Positions 1-64,000 are shown, counted from the stretch's first letter. The stretch is DNA of 64,000 nt from Candidatus Woesearchaeota archaeon (GCA_016926395.1 JAFGOT010000014.1:24556-88555); one strand, 5' to 3'. The notes: generated by a model not told the origin, from the letters alone. Numbers and translations are program-made.

Positions 1-1751
1 TGAATTAACAGATTAAACGCGGGATACACATAACCATAGTCCCAACCAGCACCAAATTTTTTATCATAATAATCAATTAAAGCTTTGGTTTCTAGGTCTG
101 GACGTGATAATGGAAGACCAATCATGGCAACAACTTTTAATTCGTCGCCTGGGAGATCAATACCTTCGCTGAAATTTCCACCAATAACTCCTAAAAGAAC
201 TGCGCCTGTTTTTTTATACTTTTTAAAATTCGCAATTGTTTCTTCTTTCTCAGAACCATTCATTTCTTGACGTTCATGAAAAACGGTTTTTTCAATCTTT
301 GAAAGATATTTATCAATTTCATCTTTTAGATGATAGCTTGGAAAGAATATTGCACTATTACCTGGAGTTGTATTTGCAATATTAGTAACTATTTCTGCAA
401 TTTCTCTATATTGACTTTCTGAACGTTTAGTGAATTTGGTTGAAGTTTTGGCAATAACCATATTAAGACGATTTTCCTCAGGGAAAGGAGATGGAAACGT
501 CTCTTCACGAGCTTCTTTTGGAAATCCAAGAAGTTCTTTGTACATAGTAGTGGGGGTTAAAGTTCCGCTCATAACAATGGTTGAGTGAGCTTGATCAATA
601 ACTTCTTTAGAAATAAGGGATGGATCTAAACAACGATAGGATAGGGTGATGTTCTCTTGACCGTTTCTTTTTTCACGACTAATAATTCTTGTAAAACCTA
701 AATCGTCACCAAGCCAAGCATCAAGAAAAGAAGCAATACTGCCAATAGCGGATTGTTTTTGTTCTTCACGAATATTATCGGCAACATTATAGAACTCTTC
801 AATAATCTCTTGATAGTTAATTATTTCATTAATGCGTTTTATGAAAATTTCTTTATTAACATAAATTTCATCTTCTCCATCAGGCATCATGTTTGCAAGA
901 ACAGAAGCAATACGTTCGATAACAGTTCCAACATTTTCATAGTTATATTTCTTAGCTTCTCCCATTGCACGTTTTAAAATTCCCATCGATATTTTTTCGG
1001 AAGCTAAATCTTTAATACGGCTTGGGAGATTATGACCTTCATCAATAATTATTATTGAGTCATGAAGATTAATGTCATTTTTTTTAAGAAAATTTTCTCT
1101 AATCTTAGGATGGAACAAATAATAATAATCGGTAATAATAACATTTGACTTTGCAGCAAGAAGCATGGCAATCTCATAGGGACAAACTTTATGATTCCCT
1201 CCAATTTCAACAATCTCTTCAACAGTAACTGGACTTAGGTTGTCAAGTTCAGACATTGCAACCTGTGAATCAGCACTTAGAGCTTCGCCGTTTTTTAAAT
1301 TTTCAAAATATTCGCACTTTTTATCTTCACGCATAGCACGACAATATTCATTAAACTCATTAGTTGCAAGAATAGAAACGCCTGGTTGAATACACATCCA
1401 TTTCTTACCAACAATATCTGTGCCCTTAATTTTAATATTCTGTTTTGAAGAAATTTCTTTAAGAGTTTGAATGGCAATACGATGTTGAGTGTTTCTTGGA
1501 GTTAGAAAAAAAACTACTTTATTATTATCGAGAGCATACTTTAGAGTTGGAGCAATACTTGCAGCAGTTTTACCAAGGCCTGTTGGAGCGTGAATGATTG
1601 CATTTCCTTTTTTCTCAATTTCCTTAAGGATAGATTTAATCATTTCTTCCTGAATTGGACGCATAGAATCATAAGGAAAAAGAATGTTATGTTCAAGTTT
1701 TTTAGAAGGTTCTTTAATAAGTCCTGTATCTGGATCACGCTGTTCAAACAT
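1..1751 (-). CDS. xpd: XPD/Rad3-family (DinG-like) FeS DNA helicase, 3' end beyond window
   Basis: Manual minus-strand translation from ATG at 1749-1751 gives MFEQRD...HAPTGLGKT (Walker A), four Cys in the helicase insert typical of the XPD FeS domain, and IIIDEGHNL (DEAH-like box). The ORF stays open to position 1, so it is not in the supplied ORF track. Confidence 0.8.
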   Translation of the reverse strand, partial: MFEQRDPDTGLIKEPSKKLEHNILFPYDSMRPIQEEMIKSILKEIEKKGNAIIHAPTGLGKTAASIAPTLKYALDNNKVVFFLTPRNTQHRIAIQTLKEISSKQNIKIKGTDIVGKKWMCIQPGVSILATNEFNEYCRAMREDKKCEYFENLKNGEALSADSQVAMSELDNLSPVTVEEIVEIGGNHKVCPYEIAMLLAAKSNVIITDYYYLFHPKIRENFLKKNDINLHDSIIIIDEGHNLPSRIKDLASEKISMGILKRAMGEAKKYNYENVGTVIERIASVLANMMPDGEDEIYVNKEIFIKRINEIINYQEIIEEFYNVADNIREEQKQSAIGSIASFLDAWLGDDLGFTRIISREKRNGQENITLSYRCLDPSLISKEVIDQAHSTIVMSGTLTPTTMYKELLGFPKEAREETFPSPFPEENRLNMVIAKTSTKFTKRSESQYREIAEIVTNIANTTPGNSAIFFPSYHLKDEIDKYLSKIEKTVFHERQEMNGSEKEETIANFKKYKKTGAVLLGVIGGNFSEGIDLPGDELKVVAMIGLPLSRPDLETKALIDYYDKKFGAGWDYGYVYPAFNLLI

Positions 1752-1856
1752 AGAATAAAACAGAAAAGAGCTTAGTTTAAAAAGGTTATGAGGGTTCGAC
1801 CACTGTATTCTTAGGATGTTTTACATATTTGGGAAAAGAACGAGGGGCGAGATAAT

Positions 1857-2564
1857 TTACTTTTTCTCTTTTAATTTTTGATTGTATTTGTCTACGTGGG
1901 TTTTGATTTGTTTTTGAGCGTTCTCAAACCATTTACTTGCGTTACTTTTCGCTTTTTTTGTATCTTCTTCTATTTTAGAAAGATGTTGTTGAAGTTTGAT
2001 AGAATAATCGTTATTCGCAGCCACGGGGTCCTCAAGAGTTTGACCATATTTTTGAAAAAACATTGAGGCAGTAAGGGGTTGTTCGCTCTTAGGATCAGGT
2101 TTTTCAGCAGCATAACCAACAGTTATAATGGCTTCAACACGAGCTTTACCTTCCGCACCAAATAATTTATCAACGCCTTCTTGATTAAATCCTCCAACCC
2201 AACAAGTATCTAGATTCATATCTTTTGCAGCCAAGAGTATGTTTTGAGTTGCAGCTGCAGCATTTTGAGTTGAAAAAACATGACGACCACGTTCACCAAA
2301 CCATTTAGCTTGAACTTGTGGTTGTGAACAAACAACAATAACTGCAGGAGCTGTTGCAATCCAGTATTGGTCCATGCAAAGCTCTGGAAGTTTGTTAATT
2401 ATTCCTTGTTCAGTGCAAACAATAAATCTTAAGTCTTGCAGGTTACCTGCAGTAGGAGCTTTAATGCCCATTTCAACAAGAATCATCAAATCTTCTTTAT
2501 CAATAGTCTTTGATTTATACGAACGAATACTACGACGAGAAACAATTGCTTTAATTACATCCAT
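1857..2564 (-). CDS. nitroreductase-family oxidoreductase with Lys-rich C-terminal extension
   Basis: N-terminus MDVIKAIVSRRSIRSY is the typical nitroreductase start. The second Met is chosen because it gives a 1-nt overlap with the upstream gene stop. Confidence 0.65.
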   Translation of the reverse strand: MDVIKAIVSRRSIRSYKSKTIDKEDLMILVEMGIKAPTAGNLQDLRFIVCTEQGIINKLPELCMDQYWIATAPAVIVVCSQPQVQAKWFGERGRHVFSTQNAAAATQNILLAAKDMNLDTCWVGGFNQEGVDKLFGAEGKARVEAIITVGYAAEKPDPKSEQPLTASMFFQKYGQTLEDPVAANNDYSIKLQQHLSKIEEDTKKAKSNASKWFENAQKQIKTHVDKYNQKLKEKK

Positions 2565-2926
2565 TATCGCAACCTCGCACCACACATATGGCAAAAATTA
2601 GATGTTGAATAATTTCTAGAACGACATTTAGAGCAAAGGATTATTGTTTTTTCACCGACAGGGGGATTAGTAACAGAAATATTTGTGAATTGATTAGCAA
2701 CCTGTTCTTCTTCTTTTTTTAAACTTGGCTTATCTTTGCTCATTAAATGTTTAATAAGACCAACAACGAAGAATAAAAAACCAATGGCTGCAAAAACATA
2801 CATAAGGTCTTTGTTAGTATCTGGAACTGTCCAAGTAATGAATAAAGCGTAGAGAGCGATAGCTAAACCTAAAACGATGAAAACGATTGGATTGATTGGT
2901 CTTTTAGGTCTAGGAGGTTTATCCAT
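2564..2926 (-). CDS. small membrane protein with C-terminal zinc ribbon
   Basis: Hydrophobic helices followed by CSKCRSRN...CHMCGARL. Confidence 0.4.
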   Translation of the reverse strand: MDKPPRPKRPINPIVFIVLGLAIALYALFITWTVPDTNKDLMYVFAAIGFLFFVVGLIKHLMSKDKPSLKKEEEQVANQFTNISVTNPPVGEKTIILCSKCRSRNYSTSNFCHMCGARLR

Positions 2927-2936
2927 TTTATTTCTC

Positions 2937-3596
2937 TTATGCGGCTTTTTTTATTTTTTCAAGGCCTTCTTCTAGCTCTTGTTCTTCTTTTTTGATTTTA
3001 ACTTCAAGTTGAATGATTGCTTGTGTTATTAAATAAACTTGTTTAAGTTGAATCAATGCTCGTCCAACCATTGCTAAAGCGTCCATTATTTGAGATTTAT
3101 TGTTGAATTTACTATCTGAAAGAATAGTTAGATGGTATAATGCTTGTTTAATTGTGTGCTTGTTATTTTCAATAAGTTCAATAACTCTTTCTTCGTCCCT
3201 AGTGATTTCTTTTTCTTCAACAGTGAGGATTGTTATTTTTTTAGCTTCGTCACCAGAAGCGTCTTTAGTTATTTTTAGACGATGGTCTTTAAATCGAGAG
3301 ATTGTTTTTTCACCTAATTTTTTTATTTTAGCATCTTTATCTGTGATGTGTGCTAAATCCCTGATTATGTGTTTTGCTTCGTTTTGAACATGTTCCATTT
3401 GGCCAATTTGTTCAATGTTTTGAATATTTTTGCTTAGGTTCTCAAGAAGTCGAGAGTTGTGAAATAATTCAGCAGCTGGTTCTTTAAGTTCATTAGCAAC
3501 ATCAATTTGACTTTCAATTGAACTTAACGCTTTTTTATTTATTTCAATAATTCTTTTAAGCATTTTTTCCATAAACAATACTTTATACCTTTTCAT
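2937..3596 (-). CDS. hypothetical coiled-coil protein
   Basis: Long ORF with charged heptad-like sequence and no recognisable catalytic motif. Confidence 0.4.
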   Translation of the reverse strand: MKRYKVLFMEKMLKRIIEINKKALSSIESQIDVANELKEPAAELFHNSRLLENLSKNIQNIEQIGQMEHVQNEAKHIIRDLAHITDKDAKIKKLGEKTISRFKDHRLKITKDASGDEAKKITILTVEEKEITRDEERVIELIENNKHTIKQALYHLTILSDSKFNNKSQIMDALAMVGRALIQLKQVYLITQAIIQLEVKIKKEEQELEEGLEKIKKAA

Positions 3597-3704
3597 TTAA
3601 AAACGTTTCCAGTTTGAAACGAGGGCTAATTTATATTTAACAATAATTTTAAATACTTCAAATTACCAGAAACACTAAGAATTAAGGCTTATGAGGGATT
3701 TTAG

Positions 3705-4079
3705 ATGGGAATCGATTTAACTCCAAGGTGCGTGAAATGCGGACGAGAATTAGACGTTACACAAATGAGAGCTTTACCAGACAATAAAGGGTTTGTTTGT
3801 AAAAGCTGTTACGAACAAGGATCTGCCCCCCCCTCGCCATTTACTGTTAACAAAGACAGATTAAGACCTATTCCCAATGAACCAACTACTTCTAGAAAAA
3901 GAGATGATGACTATGTTGCTAGGGGAGATGACATATTTAACCAAAAAGAGTATGTTTGTAATTCTTGTGGTTATCAATTCAAAAAAAGCTCTGACTTTGT
4001 GGTAAAAGTTTGTCCCTACTGTGGAAAACGAGATGTAGGACAAAAAATAGAACAAAACGCAGACATATTATTGGATTGA
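3705..4079 (+). CDS. double zinc-ribbon protein
   Basis: Two CxxC...CxxC pairs: CVKCG...CKSCY and CNSCG...CPYCG. Confidence 0.45.
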   Translation: MGIDLTPRCVKCGRELDVTQMRALPDNKGFVCKSCYEQGSAPPSPFTVNKDRLRPIPNEPTTSRKRDDDYVARGDDIFNQKEYVCNSCGYQFKKSSDFVVKVCPYCGKRDVGQKIEQNADILLD

Positions 4080-4120
4080 GGAAAACTTAATCTGCAACGG
4101 TTATACCGCGTATATTCTTT

Positions 4121-4146
4121 TTTTTTATAAAAACATTTATATATAG
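4121..4146 (+). promoter_or_regulatory. A/T-rich TATA-box-like element upstream of pilin-like gene
   Basis: tttataaaaacatttatatata lies 20-45 nt upstream of the ATG at 4166, the archaeal promoter spacing expected for a leaderless or short-leader transcript. Confidence 0.25.
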
Positions 4147-4165
4147 AATTTATTAGATTTAAAGC

Positions 4166-4942
4166 ATGGTGTGCGGTAAAAAAGGTCAAATTACTTTGTT
4201 TGTAATAATTGGAATAATTATTCTATTAGTTGCTGGTGTATTTATTTATACTGGGAATCGTGTTAATGGTTCTGACTTTGTTGATAGTATTCTTGATGGT
4301 AGAAACGATCGAAGTTTAGAAGGGTATGTGCAAAGTTGCATGTCGACCGTTGGAAAAGATGCTGTGATGCAGATAACACTCCAAGGGGGGTATTATGAAT
4401 TAGAACTGCCATATTTCAATGCATACTTACTAAGTTCTCCTTATTATCTAAACGAAGGTTTAGTTGAAAACATACCTAGTATAGACACTGTAGAAAGTAA
4501 CCTTGCAAAATACGTTTTTGCAAACCTTCACTCTTGTGTTGGCGAATTTACAGGAGTAAAAAATTATGAACTGATAAACATGACTGCACCAACAATTGAT
4601 GTGCACATCGAAGCTGATGGAGTAACTTTTGTAGTTGATTATGATGCATATTTTAATGATGGAGATAATATTAAAGAAATACAAGCAGTAACTTATAAAT
4701 ATCCCGTTAGAATACCAACATATCTTAATATATCTAAATTATTGGTTGAAAGTTATCTTTATGATCGAGAAGTAAATTATGATGATTTACTTGAAATTTC
4801 TGGAGAATATAATATTGACATATTAACATTTGACTATGGAAATAGCATGTCGTTTGTTTTAGTAGACAAAAATAAAGAATACTATTTTGAGGATGATAAA
4901 CCAGTGATATATACCTTTGCAATAGAAGGAGGGATGATATAA
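4166..4942 (+). CDS. class III signal peptide (archaeal type IV pilin-like) protein
   Basis: N-terminus MVCGKKGQ followed by a long hydrophobic stretch, the KG-Q prepilin pattern. Confidence 0.5.
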   Translation: MVCGKKGQITLFVIIGIIILLVAGVFIYTGNRVNGSDFVDSILDGRNDRSLEGYVQSCMSTVGKDAVMQITLQGGYYELELPYFNAYLLSSPYYLNEGLVENIPSIDTVESNLAKYVFANLHSCVGEFTGVKNYELINMTAPTIDVHIEADGVTFVVDYDAYFNDGDNIKEIQAVTYKYPVRIPTYLNISKLLVESYLYDREVNYDDLLEISGEYNIDILTFDYGNSMSFVLVDKNKEYYFEDDKPVIYTFAIEGGMI

Positions 4943-4943
4943 A

Positions 4944-7900
4944 ATGAAAAAACTAATTGTGTTAATATTAATGTTCCTTCTTAGTTTGGCGATTGTCAAT
5001 GCAGCTGTTCAAACACCTGAGATTACAACCCCTCTTAATGTAATTCCTTTCACTGTTTTTAGTGCTCAACTGGTTGAATCTGGATTGGTAACGCCCATTA
5101 TAACTGAAGTTGAAAGTCCAAAATTAGGATATGGTCCAGTTGGTGCTGTAGTTGATGATTTTTATGTTAATAATATTGCATTTTCAATAACTGATTTATT
5201 ATCTTCAGGATTTGTGTCGATGGAAGTTTATGAAAACGAAATAATTCTAAAAACATCTGATTCAAAATCTCTAACTTTAATTAGTCACACTCAAAAACCA
5301 ATAAAAATATCTAACTTTCAAGGTTTTGGAGATTTTACGCTTGGTGAAAAAACATTTGGTTTAAAGTCCGGAGTAACTAACATATTAGTTGACGTGTTTG
5401 ATGAAAATAAGTTTGTAACTTTAGTTGTTGATAAAGATAAGAATATTTATGCGATGCCTTTAGAACTTTCTAAATCTATTTATTTAGGTGAAGCATTAAA
5501 ACAAGGTGAATATTATTTTATTAATATATTTGTGGATGAAAAGTATTCGTTTAAGACAAAATCAGAAGATATCTTAGCTGATCCAACAAATTCTTCTAGT
5601 CTTTTGAATTATTACTTTGCTTTCAAAAGTTCTTTTGAAAATGAGAATGCAGGCGAATATATGTCAACAGTTCCTTTTCTAAAATCAGATGGAACTGTTT
5701 TTGGTTTTGCAAATGGAAACAAAAAAATAAATAATGAACTAGTAATCTCATCTGATGGGGGGAATAAACCTGATTATGTTTTTAATCCAATAGATAAATC
5801 TGTTTATTTGATTGAAGATAATTATCCAACTTCAATATTTGCTGTGAAATTTCCTGATGGTGTAGATTCTAAAGCATCTCTAATTGATGTTAGTGATAAC
5901 AATTATTATTTAGCACAACTAGAAACAAACGTACAAAAAGAAGAGGGCTATACTTTTAGTCCAAGACTAACATTACAATTTTCTAATTTTCCAGGAGTGG
6001 AAATGTTAAGTGCGTCATTTGTAAGAGAAAAAGATGGAAAATTATACAATGATCCTTACTCTTCATGGAAAGGGGAATTCTGTGAGAATCAAGTAGAGTT
6101 AAAAAATAAAGCAGTATCTTCAATAGGTGTAACTTACTTAGCAAATGAGTGTGAAGGTTCAATATTTAGTTTGACTCCCTCCAACACAATAGAAAACGGC
6201 GATTTAACGAGTTCTCTAAGAGATAAAAAAACTGAAACTATTGCTTTTGGAAGCAGTGCATTTAGATTATTAAGATATGACTTATTGTCTTTTCAAAAAG
6301 GAGTAGTTAAACATGAACCGATGGGTTTTACAAAACCTCTTCTTGTCTGGGGAGCTCCTGATAAAATATTAACATATTATGATGGTGCTGGAAACTTAGC
6401 TTGTTTAGTGGTTCCTCCAATGAGAAGTTCTGTTATGAAACTAACGGGAAAGGGAGGACAACTTGATACTAGTTCAAAAGTTCCTGTTGTATTAGCATTT
6501 TCACAAGATGCAGTAAAAGTGTGTTCAAGTAAAAAAATTGTAGATGACTTAATTAGTGTTGGTTATAGTGTAGATATAAAAGATTCAAGATCTTTGCCTT
6601 ATGTTTCTTATAGTTTAACATCAGAAACACTAAACCCAAACAATATTCCTGCAATAGATACTTCTGTTAAACAAGCATCAACAAAATTAAATGAATTGAT
6701 GTTAAAACAACAACTACCAATAGTTCTTGTGAAAGAAAATTTTGAAATTACTCCTTTATCAGGTCCAATTTATATTGAAACCACTCTTAATGGCTTTGAT
6801 GGGGTAATAAATACTATTACTGATCCTAAGGTTGTTAAAGAGCTTAACAAAGAAAAAACAACTGGTGAAACAGGAAATATACTAAATGATTTTAAACAAA
6901 AAAATCCTGATGTAGTTAACTATTTTAATCAAAAGGAAGAACCTATTGTAAATCAAAATTCTAATAATAAAAAAGAAGATTTATCCGATAAAGAAGTTGT
7001 AAAAGAAAAAACTGAAGAATTCAAAAAACCAAAAAATGAAGAAGCATCAACAAAAGAAAAATACACTCAAGCATCTAATGTTATAACTTCTTCTCTTCCA
7101 GGAAATAGTGTTAATTTAAATGATGGTTTAAATAAACTCTTAAACGATCCTGCTTTGTTTTCTGATATTAATAAAATGGCGGATTTGCTTGGTTTGCTTG
7201 AATCAACAAATAACGAACAAAAAATAAAAACTGCTACGATAGATGAAAACACTAATGTAATAACTAATGGAAAAAATGTTGTAGTCTCAAAAAAAGTAAA
7301 ATCCAAACAAGAAATGATAAATGATCAACACAAAGAAATACTTACTAATGTTGCTAATAAACGAGGTGTTGATTACGAAGTTGTAAGAAAGGAATGGAAA
7401 GAAGGAAAAATTAATGCTTTTGATTTGAAAGGTGATGATGTTTATGATAATTACAAAAATGATGTTAAACAATTAAACGATATTGTGAATGAAAATTATG
7501 AAGAAGTAGAAGCAGAAGTGGATAATTATGTTCAAAGAACAGAACGTGAAAAAGTAATTCCAATCCAAGCGAGAGGAAATGCTCTTGTTGTAGCTTATGT
7601 TTCCGAAAATGAAGCGAAAAAACACGGGGCTAATTTTGCTTTTGAACTTGAAAACATGATTAATCTAATAAAAAAAGCAAATGATTTGAATATTCCTGTG
7701 TTTATTATTGAACAAGAATCTCAGAATGTAACTATCAAAAATGACGGCAAAAATAAAGTCGTGCAATGGCAAGAATTTGATGTTCTAAAAGAAATAAATG
7801 CTTTAATGGTTCCTGAAACATGGACTTTTGTAAGTTCTAAAAACGATGTTGGTTCCATATTTGATAATTCAAATCTTGGAGAATTATTAAAAGAAAACAA

Positions 7901-8972
7901 CATTGATACTATTACTTTAGCTGGTTGGGATCAACAATTTGCACTAAGAGAAACAATAATTGACGCTAAAGAAAAAGGCTATAGAATATTTACTAGTTTT
8001 GATATCATACAAGGTTCAATAATTGGTGAACAAGAAAAAGTACGAGATCGAAAAGAAAAACAAAGATGGGAAGATAGTCAGCTAACACCTTTTGAAAAAG
8101 GAACGAGTGAATATGTTTCTGTTAATAAAGGAAAAACATTATTTAAAACAATAGACAGTGATGCAAGAAACGGAAACACAGGAGAAATAGTGGAGAGATA
8201 CAGTCCTGAGTCATTACTTAAATTTTATGAACAAAATACTAACTTAGTTGATTCATACAAGCAAATTCCTTTCTACTCTTTAGAACCAACTTATGAAGAT
8301 GTTGTAATAAGAGAAGAGAAAATAAAACCAAAAACTTCAAGCACAACAACGGCTGCTGACAAACCAACTCCAAAAGTTGATGAAAAAGAAGTTTTAAAAC
8401 AAAAACAAGACTTAATACGTCAAGAACAAGAGAAAAATCTAAAGAAAATAAAAATTCAAAGAGACTTGATGACAGAAAGAATTGAAGCAGTATGTTATGG
8501 TTATGAATTAAAGGGAATTGGTAAAAACCAAATAGCTGTTCAAGCATATCCTGATTTTAGTTCGGACCCAAAAATAGAACGAGAATGTGATAATTGGAAA
8601 TCAATAAACGGTGGTCGAAGAAGTGTTAGTGATGTTCCTTCTAATTTGCAATATGCTGGTTATGATGCTGATTTAGCAGAATGGAACTCTTTACTAGCTG
8701 AACGAGATAATTTGATGAAACAAGCAAGGGATCCTTCTAAAGTTTTAGCTTATACTGATGGCGACTATGAAATTATTGAATGTACTTGCAGTCCAACTGG
8801 AAAATGTTCTTATCCAAGCAATCTTTTGGGAGTGACTTGCGAGACTTGTTGCGCTTCCGGAGACCAATTTGGTGATTATAAAATTATAGAATGTACTTGT
8901 GCTTCAGGAAGTAAATGTTCTTATCCAAGCAATTTACTTGGTGGCTCATGTGAAAAATGCTGCAAAGCATAA
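4944..8972 (+). CDS. large secreted surface protein (1342 aa) with C-terminal tandem Cys-rich repeat
   Basis: Sec-type signal MKKLIVLILMFLLSLAIVNA; Asn/Lys-rich; ends with two ~30-aa modules IIECTC..KCSYPSNLLG..CE.CC; starts 2 nt after the pilin-like gene. Confidence 0.6.
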   Translation: MKKLIVLILMFLLSLAIVNAAVQTPEITTPLNVIPFTVFSAQLVESGLVTPIITEVESPKLGYGPVGAVVDDFYVNNIAFSITDLLSSGFVSMEVYENEIILKTSDSKSLTLISHTQKPIKISNFQGFGDFTLGEKTFGLKSGVTNILVDVFDENKFVTLVVDKDKNIYAMPLELSKSIYLGEALKQGEYYFINIFVDEKYSFKTKSEDILADPTNSSSLLNYYFAFKSSFENENAGEYMSTVPFLKSDGTVFGFANGNKKINNELVISSDGGNKPDYVFNPIDKSVYLIEDNYPTSIFAVKFPDGVDSKASLIDVSDNNYYLAQLETNVQKEEGYTFSPRLTLQFSNFPGVEMLSASFVREKDGKLYNDPYSSWKGEFCENQVELKNKAVSSIGVTYLANECEGSIFSLTPSNTIENGDLTSSLRDKKTETIAFGSSAFRLLRYDLLSFQKGVVKHEPMGFTKPLLVWGAPDKILTYYDGAGNLACLVVPPMRSSVMKLTGKGGQLDTSSKVPVVLAFSQDAVKVCSSKKIVDDLISVGYSVDIKDSRSLPYVSYSLTSETLNPNNIPAIDTSVKQASTKLNELMLKQQLPIVLVKENFEITPLSGPIYIETTLNGFDGVINTITDPKVVKELNKEKTTGETGNILNDFKQKNPDVVNYFNQKEEPIVNQNSNNKKEDLSDKEVVKEKTEEFKKPKNEEASTKEKYTQASNVITSSLPGNSVNLNDGLNKLLNDPALFSDINKMADLLGLLESTNNEQKIKTATIDENTNVITNGKNVVVSKKVKSKQEMINDQHKEILTNVANKRGVDYEVVRKEWKEGKINAFDLKGDDVYDNYKNDVKQLNDIVNENYEEVEAEVDNYVQRTEREKVIPIQARGNALVVAYVSENEAKKHGANFAFELENMINLIKKANDLNIPVFIIEQESQNVTIKNDGKNKVVQWQEFDVLKEINALMVPETWTFVSSKNDVGSIFDNSNLGELLKENNIDTITLAGWDQQFALRETIIDAKEKGYRIFTSFDIIQGSIIGEQEKVRDRKEKQRWEDSQLTPFEKGTSEYVSVNKGKTLFKTIDSDARNGNTGEIVERYSPESLLKFYEQNTNLVDSYKQIPFYSLEPTYEDVVIREEKIKPKTSSTTTAADKPTPKVDEKEVLKQKQDLIRQEQEKNLKKIKIQRDLMTERIEAVCYGYELKGIGKNQIAVQAYPDFSSDPKIERECDNWKSINGGRRSVSDVPSNLQYAGYDADLAEWNSLLAERDNLMKQARDPSKVLAYTDGDYEIIECTCSPTGKCSYPSNLLGVTCETCCASGDQFGDYKIIECTCASGSKCSYPSNLLGGSCEKCCKA
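8763..8969 (+). repeat. tandem direct repeat (~100 nt period) encoding duplicated Cys-rich module
   Basis: attgaatgtacttg...aaatgttcttatccaagcaat occurs twice in the nucleotide sequence. Confidence 0.7.
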
Positions 8973-8998
8973 TTTTTATTTTTTTTAATTCTTTTTTA
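8973..8998. terminator. oligo-T/A tract between convergent genes
   Basis: taatttttattttttttaattctttttt between the + gene ending at 8972 and minus-strand serS ending at 9023; archaeal terminators are oligo-T tracts. Confidence 0.3.
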
Positions 8999-9022
8999 GA
9001 AATAAATAATAAAAATAAAAAC

Positions 9023-10297
9023 CTATTTACTAGGTCTTATTTCTGTTATTCCCATCATGTAAGGATGAAGGACTTTAGGAATAGAAACACTGCCATCTTC
9101 GTTTTGGAAAGTTTCAAGAATAGTAACTAAACCACGAGATGTTGCAATAGCGGTATTGTTAAGAGTGTGAGGAGTAAACTTCTCGCCCTTATCCTCAGCT
9201 CTAATTCCAAGACCTCTAGCTTGATGAGTGGTAAGATTAGAACAACTACCAACTTCAATCCATTCATCTCGACGAGGAGAATAAACTTCAACATCATATT
9301 GTATGTGTTTTAGAACTCCAAGGTCGCCAGTACAAATTTGAAGAGTACGAGTAGGAAGACCAAGAGAAGTAAAAATCTCAACAGTAATTCCCCACATTTC
9401 ATCAAAGAACTTCATAGATTCTTCAGGCTTACAAATAACAACCATCTCAACCTTATTGAACTGGTGAGTTCTGAATAATCCTTTTTCGTCAAGGCCATGA
9501 CTGCCTTTTTCTCGACGGAAACACATAGAGTAAGAAGTGTGCTTTATAGGAAGTTTCTGTGCCGGGATAAGTTGACCAACATAACGACCAATAAGAGCAT
9601 GTTCAGAAGTACCTATTAAGTATAAGTCTTCATCTTCAATCTTGTAAATCATAGCTTCCTGGTCATTAAGATCAGTAACAAAGTCAATGATATTTTTTCT
9701 AAGCATCAGAGGAGTTTCAACATAGTGAAAACCTTTTTTATGCATAGTTTCAATAGCATAACGAATAAGAGCCTGATTTAGCAAAGCAAGTTCACCTTCC
9801 AAATAATAAAAACCAGCACCAGAAGTCTTAGCAGAAGATTCAAAATCAGCAACGCCTAAATCTTCAGCAAGAATTTGATGAGGTTTAACTTCTTTTTTAA
9901 CAGGCTCAGGTCCAAAACGTTTAACTTCAACATTTTCACTATCGTCTTTTCCTTGAGGAACAGATTCATGCATAAGATTAGGGATTTTCTTTAACTGAAG
10001 CTTGATTTCTTCGTATAATTTGTCAGCCTTATCTTCAATATCCTTAATTTCTTGAGGGATGGACTTAGCTCTCTCTAAAGCTTCACTAGCATCTTTACCC
10101 GCTTTTTTAAGATCGTTAATCTCTTTAGAGACTTTATTACGTTCAGAACGAAGGTCGTCAGCTTGTTTTTTAAGAGTACGCCATTCTTGATCGGAAGAAG
10201 AGACTACATCGACTATGGAGGTATCTGCATAGCCCTTCCTAATCATGTTGTCTTTAACTACTTGAGGTTCTTCTCGAATCAAGTTTATATCCATCAT
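9023..10297 (-). CDS. serS: seryl-tRNA synthetase
   Basis: N-terminal coiled-coil arm plus class II core motifs (FRRE.., GLPTRTLQICTGDLG, SCSNLTTHQARGLGIR). Confidence 0.95.
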   Translation of the reverse strand: MMDINLIREEPQVVKDNMIRKGYADTSIVDVVSSSDQEWRTLKKQADDLRSERNKVSKEINDLKKAGKDASEALERAKSIPQEIKDIEDKADKLYEEIKLQLKKIPNLMHESVPQGKDDSENVEVKRFGPEPVKKEVKPHQILAEDLGVADFESSAKTSGAGFYYLEGELALLNQALIRYAIETMHKKGFHYVETPLMLRKNIIDFVTDLNDQEAMIYKIEDEDLYLIGTSEHALIGRYVGQLIPAQKLPIKHTSYSMCFRREKGSHGLDEKGLFRTHQFNKVEMVVICKPEESMKFFDEMWGITVEIFTSLGLPTRTLQICTGDLGVLKHIQYDVEVYSPRRDEWIEVGSCSNLTTHQARGLGIRAEDKGEKFTPHTLNNTAIATSRGLVTILETFQNEDGSVSIPKVLHPYMMGITEIRPSK

Positions 10298-10585
10298 TGT
10301 AATACTTGTAAAATCAGAGGAGATTTATAAATATGGGGGTTTGAATGCTTTTTATTGTTCGTATATGTTGAATTCTATTGAGCTTGTTATGAAGCTTATT
10401 CTTGTTATTATCAATGAATATTCTTTATTCTCTATTTTGAATGTTGTTGAATCTCCCACATAAACTTCGCTAAAATTTTTTTCTAGATTGAAGTTTATTT
10501 TCGCTTGTTGATTAACATTAACATCAATAAGTCCCAATATGAATTTTCCATTAAATAGTGTTTTGCTATTGCCTTTTGTTATGAT

Positions 10586-10840
10586 TCATGGTTCGTTGTT
10601 TGGGACTCTTAGTTCACTTATTTGTTTAATTTCTTTTTCTTCAGTTATATTTTCTTCTAATAGTGTTTGTGTTATGATGTTACCGGTGTTAATTGAGTTG
10701 TTAATTCCATTAATAATTATTTGATTGTTTTCGTTATTTGTTGTTTTTCCTATGTTGCTATTCATTAATCCTATTATTGCTGCTATAAAGAGGATGATTG
10801 CTGTAATAAGACTTATTGTTTTTGTTGTTTTTATTTTCAC
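10586..10840 (-). CDS. small Asn-rich membrane-anchored/secreted protein
   Basis: N-terminal hydrophobic helix, then N/I/T-rich region. Confidence 0.3.
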   Translation of the reverse strand: MKIKTTKTISLITAIILFIAAIIGLMNSNIGKTTNNENNQIIINGINNSINTGNIITQTLLEENITEEKEIKQISELRVPNNEP

Positions 10841-10859
10841 TTTTGTTTTTTCCTATTCT

Positions 10860-11162
10860 TTATTTTTTACTTAATGCCGAAAGTAACCAAATAAGTCCTA
10901 ATCCTATTAATGCTCCTTGACTAACTTTTAACTTTGCAGATTGTTCTGCTAATTCTCGTTGCATGTTGTTGTTCATCTGAACGTATTTTACTCGTTCGTT
11001 TCTTTCTTGTTCTAGTTGTTGGTTCGCTTTATGCGCTTCTTGGTCGCTAGTTAAAAGAATTTTTAGCAGTTCTGGTTGGTTTTTTAGTTCGTCAATAACT
11101 TTTTGAGGGTCTTTCTCAAAATGTTCCATTAATTGTTTTCTTAATTCATTTGTTAATGTCAT
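10860..11162 (-). CDS. coiled-coil protein with C-terminal TM anchor
   Basis: Charged helical sequence ending in GALIGLGLIWLLSALSKK. Confidence 0.35.
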   Translation of the reverse strand: MTLTNELRKQLMEHFEKDPQKVIDELKNQPELLKILLTSDQEAHKANQQLEQERNERVKYVQMNNNMQRELAEQSAKLKVSQGALIGLGLIWLLSALSKK

Positions 11163-11634
11163 ATTTGATATATTTGTTTATTATTTTATAAATTTTTCTG
11201 TTTATGTTTATAAATAAATTAAAATTTGAGAATGAATTGGGTAAATTGAGAAAATTTTCAGGACACCTTTTTTGGTGTTTAATGGGCGTGTCTGGTGTAA
11301 TGTTCGTGGTAGTTTAATTAAGCTGAGCTGTTGGCTAAAAGTCCATCTCTAATCTCATTCTATCGAAACGATATTAATGCTTAACTAATTTATTTTGTTT
11401 TATTTTTAGTTCCTGGAGTTTTTCGCTTTGGTTCGTATCTTTTTTCGTGTTCTTGTTTACTTTGTCTTTTTCGATCTCGAGGACCTTTTTTTGTTAAATC
11501 ATCTGGCATTTTTTATCACCAGTTTATTTTGGTCATTTTTTTGATTTAAACTTTATTCTTGTTTTAGGATATTTTTCATTGGTTATCCCAAACTCTAAAT
11601 AAAGTATTTAAATTGGATTTTCCCTATTTTATTT

Positions 11635-12984
11635 ATGGATGTTCCTTTAGTGCAAATAAGTCCTGACTTAATTTCTTTTGACCCTCAAAATCCCCGGTCA
11701 GAATCTTCTGAGAAAATAGAGACGGATTATAAATTCACTCAACTTAAAAAATCAATTGAGTTATTTGGTGTTTTTGTTCCTCTAATTGTAAGACAAGTAA
11801 AATCAAAAACAAAACCTTATCGTTTGGTTGATGGAGAAAGACGTTTGAGAGCTGCTTTAGCATGTAACAAGCCCTTTGTTCCTGTTCACATAATTGATGG
11901 TAATGGTGAGCGGGCTAAGGTTTTGGCTTATCAAATACATATGAACAGAAAAGATTGGACCAAATTAGCGGAACTAAAATCAATAAAGGATATTGTTCAT
12001 GAAATAAAACTTAAGAATGATGATGATGATTTTGTTCGTAAAGAGCTTTGTGATAAAACCAGCATGGACTTAGCTCATGCTACTGATATTTTAACAATTT
12101 TGAAGTATGATTCTGAAACTATAAAAAAAGTTGAAGAGGGTTTAATTTATAGAAGTTATTTTATAGAATTAGAACGTTATTTTATACCTGCTTTAAAAAC
12201 TGATTTTCTTTCTTTGTATAACCATTATGGAGAAAAGAGATTAAGGAAGATTTTATCAAAAAAAGCTGAAGAAATAAAATTGGGAAAAACAAGTTTTTTA
12301 AGAAATAATTTTATTAAACCTTATTTTGAAAATATTATTGACAAGCCTAAGTTGAGGCGTGTTATTAAAGATTTTCTTGATAATCCTGATCGTGATTTAC
12401 GAGATAGTGTTAAGAAATTGGAACGTCGATCAAGTAAAGTTAAGAAAGCTTCTAAGAAAAAGTCTTCTAAACAAAGACCGGTTGTTGATGTTATTGAGGT
12501 TCCAGATGAAATTGACCACTTAGTCAAGCTTTTCGATATTGAGAAGCTCTTAATTTCTTCTAATGTTTTTGATTCTATATTTAATAATTTAAAACAAGCC
12601 ATTGTCGAATTTGAAAGGAGAACAGGATATTTAGTGACTAATGAAATAAAACTTCAAAATGTTATTTACACTGTTTTAAGATCTTTGTTTAAGTCAACAG
12701 AGTTTGAGAATCCTACTGGTAAAGTTTGTTCTACAAGCAGTAAAGTAGATTTTATTTTAAAAAAGCATGGCATTGTAATAGAGATTAAGTATGTTAGAGA
12801 TCGTCGTCATGCTAAAAATATTCATGATGAATTAGCTATTGATTATGCCAGATATAGGCTTTCTCCTGATTGTAATAAAATAATTAATTATGTTTATGAC
12901 CCAAATAATTTTATTACCAATCCTGATTTGACTGTTTCGGAATTGAAAAAGTCTCTTCCGGAAGCTAATCATTATGTTCAGTAG
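11635..12984 (+). CDS. ParB/Srx-domain protein fused to C-terminal PD-(D/E)xK-like putative nuclease domain
   Basis: N-terminal FDPQNPR...FGVFVPLIV...YRLVDGERRLRAA is the canonical ParB N-domain. The C-terminal ~100 aa has ..KVDFILKK..IVIEIKYV.. (D...E.K spacing of the restriction-endonuclease fold). Confidence 0.6.
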   Translation: MDVPLVQISPDLISFDPQNPRSESSEKIETDYKFTQLKKSIELFGVFVPLIVRQVKSKTKPYRLVDGERRLRAALACNKPFVPVHIIDGNGERAKVLAYQIHMNRKDWTKLAELKSIKDIVHEIKLKNDDDDFVRKELCDKTSMDLAHATDILTILKYDSETIKKVEEGLIYRSYFIELERYFIPALKTDFLSLYNHYGEKRLRKILSKKAEEIKLGKTSFLRNNFIKPYFENIIDKPKLRRVIKDFLDNPDRDLRDSVKKLERRSSKVKKASKKKSSKQRPVVDVIEVPDEIDHLVKLFDIEKLLISSNVFDSIFNNLKQAIVEFERRTGYLVTNEIKLQNVIYTVLRSLFKSTEFENPTGKVCSTSSKVDFILKKHGIVIEIKYVRDRRHAKNIHDELAIDYARYRLSPDCNKIINYVYDPNNFITNPDLTVSELKKSLPEANHYVQ

Positions 12985-12992
12985 TTATTAAA

Positions 12993-14123
12993 ATGAAAAA
13001 CATTCTTTTAGTCGAACCTGATTTTCCTGTTTCTAAGAAAAGTAAGAATCATTCTAATTTTCTTCCTATTGGTCTACTTAAATTAGCATCTTATCATCGT
13101 AAGCAAGGCAATAAAGCAAAACTTATTCGAGGTTTGAAAAAAGCACATTTTACGCCTGATAGAATTTTGATAACTTCTTTGTTTACTTATTGGTCTGATT
13201 ATGTTAGAGATGCAGTGCAATTTTACAAACAAGCTTATCCTTCTGCTAAAGTCGAAGTTGGTGGAATTTATGCAAGTTTAATGCCGAAGCATTGCAAATA
13301 TTTTACTGGTTGCGATAAAGTTGTTGTTGGTCAATTAAAAATGGCAGATAAGTGTAAACCTGCTTATGATTTAGTTAATGTTGATTATCAAATTATTCAT
13401 GGGATGAGAGGTTGTATTAGACAGTGTTCTTTTTGTGGTATTTGGAGACTTGAAAAGAACTCTTTCAAAACTGCAGAAGAAATTAAAAAAGAGATTTGTT
13501 TTAATAAGTTAGTTTTTTATGATAATAATATGTTAGTTAATCCTCATATTGAAGAAATTCTTGAAATGTTAGCAACAACAACTTATAATGGTAAAGTTCT
13601 TAATTGTGAGTGTCAAAGTGGTTTTGATGGTAGAATTCTTGCCGAAAAACCTCATTTGGCAGAATTATTAAAAAAAGCTAGATTTAAAGATATTCGTTTG
13701 GCTTGGGATTGGGGTGTTAAAACTTATCCGGTTGTTGAAAAGTGGTTAACTATTCTTGATAATGCTGGTTTTAGTAGAAAATCGGTTTTCTTATTTATGA
13801 TTTATAATTGGGATTTTAAATTTGAAGAAATGGAAGAAAAAAGAAAAAAATGCTATGAATGGGGGGTGCAAATTGCTGATTGTAGGTTTAGACCCCTTAA
13901 TCAATTATTTGACAGATATAATGGTCGTATAAAACAAACAAATATTGATTATTTTATTCATAAATATTGGACCGATTATCAAGTAAAGAGATTTAGAAAG
14001 AATGTTCGTTTGCAAAATATTTGTATACGTTATAACATTCCTATTGAAAATTATCGAAAGGAGTTGGAGGGTACTCGCTCTTCTTCAAAAAAATTAGTTG
14101 AATTTGGTTCTATGGTTTCTTAG
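12993..14123 (+). CDS. B12-binding-domain radical SAM enzyme
   Basis: N-terminal LLVEPDF...PIGLLKLASY cobalamin-binding-like Rossmann segment; CIRQCSFC = CxxxCxxC radical SAM cluster motif; starts 8 nt after the ParB-fusion gene. Confidence 0.7.
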   Translation: MKNILLVEPDFPVSKKSKNHSNFLPIGLLKLASYHRKQGNKAKLIRGLKKAHFTPDRILITSLFTYWSDYVRDAVQFYKQAYPSAKVEVGGIYASLMPKHCKYFTGCDKVVVGQLKMADKCKPAYDLVNVDYQIIHGMRGCIRQCSFCGIWRLEKNSFKTAEEIKKEICFNKLVFYDNNMLVNPHIEEILEMLATTTYNGKVLNCECQSGFDGRILAEKPHLAELLKKARFKDIRLAWDWGVKTYPVVEKWLTILDNAGFSRKSVFLFMIYNWDFKFEEMEEKRKKCYEWGVQIADCRFRPLNQLFDRYNGRIKQTNIDYFIHKYWTDYQVKRFRKNVRLQNICIRYNIPIENYRKELEGTRSSSKKLVEFGSMVS

Positions 14124-14181
14124 AGTGTGCACTGGTCAGTTGATGATCCATTTTTTAAGTTTTAATCTTACTATCTTTGTT

Positions 14182-14388
14182 ATGAGTCGATATATTATTC
14201 TCGAAATTGGTAAGTCCGCATATACTGAGTTTAAGAAAAAATCAGGAGATTTTGAAGAAACTTGTGATGCTATTCTTGTTGATGATTTGGATGCTGATTC
14301 AAAAGAAGATGCTTATAATCAAATGTTTTCAAAAGAAGAGCATTCTGATAAAGATTTTGACCAATTAGTTGTTCTTGAGGTTGTTTGA
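14182..14388 (+). CDS. small acidic hypothetical protein
   Basis: Second in-frame Met of ORF 14098-14388; the upstream part overlaps the radical SAM 3' end and is probably not coding. Confidence 0.3.
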   Translation: MSRYIILEIGKSAYTEFKKKSGDFEETCDAILVDDLDADSKEDAYNQMFSKEEHSDKDFDQLVVLEVV

Positions 14389-14430
14389 TATTCTAAACAT
14401 TTATTAACTAACGAGTCAAATTTTTATTTT

Positions 14431-15200
14431 ATGGATTTGCATATGTTTCAGCAATCAGTCTTGGATTCATATACTAGTAATTCTCAAAAAGCTCGAGTAT
14501 TAACGGAAAATTGGTTTGCTTCTCAAATGTACTGTCCTTGTTGTTTGAAACCTAAGATTTCTGTTTACAATAATAATAAAAAAGTAAGTGACTTTTTTTG
14601 TGATTCTTGTAGAAATGATTTTCAATTAAAAAGTTCTAAAAACCGTTCGGGCGTAAAGTTTTAGATGGGGAGTATAATACTATGATTTCTGCTGTTGATT
14701 CGGGTTCATCTCCTAGCTTTTTTATTCTTCACTACTCTTCCGAGGATTGGGTGGTTAAATCACTTTCTTTGATTCCTAAATTTTTTGTAACACATTCGAT
14801 GATTGAAAAACGAAAACCTTTGTCTTCTACTGCTAGAAGAGCGGGTTGGACTGGTTGTAATTTTTTGTTAGACAAACTTCCTTTAGAGGGGAATATTCCT
14901 ATTGTTATTAACGAGAAAATTCAAGATAAAACAAAAGTTAATGCACTTTGGAATAAAATGTTTTTTATGAATTCTAAGAGACCTTCTTTTAGGGGTTGGA
15001 CTTCTGATGTGCTGAAAGTTGTTCAAGAACAAGATTCGTCCTTTTCTTTATCCGACATTTATTTGTATGACTCCTACTTTAAAGAATTACATCCTGAAAA
15101 TAATAATATTAGAGCGAAGATAAGGCAACAGTTACAAATTCTTAGAGATAATAAAATTATTAGATTTAAAGGAAATGGTATTTATGAGAAATTAAAATAA
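14431..15200 (+). pseudogene. DpnI-like (Dam-replacing family) methyl-directed Type IIM restriction endonuclease, split by 1-nt frameshift in A5 run
   Basis: The two ORFs (77 aa + 172 aa) collinearly match the recalled DpnI sequence: YTSNSQKARVLTENW, CPCC, SDFFCDSCRNDFQLKS, then KPLSSTARRAGWTGCN and KIRQQLQILRDNKIIRFKGNGIYEKL. Frame switches at aaaaa 14638-14642; an A6 there would restore SKKPFGRKVLDGEY in one frame. Confidence 0.8.
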
Positions 15201-15205
15201 TGTTT

Positions 15206-15820
15206 TTAATCAAATAATCCTTTTATTCCGCTAACAATATCTTTACCAACATCTGAAATTGTGTCTACAACATTGTTTACAACTTGTTTTACACTTTCGA
15301 CAGCTTCTTTTACTTCTTCAACAATAAAATTTCTGACTATTTCTGTTAGTTCAATTTGTTGAGAAAAATGTTTTTTGATAAGAATTGGTTTTTCCATTAT
15401 TATTATGTCGCCTTCCAGAGTTGCATAAGTTTTCTTCATAGTAATAAGGTTTTTGGCAACTTCACTGCTCATGTGCCAATCTAATCTTTGACTAACTTTT
15501 ATTATTGTCATATCCCGAGGTCTTAATGTTGTTTTACCTATTTCTCCTTCTGAACGATATTCATTAAAACTCACTGAATAGTCAACTCTTTTAGCAGATA
15601 TTCTAAAAATGCTTGGATTGTAAACATAAACATCAGCATGAATTGTGAAGCCATCTAGAGAAACGTCTGTTATGTCTGTTATTTCCGTATTCTTAACTTC
15701 TATATTTTTTATTGATTGAATGTAAAATATTCCAAAACTAATTAAGATAATAGTTATTGGTATTAAAATACTAAAAATTATTGTTGTTGTTTTACTCATC
15801 GGACATAAATCTCCAACCAC
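15206..15820 (-). CDS. membrane-anchored LEA_2/WHy (NDR1/HIN1-like) domain protein
   Basis: N-terminal TM then beta-rich domain with the NPS/NPN motif region (VYVYNPSIFRISAKRVDYSV). Confidence 0.4.
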   Translation of the reverse strand: MVGDLCPMSKTTTIIFSILIPITIILISFGIFYIQSIKNIEVKNTEITDITDVSLDGFTIHADVYVYNPSIFRISAKRVDYSVSFNEYRSEGEIGKTTLRPRDMTIIKVSQRLDWHMSSEVAKNLITMKKTYATLEGDIIIMEKPILIKKHFSQQIELTEIVRNFIVEEVKEAVESVKQVVNNVVDTISDVGKDIVSGIKGLFD

Positions 15821-16538
15821 TATTTTTTGGCTCTAGTTCTGCGTATAGTTCTTGTCCCCACTCTTGGATATCCGTAAATGCTAAACCCGCATTTTTGTAA
15901 ACCCAGTCAATTTCTTCAGAGATTTTTTTTACTGCTTGTTTATCATCTGTTTTTATTGCTGATTCATAACTATTGGAGAAACCATTATTTGTGAAATTTA
16001 TCGAACCTAGAAATGCGTGTTCATTATCTATGACATAAACTTTAGAATGAATTAAATATCCTCGCCCTCCATTTTCATCTTCTCTACTACTAAATATTTT
16101 TAGTTTGAATATTGGTTTGTATTTGTATTCGTTTGTTCTCATAGTAAAGAATATTATTGCTGATATTATTGCTCCTAAAACTAGAATTAATAATGCTGGT
16201 GCTGCGAAAGATAAAAATAACATAAACATACCTATTCCTGAGCTTATCCAGAATCCGTTTTTTCGAGTTTGAACTTTTTGGTCATGGATGATTTGTTCTT
16301 GTTCTATAATTTCTGTAGGATCAAAACTATTATCTCTGTTATTTGCAAGATTATCAGATGTTATTAATGTAATTTTAACCCCTTTTTTGTGGAGTTTAAT
16401 TAATTCTCTTATATAATTTGTCGACAAATATGGAGAAACTATTTTAACTTCTTTTTTGGCTCTTTGTATTACATTGAGGCAATGAGAACCCGCGTCTCGA
16501 CCTAAGAAGATTGAACAGTTGGCTTTGTTTATGAACAT
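15792..16538 (-). CDS. phospholipase D/HKD-family protein (Nuc-like) with internal TM hairpin
   Basis: HSKVYVIDNEHAFLGSINFTNNG = HxK(x)4D(x)6GSxN; single HKD motif; two hydrophobic helices mid-protein. Confidence 0.6.
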   Translation of the reverse strand: MFINKANCSIFLGRDAGSHCLNVIQRAKKEVKIVSPYLSTNYIRELIKLHKKGVKITLITSDNLANNRDNSFDPTEIIEQEQIIHDQKVQTRKNGFWISSGIGMFMLFLSFAAPALLILVLGAIISAIIFFTMRTNEYKYKPIFKLKIFSSREDENGGRGYLIHSKVYVIDNEHAFLGSINFTNNGFSNSYESAIKTDDKQAVKKISEEIDWVYKNAGLAFTDIQEWGQELYAELEPKNSGWRFMSDE

Positions 16539-16595
16539 ATGTGAACTTTTGACTTTTCCTTATTTAAGGTTTTTGTTCAGAATGGGATAACCCCT

Positions 16596-17090
16596 TTAAT
16601 AATCATCATCGGGGTAGAAGTCATCATCGTCTTGGAATTTGTTTAATCTGAAATTGTTAATCTTTGGGATTATTGGAGGGATTATTGGTGGTAGTGGTTT
16701 GTTAAACGAGCTGTTGAATTTGTTATTAAATCCATCATCATAATCATCATCGAACTGTTTATTTCCAAAATTAGTATTTATTGGTGGGATGTATGGTTTA
16801 TTGTATGAGCTGTTAAATGAATCATGTAGATCTCTTCGTCTGTCTTCTTCCATTCTGTCAAACATTTCTTGTTGTTGTATTCTTTGTTCTTCTTTTCTGT
16901 CTAGTTCTCTTTGTCTTGCTTTTTCTTGTTGACCTTTAACTAAATTATCGTATTCTCTGCAGGCTCCTTCCCATTGTTTAATAAAAAAATAACTACCTGC
17001 GCCTGTTCCTGGATGTCTTCCTGGTCCGCTTCTAAGAAGATTTCTTTGATATGGTGTCAAACCATCATCGTCATCATCAAAATAGCTCAT
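16596..17090 (-). CDS. hypothetical low-complexity protein with poly-Asp termini
   Basis: Long ORF, DDDDD at both ends, Q/E/R-rich core, PPIIPPIIP repeat. Confidence 0.3.
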   Translation of the reverse strand: MSYFDDDDDGLTPYQRNLLRSGPGRHPGTGAGSYFFIKQWEGACREYDNLVKGQQEKARQRELDRKEEQRIQQQEMFDRMEEDRRRDLHDSFNSSYNKPYIPPINTNFGNKQFDDDYDDGFNNKFNSSFNKPLPPIIPPIIPKINNFRLNKFQDDDDFYPDDDY

Positions 17091-17132
17091 AATAGACCTA
17101 TTTGGTTTAGAATTTATAATATTTGTGTCTTT

Positions 17133-19343
17133 TTAAGGCTGATACTTAAGCTCTTTCTTTGTGCCTGAGGCTTTGTTTGCTTTCTTCTTTTTCTCTATTT
17201 CTTTTGAGAAGTCGTGATTTTCATAATCTGGATACTTTGGCTCTTTTGTGCTTAGTCTTAATGCAATTTTTTTTATTGTGGATATTATTATTTTAAGAAT
17301 AATTATAATCATAATTACTAAACTCACAACAGATATTATGGTTGCAACTTCCATTGTTGAATCATTCTCGTCAAGTCCTAAAACTCTAGCAATAAACTTT
17401 GTGACTTTTGCGTTGACTACGTTTGTTGCAACCATTGCCTTTTGAACTGGTGTTAAGTTAACGAGCTTTGTGGTTTCTACTGCCTCAATTACTTGTCGCT
17501 CTCCATAACTATCAGTGTATTCTATTTCTATTACTATGTCATTTTCATTAAAACCAAGATTACTTCCTGCTAATGTAAATTCAAACTGTTTGTTTTCATC
17601 AAAAACAGGAAAATTCCATTCTTGAATAAATAGAGGATGTTTAACTCTAACAATCGCATCCTTAGCCGAAGCAAATGATTCTTTATTTACTTGAATTGTT
17701 AATGCTTTTTGATCTTTAAATCCTATTGTGTCATCAATGCTAACATTTCCTATACTCAGTTTTGCATTATCAATTGCTTTAAATGTTACATAAATATCTG
17801 CGCTAGTGCCTTTTTTGGTTTGGGTTAAAGTTAATGTTCTAACACCTATTTTCTCAGCACTATAAGTAAATGTAACTTCATCATTTAGGTTTTCGATCTT
17901 TTTACAATTAACATCAAGACAGACACGAAGTGGAAGCTGTGCATCAAGGAAAGGAGAGCAGGTTATTTCAATAGTATCATTAATCATAACTTGACCAGGA
18001 GAAGAACAATAAACTTCAACAGGAATTTTTTGGTCTTCACTGATTAAAAATTGACTCATATAATTCTTGCCATAAATTTCTCCTCTATCAAGAACGGTAA
18101 CTTTTGTCGTTGCTGGTCCTCCTTCAACATATGCTGTGAACGGATATGTATAAATCATGTATGGGTCAAGATTAGAGCTTGACTTGATTAAGAAAGGTAT
18201 TGTCTTAACCTCATATGGTTCTAAAAAAATAAATTGTGTAAGTGGTCCTTCTTGTTCTATTTCTAAAGTGTTGGCCATCTGAACAAATTCAACAATATAA
18301 TGGTTGGCAGTATTTTTAATCTCTAAATAAATAACATCATATGATCCAAAACCAATTGCTTCCTCTTCAGCATAAAGACGAGTCTTTGTAGCTTTATCTT
18401 TGAAAGGTCCTGTTTTTATAACGTCTGTTGCGAATTCTAAACTTCCTGTGTTAACATCGTATGTGTCTTGTTGACCTTTATGAGAATACTTTATGCTATT
18501 GCTTGAACCATCAACATCTTTACGAAGAGAAATGTGACTTGCATCAACATAACCTAACTGTCTATATGTGATATCAAATGGAACCCAACCAACATCGGGG
18601 AAATAAACTTCAGCCCAACCATGATTGCCCCAAGGATAATCAAACAAATCAGAATCAGTATATGCGACGCCTGAAACGAAACGAGCAGGAACGCCAAGTT
18701 CTCTGTTAAACGAGATGAACAAATTAGTTATTTCATCACAAACACCCCGTCTCTCTTTCATAACCCACGAAGAAGGTTCATTAGCATCGGCAGTTACTGA
18801 ACTAAGATTGTATTGAATGTTATCTTCAACCCAAGTTGCAAGAAAAAACTCAAGCTCAAACAAATCATCGATTCCATTTGCTAGATTACTTGCTTGTTGT
18901 CGGATATCATTATTAGAATCAATACTTTCTGTGAACTCAGTATATTTAGCAACATCATTAGGGATGTCGGTTATTGGAAAAGGTATTTTTTTAGTTATTG
19001 GAGTTCTTGTTCCTTGAGTTTGAATTACAGATTCAATATTAAAACCAATATAGTTCTTAGAATAACCCTCTTCTCTAAATGTTATTTTGTCATCTTCAAT
19101 TTTATATGGTGTTGGTTTGAATGCAGAAGAAATAACTTCCTGACGATACGTATTTTGAGGAACTAAATAAAGAGTAGAATCAAAATATTCCATAACAACA
19201 GGAATTTTAAGAGGAATGATGTTGATATCATTTTCAATAGTCTGCTTTAAGGTCATAGACTCATATTGAGTATATTCATTAGCACTTGCTAGAGAAATCA
19301 ATAGTAAGAATATAATAAAAATAAACAAACCTCTTTTCATCAA
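17133..19343 (-). CDS. large secreted transglutaminase-like cysteine protease-fold protein with C-terminal TM anchor
   Basis: Signal peptide MMKRGLFIFIIFLLLISLASA; transglutaminase core ERRGVCDE...GNHGWAEVYFPDVGWVPFD (Cys-His-Asp); C-terminal TM plus Lys-rich tail. Confidence 0.7.
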   Translation of the reverse strand: MMKRGLFIFIIFLLLISLASANEYTQYESMTLKQTIENDINIIPLKIPVVMEYFDSTLYLVPQNTYRQEVISSAFKPTPYKIEDDKITFREEGYSKNYIGFNIESVIQTQGTRTPITKKIPFPITDIPNDVAKYTEFTESIDSNNDIRQQASNLANGIDDLFELEFFLATWVEDNIQYNLSSVTADANEPSSWVMKERRGVCDEITNLFISFNRELGVPARFVSGVAYTDSDLFDYPWGNHGWAEVYFPDVGWVPFDITYRQLGYVDASHISLRKDVDGSSNSIKYSHKGQQDTYDVNTGSLEFATDVIKTGPFKDKATKTRLYAEEEAIGFGSYDVIYLEIKNTANHYIVEFVQMANTLEIEQEGPLTQFIFLEPYEVKTIPFLIKSSSNLDPYMIYTYPFTAYVEGGPATTKVTVLDRGEIYGKNYMSQFLISEDQKIPVEVYCSSPGQVMINDTIEITCSPFLDAQLPLRVCLDVNCKKIENLNDEVTFTYSAEKIGVRTLTLTQTKKGTSADIYVTFKAIDNAKLSIGNVSIDDTIGFKDQKALTIQVNKESFASAKDAIVRVKHPLFIQEWNFPVFDENKQFEFTLAGSNLGFNENDIVIEIEYTDSYGERQVIEAVETTKLVNLTPVQKAMVATNVVNAKVTKFIARVLGLDENDSTMEVATIISVVSLVIMIIIILKIIISTIKKIALRLSTKEPKYPDYENHDFSKEIEKKKKANKASGTKKELKYQP

Positions 19344-19389
19344 TCAAAAAAGAGGGATTTGACTTTAAAAACCTTATGTTAAACCAGTT

Positions 19390-20103
19390 TTAATCAAGAA
19401 GATTAATACCAACAAATTCACCGTCTGATGTGAATCTATCTATTTCTTTAAACTCTAAAGGTCCGTCACCTAGCATCTGAGCGGTGAAAAACTCAACATC
19501 TGGGTAAACTTTATCTTTAAGAGCTTCATCTCTGGTCATAAACAAATTCTCTCCTTCTCTGTCCTTAGATTTTAACTCTCCAGATAATCCTGTTGCTAAG
19601 AAGAAGAATCCTATAACATGATGGGTTAATTCATTTGTTTCTTTATCATAAGTTCTAAAATTAGTAATAAGACGAAGTTCAAATTTTTCTGCGCTCATTC
19701 CTGTTTCTTCAAGTAATTCTCTGGCTGCTTCTTCGGGCAGACGAGAACCAAATTCTACTTTTCCACCTGGAATTCCTACATAATTTAGAAATGGTTGTTT
19801 AGCACGACGATTCATAAGAAGTTTATCGCCATCTTTTCCAAGGACAAAAGTGCAAACAATCGGTTTTTTCTTCTGGACAATATCAACACCATCAATGCTA
19901 GCAATTAAGTGTATGCCTTCGCTTGTAAGTTCGTAAATATCTTCGTTTTTCTTAACAATGTCCTCTTCAACAAGTTTGTTTAGATAATATGCAAACTTAT
20001 TAGAAGGAACTTCATCTCGAAGCTTATTATAGCTCATGCCCTTATTGTACATTAATTTTTTTAGTATTTGTTGTGATATGTCCATCTTAAAGTTAGAAAA
20101 CAC
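19390..20103 (-). CDS. NUDIX hydrolase with N-terminal winged-helix domain
   Basis: Nudix box GGKVEFGSRLPEEAARELLEETG. Confidence 0.75.
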   Translation of the reverse strand: MFSNFKMDISQQILKKLMYNKGMSYNKLRDEVPSNKFAYYLNKLVEEDIVKKNEDIYELTSEGIHLIASIDGVDIVQKKKPIVCTFVLGKDGDKLLMNRRAKQPFLNYVGIPGGKVEFGSRLPEEAARELLEETGMSAEKFELRLITNFRTYDKETNELTHHVIGFFFLATGLSGELKSKDREGENLFMTRDEALKDKVYPDVEFFTAQMLGDGPLEFKEIDRFTSDGEFVGINLLD

Positions 20104-20205
20104 TAGCTAGTATAAAAAGATAAATGTCTAATAATTTTGACAAAGAATTACTAAACTTAAAAATCTATGGAAAGGTATAAAAACTACTAAAACAAGATTT
20201 TTTGT

Positions 20206-20883
20206 ATGGGGGCAATTGCAGGTATAGATGAGGCTGGTCGAGGACCGGTTTTAGGGCCTATGGTTATGGCGATAGTAGCTTGCGAACCAAAAGACAAAAT
20301 ACTTTTACAAAAAATGGGTGTAAAAGACTCCAAACTCTTAACTCCTAAGAAAAGAAATGATTTATTTCGTTTAATACGAAAACACTTTGCTCATGCAATA
20401 ATAAACGTTCCTGTGGATGAAATCGACAAACACGTTGATGGAAAAACATCCTCCCTAAACAGACTTGAAGCAATAACAAGCGGGAAACTAATACGTCGAA
20501 TATGTGAAAAAACTTCTGTTTCTAAAGTAATACTTGATCTTCCAAGTAAGAATAAAGAAAGCTACATAAAAGATGTGAGAGAAAAATTATCCTTTCCAGA
20601 AAATGCTATTCCTATAACTGCAGAATACAAGGCAGACCTTAATCACATAGAAGTATCTGCTGCGTCAATTCTTGCAAAAGTAACAAGAGATAAAGCGCTT
20701 AAAACAATGGAGAAAAAAATAGGTGTGCAAATTGGTTCAGGATACCCTGCAGATCCAAATACAATAAAATCATTGGATGAAAATTTTAAATTATTAGTTA
20801 AAGAAAAATTAGTTAGAATGAGTTGGAAGACTACAAAAGAACTAATTGAAAAACATGCTCAAAGGAGACTTGGAGATTTTTAG
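20206..20883 (+). CDS. rnhB: ribonuclease HII
   Basis: MGAIAGIDEAGRGPVLGPMV N-terminus (DEAGRG catalytic motif). Confidence 0.9.
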   Translation: MGAIAGIDEAGRGPVLGPMVMAIVACEPKDKILLQKMGVKDSKLLTPKKRNDLFRLIRKHFAHAIINVPVDEIDKHVDGKTSSLNRLEAITSGKLIRRICEKTSVSKVILDLPSKNKESYIKDVREKLSFPENAIPITAEYKADLNHIEVSAASILAKVTRDKALKTMEKKIGVQIGSGYPADPNTIKSLDENFKLLVKEKLVRMSWKTTKELIEKHAQRRLGDF

Positions 20884-21509
20884 TTTTGCTTTTTTCTAAA
20901 AATAAATATTATTGATAAAAATAAATATATTGCTACAGTGCTTACTATATAATTTATTATTTGAAAAGAATATTTTCCTTCTTTAACTTCGGGTATTTTA
21001 TTAGAACCAAGCATGACAAATGAAGATTTTGAATCAGCTTCTATTTTTAAAATAAGTTTTGTTGCTTTTTCTTCAGGTGTAACTTGAAATGTGCACCTTG
21101 CTTCATCTAGGACGTATTCATAATTAAATAATAATGACATTTCACAAGGTATTGGAAAAACATTTAATTTGAATAATTTTAACTCAACATAAGGATAATT
21201 AAGATCTGTTAGAAAAACCACTTTATTTGCGATTTTAGTGGCGTTTTGATTAAGTTTCGTCCATATTTCTGTTTTCTGTTTTTCAAGACTAGAAACAATA
21301 TCTGGATTAGGTTGAATTTCGATTTTGTCGTTGATTTGTTTTATTTCATTTATTTTTTCTGTAAATACTATTTGAGCATCAATATAATTTTTAATTATCG
21401 GAGGAAAAACCAAGAAAGATATTAAGAATAGAATAAAGAAAATCCCTGTAATTATTAATTTTAATTTAGTTGGCTTAAAAATTTCAATAATCTTTTTTTT
21501 AAAGCTCAT
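20880..21509 (-). CDS. hypothetical membrane protein
   Basis: TM helices at both ends; no recognisable motif. Confidence 0.35.
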   Translation of the reverse strand: MSFKKKIIEIFKPTKLKLIITGIFFILFLISFLVFPPIIKNYIDAQIVFTEKINEIKQINDKIEIQPNPDIVSSLEKQKTEIWTKLNQNATKIANKVVFLTDLNYPYVELKLFKLNVFPIPCEMSLLFNYEYVLDEARCTFQVTPEEKATKLILKIEADSKSSFVMLGSNKIPEVKEGKYSFQIINYIVSTVAIYLFLSIIFIFRKKQN

Positions 21510-21545
21510 AATAATTTTTTTGACATTGTAGATATTTAAATATAT

Positions 21546-22469
21546 TTAATTAAGAACAGAATTTATCGCATCAAATAACTCTTCTTGATTCTTTGCGTCA
21601 TTAAGCATCAAACGTGCTTTTGATCCTCCTTCTATTCCTTTAGTGACGTGCTGTGCCTGAAGCTTTTGATGAAGAAAAGGAATGTCGTATTCTTTTGCCA
21701 ACTCAAGATAGCGTTTGAAAAGAACAGATCTCTTTTGATTTGTAAGAGGTTCATAATTGCCATTAGATAAAAAATCTTTAACTTGAGAAAACAAATAAGG
21801 ATTACCTGAAGCGCCTCGACCAATTGCAACACCTGAAATATAATCTTTATCAAGTCTTTGTTTTGCAATCTCTGGAGAATTAATATCACCATTACCAATA
21901 ATAGGAATAGAAACTTCTTTAGCAACATTTTTTATGACTTCCCAATCTGCAAGACCACTGTAACCTTGCTTTTGAGTTCGACCATGAATTGTAATAAATG
22001 ACGCGCCTGCTTTTTCAAGTTCTTTTGAAACAACTAATGCTTTGTCTGGCTTGTCAATACCTAAACGAATTTTAGCACTCACAGGAATTGAAACAGAATC
22101 AACAATTTCTCTAACGATTTCTCCGGCCAGTTTTGGATTTCCTGTTAATTCACAACCGGCACCAACATCCATAACTTTAGTTACTGGGCAACCCATATTA
22201 ACATCAATAATATTACATTTACTTTCAACAAGACTTGCAGCTTTAGTCATTGAATCAGGTTTAGAACCAAAAAGTTGGATAGCAAAATTATTTTCATTAC
22301 TAGCTTTTATTATTTGTTTCCAAGAATTTTCTTGATGACGAATTAAACCTTCTGCACTAGTTAATTCACTAACAGTCATATCTGCTCCATTCTCAACACA
22401 AAGAGAACGAAAAGCAACATCTGTAATACGTGCCATTGGTGCGAGATTAACTTTATACTTAAAAGCCAT
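21546..22469 (-). CDS. dus: tRNA-dihydrouridine synthase
   Basis: LAPMARITD N-terminus, FMN TIM-barrel pattern, catalytic-Cys region NMGCP. Confidence 0.85.
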   Translation of the reverse strand: MAFKYKVNLAPMARITDVAFRSLCVENGADMTVSELTSAEGLIRHQENSWKQIIKASNENNFAIQLFGSKPDSMTKAASLVESKCNIIDVNMGCPVTKVMDVGAGCELTGNPKLAGEIVREIVDSVSIPVSAKIRLGIDKPDKALVVSKELEKAGASFITIHGRTQKQGYSGLADWEVIKNVAKEVSIPIIGNGDINSPEIAKQRLDKDYISGVAIGRGASGNPYLFSQVKDFLSNGNYEPLTNQKRSVLFKRYLELAKEYDIPFLHQKLQAQHVTKGIEGGSKARLMLNDAKNQEELFDAINSVLN

Positions 22470-22589
22470 AAAAAAAGAACTATTTTTTTTATTTATAAAT
22501 GCATCTTTTCACGCAAAAGCTGCACAAAATTGGTGGAGTAAATTTGGTAGCACAAAAAAGTTAGAATGAATATTAAAAAAGAAAAAGAA

Positions 22590-22680
22590 GCGAGGAAATG
22601 GCTCCTCGCTCTTTGGTGTGTTTTTAGATCAAAAGAGGGCGTGAGCTCTTTTGACCTGAGGGCAGGTGTGTGTGAGGTCG
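22590..22680. other. GC-rich cluster of three hairpins (possible terminator cluster or small structured RNA)
   Basis: gcgagga-aatggc-tcctcgc; aaaagag-ggcgtgag-ctctttt; gacct-gagggcaggtgtgtgtg-aggtc. These sit in an otherwise AT-rich intergenic region, immediately 3' of the small acidic ORF on the minus strand. Confidence 0.3.
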
Positions 22681-22705
22681 AAAAAAACAAAATTGTTTTT
22701 TATGA

Positions 22706-22894
22706 CTATAACTGAAAATCTCTATATCCTTTAAGAAATGCCACTTCGGCAGTTTCCAAAGCATCATCTTCAAGTAGTTGTTGGGCGTAATCTTCTTGAT
22801 ATATATCCAGAGCATCGCCCAGCTCTAAATACTCATCAAATTCTCTATCTAAATCTTGTTGCAACGTTTTTAGATTCATTAAAACCCCCTCCAC
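22706..22894 (-). CDS. small acidic protein, paralog of 28739-28891
   Basis: MNLKTLQQDLDREFDE...AFLKGYRD aligns with MKFQSELQELKREIDE...AFMRGYLD of the other copy. Confidence 0.4.
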   Translation of the reverse strand: MEGVLMNLKTLQQDLDREFDEYLELGDALDIYQEDYAQQLLEDDALETAEVAFLKGYRDFQL

Positions 22895-23027
22895 GAAGTA
22901 TGTTAATTTGTTGTATAGTAATTATAGGTTGCTTTCTTTTTAAATGGTGTTAAGAATAGTTACAGACTCTGTATCTGTATTTTTAATCCGTAAAGCTTAA
23001 AAGTCAATCATCATCTTACTTTTTCTT

Positions 23028-23705
23028 ATGAGGATATTAAATGTAGATGCTCCGCTATGGTTTATACAGTGTGAGATAGGAATTCAACTAATTTTTGCCA
23101 TCGTAACGCTTCTAGTGGCTTTTTATGCATACAGAGTGTATAGAATTGCTAGACAAAAAAATTCTTTTTATCTTGGCGCCGGATTCTTAAGCATAAGCAT
23201 CGCATACTTCATACAAGCTTTTTTTAACTTTTTATTACTAAGACGAGTGACGACTTGTGGTTTCTTAAGTTTCATGGCAGGACACCCTGTTCAGTCAACA
23301 ATGACTTTAAGTGTATTGGTGGTTTTTTTACACATGGTGTTTATGGTGGCAGGATTTTCAGTACTATCATATATAACACTAAAAGAAAGAAACATAAAAT
23401 CATTTTACTTAATACTTGCATTATCTATTGCATCGCTTGTTTTTGCAGCAAATATGTCGATAATGTTTTATGTCTTACTAACAATAATGTTAGCATTTAT
23501 TACAATACAGTATAGTTTAAGGTTTAACAAAAAACCAACTACAGATACATTCATCGTGTTCTTAGGTTTTGGCATGGTGTTTTTAGGAACAATACAACTA
23601 GCACTGGCATCAGCTCTTGGTGCACTTTACGTTTCAGGTCACATAGTAACTTTAGCAGGTTATTTTTTACTATTAATCAATTTAATGAGAGTGGTTAGAA
23701 AATAA
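23028..23705 (+). CDS. hypothetical polytopic membrane protein (~7 TM)
   Basis: Hydrophobicity pattern only. Confidence 0.4.
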   Translation: MRILNVDAPLWFIQCEIGIQLIFAIVTLLVAFYAYRVYRIARQKNSFYLGAGFLSISIAYFIQAFFNFLLLRRVTTCGFLSFMAGHPVQSTMTLSVLVVFLHMVFMVAGFSVLSYITLKERNIKSFYLILALSIASLVFAANMSIMFYVLLTIMLAFITIQYSLRFNKKPTTDTFIVFLGFGMVFLGTIQLALASALGALYVSGHIVTLAGYFLLLINLMRVVRK

Positions 23706-23801
23706 TTGTTGTTAATTTTTTTTAGGTGAGTTTATCTTTTTTATTTGAGGTCAAAGTGTGCAAAAATAAATCATTTTTGAACATTTTAACAGGAGTTAAA
23801 A

Positions 23802-24095
23802 GTGAGTAAAAAACGAGGTCGTTTACAAATAATTTATGACATATTACAGGCAGTTCGAGCTAAAGGCGGAACTATAAAACCAACTCACTTATTATACAAA
23901 TCAAACTTATCTCATCAAATGATGGGTGAATACTTAAAAGAATTAATGGGGAAAAACTTCATAAAAGAAGAAGTGGGACCTAAAGGAAAATCAAAAGTTT
24001 ATGTTCTAGCACCAAAAGGTTATGACTATCTAACTGAATACAAAACAGTAACTAGATTTGTAGAATCATTTGGATTAGAAGATGAAGAAGTTTAA
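23802..24095 (+). CDS. small winged-helix DNA-binding protein
   Basis: Basic N-terminus and helix pattern IIYDILQAVRAKGGTIKPTHLLYKSNLS typical of archaeal wHTH regulators. Confidence 0.45.
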   Translation: MSKKRGRLQIIYDILQAVRAKGGTIKPTHLLYKSNLSHQMMGEYLKELMGKNFIKEEVGPKGKSKVYVLAPKGYDYLTEYKTVTRFVESFGLEDEEV

Positions 24096-26092
24096 ACCAT
24101 AACAACATCGTGTTCTGATTTTATACCATAAATAAATACATAATTCCAAAATATTCCTTTCCATCGACCAATTTTTACAGCAAAACCTGCACGACGAAAT
24201 TCTGCTCTTAGTTGATCAAGGTTATTAGACCAAGAAGAGTTAGGAATAAAACCAAAGAAGTCACTGAATTCAACAAAACAAATTTCTCCATGTTCAGGAA
24301 GGGTTTGAGCCATATCTTTTAAGACTAGATGAATATTTTGAATATAATCAAGAGAACCGATTGAAATGATAGCATCAACTTCGTGAATACTTGGATGAAG
24401 ACGACTAATAAGATGTTCATCATGGATTGGTTCAATATTTACTATTCCTTTTTTCTTAGCACGCTTCTTGATAATTTCAACATTTCCTTCGGATAAATCA
24501 ACAGGAATAACTTTACCTTGAGGGCCAACAACATTTGCTAAGTCAAGACTTAAAGTTCCAACAGTAGCATGAAAATCAACAACTGTCTTGCCATGTAAAT
24601 CTTTAAACTCTCCAATAATTTTTTTACGAAGACTTCTTGGAAGATTATACTCCTCAAAGAAAACCGCGAATCGAGCAAAACGATTATTCATTTTTCTAGT
24701 CGCTTCAGGATTATAAAATAAAATAAGCAATACGTAAACAGGAATACCAACAGCAATTAAACTAACTGCTTTCCAAATAAGATGAACTTCTCCAGTCAAA
24801 CGCATATATGAGAAAATAAGTAACCCAAAGATACCAACAAGAATAAACGGTCCAATACTTCCAAAAGGGAGTTTGAAAGGACGTTCAAGTTCTACATACT
24901 TTTTTCTAAAAATAGGGATGGTTATCATTGTCAAACTAAGAACCACAAGAACCAAAAGTAAGAAAACTTCATGAATTAATTTGTATGGATCATGATGATG
25001 TCTCATGTATAAAAAAAACATGAAAGCAGTAAAAATGGAGATTGCTATGCTTTGAAATAAAATACTTCGGTGAGGGGTTTTGAATTTTTTGTGAAGCTCT
25101 GTAAAACTTTCAAGTAAAAGACGGTCTCTTGCTAAACTTCTAAGAAGGTTAGGACCGATGAAAATCCAGACTAGAGCGGGTGTGATAATCATAAATGCAG
25201 TGCCTAAAAATAGTGCTTGCTGAGCTATAGTTCCGTGCCAAAGAGTACTTAGAATATCTTTGTGAGGTATTAGGGCTGAAGAATATTTATTAATTGGAAA
25301 CATACCAATAGAACCAATAACGTAGATTAAAGTGGTTACTGCTGCAACTGATAGTGCTGCTATGATTGCTTTAGGAATGGTTCGTCTAGATTTTGCTTCT
25401 TCTGATAAGAATGTGATAATTTCCATTCCCATAAAGGCCTCAGAAATAATAAATGTTGTAGCAAATAAAATAAGAAGACTAAACCCTGAGGTCTGACCAA
25501 ACAAACTAAAAAAATTACTAACCGCACCAGTTGAACTAAGAGAGATTGCTTCGATATTAAAAAATAACGGAAGAATCTGAAGGACTACTACGGACACTGT
25601 AATTATTGATAGAATGACAAGAACTAACTTGTTTAAAGTTAATCCTCTAAAAACTAGGAAGTTAAGAAGAGCAATGATTGCAATACCAACTGCAAGTTTA
25701 AACAAATAATCCATCATGGTATTTGCAGGATAAAAATATTCTAAAGCCCAAACAACAGCTAAACTAGCACTGATGTTTCCTGCAATCCAAGAAGTCCAAC
25801 CAACAATGAATGCCGTGAAGTGACCGTATGCTTTTTTTGCATAAACATACAGGTCGCCTGCTTTTGGAAACATAGAAACCAGTTCTGCTAACGCCATAGC
25901 AATATAAAGACCAATACCAAAAGTTACAAGCCAAGCAATAAGCGATCTAGCGCCCATCATTTGAACACCAAGACCTGGAAGATATGTTAACGAGCTTGCA
26001 AAAATAGCGTTAAGAGTGATAAGAAAAATAACTCCAAAACCAACTTTTCTTCTAGTTGGCACTCCTTCAACTACGCCCTCGTTTTCAATCAT
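24092..26092 (-). CDS. amino acid/polyamine (APC) permease fused to C-terminal class I SAM-methyltransferase-like domain (motif I degenerate)
   Basis: ~12 TM APC-like N-domain. The C-terminal ~200 aa has a Methyltransf_11-like pattern (VVDFHATVGTLS..., IHDEHLISRLHPSIHEVDAIISIGSL) and is homologous to the C-terminus of 30880-32788. Confidence 0.7.
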   Translation of the reverse strand: MIENEGVVEGVPTRRKVGFGVIFLITLNAIFASSLTYLPGLGVQMMGARSLIAWLVTFGIGLYIAMALAELVSMFPKAGDLYVYAKKAYGHFTAFIVGWTSWIAGNISASLAVVWALEYFYPANTMMDYLFKLAVGIAIIALLNFLVFRGLTLNKLVLVILSIITVSVVVLQILPLFFNIEAISLSSTGAVSNFFSLFGQTSGFSLLILFATTFIISEAFMGMEIITFLSEEAKSRRTIPKAIIAALSVAAVTTLIYVIGSIGMFPINKYSSALIPHKDILSTLWHGTIAQQALFLGTAFMIITPALVWIFIGPNLLRSLARDRLLLESFTELHKKFKTPHRSILFQSIAISIFTAFMFFLYMRHHHDPYKLIHEVFLLLVLVVLSLTMITIPIFRKKYVELERPFKLPFGSIGPFILVGIFGLLIFSYMRLTGEVHLIWKAVSLIAVGIPVYVLLILFYNPEATRKMNNRFARFAVFFEEYNLPRSLRKKIIGEFKDLHGKTVVDFHATVGTLSLDLANVVGPQGKVIPVDLSEGNVEIIKKRAKKKGIVNIEPIHDEHLISRLHPSIHEVDAIISIGSLDYIQNIHLVLKDMAQTLPEHGEICFVEFSDFFGFIPNSSWSNNLDQLRAEFRRAGFAVKIGRWKGIFWNYVFIYGIKSEHDVVMV

Positions 26093-26111
26093 ATGCTAAT
26101 CAGAATTCAGT

Positions 26112-27071
26112 ATGAAATCTTTTATTTATAAATACTATGCTAAGAAATATAAGAGAAACCAAATTTTGAACCTTTGTTGGGGACTAAGGGTAACATTTGA
26201 TAGAGAACAAGCAAAAAAAGTCTTAATAAAACCTTTCAAAGAAAAAGGACGGACATTTATTGAAGAAAATGGTGATTTACAATATCCAAGATTGTTTTTT
26301 AACAAATTATCAAAGTCAGAAACTCAAGAAAGATTAACATTACTAACTTATTTCTATGTGTTATTTGATACGCAAAAACAATCAAGATATCACTATAGAG
26401 ATATGCTTAAATTATATGTTGCTGATAATAATTTTCTCACACTAGAAAATATATTGAAAAGAAACCATGAACAAGCTAAAAAATTTGTAACCAATAATTT
26501 AGGGACGATGGCAAAAAAAGGCGTTTATCTTATTGATGGTTACACCCGAATAAAAACCGAGTATGATTCGAACATCATGAATCTTGTTGATAAAGATGTA
26601 GCAATAACACAAAAAAGAATAGAAGCAATGCCAGGATTTGGAGATCAAGTAGCGGGATTGTTCTTACATACTTTACGTGATAATAAAATATTCAAATTTG
26701 AAAATGAGGAAGACTTATGTCCGAAAGTGGATTTTCATGATTATAATTTAGGAGTTTCAACAGGAATAATAAAAGATCTCCATGGAGAAACACCCCAAAC
26801 AAGAAAAACATTATACTCTCAATTTTTAAGAGACTTAGCAAAAGAAGAAAACATAAATATTTTTGATTTGGATTCTTACATGTGGGCAATAGGACAAATA
26901 TGTGTTCAAAAAAATATTTCTCTTTGTGAATATCAATGTCCTTTATCTAGTTTGTATGAAGGACCAAGAACATTCTATCTAAAAAATGATTACAGCGAAA
27001 AAGCAACAACAAAAAAGAATAAAAAAATTGCAGATGAACTACAAGTAAAATTAGGATTTAAGTTTGATTGA
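26112..27071 (+). CDS. hypothetical protein with helix-hairpin-helix motif (possible DNA glycosylase-like)
   Basis: MPGFGDQVAGLFL resembles an HhH L-P-G-[IVF]-G hairpin; otherwise unassigned. Confidence 0.3.
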   Translation: MKSFIYKYYAKKYKRNQILNLCWGLRVTFDREQAKKVLIKPFKEKGRTFIEENGDLQYPRLFFNKLSKSETQERLTLLTYFYVLFDTQKQSRYHYRDMLKLYVADNNFLTLENILKRNHEQAKKFVTNNLGTMAKKGVYLIDGYTRIKTEYDSNIMNLVDKDVAITQKRIEAMPGFGDQVAGLFLHTLRDNKIFKFENEEDLCPKVDFHDYNLGVSTGIIKDLHGETPQTRKTLYSQFLRDLAKEENINIFDLDSYMWAIGQICVQKNISLCEYQCPLSSLYEGPRTFYLKNDYSEKATTKKNKKIADELQVKLGFKFD

Positions 27072-27073
27072 TC

Positions 27074-27625
27074 TCATCTATTCTTATAGAGAATTTTTGC
27101 GAAATCATGCAAGTCAACTATTCTATTTGCAAACAATTCAAAACCTTCATACCCTTCTAAATTTTGATTAACCAAACCAACAGGTTGATACTTTGCAAGC
27201 TCAATTAATTTATTTCCATTTTTTGGAGAACAAAAACCCCAAACATAAGGATGGTGTTCAGGGAGTGTGCTATTAAGACCAACAGAACTAGAAACCGTAA
27301 CATACCCTGAGGCATTAAGAGCAGTAACAAGACTAACAATACCAATTTCGGCAGGGATAGAAAAATCAATCTCATCTGCGAACTCTTCTAGTATTGATTC
27401 AAAATCAACAGGATTGGAAGAGAATTTAGCTGCTTCTATAAGAAATTCCTTTTCTTTATCAACCATTAAATGATAATCAAACCAATCATAACCACGAGCA
27501 TCATTATAATCTTCATTAATAACAATACCTTTACTTTCCAAAAAACTCTCGGGAGGAATTTTTAATTTGCTTGTTTTAAGAGATTGTTCTAAATTAATAT
27601 CAAAATAAGGATACCACATAATCAA
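27074..27625 (-). CDS. hypothetical protein
   Basis: ORF with a 4-nt overlap with the upstream gene. Confidence 0.35.
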   Translation of the reverse strand: MIMWYPYFDINLEQSLKTSKLKIPPESFLESKGIVINEDYNDARGYDWFDYHLMVDKEKEFLIEAAKFSSNPVDFESILEEFADEIDFSIPAEIGIVSLVTALNASGYVTVSSSVGLNSTLPEHHPYVWGFCSPKNGNKLIELAKYQPVGLVNQNLEGYEGFELFANRIVDLHDFAKILYKNR

Positions 27626-28296
27626 TCACCAATCCTTCTAACTCTAGCACCAATGTTAAAAAGTTGAAGAATTTTAGTTTTAGCATCAACAGATTTAGGA
27701 ATAAAATATTCTCCCTTTCGTTCACTAAAAACAACTAATCCATCTTCGAGCAAAAATTTATCTTTTTCATCTTGAGCATAAGGAAGAATATTTCCTTTGT
27801 AAAATAAATTAAAATAATTATTCTCTTCTTCTTCCATAAAAATATTATATGAAAGACCAAAATTAACCATTTTATTAGTATCGGCAACTCTATTGCTAAT
27901 TAAATTTTCAAGAGTCTCAATTGGTGTAAGAACATCTTTGTTATATGTTGTTTTTTCTAAAGCAACTTTATCCAAACGAGACTCTCCTTTGATAACAACG
28001 TAGTTATCAAGATGCCAACAAGAATCCTTTTTTGAATAAAAAAACTTTTCAAGCAAATCATCATTTTCACTAGTTTCAATATATGTAGAATCATTAGGCA
28101 TAAAATATGTATAAGATATATCAACAAAACGATTAATATCAATCGATAATTTACGTTCTTCTTGATTATAAGAAATATCTCCAAGATGAGTGTTAAACAT
28201 CCCAAAACGAATATCATAATTAAAAGTTTGAGCAAAACCAGACTGGAGAGTAAAAACTGTAGCCGCTGTAATAAGAGACTTCTTTAACCAATTCAT
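27622..28296 (-). CDS. hypothetical secreted protein
   Basis: N-terminal signal peptide MNWLKKSLITAATVFTLQSGFA. Confidence 0.4.
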   Translation of the reverse strand: MNWLKKSLITAATVFTLQSGFAQTFNYDIRFGMFNTHLGDISYNQEERKLSIDINRFVDISYTYFMPNDSTYIETSENDDLLEKFFYSKKDSCWHLDNYVVIKGESRLDKVALEKTTYNKDVLTPIETLENLISNRVADTNKMVNFGLSYNIFMEEEENNYFNLFYKGNILPYAQDEKDKFLLEDGLVVFSERKGEYFIPKSVDAKTKILQLFNIGARVRRIGD

Positions 28297-28509
28297 TAAA
28301 GAGAGAAGAATAAATTAGGGTTTTTAAGGGTGTTGATTGAGTTAAAAAGAGGCTTTATTTTATTATATGTTGGAGAGAAGATTCATTTTACTACAAATAT
28401 CAAAAACTTGTTTTTGTTAGATTTGTTAAAATGTCCCAATAATCTTTGATTATTGAGGATGAACTGTTGAGGTTCACTCTATACGTTATTACGTTTCAAA
28501 GAAATGGGA

Positions 28510-28584
28510 TAGCGGAGAGAGGATTTGAACCTCCGACCTCGGGGTTATGAGCCCCGCGAGCACTCCTGACTGCTCCACCCCGCT
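28510..28584 (-). tRNA. initiator tRNA-Met (anticodon CAT)
   Basis: Manual fold gives 7-bp acceptor with A1:U72, D-stem GAGC/GCTC, anticodon stem CGGGG/CCCCG (three consecutive G:C pairs), loop CUCAUAA, T-loop GGTTCAAATCC, discriminator A; no encoded CCA. Confidence 0.8.
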
Positions 28585-28738
28585 ATAAAAAGGATAAATC
28601 TAGGAAGGAGAGGGCTATTTAAAAAGCTTTGCTTGAAAAGGGCTTTATTTGTCGCTTTTTTAACTTTTTTAGAATTAGATATTACTAAGAAAAAAGAAAA
28701 GAAAGGAAAAAGAGTTTGCGCGAAGTTTTGAGTTGTTC

Positions 28739-28891
28739 TTAGGCTAGTGCGTCTAGGTAACCTCTCATGAACGCTTCTTCTTCAGGATCTATCTCGTCGT
28801 TATAGATCTCCTCTTCTATGATTTGCAAGTCATAGAAGTCCTCTTCATCTATTTCTCGTTTTAACTCTTGAAGCTCTGATTGGAATTTCAT
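28739..28891 (-). CDS. small acidic protein (50 aa), paralog of 22706-22894
   Basis: Manually found ORF below the track size cutoff, MKFQSELQELKREIDEEDFYDLQIIEEEIYNDEIDPEEEAFMRGYLDALA; immediately upstream and on the same strand as tRNA-iMet. Confidence 0.35.
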   Translation of the reverse strand: MKFQSELQELKREIDEEDFYDLQIIEEEIYNDEIDPEEEAFMRGYLDALA

Positions 28892-28976
28892 CCCATACCA
28901 CCTCCTGAGCTTTTATAATATTTATACTACAAAAACTGATATAAATAGTTTGCGAAGGACTAATTTTCACGCTATT

Positions 28977-29300
28977 TTAGTGCAATTTTTTATTAAAATA
29001 AACCTTGCTTATTTTGACGTTAAAATAGTCTCCATCTTTTAATTGTAAAACGTTTTTTACAAATGGATTTACAGAAATCCTATTTGAAGAATCAATTTGT
29101 TGATAGTCATAAATTCCTTCGTATGTTGTTTTATTATTTTCTGGAAGGATGTATTCAAGATGGATGTAGTCATTGGTTTTTAGACTTAAAAGCTCTCTTG
29201 TTGTAATTGGTATTGTTGCACGTTTGGTATTGTCTGTAACTTTAAGAGTTATTTTTTCTGTTCGAGGAGAATGCATTAAACCTTCAAGATCTTCATTCAT
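28977..29300 (-). CDS. protein with two AbrB/SpoVT-like swapped-hairpin motifs
   Basis: ATIPITTRELLSLKTNDYIHLE and RISVNPFVKNVLQLKDGDYFNVK both match the looped-hinge-helix pattern. Confidence 0.35.
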   Translation of the reverse strand: MNEDLEGLMHSPRTEKITLKVTDNTKRATIPITTRELLSLKTNDYIHLEYILPENNKTTYEGIYDYQQIDSSNRISVNPFVKNVLQLKDGDYFNVKISKVYFNKKLH

Positions 29301-29409
29301 AGAACGATGAAAATTAAAATAGAAATAAAAAGGTGAGCATTATTGCTCTTTATCAAAAAAAGCTTTTTGCTCTTTTAGATAAAAATGGAAGAGGAAGTCA
29401 TCCCATTCA

Positions 29410-29760
29410 TCAGAAGACATATCCTTCCTCCTCCACTGTCCTAGTGTATCCAAGTCGTTCACCATCGAAATCAAAGTGGGTGAAATACTCTTTGATTGTG
29501 CTCCAGTCCGGTTTAGTGCTTAAGAGCCATTTTAGAACGTGTTCTGTATAACAATAAGCACAAACATTCATACGATTATTACTGACGATGCAAAAGTCGT
29601 CTCCACTAACCTTCAGTGGAATAATCTCAGCAGATGCTTCGTAAAAAGATTCTAACATCTGTGGTCTTGACTCTTGTAGCCAAGTCGCTATTTGTTCTTC
29701 TATCCTCTGGGGTGACAGAGGGTTTGTTATTTGTTCTTCACATAGAACACAGGCTCCCAT
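29410..29760 (-). CDS. Cys-rich hypothetical protein (CxxC...CxxC)
   Basis: CVLC...CAYC; locally higher GC than surroundings. Confidence 0.35.
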   Translation of the reverse strand: MGACVLCEEQITNPLSPQRIEEQIATWLQESRPQMLESFYEASAEIIPLKVSGDDFCIVSNNRMNVCAYCYTEHVLKWLLSTKPDWSTIKEYFTHFDFDGERLGYTRTVEEEGYVF

Positions 29761-30229
29761 TTTTTTTTACCTCATTTTGTTTAGCTTATTTATGGGTTCT
29801 TAGAAATTGTTTGTCGATATGCAAAAAACCAGAAGCGGACTGTCTTCTATAGAAATCGAATTTCAACTTTAGAATTAGTTTTTGCTTTCCTTGGTTGTCG
29901 TTCGATTTCCGGTTTTTCGGTTCGATTTACAACATCCAAGGATTCATAAACGCTTTATTATCAATGGATAGCTTACTAACTACATCAAAGACCACGCAGG
30001 TTAGCCGATAATGTAGATTCATATCCATTATAATTTATTTTTTGTGATGGTCATATTTAAACATTTCGTAAATATTGTTTTTTTCAATTAACTTTTCTTC
30101 GTTATTTTTTACTATCTTAGTATACAAAAAAGGCCAAAAAATAGAAATGTTTATAAACTATTTTTCCCAGTTTCCAATCAATCCTATTAATAAACGCTAG
30201 TTTAGCGCGAAATTGAGGTGTGAATTAAC

Positions 30230-30769
30230 ATGATGAAAAATATGAAAGGACAAGCAGCTATGGAGTTCTTAATGACCTATGGTTGGGCAATTCTTGTTGT
30301 ACTATTAGCAATTGGTGCTCTAGCAGCATTCGGTGTATTTAATTTAGACAAATACGCAGCATCAACTTCAGGTTTTGAAGGACAAAAAATGGCTGCAGTA
30401 AACGATGGTATGGTAATTAGTTTATCTGGCAATTACGTTGAAATCGCTTTAACAAACCAAGTTGGAACATCTGTAACATTACCTTTAACAGGTACTTTAG
30501 TTCCTGAACCAGGTACTGTTTGTACATTAAATCCTGCTGGTGCTGTTACTGCAACTTACAAAGATCCTGCAACAGGAAACTATACTGCTTTGGATTCAGC
30601 TACTATTCTTAGACAAGGAGATACTTTTGTAGTGCGATGGTCTTGTAATGGTGCAGCAAGTGCATCTCAAGGAGACGCATTCGAAGCAACTTTAACATTC
30701 GATTACATCAACGTTGAAACTGGTCAATCTAGAACAATGACTGGAACAACTAGAGGACGATACGAATAA
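30230..30769 (+). CDS. archaeal type IV pilin-like protein (class III signal peptide), candidate major pilin
   Basis: MMKNMKGQAAMEFLMTYGWAILVVLLAIGALAA is the classic KGQ cleavage site plus hydrophobic helix; small Thr/Gly/Ala-rich beta domain. Confidence 0.7.
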   Translation: MMKNMKGQAAMEFLMTYGWAILVVLLAIGALAAFGVFNLDKYAASTSGFEGQKMAAVNDGMVISLSGNYVEIALTNQVGTSVTLPLTGTLVPEPGTVCTLNPAGAVTATYKDPATGNYTALDSATILRQGDTFVVRWSCNGAASASQGDAFEATLTFDYINVETGQSRTMTGTTRGRYE

Positions 30770-30879
30770 ACCTTAACAGGTTAACTGTGATCAGAAATCT
30801 GTGATCAGTTACTTTTTTTCTTTTTCTTTTTTCTAATTCTTAATAACATTTAAAAATAGGTGATTTGATTTTTGACTTT

Positions 30880-32788
30880 ATGGAAGAAGGAGCACAATTA
30901 TCATTTCCAGTAATATTGCTAATCACAATAAATAGTATACTGGGGACTGGAATATTTTTTCTTACCTGCAGTAGGTGCTAGAGAGGCAGGTTTGTTTGCT
31001 ATTATTTCTTGGCTTATAATGGGTTTGATTGCTATAATGTATAGTATGGTTTTTGGTGAATTGGTTAGTCGTTATCCAAAAGAAGGTGGTGTTTTTGAAT
31101 ATGCAAAGGAGGCGTTTGGATTCTTCCCTAGTTTTTTGCTTGGTTGGATGACTTTAATTGCAGCTAATGTAACTATTGCAATGCTTATGGTTGGGGCAAT
31201 AAAATATGTCGGTCCAAACTTGAGTAATTTATTCATAGCAGGAATAAGTATTCTATTTATTTTGGCATTTAATTTTGTTGCTTTTAAGGGGTTGAAAACG
31301 GGCAAAGTAATGTTATTAACTTTTGCAGGCATAACATTAGTTGCTGTTTTGGGAATATTAATTCCTGGACTAATAAACTTTAATCCTGCTAATTTCACTA
31401 ATTGGTTATCTCATGAAAGTTTTGCTGGTTTTGGATTTAATGTTTCAGGGTTAGTAGGTGGCTCAGTGATTATTTTTGGAACTATTTTTTTTATTGCAGA
31501 AACTTTTTTCGGTTGGGAAACTGTTACTTTTTTAGCAGAGCAAGTTAAAAACCCAAAAAAAATAATGCCTAATGCATTAGTCAAAGGAACTGTTTTGATT
31601 TCGATTTTTTCATTATTATTCGTGATTGCAAGTAAAAGTATTTTACATTGGAGTGTTTTAGCAAATTCTTCAACTCCTTTAGCTGATCTTGCAAGTGCTG
31701 TTTATGGACCTGCAATGATTCCTGTGTACAGCATCTTAGTTTATCTAGCGATAATTGGTAGTGTGGCGGGGTGGATAGTTGCGGCTCCAAATCTACTTGT
31801 AGCTTTGGCAAAAGATAAATTATTTATTCCTTCTTTTGCAAAAAAGCACCCTAAAACAGGAACTCCTTACAAAGCAATATTATTTCAAACAATTGTAACT
31901 TCTGTATTGGTAATAATTGGAGCTGGAAGTTATGAAACTCTTCTTCACTTATTAGTTCCTTTAGTTTTGGTTTTATATGGCAGTGTTGTCTTAAGTTTAT
32001 TATATATTAGAAAGAAAAACAAAGAGTTTGATGGATATAAAGCTCCTGGTGGTTTAGTATTGCCCATTTTTCTTTTACTATTCACTTTAGCTTTGGTTTT
32101 GATGTGGGGTTTTCAAGAGCATAATGCTATAGAAACTGTTGAAGTATTAATCACTTTTCTAGTTTTAGGAATTCCTGTATTTTTGTTGATGAATTTCCAT
32201 CACAATCCTCATGCAAGTGTTACTTTTCAGAATAAAACAGTTGGACTTTCGAAATTTCTGGAAAGGTTATTTTTGCCTAAAAAAATACGAGTTAGACTTC
32301 TTGAAAAAATGGAGAATCACCACAAGGTGTTGTTTTTAGGGGCCGGATCTGGAATTTTAATAAAAGAATCTTCTATTCCCAAAGAGAACATAATTGTGAT
32401 TGAACATTCTGAAAGTTTAGCTAATCATTTAAAAAACCGTTTTCCGACAATAGCGGTTATTCATGATGAACACGCAGTATCAAGATTACACCCTGACATA
32501 AAAAAAGCTGATGTTGTTGTTAGTGTAGGGATGCTTGCTCATATACAAAGTTTATCGATGCATCTAAAACAGTTACATAATATCCTTCCAGAGAATGCTT
32601 TGATACGTTTTTTTGACTATTCAAAATTTTATAAAGTAATATCTAATAATATTCCCGAAATTGATGAGCTAAAGAAAGTTTTTAGAGAAAACGGATTTTC
32701 AGTTAGGGTTGAAGAAATAAAAGGTATTTTTTGGAATTATTTGATAATAGAAGGCGTTAAAACTGATTTAGATGTTGTTTATATGTGA
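30880..32788 (+). pseudogene. APC permease-SAM methyltransferase fusion (paralog of 24092-26092), frameshifted in T6 run
   Basis: N-terminus MEEGAQLSFPVILLITINSILGTGIFF is in frame 1 from the ATG at 30880; the rest, LPAVGAREAGLFAIISW..., is in frame 2 (ORF-track ORF from TTG 30992). The switch is at tttttt 30955-30960; T5 would restore GIFFLPAVG. C-terminal domain has intact motif I VLFLGAGSG. Confidence 0.7.
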
Positions 32789-32837
32789 TTTTTATTAATC
32801 GTTACTTTTAAATAATCTCTCGCTTCAAAACAATCTA

Positions 32838-33257
32838 ATGAGGAGGGTGAGATCTAGTTCTGGTCAGGTGGCAATGGAGTACTTGATAGTATTCTTGATG
32901 GCTTTTTTTATGACCATGCCTCTTATAATAATCTTTTACACGCAATCAAATAACTTTGAAGACGATATTTCTGTGGCTCAAGCAAATAAATTAACTTCAG
33001 AACTAATCGATGCTGCAGAAGAAGTTTATTTTCTTGGGAGTCCATCTCAAAAAACGGTTGATGTGACGTTTCCAAATGGATTGCAAGAAATAACCATTGA
33101 ATCAAATTCGCTCATATTAAACATGACATCAAAAGGAGATGACTATTTGGTTTATGGAGATACTTTGGTTAATTTAACGGGTATTTTACGAACAAGCCCG
33201 GGAAGAAGACCGGTAAAAGTTGTTGCGACAGGAACTGGAGTTCAAATAACTGATTAA
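32838..33257 (+). CDS. pilin-like protein with class III signal peptide
   Basis: SSGQVAMEYLIVFLMAFFMT. Confidence 0.6.
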   Translation: MRRVRSSSGQVAMEYLIVFLMAFFMTMPLIIIFYTQSNNFEDDISVAQANKLTSELIDAAEEVYFLGSPSQKTVDVTFPNGLQEITIESNSLILNMTSKGDDYLVYGDTLVNLTGILRTSPGRRPVKVVATGTGVQITD

Positions 33258-33287
33258 TGAAATGCTCTTCTTCCAAGTTTTAAGAAA

Positions 33288-33698
33288 ATGATACATACTA
33301 AAAAAGCACAAGTTTCGATAGAATTTATCATTCTTTTAACGATGAGTGTCTTTATGATAATAACTTTTATGATTGCAATAAAACATGTATCTGATCAAAA
33401 ATTATTAAAAAAAACATTAAACGAACTAGATGACTTGGGCAAGAGTGTTCAACAAGAATTGATGCTTGCATCACAATTAAATGATGGTTATGTTCGAGAA
33501 ATATACATTCCAGCAAGGCTTTATGGAGTGGATTATTCTCTAAATACAAGCGCAGTCTCTGGAACGGTGATGTATCTAAATATTTACTACGAAGGTGTTG
33601 AATTATTTTATTTAATTCCCTACATACAAGGAGATGTAAAAACAGGACTTAACACAATATCAAAAAATAACAATACGGTAATGGTATCTCAAACATGA
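33288..33698 (+). CDS. pilin-like protein with class III signal peptide (Ala at -1)
   Basis: TKKAQVSIEFIILLTMSVFMII. Confidence 0.5.
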   Translation: MIHTKKAQVSIEFIILLTMSVFMIITFMIAIKHVSDQKLLKKTLNELDDLGKSVQQELMLASQLNDGYVREIYIPARLYGVDYSLNTSAVSGTVMYLNIYYEGVELFYLIPYIQGDVKTGLNTISKNNNTVMVSQT

Positions 33699-34204
33699 TG
33701 AAACGAAAAGGACAAGTGTTTACACTGGATTTTTTTATTGGCTTATTTGCATTCATTGTATTATTAGTTATAGGTTTTACACAATTATTTTCTTTCTTAC
33801 CAAATTCTGATTTTAAACAATTATATGGTGATGCAACTTATTTATCAAATGTTTTAGTCGATTCAGGTTATCCTACTTATTGGAATTCAACAAACGTTCT
33901 TCTTCCAGGACTCGCTGACAATCATCGATTAAATGTTACTAAATTACACGAGTTCGAAAATATTTCTTATACTAACAGTAAATTATTATTTCATATCACT
34001 TCTGAATATGTTTTCTTTTTCAAGAATCAAACGGATTATTTGAATTTATCAAATTGTACTTATGGCTATCCAATATCTGTTAACATAACTAGTTGTGAGC
34101 CTAATTTATTATCTTTTAATTATAAAAACTTAGTAAAAACTCAAAGACTATTGGCTTATGATGGGAACATTGTGACAATGGTGATTTACACGTGGAAAAG
34201 ATGA
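33695..34204 (+). CDS. pilin-like protein with class III signal peptide
   Basis: MMKRKGQVFTLDFFIGLFAFIVLLVIGF; 4-nt overlap with the previous gene. Confidence 0.6.
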   Translation: MMKRKGQVFTLDFFIGLFAFIVLLVIGFTQLFSFLPNSDFKQLYGDATYLSNVLVDSGYPTYWNSTNVLLPGLADNHRLNVTKLHEFENISYTNSKLLFHITSEYVFFFKNQTDYLNLSNCTYGYPISVNITSCEPNLLSFNYKNLVKTQRLLAYDGNIVTMVIYTWKR

Positions 34205-36873
34205 ATAATAAAGGAATATACTACTCAATGGATGCTTTATTAGCAGGACTTCTATTTGTAGGTGTAATTTTATTATTATTTCAAAACAGTTTTTATGAAC
34301 CAAATACTGATCAACAAAATTTCTTGTCCCAGGATTTATTAGCATCACTTGGATCGATAACTTTAGGAGAATCAAATTATCCGATGATTACTGCAGAATT
34401 ATCTTCAGGGCAATATGTTGATGCTAACAACACCGTACTTGAGCTTATTGGAATTTATTGGGCATTAAATCAAACGCAAAATGCAACAAAGATTATAACT
34501 CGCTTTGTAAATGGAACCGTTCCAGATCAACTTTACTTACAACTAAATCTCGATGGTGATGACTTGTATCCATACCAAAACTCAACAACTCCAACAAACA
34601 TAATTGGTGGGCGGAGAATGATAACTGGAATCGCGCAAGGAAAACCTTTAACTGGTTTTAGTTCTTCAGCATATTTAAAAAAAGTACGAAACAAAAAAAC
34701 ATCTTCTTATGCTTATTTTGGAGGATATTATGCTCAAGGAAATATTTCAACAACACTAAATCTTCCAAGTGACTTTTCATCATCAAGAATAATTTCTGCT
34801 CGAATAAATATTGAAACTCCTGGAACATTTGATTTGCTGATAAATGGCAATGTTTGCTTAAATGACGTAACTGGTTTAACAACAACTGTTACGTCATGGG
34901 ATTTAATAAATTGTAATTCTAGCTTTAAACCAAACAAAAATAATATTTCATTTATTTATTCAAGTGAACTTAATGTATCTGCAATATCTGGTGGTTTAAT
35001 AAAAGTAACATACACAACAGACACCTTAAAAGAAATAATTCCAACAGGGTATAAAAGATATTACTTGCCAGAAATTCAAGGATTCATAAACGTTTATGAC
35101 GCTTTCTCTGCGCAAGGATTAATTGATTCTTGGAATTTGAATATGACTTTTTACAACGAATACGATACTTTTGTGACTATAGGAAATGAAACCATTTTTA
35201 TCGCACCTGGAAGTAATACAACACAAAACATATTTTTCTCAAGAAATAATGCATCCTTGCCACCAACAGAAATTCCACTAAGGGTTGGAACAACAAATCT
35301 TTCAAACATAACAATTGTTCAATCAGGTGATCCATCTGACTCGTTTTTAGTAACTGATGTATCTGGAAGTATGGATGATTGTGGATTATATTATACAGAA
35401 AATGTTACCTATTGTGGTTATGATTATAAATTTTGGTTCTGGTGGACTTACACTGAGTGTCCTTATACAGGATCATGTGTTTCAAATGAATGTGGAGGAT
35501 CTACAACGACTCAAAACCATGTTATTTATGATAAAACAGTTTCAACTTGTAACAAAACTTTGATGGAGTTAGCAAAAGAAGCTGATGATTTATTTGTTGA
35601 TGTGGTTCTTGGAAACTCAACGTTAAATGAAATTGGATTGATAGATTTTTCAACTAATGCTAATACTCCAACTGATCTTACAAACATTCCAGGTGTATTG
35701 CACAGCGAAATATCAACTTATTCTGCAGGAGGAAATACTTGTACTTGTTGTGGTATAAATAGAGCAAAAGATTTGCTTTTATCTTCAGATGATGATAAGT
35801 TTATGGTTGTACTAAGTGATGGAGAGCCAACCGCTTACTGTAATGGATTTAGTGATTATACTGGTTCAACTGGAGATAACACTCAGGCAAGAAATGATGC
35901 TATTGCGTCTGGACAAGAAGCTTGTGCAAATAACATAACTGTTTATACAATTGGATTTGGAGAGGGAATGTCTGCTCAAGGACATGATATAATGAGACAA
36001 ATAGCTTGTAATGATTCATTATATTATAATGCTTCTAATGCTGGAGACTTAGCAGAAATTTATGAAAATATTTCTCAAGATATTTTAGTTGCAGCAAATT
36101 ATTCATCACAAACAATAAACATAGTTGGAAATTTTACAATCGCAAATTTATCAAAAGATTCATACATTGATTTGTACTACACACCTATTGTCCAAGAAGA
36201 TAATCAAGGTAAATTATCGATGGTGTTTGAATCAGCTCCATTTGGTGGTTGCACATCGTCTGTAAGCATACCAGGAGGGGTGTTAATTGAGGATGCATAT
36301 GTAACCTCTTTCTCAAGTAATCATTGGACGAAAAAATTAGATGTAAATGGTATTAATGTATTTAATTTATCGGAGTATGGATCTGATTATACTTTACTTG
36401 GGGATCCTTTCATCATACAAGTTCCATCTGCAGTTTTAATTCCTGGAGCAACGAATAACTTTACACTTGAAGTTGGCGATAACCCTGTTAACATTTCAAG
36501 TTGTTCACCAAATAATACTTTTATCTACACTGCTTTAATTAATGCTTCAACACCGCGAGGAGAAACTTATGAAGAACATGAAGGTTGTACTTGGATTGTA
36601 GAATCTGAAACAGGAAAAAATTCCACTATAAAAATTCCTAAAGATTATTCAGGTCCAAATAATTGTTCGTATACTTCCGCAAGCATTAGTTATAATGTAT
36701 TAGATGCATACGACTCTGCGACTCACTTCTTATTATCGCAATTAGATCCTGACAATAATGGAAAAATAATTGTTGACTTAGCAGAATCAGATTTAGAAAT
36801 AACAATAACTTTGGTTAGTGGAATTCCATATCTTTGGGGTCCCACTCTTGTAGGAACTCAAGTAGGTAGTTAA
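34192..36873 (+). CDS. large pilin-like protein (893 aa) with von Willebrand factor A domain, candidate pilus adhesin
   Basis: N-terminal NNKGIYYSMDALLAGLLFVGVILLLF class III-like signal; MIDAS motif LVTDVSGSMDD (DxSxS) near aa 390; many N-x-S/T sites; Cys-rich segment. Confidence 0.6.
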   Translation: MEKMNNKGIYYSMDALLAGLLFVGVILLLFQNSFYEPNTDQQNFLSQDLLASLGSITLGESNYPMITAELSSGQYVDANNTVLELIGIYWALNQTQNATKIITRFVNGTVPDQLYLQLNLDGDDLYPYQNSTTPTNIIGGRRMITGIAQGKPLTGFSSSAYLKKVRNKKTSSYAYFGGYYAQGNISTTLNLPSDFSSSRIISARINIETPGTFDLLINGNVCLNDVTGLTTTVTSWDLINCNSSFKPNKNNISFIYSSELNVSAISGGLIKVTYTTDTLKEIIPTGYKRYYLPEIQGFINVYDAFSAQGLIDSWNLNMTFYNEYDTFVTIGNETIFIAPGSNTTQNIFFSRNNASLPPTEIPLRVGTTNLSNITIVQSGDPSDSFLVTDVSGSMDDCGLYYTENVTYCGYDYKFWFWWTYTECPYTGSCVSNECGGSTTTQNHVIYDKTVSTCNKTLMELAKEADDLFVDVVLGNSTLNEIGLIDFSTNANTPTDLTNIPGVLHSEISTYSAGGNTCTCCGINRAKDLLLSSDDDKFMVVLSDGEPTAYCNGFSDYTGSTGDNTQARNDAIASGQEACANNITVYTIGFGEGMSAQGHDIMRQIACNDSLYYNASNAGDLAEIYENISQDILVAANYSSQTINIVGNFTIANLSKDSYIDLYYTPIVQEDNQGKLSMVFESAPFGGCTSSVSIPGGVLIEDAYVTSFSSNHWTKKLDVNGINVFNLSEYGSDYTLLGDPFIIQVPSAVLIPGATNNFTLEVGDNPVNISSCSPNNTFIYTALINASTPRGETYEEHEGCTWIVESETGKNSTIKIPKDYSGPNNCSYTSASISYNVLDAYDSATHFLLSQLDPDNNGKIIVDLAESDLEITITLVSGIPYLWGPTLVGTQVGS

Positions 36874-36874
36874 G

Positions 36875-37858
36875 ATGAAATTAAAGATTAAAAAAATGAA
36901 CAACAAGGGATTCACATATTTAATCGCTGTATCTTTTCTAATTGCCACACTTATAGTTGTATATTTAAGCGCTACTGATTATGGATTTCAAGATCAACAA
37001 GAATTGTACAAGAACCGAATTGTTGCAATGGATAATTTTGTGAGTGACTTTAATCAAGACGTGCATCGAGCAAGTTATATTGCTTCATTTAGAACTTTAC
37101 TTTCTTTAGAAGATTATGTTGCTGTCAATGGAGAATTCTTTAACAATACTGAAGATCAATTCAAAGAAACATTTTATTATGGTCAAATAAACAGATCTGA
37201 AGCTGAACTTATGAATGGTTCTAGTTTTGAAGATTATTTATCCAGGGTTAATGTTGTGGCTGAAAAAATTGGAATACACTCAAATGTTACTGTTACAGAT
37301 ATAACTCTTTCACAATCTGATTTTTGGTCCATAGATGTGGTGATAACTGCTCTTGTTAATATTACTGATAACCATAACATTGCATCTTGGAGTTTTGAAA
37401 AAAATTATTCAACAAACGTTCCAATATATGATTTAAGAGATCCTCTTTATAGTACTTTTACATTCAATCGAGTTCCAAACACAATAAGAAAACTAGATGT
37501 TCCTTACTTGGTTAATGGAACAGACACTTTTAACTTAGAAACGCACATTAATGGTTCTTATTATCTAGAATCAACTGATGCGCCAAGTTTCCTACAAAGA
37601 TTTGAAAATAATTTGAGTCCAAGTCCTTATGGTATAGAAAGTATTGTTAATGTTGGTTTAATCTCAGCCCAAGAAGTTGGTGTTTGCGAAGATTGTATCA
37701 AAGTTGATTATATGTATTTTAATGGTTTAACCGATACCAAACTTTGTGATGTTCAAAACATTAATCCAAATACTTACTTTGTAATTCCTCTAAATCAAAA
37801 CGAAACTTATGAAGTTTCTAATTTGACTTTTTCTACTGGTGGAAGTTGTAATACTTAA
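36875..37858 (+). CDS. pilin-like protein with class III signal peptide
   Basis: NNKGFTYLIAVSFLIATLIVVYL; starts 2 nt after the previous stop. Confidence 0.55.
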   Translation: MKLKIKKMNNKGFTYLIAVSFLIATLIVVYLSATDYGFQDQQELYKNRIVAMDNFVSDFNQDVHRASYIASFRTLLSLEDYVAVNGEFFNNTEDQFKETFYYGQINRSEAELMNGSSFEDYLSRVNVVAEKIGIHSNVTVTDITLSQSDFWSIDVVITALVNITDNHNIASWSFEKNYSTNVPIYDLRDPLYSTFTFNRVPNTIRKLDVPYLVNGTDTFNLETHINGSYYLESTDAPSFLQRFENNLSPSPYGIESIVNVGLISAQEVGVCEDCIKVDYMYFNGLTDTKLCDVQNINPNTYFVIPLNQNETYEVSNLTFSTGGSCNT

Positions 37859-37978
37859 TTATTTTTGATAAAACCTGTTAATTTGATTTAAAGTTAGAAA
37901 TAAAGAAAAATTCATTTGAACTATTGTATAGTAGTTACGCAAGATATATAAGAGTAATTTATCCCTTTTTTTATTAGT

Positions 37979-39124
37979 ATGAAGAATATAACGACAGGTA
38001 TTGACAGATTGCTCCAGTTAGTAGAAGAGCGTAAAAAGATATCTGCTGAAACTGCCGCAAAAGAATTGAATCTTGGTAAAGATGTGATTGAAGAATGGGC
38101 AGAAATATTAGAACAAGAAAAAATAGTAAATTTATCATTCAAATTCTCAAAAATGCATATTGAAGCGAAAAAAATAACTGAGAGAACAGTATTTGATTCT
38201 GCAAAACAAATATCTTCACAAAAAGAAGCATTTCATAGAAAGATTGAGTCGACAATAAAATCAATCGACAACGAATCGGCAGGTTTTGAAGAAATAAGAT
38301 CTGAGTTTGAAAAAATCCAAGGTCACATTAAAGACGAACTAGAAACCGTAAGGAAAGAAATGAAAGAGCTAGAACATTTCGATGCCCTGAAAAAAAATAT
38401 TGAGAAAGACATTCAGACACAAAAAAAAGATTACGAATTATTTACTAAAGCTTATGATGAAGAGATGAAGACGTTTGAAAAAAATTATTCATCTTCAATT
38501 GAAAAACTAAAAAAAGAACAAGACACACTAAAAAAACTTCAGGATTCAATAGTAGGTCTTAGAAGCGATAAACAAGAAATTGAAAAAATAATAAAAGAAT
38601 CTTTACAACGATTAAAAGACGTTGAAAAGAAAGCAGATGAACAAATAGTTGATATGAAACAAACAGAAAAAACTATTGATAAATTGAAAAAAGAAATTGA
38701 TGGTCTGTCAACAAATATTAAAGTTTCACGTGCTAAGAACCTAAAAACACTTGCTAAAATTGTTGGTGAAGGAAGAGAGAGAATAACTAAAGATCATGAA
38801 AACCTTCTAAAGAATGCACAATCCAAAGTTACTGAATTAAAAGACTATGCTGATGCTGGAGAAAAAATATACAAAAAATTCTCTGATAAATTTATGAAAA
38901 AAATCGAAACAGGAGATTTAATCTCTGAAATCGAAAAAGAAAAAAACGACTTAAAAGATGAATTGATTGAACTTGATAAAAAAGTTCAAACTTTTAATGC
39001 ACTTAAGGGGAGTGTTGAAGTAAAAGATCAATTCAAAGAAATTGAAGCAAAAATATTTTCTTATGAAGAAAAAAGACACAAACTAAGCGATAAAATAAAC
39101 AAATTGCTTGGGATGATGAAGTAA
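37979..39124 (+). CDS. wHTH + long coiled-coil protein, homolog of 55478-55936 (N-domain)
   Basis: GIDRLLQLVEERKKISAETAAKELNLGKDVIEEWAEILEQEKIV aligns with GVDELIRYLRTKGKVSLKEASTHLNIPEQTLQLWLDFLVEERII in the second pilus locus. Confidence 0.5.
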   Translation: MKNITTGIDRLLQLVEERKKISAETAAKELNLGKDVIEEWAEILEQEKIVNLSFKFSKMHIEAKKITERTVFDSAKQISSQKEAFHRKIESTIKSIDNESAGFEEIRSEFEKIQGHIKDELETVRKEMKELEHFDALKKNIEKDIQTQKKDYELFTKAYDEEMKTFEKNYSSSIEKLKKEQDTLKKLQDSIVGLRSDKQEIEKIIKESLQRLKDVEKKADEQIVDMKQTEKTIDKLKKEIDGLSTNIKVSRAKNLKTLAKIVGEGRERITKDHENLLKNAQSKVTELKDYADAGEKIYKKFSDKFMKKIETGDLISEIEKEKNDLKDELIELDKKVQTFNALKGSVEVKDQFKEIEAKIFSYEEKRHKLSDKINKLLGMMK

Positions 39125-39167
39125 TAAGAAAAGACTTAATTTATTTTTTAAAAGGGGTGGATGGTAA

Positions 39168-40847
39168 TTGCCAACTAATAAAAAAACTAAAGCTGTTAAA
39201 AAATCTACAAAGAAAACCGCTAAAAAAAGTGTTAGCAAAAATTCTAAATCAAAATCATTAGCTTCAAAAAGTAAAGCTAAACAAAAGACATCTAAGTTAG
39301 AAACAGAACACGTTGGAACTCAAACGCATGAAATTGATGACTATAAATACTTATCTGGCGATATACCTATTCGAATAACAATAAAAAAACACCCTCACGA
39401 ATTTGTTCCGATATATGACTTAGAAATAGCATCTATTAGTGATACAACAAAAATAATGCTTGAAAAAATAAGACAAGAATTAATCAAAAAAGTAAGTCTT
39501 GGAATTGCAGATCTTAGTGATGTTAAAAAATCAGATGTGGTTGAAGAACGATTTGAAGAATTGATTCAAATCCTAGTTGAAAAATACTTACCTGATTCCG
39601 ATCTTGAAACAACACATTTCTTAACTTCTTATCTTCGTATTAAAAGTCTAGGGCTTGGAAATTTAGAATTAATAATGGATGATCACCAACTAGAAGAAAT
39701 TGTTATTAATCAAGCAAACGAACCTGTTTGGATATTTCATAAAAAATATGGTTGGCTAAAATCAACAACTTATCTAAAAGATGAAAATCAAATCAGACAT
39801 TTTGCAAGTATCATTGGAAGACGAGTAGGGCGTCAAATAACTGTTTTAACACCTCTTCTTGATGCTCACCTAAATGGTGGGGATAGGGTTAATGCAACAC
39901 TTAGTCCTGTTAGTACTGCAGGTAACACCATAACAATTAGGAAGTTTTCACGAGACCCTTGGACAATAACTAAGTTTCTAAAAGCAGGAACCATATCTGA
40001 AGAAGCGGCTGCTCTAGTGTGGTCTGCAATACAATACGAGATGAGTGCATTAATCGTAGGTGGAACCGCATCTGGGAAAACAAGTGCGCTAAACGTATTT
40101 GCAAGTTTCTTCCCACCAAACCAGAGAATAATTAGCATTGAAGATACAAGAGAAATTAGGCTTCCAAAATTTCTGCATTGGGTTCCTTTAAACACTGTGA
40201 TGTCAAACGCTGAAGGAAAAGGAGAAATAAGTATGGGTAACTTACTTGTTAACAGTTTAAGGATGCGTCCAGACCGAATACTTGTAGGTGAAGTACGTAG
40301 AAAGCAGGAAACAGAAACATTATTTGAAGCAATTCACACAGGTCACTCAGTATACGCAACATTTCACGCAAACAACGCACAAGAAGCAGTTGATCGTTTA
40401 ACAAACGCACCACTTGATGTTCCAAAGATTATGCTTCCAGCGATTTCAATTCTAGTCGTTCAATATAGGAACCGAAGAAATGGAAAACGAAGAACTTTCC
40501 AAATAGCAGAGATAACTTCAAAAGGAGATCCGAATGTGTTGATGCAATACGATGCTAAGAATGATGTATTAAACCCTGCTTCAAGAATGATTGAAACTTT
40601 ACTTAAAGGAAAATCGGCGTTCTATGATACTATAAAATCCTTTACTGGAATGGATAACAAAGAATTGATCCAAGACCATAATGAAAAAGTAAAAATTCTA
40701 AAATACTTAGTTGAGCACGATATAACTTCAGTTGATGGTGTTGGTCGAATAATGGCTGAATATTATACTGATAAAGAAAATTTAATGAGATATGTGAATA
40801 CTAATAAAGAATTCCCTATGAACGTTGCGAAAGATGAGGCCGTGTAA
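39168..40847 (+). CDS. type IV pilus/archaellum assembly ATPase (FlaI/TadA/PilB-like) with Lys-rich N-terminal tail
   Basis: Walker A GGTASGKTSALN, Asp box IISIEDTREI, His box LVGEVRRKQE...HTGHSVYATFHANN. Confidence 0.9.
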   Translation: MPTNKKTKAVKKSTKKTAKKSVSKNSKSKSLASKSKAKQKTSKLETEHVGTQTHEIDDYKYLSGDIPIRITIKKHPHEFVPIYDLEIASISDTTKIMLEKIRQELIKKVSLGIADLSDVKKSDVVEERFEELIQILVEKYLPDSDLETTHFLTSYLRIKSLGLGNLELIMDDHQLEEIVINQANEPVWIFHKKYGWLKSTTYLKDENQIRHFASIIGRRVGRQITVLTPLLDAHLNGGDRVNATLSPVSTAGNTITIRKFSRDPWTITKFLKAGTISEEAAALVWSAIQYEMSALIVGGTASGKTSALNVFASFFPPNQRIISIEDTREIRLPKFLHWVPLNTVMSNAEGKGEISMGNLLVNSLRMRPDRILVGEVRRKQETETLFEAIHTGHSVYATFHANNAQEAVDRLTNAPLDVPKIMLPAISILVVQYRNRRNGKRRTFQIAEITSKGDPNVLMQYDAKNDVLNPASRMIETLLKGKSAFYDTIKSFTGMDNKELIQDHNEKVKILKYLVEHDITSVDGVGRIMAEYYTDKENLMRYVNTNKEFPMNVAKDEAV

Positions 40848-41642
40848 ATGAGCTATAAGCAACTAGCAAAGAAATTTCCCGGACTAAAAGAAAAATTAAA
40901 ATCTGCTGGAATAGTTGATACTCCAGAAGAATACGTAAAAAAAACATTCATGACTGCTGCAATGTTTGCAGGAGGACTAACTGCTGTTGTATTAATAATA
41001 TTTCAAGCATTATGGACTTTAATAGTTCCATTTATTGTAGGTGTTCCAATATTTTTATACTTGATGAAATATGTAGATGTTAGAATAGTACAACTACAAA
41101 GACAGATAGATGAAGAAATTGTTTTTGCAGGAAGATTCTTAATTATAGAATTACATTCAGGAGTTCCAATTCACGAAGCTTTTGAAACACTTGCAGCTAA
41201 TTATGAAACAGTTGGTGTTTATTTTGGAGAAATAGTTGATAAGATGTATTTAGGAACGGCACTTGAAGAAGCAATAAATGATGTTCTCTTAAATTCGCCA
41301 TCTCCAACACTTAGAAGAATATTGTGGCAATTATTAAATTCTATGAAAACAGGAAGTGATGTTGCACCTGCACTCTCTTCTGTAATTGAACAAATTGTAA
41401 AAGAACAAGATATAGCAGTAAAAGAGTATGGTAAAAAACTCAATCCTTTGGCAATGTTTTATATGATGCTTGCTGTTATAGCGCCAAGTTTAGGAATTGT
41501 AATGCTTGTGGTTCTTGCAACATTTGTAGGTTTTAGTTTGAGCTTAACAGTTCTTTTAGCAATTGCTGGATTAATTGGATTTGTACAATTAATGTTTATG
41601 ACAATAATGAAATCATCACGACCACCCATTAGTATGGGTTAA
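40848..41642 (+). CDS. TadC/FlaJ-like pilus platform membrane protein
   Basis: Follows the ATPase by 0 nt; TM-soluble-TM layout of the T2SS-F family; homologous to 58222-59031. Confidence 0.7.
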   Translation: MSYKQLAKKFPGLKEKLKSAGIVDTPEEYVKKTFMTAAMFAGGLTAVVLIIFQALWTLIVPFIVGVPIFLYLMKYVDVRIVQLQRQIDEEIVFAGRFLIIELHSGVPIHEAFETLAANYETVGVYFGEIVDKMYLGTALEEAINDVLLNSPSPTLRRILWQLLNSMKTGSDVAPALSSVIEQIVKEQDIAVKEYGKKLNPLAMFYMMLAVIAPSLGIVMLVVLATFVGFSLSLTVLLAIAGLIGFVQLMFMTIMKSSRPPISMG

Positions 41643-41651
41643 AAATGTAAA

Positions 41652-42899
41652 ATGGGATTATTAAAAAACGCAGTGGAAAAATACAAAACGGCAAAAATTA
41701 AGTTAGATTTAGCGAGAGCTAAGAAAAAAGAATTGGAAGAAGAAAGAAGTCATCTTATCTACAACGCAAAAAAATCAATGGAGAAAAATTCTTCTAATGA
41801 AGCAAACTCGGAGAAAAAAACCGAAAAGAAAAAAACAACCACTCCGATTAAGAGCAGAGCAATAATTAGTAAATTTGATAAGAAAAAAACAGTTCAAAAA
41901 AGAAGATTCTCCAGATTTCTAGAAGATTTTCTTGAAAAAGCAGGGATAGAAAAAAAGCCAAAAGAAATAAGTAAATCAGTAATTTTTGTTTCAATAATCT
42001 TAACATTCATTTCCATAATTGCATTTATTATTTATGGATTAACTAATTTTTTGTCATCTAATGCTTATTTTGTCTTTATACCTTTAATCATAATTCTTGG
42101 TTCGGTATTTTTTTATATTGCAAGTTTGATAACTTTATTTATTTACTTTGACTTTAAAATTTATCAACGAACAGGACAGATAGAAGATGTTCTGCCTGAT
42201 TTTCTACAGCTTGCATCTGCGAACATAAGTGCGGGAATGCCAATTGATAGGGCATTGTGGTTTGCTGTAAGGCCTCGTTTTGGAGTGTTGGCAAAAGAGA
42301 TGGAAGAGATTGCAAAAGCCACATTTACCGGAAGCGAACTTGATGAAGCATTGATTAAGTTCACACAAAAATATAAATCACGATTACTAAAAGAATCAGT
42401 CAATCTAATAATCGCCGGATTAAAATCAGGAGGAGAATTAGGAGATTTACTGAATAAAATTAGTGAGAACATTCAACAAACAAAAATAATGAGAAAAGAA
42501 ATAAGTGCAAGCGTTATGACTTATGTTATTTTTATAGGGGTGGCTTCAGTTCTAGCAGCACCTTTGTTATTTGCTTTAAGCTCTCAATTATTGCATGTGG
42601 TAACTGGAATATCGGGTGACTTTGATACATCTGCAATGGAAGACATGCCTTCTGGCGTGATGCCAATATCATTTAATTTTGGATCGGGAGAAAGCGTAAA
42701 ACAATCAGATTTTAAGATATTTTCATTTACTTTAATAGTAATAACTTCTTTCTTTGCGGCTGCCATAATAGGTGTAATCCAAAAAGGTAATGCAAAATCC
42801 GCATTAACTAAGTTTCCAATGTTTCTGGTAATTTCTTTAATAATATTCTATGTTTCTAACAAATTTTTAGGAATACTGCTTGGCGGCCTCATGGGGTAG
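41652..42899 (+). CDS. second TadC/FlaJ-like membrane protein
   Basis: T2SS-F-like segment LPDFLQLASANISAGMPIDRALWFAVRPRFG; homologous to 59021-60070. Confidence 0.65.
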   Translation: MGLLKNAVEKYKTAKIKLDLARAKKKELEEERSHLIYNAKKSMEKNSSNEANSEKKTEKKKTTTPIKSRAIISKFDKKKTVQKRRFSRFLEDFLEKAGIEKKPKEISKSVIFVSIILTFISIIAFIIYGLTNFLSSNAYFVFIPLIIILGSVFFYIASLITLFIYFDFKIYQRTGQIEDVLPDFLQLASANISAGMPIDRALWFAVRPRFGVLAKEMEEIAKATFTGSELDEALIKFTQKYKSRLLKESVNLIIAGLKSGGELGDLLNKISENIQQTKIMRKEISASVMTYVIFIGVASVLAAPLLFALSSQLLHVVTGISGDFDTSAMEDMPSGVMPISFNFGSGESVKQSDFKIFSFTLIVITSFFAAAIIGVIQKGNAKSALTKFPMFLVISLIIFYVSNKFLGILLGGLMG

Positions 42900-42963
42900 A
42901 AAGCTTTAAAAAGGACTTTGAAGTCTCTGATTCTTACAAGCGTAACTATTGCGTTTGTTGTTT

Positions 42964-42994
42964 TTCATTGGCTTTTTTTTGCTGTAGTCGTATA
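42964..42994 (+). repeat. partial duplicate of tRNA-Ser 5' flank plus first ~15 nt (copy 1)
   Basis: ttcattggcttttttttgctgtagtcgtata versus ttcattggctttttttgctgcggtcgcata at 43048-43077. Confidence 0.6.
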
Positions 42995-43063
42995 CAATGA
43001 AAGTCTTAGATTTTCAAGCATGCGACCTGTCTGAAAAGATTTTTTGTTTCATTGGCTTTTTTT

Positions 43064-43145
43064 GCTGCGGTCGCATAGTCTGGTATTGCGCAGGATTGCT
43101 AATCCTGTCCTTTTAGGATCGAGTGTTCAAATCCCTCCCGCAGCG
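43064..43145 (+). tRNA. tRNA-Ser (anticodon GCT), class II with 13-nt variable arm
   Basis: Manual fold gives acceptor GCTGCGG/CCGCAGC, 3-bp D-stem GCA/TGC, anticodon stem CAGGA/TCCTG, loop TTGCTAA, variable arm TCCTTTTAGGATC, T-loop TTCAAAT, and T-stem GAGTG/CCCTC with one U-C mismatch; CC encoded after discriminator G. Confidence 0.7.
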
Positions 43146-43270
43146 CCTTTTTTCATTCTATATTGTTTTTATCATGTAGTCGGAATTTGAACACTACAAA
43201 AATCAGAGATTTTTGAGGCATTTTAACAACTCTGTTGCATTTCAAAGAAATGTAGAGTTGTAGTAAAATG

Positions 43271-43284
43271 AATCCCTCCCGCAG
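43271..43284 (+). repeat. direct repeat of tRNA-Ser 3' end (aatccctcccgcag)
   Basis: Identical 14-mer at 43130-43143 (inside the tRNA) and again 140 nt downstream; flanking bases are also similar. Confidence 0.6.
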
Positions 43285-43345
43285 TGCTCTTCTTTTCTCG
43301 ATTTTTCTATAAAGTTTTATAAATTAAATTTCATTTTCGTCATTT

Positions 43346-44380
43346 ATGGGGGACATAAAACTTTACAAGAATGGCTTACGCTATATTATTGATATACCAA
43401 AAGACGATGTTTCTCATGCTACTTTTTTCTCAAATCATTTTAGAATAAGAGATCATAAACGAGGCTTTCCTGTTACTTTTCAAAGAGAAGAAAGTTTAGA
43501 TGATATAGTTAGGTTTAATTTTAATACACGAGATTTTTTAGAAACTCTTTTTGACAAATACTCTAGTGATGATTTATTCCCTTACTTGCGATATGTCACC
43601 AAAACAACTGATGAAGCTAAAGTTTGCTTTGATGAACTTGAATCTTCGGAGCAGTTTTATGAATTTGGGTATGTTATTAGGGCTAATAGTGGTAATAATC
43701 GATGGGGTTATTATCAAGTATATGTTCCTGGACGAAGTAAGGATGATTTGAAAAAAATGTTCTTTTCAAAGTATCATAGTACTTCTAAACATAAAAACAA
43801 CCGAGCAAACGGTTTCTCACCTCTACTTAGACTTTCAACAATGAACTTTTTAGATTACATGGCAAACATGCCTCCAACTATGAAGATTTCAGAACAAAAA
43901 TATTTAATGAGCAAGATGGCAACAGGACGTCTTTCAACATCAGAAGGAAAAGATTTTGTTGATAAATTACTTAACTTAACTGTTGATAACGCAGATAAAT
44001 TATATTTACGAATGCTAAAACGATGGGCTGGGCCTATTATTTTATTTGATAATACTAACGATTTGGATAGAAATTATGATGTGGATTTTGATAACTATAA
44101 TTTAAGTGAAGACATGTTAAAATTTTTTTATCCTGTATTTAGGGATGAAAAATATCCTATTCCTGATTTAAAATTTGAAAACGGGGAATTTACGACCATG
44201 ACTCCACAAGAGGCAATGTTTAATCCTCGTGGTAAGCCTAATGAAATGGCTAGAATACTTCTAGAAAGCAAGAAACACAATGCTCCTGAGGCGAGAAAGA
44301 TGGATTTACACATTCTAAACCGTATAAAAGAGCTCCAGGCAGAGTTTGAAGATAATATGCGGGCTATGAATGAGTTTTAA
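43346..44380 (+). CDS. hypothetical protein (344 aa)
   Basis: Long ORF immediately downstream of the tRNA-Ser repeat region; no recognisable motif. Confidence 0.35.
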   Translation: MGDIKLYKNGLRYIIDIPKDDVSHATFFSNHFRIRDHKRGFPVTFQREESLDDIVRFNFNTRDFLETLFDKYSSDDLFPYLRYVTKTTDEAKVCFDELESSEQFYEFGYVIRANSGNNRWGYYQVYVPGRSKDDLKKMFFSKYHSTSKHKNNRANGFSPLLRLSTMNFLDYMANMPPTMKISEQKYLMSKMATGRLSTSEGKDFVDKLLNLTVDNADKLYLRMLKRWAGPIILFDNTNDLDRNYDVDFDNYNLSEDMLKFFYPVFRDEKYPIPDLKFENGEFTTMTPQEAMFNPRGKPNEMARILLESKKHNAPEARKMDLHILNRIKELQAEFEDNMRAMNEF

Positions 44381-44478
44381 AAGCTAACATTCGAAAGGTT
44401 TTTAAATAAAAAGCGACTTAGACTGTTTGAAATAAGTATTCTTAGATAAGAAATTTTTCTCTTAGAGGGTGAATAAAT

Positions 44479-45117
44479 TTGAACGATTCCCAGATGTTAA
44501 AAACAGGTACTACAACGGTAGGATTAGTATGTAAAGACTGCGTAGTTTTAGCAGCAGATACTCGGGCTACAGCAGGTAGCTTAATTGTAAATAATGATGT
44601 TGACAAAGTATTAGAAGTTACAAGTCATATGGCTTTAACAATGGCTGGAAATGTTTCTAGCATTCAAATGCTTGTAAAATATCTAAAAAGCGAGCTTGAA
44701 TTAAGACAAATTCAATTAGGTCGAAATTCAACAGTTAAAGAAGCAGCAACTCTTCTATCAACATGGGTTTATGGATTAATCCGACGACCAACAATGATGC
44801 CAGAAATTGCTCACTTAATTTTTGCAGGTGCAGATAAACACGGAGTACATCTATATGATATATTCCCTGATGGGTCACTTACAAAAGAAAAAGATTATGT
44901 TTCAAGTGGATCTGGAAGCGTATTTGCTTATGGCGTTCTAGAAACACATTACAAAAAAGATATGTCTCAAGATGAAGGAATTAAATTAGCAGAAAAAATA
45001 ATTGATGCAGCAATTCAAAGAGACACAGCAAGTGGTAATGGAATTAATATTTTTGTAATTAACGCTGATGGTGTTAAAAAAGTATTAACTAAAAGAGTTA
45101 ACACTCATTTTCAATAA
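44479..45117 (+). CDS. psmB: proteasome beta subunit
   Basis: Propeptide then TTTVGLVCKDCVVLAADTRAT (catalytic Thr1 context). Confidence 0.9.
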   Translation: MNDSQMLKTGTTTVGLVCKDCVVLAADTRATAGSLIVNNDVDKVLEVTSHMALTMAGNVSSIQMLVKYLKSELELRQIQLGRNSTVKEAATLLSTWVYGLIRRPTMMPEIAHLIFAGADKHGVHLYDIFPDGSLTKEKDYVSSGSGSVFAYGVLETHYKKDMSQDEGIKLAEKIIDAAIQRDTASGNGINIFVINADGVKKVLTKRVNTHFQ

Positions 45118-45299
45118 ATTAATTTATTGACTATTTTTTTTATTTTAATTTATTTTTTTACTTAATTTTTAAAGAGAATTTTTCTCAAATTATACATTAA
45201 ACGACAACAAAGTTGACTTGTAAAATAAACTATAACAAACATGGAAATTATAAACTATGACGTTGATGAAAGTGTTAGGACTTTTTAGATGTCATTTTT

Positions 45300-47210
45300 T
45301 TGATGGTTAAAAAAATGGTAGCAGAAATAATTAAAGAAATCTTAAAGATTGTACCAAAAGAAAAAATTAGTGATGCAGTATTTGAAGGCGCTAATATTGT
45401 TCTATATACTAAAGATCCTGAGTTCTTAAAAGATGATTCAGGAGTTATCCGAAATGCAGTTGGGAAAGTTAAAAAACGAATAGAATTAAGACCAGACCCT
45501 AGCATCTGTATGGAGCCAACAAGAGCAGAAAAAGAATTTGCTAAATTAATTCCTGAAGAAGCAAACTTAGGTTATGTGCACTTTGATCCACAACGTTCAG
45601 TTGTAGTAATAGAGGCAGAAAAACCAGGACTTGTGATAGGAAAACAAGGAGAAACTCTTAGAGAAATAAGAAATCAAACCCATTGGGTGGTACAGGTTCA
45701 ACGGAAACCACCTATTCGTTCACAAATAATTGAAAATATTCGAAGCGTACTATATGAAAATTCTGATTATAGAAGAAAATTCTTAAACAAAGTAGGTGAG
45801 CGAGTCTATAATGGCTGGCTAAGACAGAAAAAAGAAGAATGGGTGCGAGTAACATATTTAGGAGCTGCACGTCAGGTTGGGAGATCTGCAATCCTTCTTC
45901 AAACTCCAGAAAGTAGAGTGTTGCTTGATTGTGGAATGGATCCTTCATCAATAGATGGAGCCTATCCTATGCTTGAAGCACCTGAATTCAAAATAGATGA
46001 ACTTGATGCAATAATCATATCTCATGGACATTTAGATCATGTAGGATTCTTGCCTTATTTATTCAAATTTGGATACAAAGGTCCAGTTTATTGTACTGCA
46101 CCAACAAGAGATATAATGGCGTTAATCCAGCTTGATACTGTGAAAATTGCAGTGGGCGATGGACGAGATCCAATTTATACAAGCGAAGAAGTAAGAGAAG
46201 TTGTAAAACACACAATAGTTTTAGACTACGAAGAAGTAACTGACGTAACTCCTGATGTAAGACTAACATTTTACAACTCAGGGCACATGTTAGGTGGTGC
46301 TATGGTTCATCTTCACATCGGAAACGGACTTCACAACATGCTTTACACTGGCGATATTAAATACGTAAAAACAAGTTTATTATCTCCTGCAATAACAAAC
46401 TTTCCTCGTCTTGAAACTTTGATGGTTGAAGGAACATACGGTTCAAAAGATGCAGTGGTGCCTCCAATAAAAGAACAAGAGAAACACATAACTGATATGA
46501 TTACTAAGACTATTGAACGGAAGGGTAAAGTTTTAATCCCAACACTTGGTAGTGGTAGAGGTCAAGAAATGCTTGTTCTAACACAAAGACTGATTGCACA
46601 AAAGAAAATACCAAACATTCCAATTTACATTCATGGAATGGTGTGGGATATAACTGCTATTTATACAGCATATCCTGAATTCTTAAACCCTGCAATAAGA
46701 AATCAAATTTATCATGTAGAAAACAACCCATTCTTAGCGGAAAACGTTACTCGAGTGGGAAGTAATAAAGAGAAACAGCAAATAGTAGAAAGTGATGAAC
46801 CTTGCTTAATATTAGCAACTAGTGGAATGCTTGTTGGGGGAGCGAGTGTTGAATACTTAAAATCTCTTTGTGAACAAGAAAAAAACACTCTAATCTTCTC
46901 ATCTTACCAGGCTGAAGGAAGTTTAGGTAGAAGAATAATGATGGGTGAAAGAACTATTAGTTTTCCTAATGGAACAAACGCTCCAGACGTTTACCATATA
47001 AAAATGGAAGTCTCTAAATTTGACATTTCAGGACATGCAGATAGAAAAGAACTTATGAGTTTTATTTCTCATTGTAATCCAAAACCAAAAAAGGTCATAA
47101 TTAATCACGGAGAAAGATCTCGTCTAATAGATTTGGCAAGTAGTGTACATAAAAGTTTTAGGGTGGAAACTGTAGTTCCTCAAAACTTAGATGCAGTTAG
47201 AATTAGATAA
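45300..47210 (+). CDS. aCPSF1/FttA: KH-domain beta-CASP metallo-beta-lactamase ribonuclease
   Basis: N-terminal KH region; IISHGHLDHVG (HxHxDH) and beta-CASP motifs. Confidence 0.9.
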   Translation: MMVKKMVAEIIKEILKIVPKEKISDAVFEGANIVLYTKDPEFLKDDSGVIRNAVGKVKKRIELRPDPSICMEPTRAEKEFAKLIPEEANLGYVHFDPQRSVVVIEAEKPGLVIGKQGETLREIRNQTHWVVQVQRKPPIRSQIIENIRSVLYENSDYRRKFLNKVGERVYNGWLRQKKEEWVRVTYLGAARQVGRSAILLQTPESRVLLDCGMDPSSIDGAYPMLEAPEFKIDELDAIIISHGHLDHVGFLPYLFKFGYKGPVYCTAPTRDIMALIQLDTVKIAVGDGRDPIYTSEEVREVVKHTIVLDYEEVTDVTPDVRLTFYNSGHMLGGAMVHLHIGNGLHNMLYTGDIKYVKTSLLSPAITNFPRLETLMVEGTYGSKDAVVPPIKEQEKHITDMITKTIERKGKVLIPTLGSGRGQEMLVLTQRLIAQKKIPNIPIYIHGMVWDITAIYTAYPEFLNPAIRNQIYHVENNPFLAENVTRVGSNKEKQQIVESDEPCLILATSGMLVGGASVEYLKSLCEQEKNTLIFSSYQAEGSLGRRIMMGERTISFPNGTNAPDVYHIKMEVSKFDISGHADRKELMSFISHCNPKPKKVIINHGERSRLIDLASSVHKSFRVETVVPQNLDAVRIR

Positions 47211-47314
47211 TTAATTCTCACATCTACTTTTGGCCAAATAACTTCCTTTTATAGATGAAATGACATTTCTTTCTCGGAAAGGTTTATATATGCTAATTTA
47301 TAGGTTTAAAGATA

Positions 47315-47848
47315 ATGGCTGATGATTGGAAGAAATGGAAGGAAAGTTCCTATTCTAAGAAAGAGGTCTTTGAATGGCCTTTAACCTTTAAATATAGAGG
47401 AGAGTTTGATTACGACGGCTTGATGAATGTCATTCGTTCTTATTATGCTAAAAATAAATTTGATAAGTTAGATGAACCTAAATTTAAATATAAAGTAGGT
47501 GGTGGCGGAAAAGCCGAAGTTGAATTTACTTTATTTAGCGAGATGAAGGCAACTGGATTTACAAAAGTAAGTCTTACTATCGATGGTCACATGTGGAATG
47601 TTGAACGTGGGAAACCTACAAATGGAAAAGTTCAACTAAAAATTCAATCAGGATTCATCCATGACTATGGAAAAGGATTTGACGAAAACAGTAAACTTCA
47701 AAGATTTATGCTACAAAAAATATACACTCCTACTGGGAAAGGAGTAGCCTATGCTGATGTTAAATCTGAAGGTAAAAAGAATGCTGAAAAGGTAGCCAAT
47801 GGGCTTTTGAATGAAATAAAAAGCTTTATAGGTGTGGAGTGTGTATAA
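47315..47848 (+). CDS. hypothetical protein
   Basis: ORF, no recognisable motif. Confidence 0.35.
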   Translation: MADDWKKWKESSYSKKEVFEWPLTFKYRGEFDYDGLMNVIRSYYAKNKFDKLDEPKFKYKVGGGGKAEVEFTLFSEMKATGFTKVSLTIDGHMWNVERGKPTNGKVQLKIQSGFIHDYGKGFDENSKLQRFMLQKIYTPTGKGVAYADVKSEGKKNAEKVANGLLNEIKSFIGVECV

Positions 47849-47860
47849 TTAGGTGTAACG

Positions 47861-48361
47861 ATGGCAGAATATTTGGCAATAACATCAGGAAAATTTTCAT
47901 ACACTGGACTTATTTCAATAACTGGCGTGTACAAATTTATAAAACAATTCATGGCAGAGCATGGATATAGTTTTAATGAGATGAATCACACTGAACAAAT
48001 TTTTGAAGATGGAAAACACATCAATCTATTTATTTTAAGTGATAATAAAGTAAATGACTATGCTGAAATCGATTGGGAGATAAGTCTTAATTTTACTAAT
48101 TGCCAAGAAGTGAGTGTTGAAATTGAAGGAAGACCAGTAAAGATGCATAAAGGAAGTGTTTCTTTATCTGTAGAATTATTCCAGAAATCTAATTATGATA
48201 AAAGCTTTGAACAAAATGCTTTTCAATATTTTATAAGAACAATTCTAGATAAATATGTAGTAAAGAATTATCTTAACCAAACAAAGGCGAGAGCAAAAAA
48301 AGACTTTGCTGTCTTTATGGACCAAGCAAAAAGTTATATTAACTTAGAAAAGTTTGTTTGA
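47861..48361 (+). CDS. hypothetical protein
   Basis: ORF of similar size immediately after 47315-47848. Confidence 0.35.
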   Translation: MAEYLAITSGKFSYTGLISITGVYKFIKQFMAEHGYSFNEMNHTEQIFEDGKHINLFILSDNKVNDYAEIDWEISLNFTNCQEVSVEIEGRPVKMHKGSVSLSVELFQKSNYDKSFEQNAFQYFIRTILDKYVVKNYLNQTKARAKKDFAVFMDQAKSYINLEKFV

Positions 48362-49424
48362 TTTGAGAATGAATAAGTATAAAACTACAGGAGAACAAAT
48401 GTTTTTAGTTGCTTCTATATTCTTTTTTTTAATAAATTTATTTTTTCAAAACGCTTTACATTCCTATCTTGATTTCTCTTTCTGGTGGATTTTAATATTT
48501 TTAATGTATCCAATAGTTCATTTGCTACAATTTAGAATAAATACAAGAGCAACAAATTATATTTATACAGGAGTTATACTTCTAACAATATATCAGTTAT
48601 TATTTATTTTCGTAAGTTTGTTTGCTTATATAGTTGATATAATTTTCAAAATTCTTATTCCTATGAGCTATTTATTAATTTTTAATCTTGTGATTTTAAT
48701 AATTGGATTTATTTATTCAGAAATAATAGTTGTAAGAAAATTATCAATAAATTCCCCTAAAATAAAACAAAAAACACGAATTGTTCAAATTTCAGACTTA
48801 CACGCACACGGGATTTCTTCAGAAAGTTTAATATCTAAAGTAGCTAAAAAAGTTAAAAAACAAAAACCCGATATTCTTGTAATAACTGGGGATTTATTTG
48901 ATTATTATGGTTTGCCTTCTAAGAACTCTCTTAAAGAAATTAACGCATTAAAAATTCCAACATATTATGTTTATGGAAATCACGAAAATATGTTATTAAG
49001 AGATTACGCCTCAAAATTAATTGATGACTCTAGTGTGATTCCTTTGGTAAATGAAAACATCAAATTTAATGAACTACAATTAATAGGCCTTGATGATTGT
49101 AATAATGGATGTTTAAATGATGGACTTAAAAAACAGCAAATAGACAATGAAGCTTATTCGATATTATTACAACATAAACCAATAAATGTTGAAAACATCT
49201 CTAAAAAAGGAATTGATTTAATGCTCAGCGGCCATACGCATGGAGGGCAATTTTTCCCGTTTAATTTGCTTCTAAATATGACTTGGAAATATCTTGGCGG
49301 ATATTATAGAGTTAACGACATGAATCTATATGTATCTAGAGGGACGGGGACTAAATCATTTCCATTTAGACTGTTTATACCAAATGAATTAACTGTTGTG
49401 GATTTGTTACCTCAAACTAAATAA
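48354..49424 (+). CDS. membrane-anchored calcineurin-like metallophosphoesterase
   Basis: 4-5 N-terminal TM helices, then QISDLHAHG, ITGDLFD, VYGNHEN, GHTHGGQ phosphoesterase motifs. Confidence 0.7.
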   Translation: MFDLRMNKYKTTGEQMFLVASIFFFLINLFFQNALHSYLDFSFWWILIFLMYPIVHLLQFRINTRATNYIYTGVILLTIYQLLFIFVSLFAYIVDIIFKILIPMSYLLIFNLVILIIGFIYSEIIVVRKLSINSPKIKQKTRIVQISDLHAHGISSESLISKVAKKVKKQKPDILVITGDLFDYYGLPSKNSLKEINALKIPTYYVYGNHENMLLRDYASKLIDDSSVIPLVNENIKFNELQLIGLDDCNNGCLNDGLKKQQIDNEAYSILLQHKPINVENISKKGIDLMLSGHTHGGQFFPFNLLLNMTWKYLGGYYRVNDMNLYVSRGTGTKSFPFRLFIPNELTVVDLLPQTK

Positions 49425-49457
49425 ACTTTTTAAAGGGTCATTTACTTTTCTAATTTA

Positions 49458-50423
49458 ATGAAAAGACCTGTATACTTTGAGAGAGCTTTGTTCTTTAGTT
49501 GGTACTGTGGTCTTGGAGATTGTACTTTTTGTTATATGTCAACTCTAAAAGACAATAAAACAGACCCTAAATTAGCTCGACGAAGGTTCTCATCAATATT
49601 TGCTGAAGCATTAATATCAAAAGTTATGGGTTGGAAAATTGAGTTTATTTCTGGTGGTTATGATTCATACACTAAAGATGAACTAGTTTATTTAGTTAAA
49701 GGCGTGTATGAAATTACAGGTCAAAAACAGTGGCTTAACTTAGGAACTTTATCAAAAAAAGAGCTGGAACTTTTCAAACCCTATACTGAAGGTTTTGCAG
49801 GAACAATAGAGACTGTAAATTGGGAACTAAGAAAAAAAGTTTGTCCAAGTAAAGTTTTGCCACCTATTTTCACCTCTTTTGAATTTTGTGACGAACTAAA
49901 TATAAAAAAATCTATAACTATTATAATTGGTCTTGGTGAAACTGAAGATGATATTCCTGAATTAATTAAATTCATTAAAGAATACAATATTGATAAAATT
50001 ACTTTTTATGCATTAAATCCTCACGAAGATACTTGTTTTACAAAATCTCCTGAAAAAGAATATTATGCAACTTGGATAAGAAAAACAAGAGAATCATTCC
50101 CTACGTTACCTATAGTTGCCGGTGCTTGGCTTGACAAAACGGACTACTATAAAGCTGTTTTAGAAGCAGGAGCAACAAGCATAACAAAAATTCCTTCAAT
50201 AAGAAAATTTGGATCTGATGAAGTTCGTGAAATTGTTAAATCAGTGGAAGAAGCAGGTTGTGAGTTCCAAGGAACTTTAACTGAAATGCCAAATGTGAAT
50301 TGGGAAAAATTAGTTAAAGATCTTCCAAGTGAAACTTTTGATGATAAATTAAAAGAAGAAATAGTTGGGAAACTAAATAGCTATTTGAAAAAGATGAGAA
50401 AAGGCTCTTTTACCAATAATTAA
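49458..50423 (+). CDS. putative radical SAM-like TIM-barrel protein with unusual CX4CX2C
   Basis: YCGLGDCTFCYMS near the N-terminus; assignment is tentative. Confidence 0.4.
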   Translation: MKRPVYFERALFFSWYCGLGDCTFCYMSTLKDNKTDPKLARRRFSSIFAEALISKVMGWKIEFISGGYDSYTKDELVYLVKGVYEITGQKQWLNLGTLSKKELELFKPYTEGFAGTIETVNWELRKKVCPSKVLPPIFTSFEFCDELNIKKSITIIIGLGETEDDIPELIKFIKEYNIDKITFYALNPHEDTCFTKSPEKEYYATWIRKTRESFPTLPIVAGAWLDKTDYYKAVLEAGATSITKIPSIRKFGSDEVREIVKSVEEAGCEFQGTLTEMPNVNWEKLVKDLPSETFDDKLKEEIVGKLNSYLKKMRKGSFTNN

Positions 50424-51261
50424 TTTTCTTTAGATATTCTCTCATTTCAATTGCTGCTGTATCTTGTGAGTCTCGGCTTTCAGAAATGACTGTTGGAGAC
50501 ATTTTAAATTCTTTAATTAAATCACAAAATGGTTCGGGATGAGGTTTGTAATCTCTCTCGGTGTGAGCTCTGTGACGTATTTCTCCTTTATCATTGTATT
50601 CAAGAGGTGCAAAATGACAATGAAGATTTCTTAATCCTTCTTTTCCTAAACCTTTTTCAATTTGTTCAAAAATAATTCGAAAATCATTCTTTGATTGTAA
50701 AAAACCACCATCTCTTGCATGAAGATGGCCAAAATCAACACAAGGGGCTAAGCCTTCTATTTCACTACACATTTCTATGACTTCACTAACACTTCCTAGT
50801 TGAGATTTTTTCCCCATCACTTCTGGATTTATGGTGGTTTTGATTCCAACATCTTCTTTCCATTTACAAAGATTTTTTAGTTCTTTTTTTAATTGAGAGA
50901 ATGGATTTGTTCCATTATAATATCCTGGATGAAGAACTGCACTTGTAGCTCCCATGATGTGTGCTCGAGTTAAACTTTTCTTAACACGTTCACGACTACG
51001 AAGAACTACTTCTTCTTTATCGCTTGTTAAAACAACAAAGTATGGACAATGAACGCTGAGTTTTATATTTCCTTTTTTAGCGTTATCACCCATTATTTGA
51101 GCACGTTCGTCACTCATTTTAACACCGTGAGTGAATAGAACTTCGTATGCGTTAAGTCCTATGCTATCGATCCAAAGAGGAGCAAGAAGTCTGTCTTTTT
51201 TAAATTCGGATTCGAAGAAATTTGGTGGATTACCGCTAGTACCAAGATGTACTTTACTCAT
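50410..51261 (-). CDS. nfo: endonuclease IV (AP endonuclease family 2)
   Basis: LSVHCPYFVVLTS (HAPYLINL-like) and SAVLHPGYY; xylose-isomerase-like TIM barrel pattern. Confidence 0.8.
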   Translation of the reverse strand: MSKVHLGTSGNPPNFFESEFKKDRLLAPLWIDSIGLNAYEVLFTHGVKMSDERAQIMGDNAKKGNIKLSVHCPYFVVLTSDKEEVVLRSRERVKKSLTRAHIMGATSAVLHPGYYNGTNPFSQLKKELKNLCKWKEDVGIKTTINPEVMGKKSQLGSVSEVIEMCSEIEGLAPCVDFGHLHARDGGFLQSKNDFRIIFEQIEKGLGKEGLRNLHCHFAPLEYNDKGEIRHRAHTERDYKPHPEPFCDLIKEFKMSPTVISESRDSQDTAAIEMREYLKKINYW

Positions 51262-51299
51262 ATTGAAAATTTATTTTTTTAAGTTTATATTTGTTTCTT

Positions 51300-53693
51300 T
51301 TAGAAAAAACTATCTAGCCCTGATTGTTTAGAACCTTTCATGACATCCTCAAATGAACTATCAAGAAGACCAAGAACACTATCTGCAATTGGTTTGATTT
51401 GTTTTTCAATGTAATGATCATAATCTAGTGGTGCGAGTATTTTCTGGATTGGTTGTGGACCTTCAAGAGTTATAACATATTCAATAATGCTACCTTCTAT
51501 TTTATCAAGCATACGTGCCGCTTTAACGTGAGGGGGGGTTGTTTTGGTATAGCTTTCAACGTCTTTACGCAAAGATTTTCTATAAACTAATAGTTCATCC
51601 AATTTTCCTGATTTAATATCATCAACAAAATTAGAAACAAAATTTTCTATTGCTTCATCTTTGGCATCGCTAAAAATTAAATCAAGAAGTTTAAGTTGAA
51701 ATTCTTTAGCAAGTTCGGTCCAGTCACGACGGACAAATTCGAGACCTGTAAAATCCAACTGTTCTTTTTGACTTTCAGTTCCTAATCCTGTAACTTTCAA
51801 TCCTGCATAACGTTTTTTAGCACCAACTTCTGTTCCTCTAGCTTTTGGCATAAAAAATTTCTTGAAAAGTTTTTCATATTCTAACTCTAAAACAGAATTC
51901 GTATTATATTTTTCTTCGATGTGTTTTTGAATAAATTTGTTTAAATCTTTTTCAATAGATTTACCTATATTGTCTGCTTCGAGAAGATCTTTTGTCTTGA
52001 CATCAACAAAAACAGAATCTGTATCTCCATAAATAACATCATAACCTTGTTCTTCAAGACGAGATGCTGTTAATTTAATGAAATATTGTCCAAAAGAAGT
52101 TATTGAGTTGGATAAGTTTCTAATATGATATCTTGAATTTGGACTTGCAAGAACCCCGTACATAGAATTCATCAAAATCTTAATTGCATAACGTGCCAAT
52201 TCGTTTCCTTGTCTTCGAGCAACATCACGTTCATCCCACAAAGTTTTAAGCATAGACGGCATAATTCCCTCTTCATTCCTAAAAACTGCATCGTTTGGGG
52301 CAATAATATATTGATCTTTGTCATTAACGTCAATTTCTTGTTCTAAGTATTGTTTTTCACCAACATAAGAATAGGGATCAATATTAAACGTTCTCATAAG
52401 AGATGGATATAGTGATTTAAAATCAAGAACTAACACATTATCATAAATTCCTGGTTTGGAAGAACGAACATATCCTCCAATTCCTTCTTCACTATTTGTA
52501 GGTCTAGTGCTTGGAGCAACAACTCCTTTTTTTCTAAGTTCACGCAAATACAAAGAATCAAAACTAGCAATGCTTGCTTTAACAGAATCCATGTGAAGAC
52601 CTGTTAATAATGATCGCTGCATAGTTAAGTCATAAACGCCACTTTTAATTATAATATCGTATGTTAACCGAGAATCTTTGATGTTGTATGCGATGAATTG
52701 CTTTGGATTATTAGTATACATTTCATCAATTATTTCAAAACGTTTATCTTCTTCAATTAATTTACTGTCATTTAGAAAGTGCTTAGCAGCAGTGTTAAGT
52801 TTGTAATCGTCAAGTTTGATGAATGATGATTTTAATAATTGAATACCATCAAGAATTACTCGGCCATACGCATTTGCTGATGAGTCTCTAAAAAAAGAAG
52901 ATTCTATTCTTAATGAACTATTTCTATCGTCACGACCAATATTAAATGATAATTTGTAAAACTTTGCTCTTTCAAGAATAACTTTCAAGTCAAAATCAAT
53001 AACGTGCCATCCTGTTATTATATCAGGGTCATATTCTCTTATAATTTTGAAAAACCAAGATATTAAATCTTGTTCTTCTGAAAATAATGTTATGTTTTTA
53101 TCAAATTCTTTTTCGAATTTACTTACTGAATCGTTTTTTAGAATTCCTGCAAATTCTTCTTTGTCTGTTGCAAACGAGATTGAGTAAATTATATTTGCTT
53201 TGGCGTCAGTCTCAATGTCAAAAGCTATCATTTTAGGAGAACATTTTTTTACTATTTCTGGAGTTTTACTTACTGGATTTATTTCTGGATTAACGAATAA
53301 TATATCTGTATACTTGCCTTTTAGTTCTTCTCCCTTGATATCTAATAATGCAAGAATTCCTTTATCCATCAAAAAACGGCGAGTAAATTGAATGTCTGCT
53401 TCAAAACAAGGAACATCGCTTTTTTCAAAAAGAGACCGAAGCTCAGGAACTTCTTTTGGACTTAAGGTATTAATCTTAAGAACAGGTTCTTTTTGCATTG
53501 TTGTAAGTGTTGTTTCTTCCGCTGTGATTTCTGCTTTTATTAATTTTTTATCTTCTTTTCTAATGAAAAAATAAGGGGTGTATGGAACTTGAATTTCAAA
53601 TGATTTTTGATTCTCAAGTCTTCCAAACAAATGAACTATTGTAATATTATTTTCTGTGGTATAATGACTGTTTGTGATAAATCCTAAAACCAT
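51300..53693 (-). CDS. polB: family B DNA polymerase
   Basis: Exo motif FDIETD; motif A DFKSLYPSLM; motif C YGDTDSVFV; KKRYAG. Confidence 0.95.
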   Translation of the reverse strand: MVLGFITNSHYTTENNITIVHLFGRLENQKSFEIQVPYTPYFFIRKEDKKLIKAEITAEETTLTTMQKEPVLKINTLSPKEVPELRSLFEKSDVPCFEADIQFTRRFLMDKGILALLDIKGEELKGKYTDILFVNPEINPVSKTPEIVKKCSPKMIAFDIETDAKANIIYSISFATDKEEFAGILKNDSVSKFEKEFDKNITLFSEEQDLISWFFKIIREYDPDIITGWHVIDFDLKVILERAKFYKLSFNIGRDDRNSSLRIESSFFRDSSANAYGRVILDGIQLLKSSFIKLDDYKLNTAAKHFLNDSKLIEEDKRFEIIDEMYTNNPKQFIAYNIKDSRLTYDIIIKSGVYDLTMQRSLLTGLHMDSVKASIASFDSLYLRELRKKGVVAPSTRPTNSEEGIGGYVRSSKPGIYDNVLVLDFKSLYPSLMRTFNIDPYSYVGEKQYLEQEIDVNDKDQYIIAPNDAVFRNEEGIMPSMLKTLWDERDVARRQGNELARYAIKILMNSMYGVLASPNSRYHIRNLSNSITSFGQYFIKLTASRLEEQGYDVIYGDTDSVFVDVKTKDLLEADNIGKSIEKDLNKFIQKHIEEKYNTNSVLELEYEKLFKKFFMPKARGTEVGAKKRYAGLKVTGLGTESQKEQLDFTGLEFVRRDWTELAKEFQLKLLDLIFSDAKDEAIENFVSNFVDDIKSGKLDELLVYRKSLRKDVESYTKTTPPHVKAARMLDKIEGSIIEYVITLEGPQPIQKILAPLDYDHYIEKQIKPIADSVLGLLDSSFEDVMKGSKQSGLDSFF

Positions 53694-53779
53694 ATTATTA
53701 GAACATTATTCTTTATTTATAAACCCTATCATCAACACAAACCTTTTTAAAAAGAGTTTATTTAAAAAAGACTATTAAG

Positions 53780-54316
53780 ATGGTGAGAAATCTTAGAAAC
53801 TCTAGAAAAGGAGCCTATTTTTTTGTACTTGATGCTATAATTGGCATTCTAATATTTGCAACAACTGTTTTTATAATTGCTGGCTTTAATACGTTTAAAC
53901 CCGCGACAGGAGCTCTTTCTCAACAACTAGATTTATTATCGGCTGACCTTTATGAAACTGAACTTCGAAATGTTGATATCACTGCTGATTTTTTCTTAGA
54001 TTTAAAGCAAAACCATCCTTTATATGATCCTTATTTGACGGTTGATGAATTTGTTTATTTTTTAGTTTTATCAAGTGAAACTGATAAAGCATCTTTATTG
54101 GTTGGAAATTTAACTAATTGGCTTGTTCCTTCTTATGGTATTAACTATTCAATAACTTATGGATCGAACATAGTAACTGTATTTTATAGGGACTCGACGA
54201 TAACAACATATGAAGATAGTAGATCAAGTTTAGCTAGAGAAAAAGTTACTGTTTTAGGTTCAAATATGACTAATTTTATTGAACCCGGATTTTCTTCGGT
54301 GGTGATTTGGAGATGA
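53780..54316 (+). CDS. pilin-like protein with class III signal peptide
   Basis: NSRKGAYFFVLDAIIGILIFATTVFIIAGF. Confidence 0.6.
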   Translation: MVRNLRNSRKGAYFFVLDAIIGILIFATTVFIIAGFNTFKPATGALSQQLDLLSADLYETELRNVDITADFFLDLKQNHPLYDPYLTVDEFVYFLVLSSETDKASLLVGNLTNWLVPSYGINYSITYGSNIVTVFYRDSTITTYEDSRSSLAREKVTVLGSNMTNFIEPGFSSVVIWR

Positions 54317-55419
54317 ATAAATCACACTTAAATAAAGCTCAATTGTTTTCTATGATGGCCATATTTATGTCTGCTCTTTTTATCATAATGTTTTCAGGTT
54401 TAACTCATGTAGCATTAAATAAAGATGTGGAAATAATTGAAACAGAAATTGCTAGATTTGGGACTTTGGCTGAAAGCTTAGATTACTTTGTTCACAAATC
54501 ACTTGATACATCTGGATTTATAATTTTACACAACTCAGCCCAAAAATTATATGAAGACTGTGGAGGTTCACCAACTCCTGCTTGTTATTTTAGCAACTTT
54601 ACACAAACATTTTATGATTGTTTAGATGTGGGTGAGTCATCTGATGGTTGGGATTGTATGGGTGATATTGACCCTCCTAATCATAACGCATCATATAAAG
54701 CACAACTTGAATTCTTAGCTGATGAACTTGAAAATCGCTATGCTGATTTGCAAATAAATATTTCTGATACAAAGGTGGGGGTAAGACAATCCGGGCCTTA
54801 TACGTTTGAACTAACTGCCGAAGTTGAACTTGCAATGATTAGACCTGGTTATTCTTGGGATCGTTTTTTTAATGTAACTCGAGAAGTTAATGTTATGGGA
54901 ATGAATGACCCTGCACTATCTGCTTTTAGAATAAATAAATCTATTTTAGTTCATCCAACGGAAGGGGAACTTATGACTGTTGCTTCACTTAGTGGGAATT
55001 ATTATAGGATTGCACAAGTAGTTAATGATTCATATTATATTCGAGATAATCGTTCAGGTATTTCAATAACTGAAATGTTTGAAGGAGTGCGATTGGTAAC
55101 TCCTAATAATGATACTCATCCTTTTGGAATTACGTGTGTGTTACCATTAGATTTGGTAGAAGATGGATCAGGAGTTCTTCAAAACAGAGATAATCGTTCT
55201 CTTCTAGAGCATCAATTCTTGGGCGATTTTTTATTTACTGGAGGGAATACTCTTTTTAGGTTTGATGATGAAAATTTTTATGGTGTTGATGATGATATTA
55301 TTGTTGATTCTGGTTTCTTTGCAAGGTTAAGTATTCTAAATTTTAAGTATGTTGGAAATTGTTGCAGGGATAGTCAATATTATGGTGTTGATGGTGCTTG
55401 TGATAATAGTTGCGGTTAG
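54307..55419 (+). CDS. pilin-like protein with class III signal peptide (Ala at -1), Cys-rich C-terminus
   Basis: LNKAQLFSMMAIFMSALFIIMFSGL; 10-nt overlap with the previous gene. Confidence 0.5.
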   Translation: MEMNKSHLNKAQLFSMMAIFMSALFIIMFSGLTHVALNKDVEIIETEIARFGTLAESLDYFVHKSLDTSGFIILHNSAQKLYEDCGGSPTPACYFSNFTQTFYDCLDVGESSDGWDCMGDIDPPNHNASYKAQLEFLADELENRYADLQINISDTKVGVRQSGPYTFELTAEVELAMIRPGYSWDRFFNVTREVNVMGMNDPALSAFRINKSILVHPTEGELMTVASLSGNYYRIAQVVNDSYYIRDNRSGISITEMFEGVRLVTPNNDTHPFGITCVLPLDLVEDGSGVLQNRDNRSLLEHQFLGDFLFTGGNTLFRFDDENFYGVDDDIIVDSGFFARLSILNFKYVGNCCRDSQYYGVDGACDNSCG

Positions 55420-55477
55420 TTCTTCACTGCAAAATGGTTAATAAACTTTATAACTCTTTTTTAAAATAAATATAGCC

Positions 55478-55936
55478 ATGGACGAGGTGAGAGTCGAGAC
55501 AGGAGTAGATGAACTAATACGGTATCTACGAACTAAGGGGAAGGTTAGTCTAAAAGAGGCTTCTACTCATCTAAACATTCCAGAACAAACACTTCAATTA
55601 TGGCTTGATTTCTTGGTTGAAGAAAGAATAATTGGGATGGAATACAAATTCACAAAACCTTACATATTTCTAAATGAGGATGATAAATCCCAAATACTCG
55701 ATTCAAAAGAAGAACAAAAAAGAGACGTTACTATTGATACTTTTAAAGAAGAATTCTTTTCAAATGCGAAGAGAAAACAAATGCCCGAATCAAAAATACC
55801 TATGCTTTGGCAAGCTCATCTATCAACAGATATAGAAAGACAAAAAGAATTTTTTATGGCAGAGGCGGATAAGCGATCAATAAAAAATCCGGAAAAAGTG
55901 TTTGCTGTTTACAAACGAAGATTACTTGAGATGTAG
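55478..55936 (+). CDS. wHTH protein, homolog of N-domain of 37979-39124
   Basis: See the alignment under 37979-39124. Confidence 0.5.
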   Translation: MDEVRVETGVDELIRYLRTKGKVSLKEASTHLNIPEQTLQLWLDFLVEERIIGMEYKFTKPYIFLNEDDKSQILDSKEEQKRDVTIDTFKEEFFSNAKRKQMPESKIPMLWQAHLSTDIERQKEFFMAEADKRSIKNPEKVFAVYKRRLLEM

Positions 55937-55941
55937 AAAAT

Positions 55942-56697
55942 ATGGATATAGTTGCATTTTTAAAAAAAGACATTGTCACTTTCTTGGAAAACGCGTCTAA
56001 ATATGGTACTGCGGAGAACAAAGCTGTTGAGGAGGAGCTATCGTCTCTACTCTCACCAAGTTCGTCTTCAACAGATGTCTCCTCTTCTAAAAAATCTGAA
56101 CAACCAATTCAACAAACAGTGAATGTAACAATCGCAAAAGATATGGTAGAAAACGCTATCAAAGAAATTAAAGAAGAGAAAACAACACTCCCTCCTATTA
56201 AAGTTCCTGAAGAAAAACCAATAGAAAAGAAAGTAAGTCCAGAAAAGTTAGATGAAATTCAAAAGCAGATAATTGAATTAGACAATTATGTAAAAAATTC
56301 AAATATTCAAGAGACATTAAAATTATACAACCGATTAAAATTATTAGTACTAACTGTGACTTTAGATAAAGAACTTCAATCAAAATTATATACTTCTCTA
56401 AAAGATGCTGCAATCTTTCTAAACAAGAATAAAACACATTTAGAAGATAGTTTACAAGATAAATCAAAAAAACAAAAAAAGAAAGTGGAATCTTTAGAGA
56501 GCCACGAAAAAGAACACGAAACAGCAACCGTTTCAGATACTGGAAATACTTTTGAAATGCCAAGTTACATTAGGGCATTAAAAGCAATAAAAGAACACGA
56601 TAAGGTTACTGCGCTTGAATTATTAGTAAGTCTTTCAAAACAACATCCAAAGAATAGAGCAATAAAAATGAGGCTAAGAGAGGCATTATATCTCTGA
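55942..56697 (+). CDS. Lys/Glu-rich hypothetical protein
   Basis: Low-complexity charged ORF between the wHTH gene and the ATPase. Confidence 0.3.
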   Translation: MDIVAFLKKDIVTFLENASKYGTAENKAVEEELSSLLSPSSSSTDVSSSKKSEQPIQQTVNVTIAKDMVENAIKEIKEEKTTLPPIKVPEEKPIEKKVSPEKLDEIQKQIIELDNYVKNSNIQETLKLYNRLKLLVLTVTLDKELQSKLYTSLKDAAIFLNKNKTHLEDSLQDKSKKQKKKVESLESHEKEHETATVSDTGNTFEMPSYIRALKAIKEHDKVTALELLVSLSKQHPKNRAIKMRLREALYL

Positions 56698-56703
56698 TTT
56701 AAA

Positions 56704-58212
56704 ATGGACGGACAACAAGAACAACTAGACAGATACTCATTAACCGTAAACGATGTTTTGGTAGAAATAAATATAATCCGGTATAGAAATCATCCTGTTG
56801 CAAAATACTTAATCTCTATTACGAATATAAGCGATACCACAAAATTGATTCTTGAAAAAATAAGGCAAGACTTTATTCAACGAATTGATTTTTCTGCAAT
56901 TGAGAATTTCGAATCAAATGATCTTGAAAAAATTCAAAACAGATTCCGACGAGAAATAAGTGCACTATTAAAAAAATATTTTCCAGATTTAGATGAAAAA
57001 TCTGAATCAATGCTTTCAAATTATATTATTGAAGAAAACTTAGGATTTGGAAAAGTAGATATTTTGTTAGCAGATGAAAGAATAGAAGAAATAGTTATCA
57101 ATTCACACACTGAACCTGTTAGAGTCTATCATAAACAATACGGTTGGCTTGAAACAAATGTTAAAATAGTGACTGAAGCTAGAATAAGACATTACTCTTC
57201 TATGATTGGACGAAACGTTGGAAAAGAAATAACTGCTCTTAGTCCATTAATGGATGCACACTTAAAATCAGGAGACAGGGTTAATGCAACACTAACGCCA
57301 ATCAGTACTGCAGGTAACACAATAACGATTAGGAAATTCGCAAAAGATCCTTGGACTATTCCAAAATTCATTCAAGCTGGAACCGTATCTCTTGATGGAG
57401 CTGCATTTATGTGGCTTTGTATACAACAAGAGCTTTCTATTCTTGTAGCTGGGGGAACTGGTTCTGGGAAAACATCTATGCTTAATGTATTATCAAATTT
57501 TTTCCCACCAAGTCAACGTATAATTACAATTGAAGATACACGAGAACTTGTATTACCAAAAATAATGCATTGGGTTCCACTTGCAACTAGGCTTCCAAAC
57601 CCTGAAGGAAAGGGAGGCGTTACGATGCTTGATCTTCTAGTAAACAGTTTAAGGATGCGTCCAGACCGAATACTAGTAGGGGAAGTACGTAGAAAAGAAG
57701 AAGCACAGATCATGCTTGAAGCAATGCATACAGGTCACTCAGTATATGCTACAATTCACGCTAACAATGCAGATGAAGTAGTTGTACGTCTTTCAAACCC
57801 ACCTATTAGCATTCCAAAACCAATGCTTTCATCAATTGGATTAATATGTGTTCAAAACAGAAACAGAAGAACTGGAAAACGAAGAACATTACAATTAGCA
57901 GAAGTTCTTCCATCGGGCGATCCAAACGTAATACTGCAATTAAATGTACGAGATGATATATTACAAAAAATGAATGAAAGCCAAGTAATCTATGATAAAC
58001 TAGAATTATATTCAGGAATGTCAAGAGAAGATATCCAAAAAGATATTGAAAGCAAAAAGAAAGTTTTGCAATGGTTAATAGACAACCAATTTTTTGACAT
58101 AGAAACAGTAGGTAAAGTAATGTCTCAGTACTACATGGGAATACTTGATATGGATAATTGGAAAGATCAACAAGAAGAATATGCTCAAGACTTAAAAGAG
58201 CTAAAATCATAG
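56704..58212 (+). CDS. type IV pilus assembly ATPase (FlaI/TadA-like), paralog of 39168-40847
   Basis: Walker A GGTGSGKTSMLN; LVGEVRRKEE...HTGHSVYATIHANN. Confidence 0.9.
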   Translation: MDGQQEQLDRYSLTVNDVLVEINIIRYRNHPVAKYLISITNISDTTKLILEKIRQDFIQRIDFSAIENFESNDLEKIQNRFRREISALLKKYFPDLDEKSESMLSNYIIEENLGFGKVDILLADERIEEIVINSHTEPVRVYHKQYGWLETNVKIVTEARIRHYSSMIGRNVGKEITALSPLMDAHLKSGDRVNATLTPISTAGNTITIRKFAKDPWTIPKFIQAGTVSLDGAAFMWLCIQQELSILVAGGTGSGKTSMLNVLSNFFPPSQRIITIEDTRELVLPKIMHWVPLATRLPNPEGKGGVTMLDLLVNSLRMRPDRILVGEVRRKEEAQIMLEAMHTGHSVYATIHANNADEVVVRLSNPPISIPKPMLSSIGLICVQNRNRRTGKRRTLQLAEVLPSGDPNVILQLNVRDDILQKMNESQVIYDKLELYSGMSREDIQKDIESKKKVLQWLIDNQFFDIETVGKVMSQYYMGILDMDNWKDQQEEYAQDLKELKS

Positions 58213-58221
58213 GTAAATAAT

Positions 58222-59031
58222 ATGTCGTTTGTAAAGTATATACTTTTAAAACATCCTCTTCTAAAAAAAGAAATGCGAATGGCCGGAGTTCCTATAGATC
58301 CGGAAGGATTCGTAAAAAAATCTCTTAAAAGTGCTATTTTTATGGGCTTTATAGTTTTTGCAGGTTTATTTTTTTTAATGGGGAAAGAAAATCCCTCTCT
58401 TTTCAAACCTTTAGTTGGTGGTTTGTTAGTTGGTTACTTTTCATTTGCTTTTTCATTTAGAAAACTACAAGTAAAAATACAAAAAAAAGGAAAACAAATA
58501 GATAGAGATGTACTTTTTGCAGGACGATTCTTACTTGTAAAACTAAATAGTGGTAAGCCTTTAATTAATGCATTAGAAGAAGCATCAAACGGATTTGGTT
58601 ATGCTACAAAATATTTTCAAAATATTATGAGGGATTTGCATTTAGGTACTTCTTTAGAAACAGCTCTTGAAAGAGCTACGGAATACTGTCCATCTGAAAG
58701 TTTAAAAAAAATATTGTTTCAAATAACTAACGCATTAAAAATTGGTGTTGATGTAACTGATTTCTTGCAAGCAGTGCTTGATGAAATATCGGAAGAACAA
58801 TTAAGTCAAATAATTAGGTATGGAAAGAAACTATCTAGTTTAACGATGTTTTATATGCTTGGAGCAATAATTGTGCCAAGTTTGGGAATGACTTTGTTTG
58901 TTGTTGTTGCAGGGATGATAAATATTAATTTAGATTGGGTTGCTTTTGCAATAATAATATTTGGACTTGGAATAATTCAATTCGTGTTTATTACATTATT
59001 TAGGTCAGCAAGACCAAACCTTGATTTGTGA
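58222..59031 (+). CDS. TadC/FlaJ-like membrane protein
   Basis: DVLFAGRFLLVKLNSGKPLINALE aligns with EIVFAGRFLIIELHSGVPIHEAFE of 40848-41642. Confidence 0.7.
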   Translation: MSFVKYILLKHPLLKKEMRMAGVPIDPEGFVKKSLKSAIFMGFIVFAGLFFLMGKENPSLFKPLVGGLLVGYFSFAFSFRKLQVKIQKKGKQIDRDVLFAGRFLLVKLNSGKPLINALEEASNGFGYATKYFQNIMRDLHLGTSLETALERATEYCPSESLKKILFQITNALKIGVDVTDFLQAVLDEISEEQLSQIIRYGKKLSSLTMFYMLGAIIVPSLGMTLFVVVAGMININLDWVAFAIIIFGLGIIQFVFITLFRSARPNLDL

Positions 59032-60070
59032 GAAGAAGAAAATGGGAGCTATGAGAGAATTTGGAAAGGCATTTGTGCCTGAAAAAATGTTTGGATTTAA
59101 AATCCGAGCTAATCTTAAATCCTATCTTCTAACTGCAGGTTGCCCTGATGTGCCTTATGATTTTTTTGGAATATTATTCTTAGCAACAGCTGCAGTAACT
59201 TATTTTATATTTATGGGTCTAGTTTATCCAGTAGTTCATGGAATGAATTTTTTGGTTGGTTTAGTTTTACTGTTTGTTGCTTGGGCTGGGATACAGCTAC
59301 TTTTGGTGTTTATAGTATGTTTTATGATATTCTTTTTTCTAAATATTAAAGTCTATAAAAGAACGAAAGAAATTGAAAGTAAGCTAGCAGATTTCTTAGT
59401 TTTGGTTTCTACTAATTTGAAAGGAGGCCTTTCCTTGGAACAAGGTCTTTGGGCTGCAATTAGACCTGAGTTTGGTTTATTGGCTGAGGAGATGACTTTA
59501 GTTTCAAAAAGAGTTATGACGGGAAATGATTTAACAGAAGCATTAAATGAATTTGTGCAAAAATATGATTCTCCTTTATTACAGAGAAACTTCTCATTAA
59601 TCATAGGGGAAGTAGAAACTGGAGGAAAGATTGTTGTTGTTATTGATAAGGTAATTGAATCATTAAAGAAAACAAAAGCACTAAAAGATGAGATGAGTGC
59701 TTCAGCTGTTAGTTATATGATATTTATTGGTGTAATTGTAATTGCTGTAGCTCCAGCATTATTTGCTCTTGCATATAGATTATTATTTATCATAACAAAC
59801 TTTACATCCTCAATTGGTTCCTCAATGTCCGGAACAGGAATTGCAAACGCAATAAACTTTAATACTGAAGTCGATACGGGGCTTTTTAAGAATTTCTCAA
59901 TATGGGCCCTTGCAACTATTTCTATATTTAGTTCGATGATTATTTCAATAATAGAGAAAGGAGATATTAAAGGGGGATTAAAATATATTCCTGCATTTAC
60001 TATCGTTTCAATAGTTCTTTACTTGATATTTATGGCAGGATTAGAAGCAGTGTTTGGAGCTGTATTTTAG
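59021..60070 (+). CDS. second TadC/FlaJ-like membrane protein
   Basis: LADFLVLVSTNLKGGLSLEQGLWAAIRPEFGLLAEEM aligns with LPDFLQLASANISAGMPIDRALWFAVRPRFGVLAKEM of 41652-42899. Confidence 0.65.
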   Translation: MICEKKKMGAMREFGKAFVPEKMFGFKIRANLKSYLLTAGCPDVPYDFFGILFLATAAVTYFIFMGLVYPVVHGMNFLVGLVLLFVAWAGIQLLLVFIVCFMIFFFLNIKVYKRTKEIESKLADFLVLVSTNLKGGLSLEQGLWAAIRPEFGLLAEEMTLVSKRVMTGNDLTEALNEFVQKYDSPLLQRNFSLIIGEVETGGKIVVVIDKVIESLKKTKALKDEMSASAVSYMIFIGVIVIAVAPALFALAYRLLFIITNFTSSIGSSMSGTGIANAINFNTEVDTGLFKNFSIWALATISIFSSMIISIIEKGDIKGGLKYIPAFTIVSIVLYLIFMAGLEAVFGAVF

Positions 60071-60112
60071 TTATAAAGATAACTAGAATTAAGAATTCTA
60101 AATTTTATTACT

Positions 60113-60628
60113 CTAACAAGAATCATCACAAGAACTTTCAGATTCTTCATCATTTGGATTAAAAACTTTTTTCAATTTTCTGGACTTAGAAAGATGATTG
60201 CTAAATATTCCTTCTTTAACCCGTCCGACACCAACAAAATCATTATTATGTTTTACAATAACGTACTGTTTCTGAAAATCTTCATTTTCACAAACTAAGT
60301 TTTCACCTTTGATATACTCTTCAAACTGTAAATCGTTTATTTCAAAAATATTTTTTGTAGCAAGAGGTCCAATCATTTGAGTGCCCTCTAAAGATAATCT
60401 AAAACCATCAATCATAAAAGTTCCAAAATAAAGCCCAAAAGCGTTAGTCCTAAGAGCTTCTTGATCTAAATCAAAAATTTCTTTATTACAAACATAAACA
60501 CGTTCTCTTTTATTCAGACAAAAGTAAACAAGATTATCAGGAATTTCATTAATACCAAATTGTTCATTTAAGGTTTGACGAATGTGTTTTCTATCCTTGG
60601 AATTTAGTATTATTATTTCTGCTTTCAA
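60113..60628 (-). CDS. NIP7-like PUA-domain protein (ribosome biogenesis)
   Basis: Size and pattern (..VIVKHNNDFVGVGRVKEG..) resemble archaeal NIP7/UPF0113; tentative. Confidence 0.4.
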   Translation of the reverse strand: MKAEIIILNSKDRKHIRQTLNEQFGINEIPDNLVYFCLNKRERVYVCNKEIFDLDQEALRTNAFGLYFGTFMIDGFRLSLEGTQMIGPLATKNIFEINDLQFEEYIKGENLVCENEDFQKQYVIVKHNNDFVGVGRVKEGIFSNHLSKSRKLKKVFNPNDEESESSCDDSC

Positions 60629-60647
60629 TTTTTTTACCTTTATTTTT

Positions 60648-62408
60648 TTATTTTCCCCAGAATGGATCTTCTTTTCTTTTAATCTCGGCGATTTCTCTTA
60701 AGATTTCAATCTCTTCTGCAGATAATAATTTACTGTGTTTTTTTAATTCTCTAAAAATAGGAGGGGGGATGTCAGTGTATAAAATGTCGCCTTCGTTGAC
60801 TTGTCGACCTGCTGTGATGTTAGGAAGACTAATTGCGGCTTGTTTTCCTTTGTCTAAAGTTTGATGATTTTTTTTATCGGCTTGAATTTCTTTAACAGAA
60901 GTTAATTTGTCTCCTCCTTTTTTCATTAAAGGCATATTAGTTGTAAGTTGGCCTTCAAGGACTTCAACACCGACAACACAGGGATTTGATTGACGGAAAA
61001 TGCAGTTTGCTAAGATCTCAATTTTTGCAGGTCGCATCAAACCATCAAGTTTTTGGGCAGCAATTTCTTTTTCTTTTTCTTTTGACCATTCTTCGTAAGT
61101 TTCAATTATTCGATAAATGACATCATTAGTGATTATTTTTATGTGATCTGTTGAAGGAACACTAGGAATATTGAAACCAAGAATAACTGAATGTAGTGGT
61201 TCTTTATCGTAACTAGTTTGTGCGTCAGTTAAATCTTTTTTAGAAATTGGACCAACACGAGCAGCACGAATTTTAAATCCTTTTTCTCGAAGAAGAACAT
61301 TAAGTGCTTCTAAACTTCCAATGTTATCTGCTTTGATAATTATTCCTTCATCATCAAGAGGTATGTCTGCTTCGCTAATTTCTCTTTCAACCATTTCTTT
61401 TGTTTTTTCTAAAGTATCTTTATTACAACTGTAAAGCGGCATACCAGAAATAACTCCTTCCATTTCAGGGCAGGAAACTTTAACGCCTGTTGCTGCGATG
61501 ACTTCTTTTACTGATTTAAAACCTGATTTTTTATCTCTCATCTCTCGATTTGCTTCAGGTTCAAACATCGCCTTAACTTTAGTAACCAAAGCACCGTTTA
61601 AAGTACCAATAACAACCACGTCATTAGTTTTAAGAGTGCCATTGTAAAGAATAACATCCATTGTTTTTCCAAGACCTTGTTCTTCTTTAACTTCAAGAAC
61701 GGTACCTTTTGCAGGACCGGAAACTTCTAATAATAAGTTTTTTTCAAGATATTTTTGAGCTAAAGCGGAGATGACCATTAACGTTTCAGGAAGACCAACT
61801 CCTTTTAGGGCTGATACTGGGATGATTGCAACTTGTGTTGTAAAATCCGTTACCCTATCAAAACGATCGGCAGTAATTTGAAATTTATCATAAAGTTGTC
61901 CAACTAGTTCATACATTTTAGTTTCGAAAGTCTGCCCGACTTCAGGAGATTGACCTGCAATAGAACCAAGAACTGGTTTGTTATCAACACGGAATCTTGG
62001 AAGAAGATCTAATTTGTTAGCGGCAATAATAAAAGGAGTTCTAGCTGCTCGTAAGATTTCAATAGCTTCAATAGTTTGAGGTTTAAAACCTTCATTAATG
62101 TCAACAACGACAATAGCAATATCTGCTAGAGATCCACCTCTTTTTCTAAGAGAGGTAAATGCGGCGTGTCCAGGAGTATCAATAAATAAGAGTCCAGGAA
62201 TAGTAAGTTTAATGCCCATTTTCCCCAAGAGTTCACCACATTTGTTTTGAATGGTTTCTAAAGGTACGATTGATGCACCGATTGCTTGAGTTATAGCTCC
62301 TGCTTCAGTAGCCAGAATATTTGATCCTCTAATAGCATCAAGAACGGAAGATTTACCATGATCTACATGGCCAAGGACAGAAACAATAGGACTTCGAATT
62401 GAACTCAT
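60648..62408 (-). CDS. infB: translation initiation factor aIF5B (IF2 homolog)
   Basis: G1 GHVDHGKSS, DTPGHAAF, NKLD; beta-barrel domains follow. Confidence 0.9.
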   Translation of the reverse strand: MSSIRSPIVSVLGHVDHGKSSVLDAIRGSNILATEAGAITQAIGASIVPLETIQNKCGELLGKMGIKLTIPGLLFIDTPGHAAFTSLRKRGGSLADIAIVVVDINEGFKPQTIEAIEILRAARTPFIIAANKLDLLPRFRVDNKPVLGSIAGQSPEVGQTFETKMYELVGQLYDKFQITADRFDRVTDFTTQVAIIPVSALKGVGLPETLMVISALAQKYLEKNLLLEVSGPAKGTVLEVKEEQGLGKTMDVILYNGTLKTNDVVVIGTLNGALVTKVKAMFEPEANREMRDKKSGFKSVKEVIAATGVKVSCPEMEGVISGMPLYSCNKDTLEKTKEMVEREISEADIPLDDEGIIIKADNIGSLEALNVLLREKGFKIRAARVGPISKKDLTDAQTSYDKEPLHSVILGFNIPSVPSTDHIKIITNDVIYRIIETYEEWSKEKEKEIAAQKLDGLMRPAKIEILANCIFRQSNPCVVGVEVLEGQLTTNMPLMKKGGDKLTSVKEIQADKKNHQTLDKGKQAAISLPNITAGRQVNEGDILYTDIPPPIFRELKKHSKLLSAEEIEILREIAEIKRKEDPFWGK

Positions 62409-62520
62409 CTTTAATCACTAATAAGAAGAACATCTATGTCATTTATAAAGTTTGTTTGATTGATTTAGTCTATATTTTTAATGAATAAAGTTTAAAAAGG
62501 ATGGAGGACCACGATTATAT

Positions 62521-63252
62521 ATGCAAACTAGGATAAATAGAGTAAAAAGCAGAAAATTAAGTATAACAACAATTCTTTTGTTACTTAACACATTCGTATT
62601 TATACTGCAACTTGCAGTTCCAAAACTGTTTACTAATTTATCTTTAACTTCTGGTCAAACGTTAACACATCCATGGACTATATTTACATCGATGTTTATG
62701 CATGCAGGATTTTCACACTTACTTTTTAACATGTATGCTCTTCTTATTTTCGGTTCTCTAATAGAACAAAAAATTGGAAGAAATAGATTCTTGTGGTCTT
62801 ATTTGCTCTCTGGAGTTGTCGCTGCGTTATCTTTTGATTTTTACAATCAAATTATGGGAACAGCGGGTAGTGCTGTTGGAGCAAGTGGAGCAATAATGGG
62901 CATATTAGGACTTACAATAATGCTACTTCCGCAACTAAGAGTTGCATTCTTTTTTGTAATACCAATGAGTATGAGAACTGCGGGAATAATATTTGCACTA
63001 ATAGATTTATTTGGATTATTTAATCCAGCTTCGGGAATCGCACATATTGCTCACTTAGGAGGATTGGCAGTGGGATTATTACTTGGTTATTATTTTATAC
63101 GTAAAAAAGTTGGATTTCAAAAACAATTCATTAGAGTTAATATTTCTTCTAAACCTAAACCTAAAAATAATCCTGCGGATTCTAACTATGAAAAAACTAT
63201 TGAACTAACGCAAGAAGATATTGATGGTTACTTTAAATACGGAAAAATATAA
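62521..63252 (+). CDS. rhomboid-family intramembrane serine protease
   Basis: GASGAIMGILG (GxSG) and AHLGGLAVG (catalytic His) in a 6-TM layout. Confidence 0.8.
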   Translation: MQTRINRVKSRKLSITTILLLLNTFVFILQLAVPKLFTNLSLTSGQTLTHPWTIFTSMFMHAGFSHLLFNMYALLIFGSLIEQKIGRNRFLWSYLLSGVVAALSFDFYNQIMGTAGSAVGASGAIMGILGLTIMLLPQLRVAFFFVIPMSMRTAGIIFALIDLFGLFNPASGIAHIAHLGGLAVGLLLGYYFIRKKVGFQKQFIRVNISSKPKPKNNPADSNYEKTIELTQEDIDGYFKYGKI

Positions 63253-63279
63253 AAAGGTTGATTTTAGTTAGATTGTTTA

Positions 63280-64000
63280 ATGGCTATTAATCTAAAACTA
63301 ACTCCTGCTGAAGTTGAATTCTTAAAATCAAAAAAAATAGGCTTAGTTCTTAGTGGGGGAGCTAGTCGAGGATTTGCAGAAGCAGGAGTGATGAACGTAT
63401 TTGAAAAACATTCCATTGAACCTGTTGCTATTGTTGGAGCTTCAGTTGGTTCTTTAGTTGGTGTTTGCGTTGCTGCAGGTAAATCTGCTAGTGTGTTAGA
63501 GTCAGAATTTTTAGAACATAAACCTTTTACTTGGCGAGATATTTCTATGTTTAGTCATTCAGGATTGCTCAATGCAGAACATATTGTTAGTAGGATACTG
63601 AAAGTCTTAGATGTAGAAAAATTTTCTGATCTTAGAATTCCTCTTAAAGTAACTGCAACCAACCTTAACACTGGAAAAGAAAGAATATTTTCATCAGGAA
63701 AATTAATTGATGCATTAGCTTCAAGTATTGCATTTCCGGGAGTTATTGCGCCAAGAAAAATTGGTCGGCACTGGTATGCTGATGGGGGAGTTAATAATCC
63801 TATTCCTGTTCATTTACTTCCAAAAAATGTGGATTTAGTTATTATAGTTGATGTGACTGGAAAACTAAGACCTCTCGAAGATAATTCTTCTACTTTAACT
63901 CTTCTTAAAAACGTATATGAGATTATGCTTCATCACATAAGTAATAGGGAAATAGAGCGAGCGATGTTAGAGTATGATTCAATCCTTATTCAACCACCCG
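63280..64000 (+). CDS. patatin-like phospholipase, 3' end beyond window
   Basis: LSGGASRG oxyanion motif, GASVGS (GxSxG), DGGV catalytic Asp; ORF open to the window end, so absent from the ORF track. Confidence 0.8.
   Translation, partial: MAINLKLTPAEVEFLKSKKIGLVLSGGASRGFAEAGVMNVFEKHSIEPVAIVGASVGSLVGVCVAAGKSASVLESEFLEHKPFTWRDISMFSHSGLLNAEHIVSRILKVLDVEKFSDLRIPLKVTATNLNTGKERIFSSGKLIDALASSIAFPGVIAPRKIGRHWYADGGVNNPIPVHLLPKNVDLVIIVDVTGKLRPLEDNSSTLTLLKNVYEIMLHHISNREIERAMLEYDSILIQPP

Follow-up and report, generated by a model that had tools for sequence, protein, structure and literature searches.

For DPANN archaea, with their tiny genomes and a life spent mostly in attachment to other cells, two pilus machines are a notable investment. 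Two type IV pilus (T4P) loci encoding CpaF, TadC and coiled-coil proteins are conserved across the cluster 2 DPANN, Woesearchaeota among them, according to Hamm et al. (2024, Nat Commun, PMC11291902), and proteomics detected the proteins in Ca. Nanohaloarchaeum antarcticus. Two T4P systems are also present in Nanoarchaeota (PMC6142677). The euryarchaeal Clade 2 T4P systems (arCOG01817), which include AfGspE (AF0659; Fig. S4 of Makarova et al., 2016, PMC4858521), are described as anciently duplicated, often with two tadC-like genes, and as occurring also in a few Nanoarchaea. In the Epd pilus of Methanococcus maripaludis (EpdJ, EpdK, EpdL), the two platform genes have been attributed to gene fission (PMC6668835). 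The window analysed here, a stretch of 64,000 nucleotides from a Candidatus Woesearchaeota archaeon, carries both members of a T4P locus pair, and the same pair, with conserved gene order and flanks, was found on a 1.07 Mb contig of a relative, where some 22 kb separate the two loci. The layout agrees with that of the loci of Hamm et al.: the genome has two of them, both encode a CpaF-like ATPase, TadC-like platform proteins and a charged protein of coiled-coil type, and only one, here locus 1 with its small pilins, has additional filament genes. The paired loci are real, ordinary for the lineage and already known; since the two-locus arrangement has been reported for this archaeal group, it is not new.

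Locus 2 occupies positions 53780-60070 on the plus strand and comprises seven ORFs, all confirmed at the coordinates given in the initial annotation. It encodes, in order, two prepilin-like proteins (178 aa, 53780-54316, and 370 aa, 54307-55419), a small cytoplasmic protein of 152 aa with an N-terminal winged-helix-turn-helix-like (wHTH) domain (55478-55936), a variable charged, low-complexity protein of 251 aa between the wHTH gene and the ATPase gene (55942-56697), a PilB/CpaF-type secretion ATPase of 502 aa (56704-58212) and two single-domain T2SSF membrane proteins (269 aa, 58222-59031, and 349 aa, 59021-60070). As had been proposed, the same order was found at locus 1 (about 34192-42899, also on the plus strand), which encodes a giant prepilin-like protein of 893 aa with a vWA domain (34192-36873; Pfam VWA, 1.1e-08), a prepilin-like protein of 327 aa (36875-37858), a 381-aa protein combining a wHTH domain with a long charged, probably coiled-coil region (37979-39124), a PilB/CpaF-type ATPase of 559 aa (39168-40847) and a split platform (40848-42899; N-half 40848-41642, 264 aa; C-half 41652-42899, 415 aa). 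Pairwise comparison of the core genes showed 48% identity over 502 aa between the two ATPases (E = 0), which share all of the identical stretches pointed out before (RKFxxDPWTIxKF, RPDRILVGEVRRK and HTGHSVYAT), 34% identity between the first membrane proteins (E 1e-52) and 35% between the second (E 1e-54). Locus 2 is a genuine and intact paralogue of locus 1 with the same gene order.

Both predicted substrates encoded by locus 2 have a class III signal peptide and a hydrophobic helix (class III-type N-terminus ...SRKG/AYFFVLDAIIGILIF in the 178-aa protein and N-terminus ...NKA/QLFSMMAIFMSALFII in the 370-aa protein), and these N-termini are conserved in orthologues. The 178-aa family comprises 39 representative clusters, nearly all of 160-185 aa, and the AF2 model of the protein (pLDDT 92.6) showed an N-terminal helix (residues 8-36), a helical bundle and a four-stranded sheet, with no significant fold match in the PDB. 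The 370-aa protein has eight invariant cysteines and only five homologues among 5.8e9 proteins; its AF2 model, of low confidence (pLDDT 52.6), showed a long N-terminal helix and a three-stranded sheet. The start annotated by NCBI for this gene, ATG 54313, gives 368 aa and is probably the true one. No solved pilin matched the globular domains of the two proteins. The pilin genes of the two loci had been regarded as different, and BLAST indeed showed no likeness between them. However, profile-profile comparison aligned the 178-aa family with the N-terminal ~150 aa of the vWA protein family (893 aa) of locus 1 (hhalign 99.1%, E 1.5e-18) and the 370-aa family with the 327-aa family (hhalign 98.8%, E 4.7e-17), with negative controls at or below 0.5%. 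The two remote-homologue pairs stand in the same order at both loci.

Locus 1 also includes three small prepilin-like genes (139, 136 and 169 aa; 32838-34204, plus strand) without counterpart in locus 2. The 139- and 136-aa families are related (hhalign 95.6%), and the 136-aa protein matched Pfam Class_IIIsignal with an E of 0.0017, below the cut-off. A motif scan found small G/A-Q-x3-E[FY] pilins, present at locus 1, nowhere in locus 2, and no A24-family prepilin peptidase could be identified among the ORFs of the 64 kb (Pfam on the likely ORFs, with several ORFs covered by motif scan only). The description of two complete machineries with different pilin sets was overstated: the pilin-like genes of locus 2 number just two, each a remote homologue of a gene at locus 1, there is no small pilin of this kind at the locus, and the window gave no identified peptidase. 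A further small pilin gene, of 179 aa (MKG/QAAMEFLMTYGW...; 30230-30769, plus strand), was found by motif scan beside locus 1. It is the only member of its family in the window, and its homologues flank both locus types in relatives; in L010, three of them follow the locus 2-type cluster on its downstream side. This candidate major pilin is possibly common to both machines.

The locus 2 ATPase, of hexameric type, has the core features of a type IV filament motor of the PilB/GspE/CpaF type (Pfam T2SSE, 2.3e-41; the domain was found in both ATPases). Walker A (GGTGSGKTS), Asp box, Walker B and His box are represented by this motif together with IEDTRE, RPDRILVGEVR and HTGHSVYATIHA. The earlier observation that the catalytic motifs are intact in both ATPases held, and the motifs are invariant in 34 orthologues. 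Among solved structures, the closest match was AfGspE (2OAP, 227 bits), followed by CpaF (184) and FlaI (177), and the locus 1 ATPase gave a weak match to Pfam PilB3_C. In a neighbour-joining tree with few named references, which covered AfGspE, haloarchaeal PilB, FlaI and CpaF-like sequences, each window family was monophyletic (100% bootstrap), the two families were sisters (100%) and both fell inside a DPANN-only clade (100%), separate from CpaF, FlaI, AfGspE and haloarchaeal PilB. The archaeal-type ATPases, including the DPANN clade, were split from CpaF-like sequences at 95%, and AfGspE and haloarchaeal PilB grouped with FlaI (100%), leaving the DPANN clade outside. Identity to the Clade 2 systems (AfGspE / Haloferax PilB3, PilB4) was only 31-34%. 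Bacterial Tad ATPases, of the same broad archaeal/Tad branch, showed 30-32% identity and formed a separate clade. The ATPases of two archaeal loci with Epd-like order (L028 and L036) did not group with the DPANN clade. Two nanohaloarchaeal ATPases (L005 and L006) fell outside the sister pair of window families, and the 'Locus 1' and 'Locus 2' of Hamm et al. (PMC11291902) could not be mapped one-to-one onto the two loci of the window.

Orthologues of the locus 2 ATPase were 62-88% identical to it, and the two window ATPases each had orthologues at 62-90% identity. Because of these separate orthologues and of the presence of both loci on the 1.07 Mb relative contig, the duplication is taken to be old, in line with the earlier view that it is not recent. 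Since the two pilin-like genes of locus 2 are also remote homologues of locus 1 genes, the duplication involved the block gene for gene. Judged from the sequences, loci 1 and 2 arose by this old block duplication inside the ATPase lineage of the DPANN, and most probably locus 2 is a type IV pilus-like assembly cluster of that lineage, one of two that go back to an ancient duplication.

The membrane proteins had been called two TadC-like genes. Two T2SSF genes are indeed present, and each of the four membrane proteins of the two loci contains one T2SSF domain (1.3e-10 for 58222-59031 and 4.2e-11 for 59021-60070), but the genes encode the N-half and the C-half, respectively, of a split PilC/FlaJ, in the order N then C. 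The first matches the N-terminal halves of UpsF and ArlJ models and the second the C-terminal half of ArlJ models. In fused haloarchaeal PilC, the N-half was best matched by the family of the first protein (platN) and the C-half by that of the second (platC), showing that the two genes together are colinear with the fused T2SSF platform protein. Haloarchaeal loci examined differ in having a single fused platform gene of ~680 aa and no wHTH partner. The Tad platform has the opposite order, a C-like TadB followed by an N-like TadC (PMC6668835): bacterial TadB matched the platC family best, and platC was also the better-scoring model for the first platform gene of most bacterial loci that were compared. 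The label 'Tad-like' is therefore only loosely supported. Two single-T2SSF genes follow the ATPase gene as in Tad (type IVc), and the locus 1 pilins carry a Flp-like G/x4-E[FY] signature; however, both ATPases miss the NCBIfam cut-offs for TadA and FlaI and belong to a DPANN-only clade, the platform halves are reversed, no TadZ/CpaE (MinD-like) ATPase with a deviant Walker A was found anywhere in the 64 kb, and Pfam and a motif scan gave no secretin or Flp-type pilin at locus 2. The Epd pilus (Clade 1 of Makarova et al., 'Epd-like' of Denise) shares two single-T2SSF platform genes and a glutamine at +1 of its pilins, as in the locus 1 pilins and the 370-aa protein, but Epd-type loci have their platform genes ahead of the ATPase gene (PMC6668835; L028, L036), whereas at locus 2 the ATPase gene comes first. 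No EppA was found in the window.

The wHTH proteins of the two loci are 29% identical (E 9e-11), the similarity being confined to the N-terminal ~58 aa of the 152-aa and 381-aa proteins. An HMM of this domain matched upstream of the ATPase gene in every DPANN locus examined, with no match in the haloarchaeal, Tad or Epd-like loci examined, and the wHTH-ATPase-platN-platC module was present in DPANN loci reaching far enough to show it, including those of Nanohaloarchaea. Profile matches of the domain were to HTH regulators only (LrpA, 1I1G, E 0.0025), all Pfam HTH families being below their cut-offs. The 251-aa protein had no family match in Pfam or NCBIfam and does not resemble the coiled-coil tail of the 381-aa protein at locus 1. 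Compared with the 396-aa protein in the same position of L001, it is conserved only in the N-terminal ~43 aa and the C-terminal ~46 aa, and its positional counterpart in L010 has 489 aa. It probably corresponds to the 'coiled-coil protein' known from DPANN pilus loci.

For the assembly cluster proposed here, we infer a minor-pilin role of the two prepilin-like proteins, a shared major pilin and a role of the wHTH protein beside the motor. A prepilin peptidase encoded elsewhere would trim the N-termini of the prepilin-like proteins, and the ATPase would dock on a platN/platC heterodimer and drive the extraction of pilins from the membrane into the filament. As minor pilins, the 178- and 370-aa proteins would probably prime the filament or cap it, and the bulk subunit would probably be provided in trans, one possible source being the 30230-30769 family with its copies flanking both locus types in relatives. 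The wHTH and variable charged proteins would assist or regulate the motor from the cytoplasm. The likely role is to attach the cell to a host or a surface, with locus 1 as the vWA-adhesin-bearing version and locus 2 as the adhesin-less one. A bolder combination, in which the wHTH protein is a fourth core part (an adaptor that replaces the missing FlaH/TadZ-type partner and is not a transcription factor), the same small pilin is used with different tip complexes (vWA-adhesin or adhesin-less) and the N-then-C fission is independent of that behind TadB/TadC, is doubtful as a whole.

The suggestion of two distinct filaments, for example for attachment versus DNA uptake or motility, is plausible but supported only in part. 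As locus 2 is without a small major-type pilin of its own, however, an independent filament may not be built, and the locus could instead be a second motor and platform set acting on the locus 1 pilus, in retraction or in assembly under other conditions, comparable to the specialisation of PilB and PilT or to the duplicated ATPase/tadC operons of euryarchaea that have one pilin set in common. The lack of a small Flp/Epd-type pilin, the position of the sole 179-aa-family gene of the window next to locus 1 and the use of pilins in trans by duplicated euryarchaeal ATPase/tadC modules (Makarova et al., PMC4858521) all fit this explanation. It is nevertheless unlikely, given that locus 2 has its own platform, its own wHTH partner and its own prepilin-like pair, which is conserved in both locus 2-type clusters encountered, those of L001 and L010, and that the three small pilin genes in L010 lie directly downstream of such a cluster.

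That locus 2 is a short pseudopilus machine serving to secrete proteins or take up DNA, and not an adhesive pilus, is less probable still and must be considered very unlikely. Secretion and DNA uptake are functions that type IV filament machines have taken on repeatedly (PMC6668835), and the subunits of locus 2 are only minor-pilin-like and have no adhesin domain; but the window contains no ComEC/ComEA-type DNA-translocation gene, aIF5B is its only Walker A protein besides the two pilus ATPases (three in all), and there is no obvious secreted cargo gene at the locus. That locus 2 is an archaellum operon or a horizontally acquired bacterial Tad locus, as automatic names on homologues would have it (JGI 'FlaI', NCBI 'CpaF/TadA'), is effectively refuted, because FlaI, the top NCBIfam match of the ATPase, scored 253.7 bits against a cut-off of 550 and the TadA-family model TIGR03819 191.8 against 373, archaellin, FlaH, FlaF/G, TadZ and secretin are missing from the locus, the ATPase clade is apart from both FlaI and CpaF-like sequences, and the platform order is unlike that of Tad.

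Taken together, the analysis retains an anciently duplicated type IV pilus-like assembly cluster as the preferred interpretation of locus 2. What it adds is the old block duplication, the N-C split of PilC, the association of a wHTH protein with the motor and the reduced content of locus 2, from which both an adhesin domain and a small pilin are absent. The wHTH domain, the N/C platform split and the remote homology of the pilin pairs find no mention in the consulted passages and supplement text of Hamm et al. (2024, PMC11291902). These details could guide experiments and leave the kind of system unchanged. As the literature has already pointed out, such loci are leading candidates for recognising the host and attaching to it.

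The pilus-like cluster examined here (locus 2; 53780-60070, plus strand) contains seven co-directional ORFs with slight overlaps or gaps of at most 58 bp. These encode two prepilin-like proteins of 178 aa (53780-54316) and 370 aa (54307-55419; NCBI start at 54313), a wHTH protein of 152 aa (55478-55936), a variable charged protein of 251 aa (55942-56697), an ATPase of 502 aa (56704-58212) and two membrane proteins, platN (269 aa, 58222-59031) and platC (349 aa, 59021-60070). Pfam assigned T2SSE to this ATPase and to that of the similarly ordered cluster at about 34192-42899 (locus 1); all four membrane proteins carry one T2SSF domain apiece. Comparison of the two clusters confirmed the initial annotation's observation of a second, paralogous pilus locus. 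The ATPases shared 48% identity across their full length (locus 1 ATPase, 39168-40847), including the identical stretches quoted earlier, and the membrane proteins were pairwise homologous as proposed (34% against 40848-41642 and 35% against 41652-42899). The N-terminal 58 residues of the wHTH protein matched its counterpart, the 381-aa protein at 37979-39124 (29%, E 9e-11). The catalytic motifs, noted before as intact in both ATPases, were invariant in 34 orthologues. The window is AT-rich and archaeal (GC about 30-34%), and its other genes include those for family-B DNA polymerase, aIF5B, proteasome beta and FttA; Rfam and tRNA scans detected tRNA-Met and tRNA-Ser and nothing else.

The two membrane genes had been described as TadC-like. 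Alignment with the NCBIfam FlaJ and UpsF models placed the first on the N-terminal half and the second on the C-terminal half. HMMs of platN and platC, built from the two DPANN families, mapped colinearly onto the fused PilC (about 680 aa) of three haloarchaeal plasmid loci, platN on the N-half and platC on the C-half. These alignments and HMM matches show that the two genes encode a single platform protein split in two. Bacterial CpaF loci formed the majority of the metagenome-scan matches listed and served as Tad references. In most of those scored, the first gene (TadB) matched platC clearly better; the second gene (TadC) matched platN only weakly or ambiguously. This pattern agrees with the C-like TadB and N-like TadC reported by Denise et al. 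(2019; PMC6668835). The bacterial Tad order is thus ATPase-C-N, whereas that of locus 2 is ATPase-N-C.

The N-termini of the 178-aa and 370-aa proteins are short and charged, followed by a G/A cleavage-type site and a hydrophobic helix, and these features were conserved in orthologues. An AF2 model of the 178-aa protein (pLDDT 92.6) showed an N-terminal helix, a helical bundle and a four-stranded sheet, with no significant match among solved structures. The 370-aa protein is fast-evolving, with only five homologues among 5.8e9 proteins and eight invariant cysteines; its structure model was of low confidence. The pilin genes had been said to differ between the two loci, and BLASTP between the two sets indeed gave nothing significant, but profile-profile comparison revealed remote homology for two genes: the 178-aa family resembled the N-terminal ~150 residues of the family of the 893-aa vWA protein of locus 1 (34192-36873; 99.1%, E 1.5e-18), and the 370-aa family resembled that of the 327-aa protein (36875-37858; 98.8%, E 4.7e-17). 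Controls scored at most 0.5%, and the comparison was rerun without bridging sequences. Given these links, locus 2 is paralogous, gene for gene, to the part of locus 1 that starts at 34192. It differs from locus 1 in that the vWA/adhesin part is absent and the wHTH and charged proteins are encoded by separate genes. The G/A-Q-x3-E[FY] motif was present in three small locus 1 pilins and in a 179-aa pilin (30230-30769), and no counterpart of these pilins was found in locus 2.

The best-supported reading is that locus 2 encodes a type IV pilus-like assembly machine, in which the ATPase would act on a heterodimeric platN/platC platform to extrude peptidase-processed pilins, which would then polymerize. 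The 178-aa and 370-aa proteins may be minor (priming or tip) pilins, with the bulk pilin supplied in trans, possibly as a major pilin shared between the loci. The small-pilin family of 30230-30769 adjoins both locus types in relatives, and three copies follow a locus 2-type cluster in one of them (L010). The probable role is attachment. The main alternative casts locus 2 as a second motor serving the locus 1 pilus; it is less likely, given that locus 2 has conserved a pilin-like pair of its own.

In all DPANN loci examined, a gene matching the wHTH domain HMM precedes the ATPase gene, in most cases directly, and no match was found in the haloarchaeal, Tad or Epd-like loci examined. The protein may be an accessory or regulatory partner of the motor. 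Its database similarities, all sub-threshold but consistent, were to HTH and winged-helix regulators only. In two other loci (L015 and L016), the ORF directly before the ATPase gene has a hydrophobic N-terminal segment that probably spans the membrane; if the ORF starts are right, the wHTH-type partner there would lie at the membrane and not on DNA. These ORFs were the weakest wHTH-profile matches of the set. The 251-aa protein has conserved termini and a hypervariable charged middle, and proteins of 396 and 489 aa occupy its position in relatives. Its derivation as a detached coiled-coil tail of the 381-aa protein was ruled out by sequence.

For each ATPase, at least 120 orthologous cluster representatives were 62-90% identical, clearly higher than the 48% of the two paralogues, and all credible labels were Woesearchaeota, Nanoarchaeota or DPANN. 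An ENA contig of 1.07 Mb carries the two loci about 22 kb from each other; gene order within each is unchanged, locus 1 is inverted, and locus 2 has the same flanks (PolB upstream; PUA protein, aIF5B and rhomboid downstream). Two more contigs (64,974 and 214,253 bp) appeared in the match lists of both ATPases. A neighbour-joining tree (398 columns, 500 bootstraps) was built from 28 DPANN orthologues, 13 further DPANN loci, AfGspE, Sulfolobus acidocaldarius FlaI, Caulobacter crescentus CpaF, three PilB from haloarchaea and 14 other metagenomic ATPases, of which 12 group with CpaF and the remaining two are L019 and L028. Each window ATPase family was monophyletic and the two were sisters, both at 100% bootstrap, and, as had been claimed, the duplication is not recent. 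All DPANN sequences formed a clade (100%) with Nanohaloarchaea inside as a separate subgroup; AfGspE, haloarchaeal PilB and FlaI grouped at 100%, and the archaeal-type and CpaF-like sides were split with 95% support. Against each of the outside groups, the DPANN clade averaged 30-39% identity. The duplication is therefore old but took place within the DPANN ATPase lineage; on this sampling, with AfGspE and three haloarchaeal PilB as references, it is not the euryarchaeal PilB3/PilB4 duplication. The two nanohaloarchaeal ATPases (L005 and L006) formed a group of their own beyond the sister pair, so the paired loci in Woesearchaeota and in Nanohaloarchaeota might stem from separate duplications. 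Among the matches listed, the closest non-DPANN relatives by identity (37-39%) were L019, L028, L036 and L070; in the last three, which are archaeal-type loci on metagenome contigs, two platform genes of very small size (~190 and 180-245 aa) precede a short ATPase of 411-418 aa, an Epd-like order.

The interpretation in the initial annotation was thus partly supported. The view of locus 2 as a genuine, intact paralogue that is not recent stood, and the label Tad-like held only loosely: membership of the bacterial Tad systems, and with it horizontal acquisition of a bacterial Tad locus, was rejected on the DPANN-only ATPase clade, the N-C platform order and the lack of TadZ. An archaellum was likewise rejected, as no FlaH or archaellin gene was identified and the ATPases lie outside the FlaI group. 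With the Epd pilus, locus 2 shares a platform split over two genes but differs in gene order, its ATPase gene coming first; as for Makarova Clade 2, AfGspE was the best solved-structure match of the ATPase, yet in the tree it joined FlaI and haloarchaeal PilB. No gene for a prepilin peptidase, for MinD/TadZ or FlaH/KaiC, or for an archaellin was recognized in the 64-kb window, and the only Walker A proteins were the two pilus ATPases and aIF5B. A 7-TM ORF (23028-23705) was rejected as prepilin peptidase, having no Pfam match, GxGD motif or membrane Asp pair.

Several other genes of the window were recorded. A 258-aa protein (4166-4942, plus strand) has a class III-like N-terminus, MVCGKKGQITLFVIIGIIILL, and is followed by a 1342-aa secreted protein (4944-8972, plus strand) with an isochorismatase-like domain at residues 896-1016; the pair may represent a further surface structure that relies on the same peptidase for processing. 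A further candidate cell-surface factor is a protein of 736 aa (17133-19343, minus strand), secreted or in the membrane, that has a transglutaminase-core domain. Two amino-acid-permease paralogues (24092-26092, minus; 30992-32788, plus) each carry a C-terminal SAM-methyltransferase domain; the latter lies between the small pilin gene at 30230-30769 and locus 1, and is absent from that position in one relative (L002). A small restriction/defence-type island (11635-16538) comprises a ParB_N-DpnII/MboI endonuclease fusion (11635-12984), a B12-binding radical SAM protein (12993-14123), a DpnI-type methyl-directed restriction endonuclease split over two ORFs (14431-14664 and 14682-15200, plus strand) and a PLD/NgoFVII-like nuclease (15792-16538, minus strand). 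One DpnI ORF covers Pfam DpnI positions 4-70 and the other 85-182 plus DpnI_C; either the gene is a pseudogene broken by a frameshift, or the assembly is in error here.

Paired pilus loci have been described before. Hamm et al. (2024; PMC11291902) reported two conserved type IV pilus loci across cluster 2 DPANN, with Woesearchaeota among them. Both loci encode CpaF, TadC and coiled-coil proteins, just one of the two contains filament genes, and several products were seen by proteomics in Ca. Nanohaloarchaeum antarcticus; the 251-aa protein is probably the counterpart of those coiled-coil proteins. Nanoarchaeota with two T4P systems were reported by Jarett et al. (2018; PMC6142677). Clade 2 of Makarova et al. 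(2016; PMC4858521), which is arCOG01817 and includes AfGspE, shows an ancestral duplication and frequent paired tadC genes, and includes a few Nanoarchaea. Given these descriptions, the finding as stated is already known for this lineage: locus 2 is a real and intact locus of ancient origin, and an ordinary one among cluster 2 DPANN.
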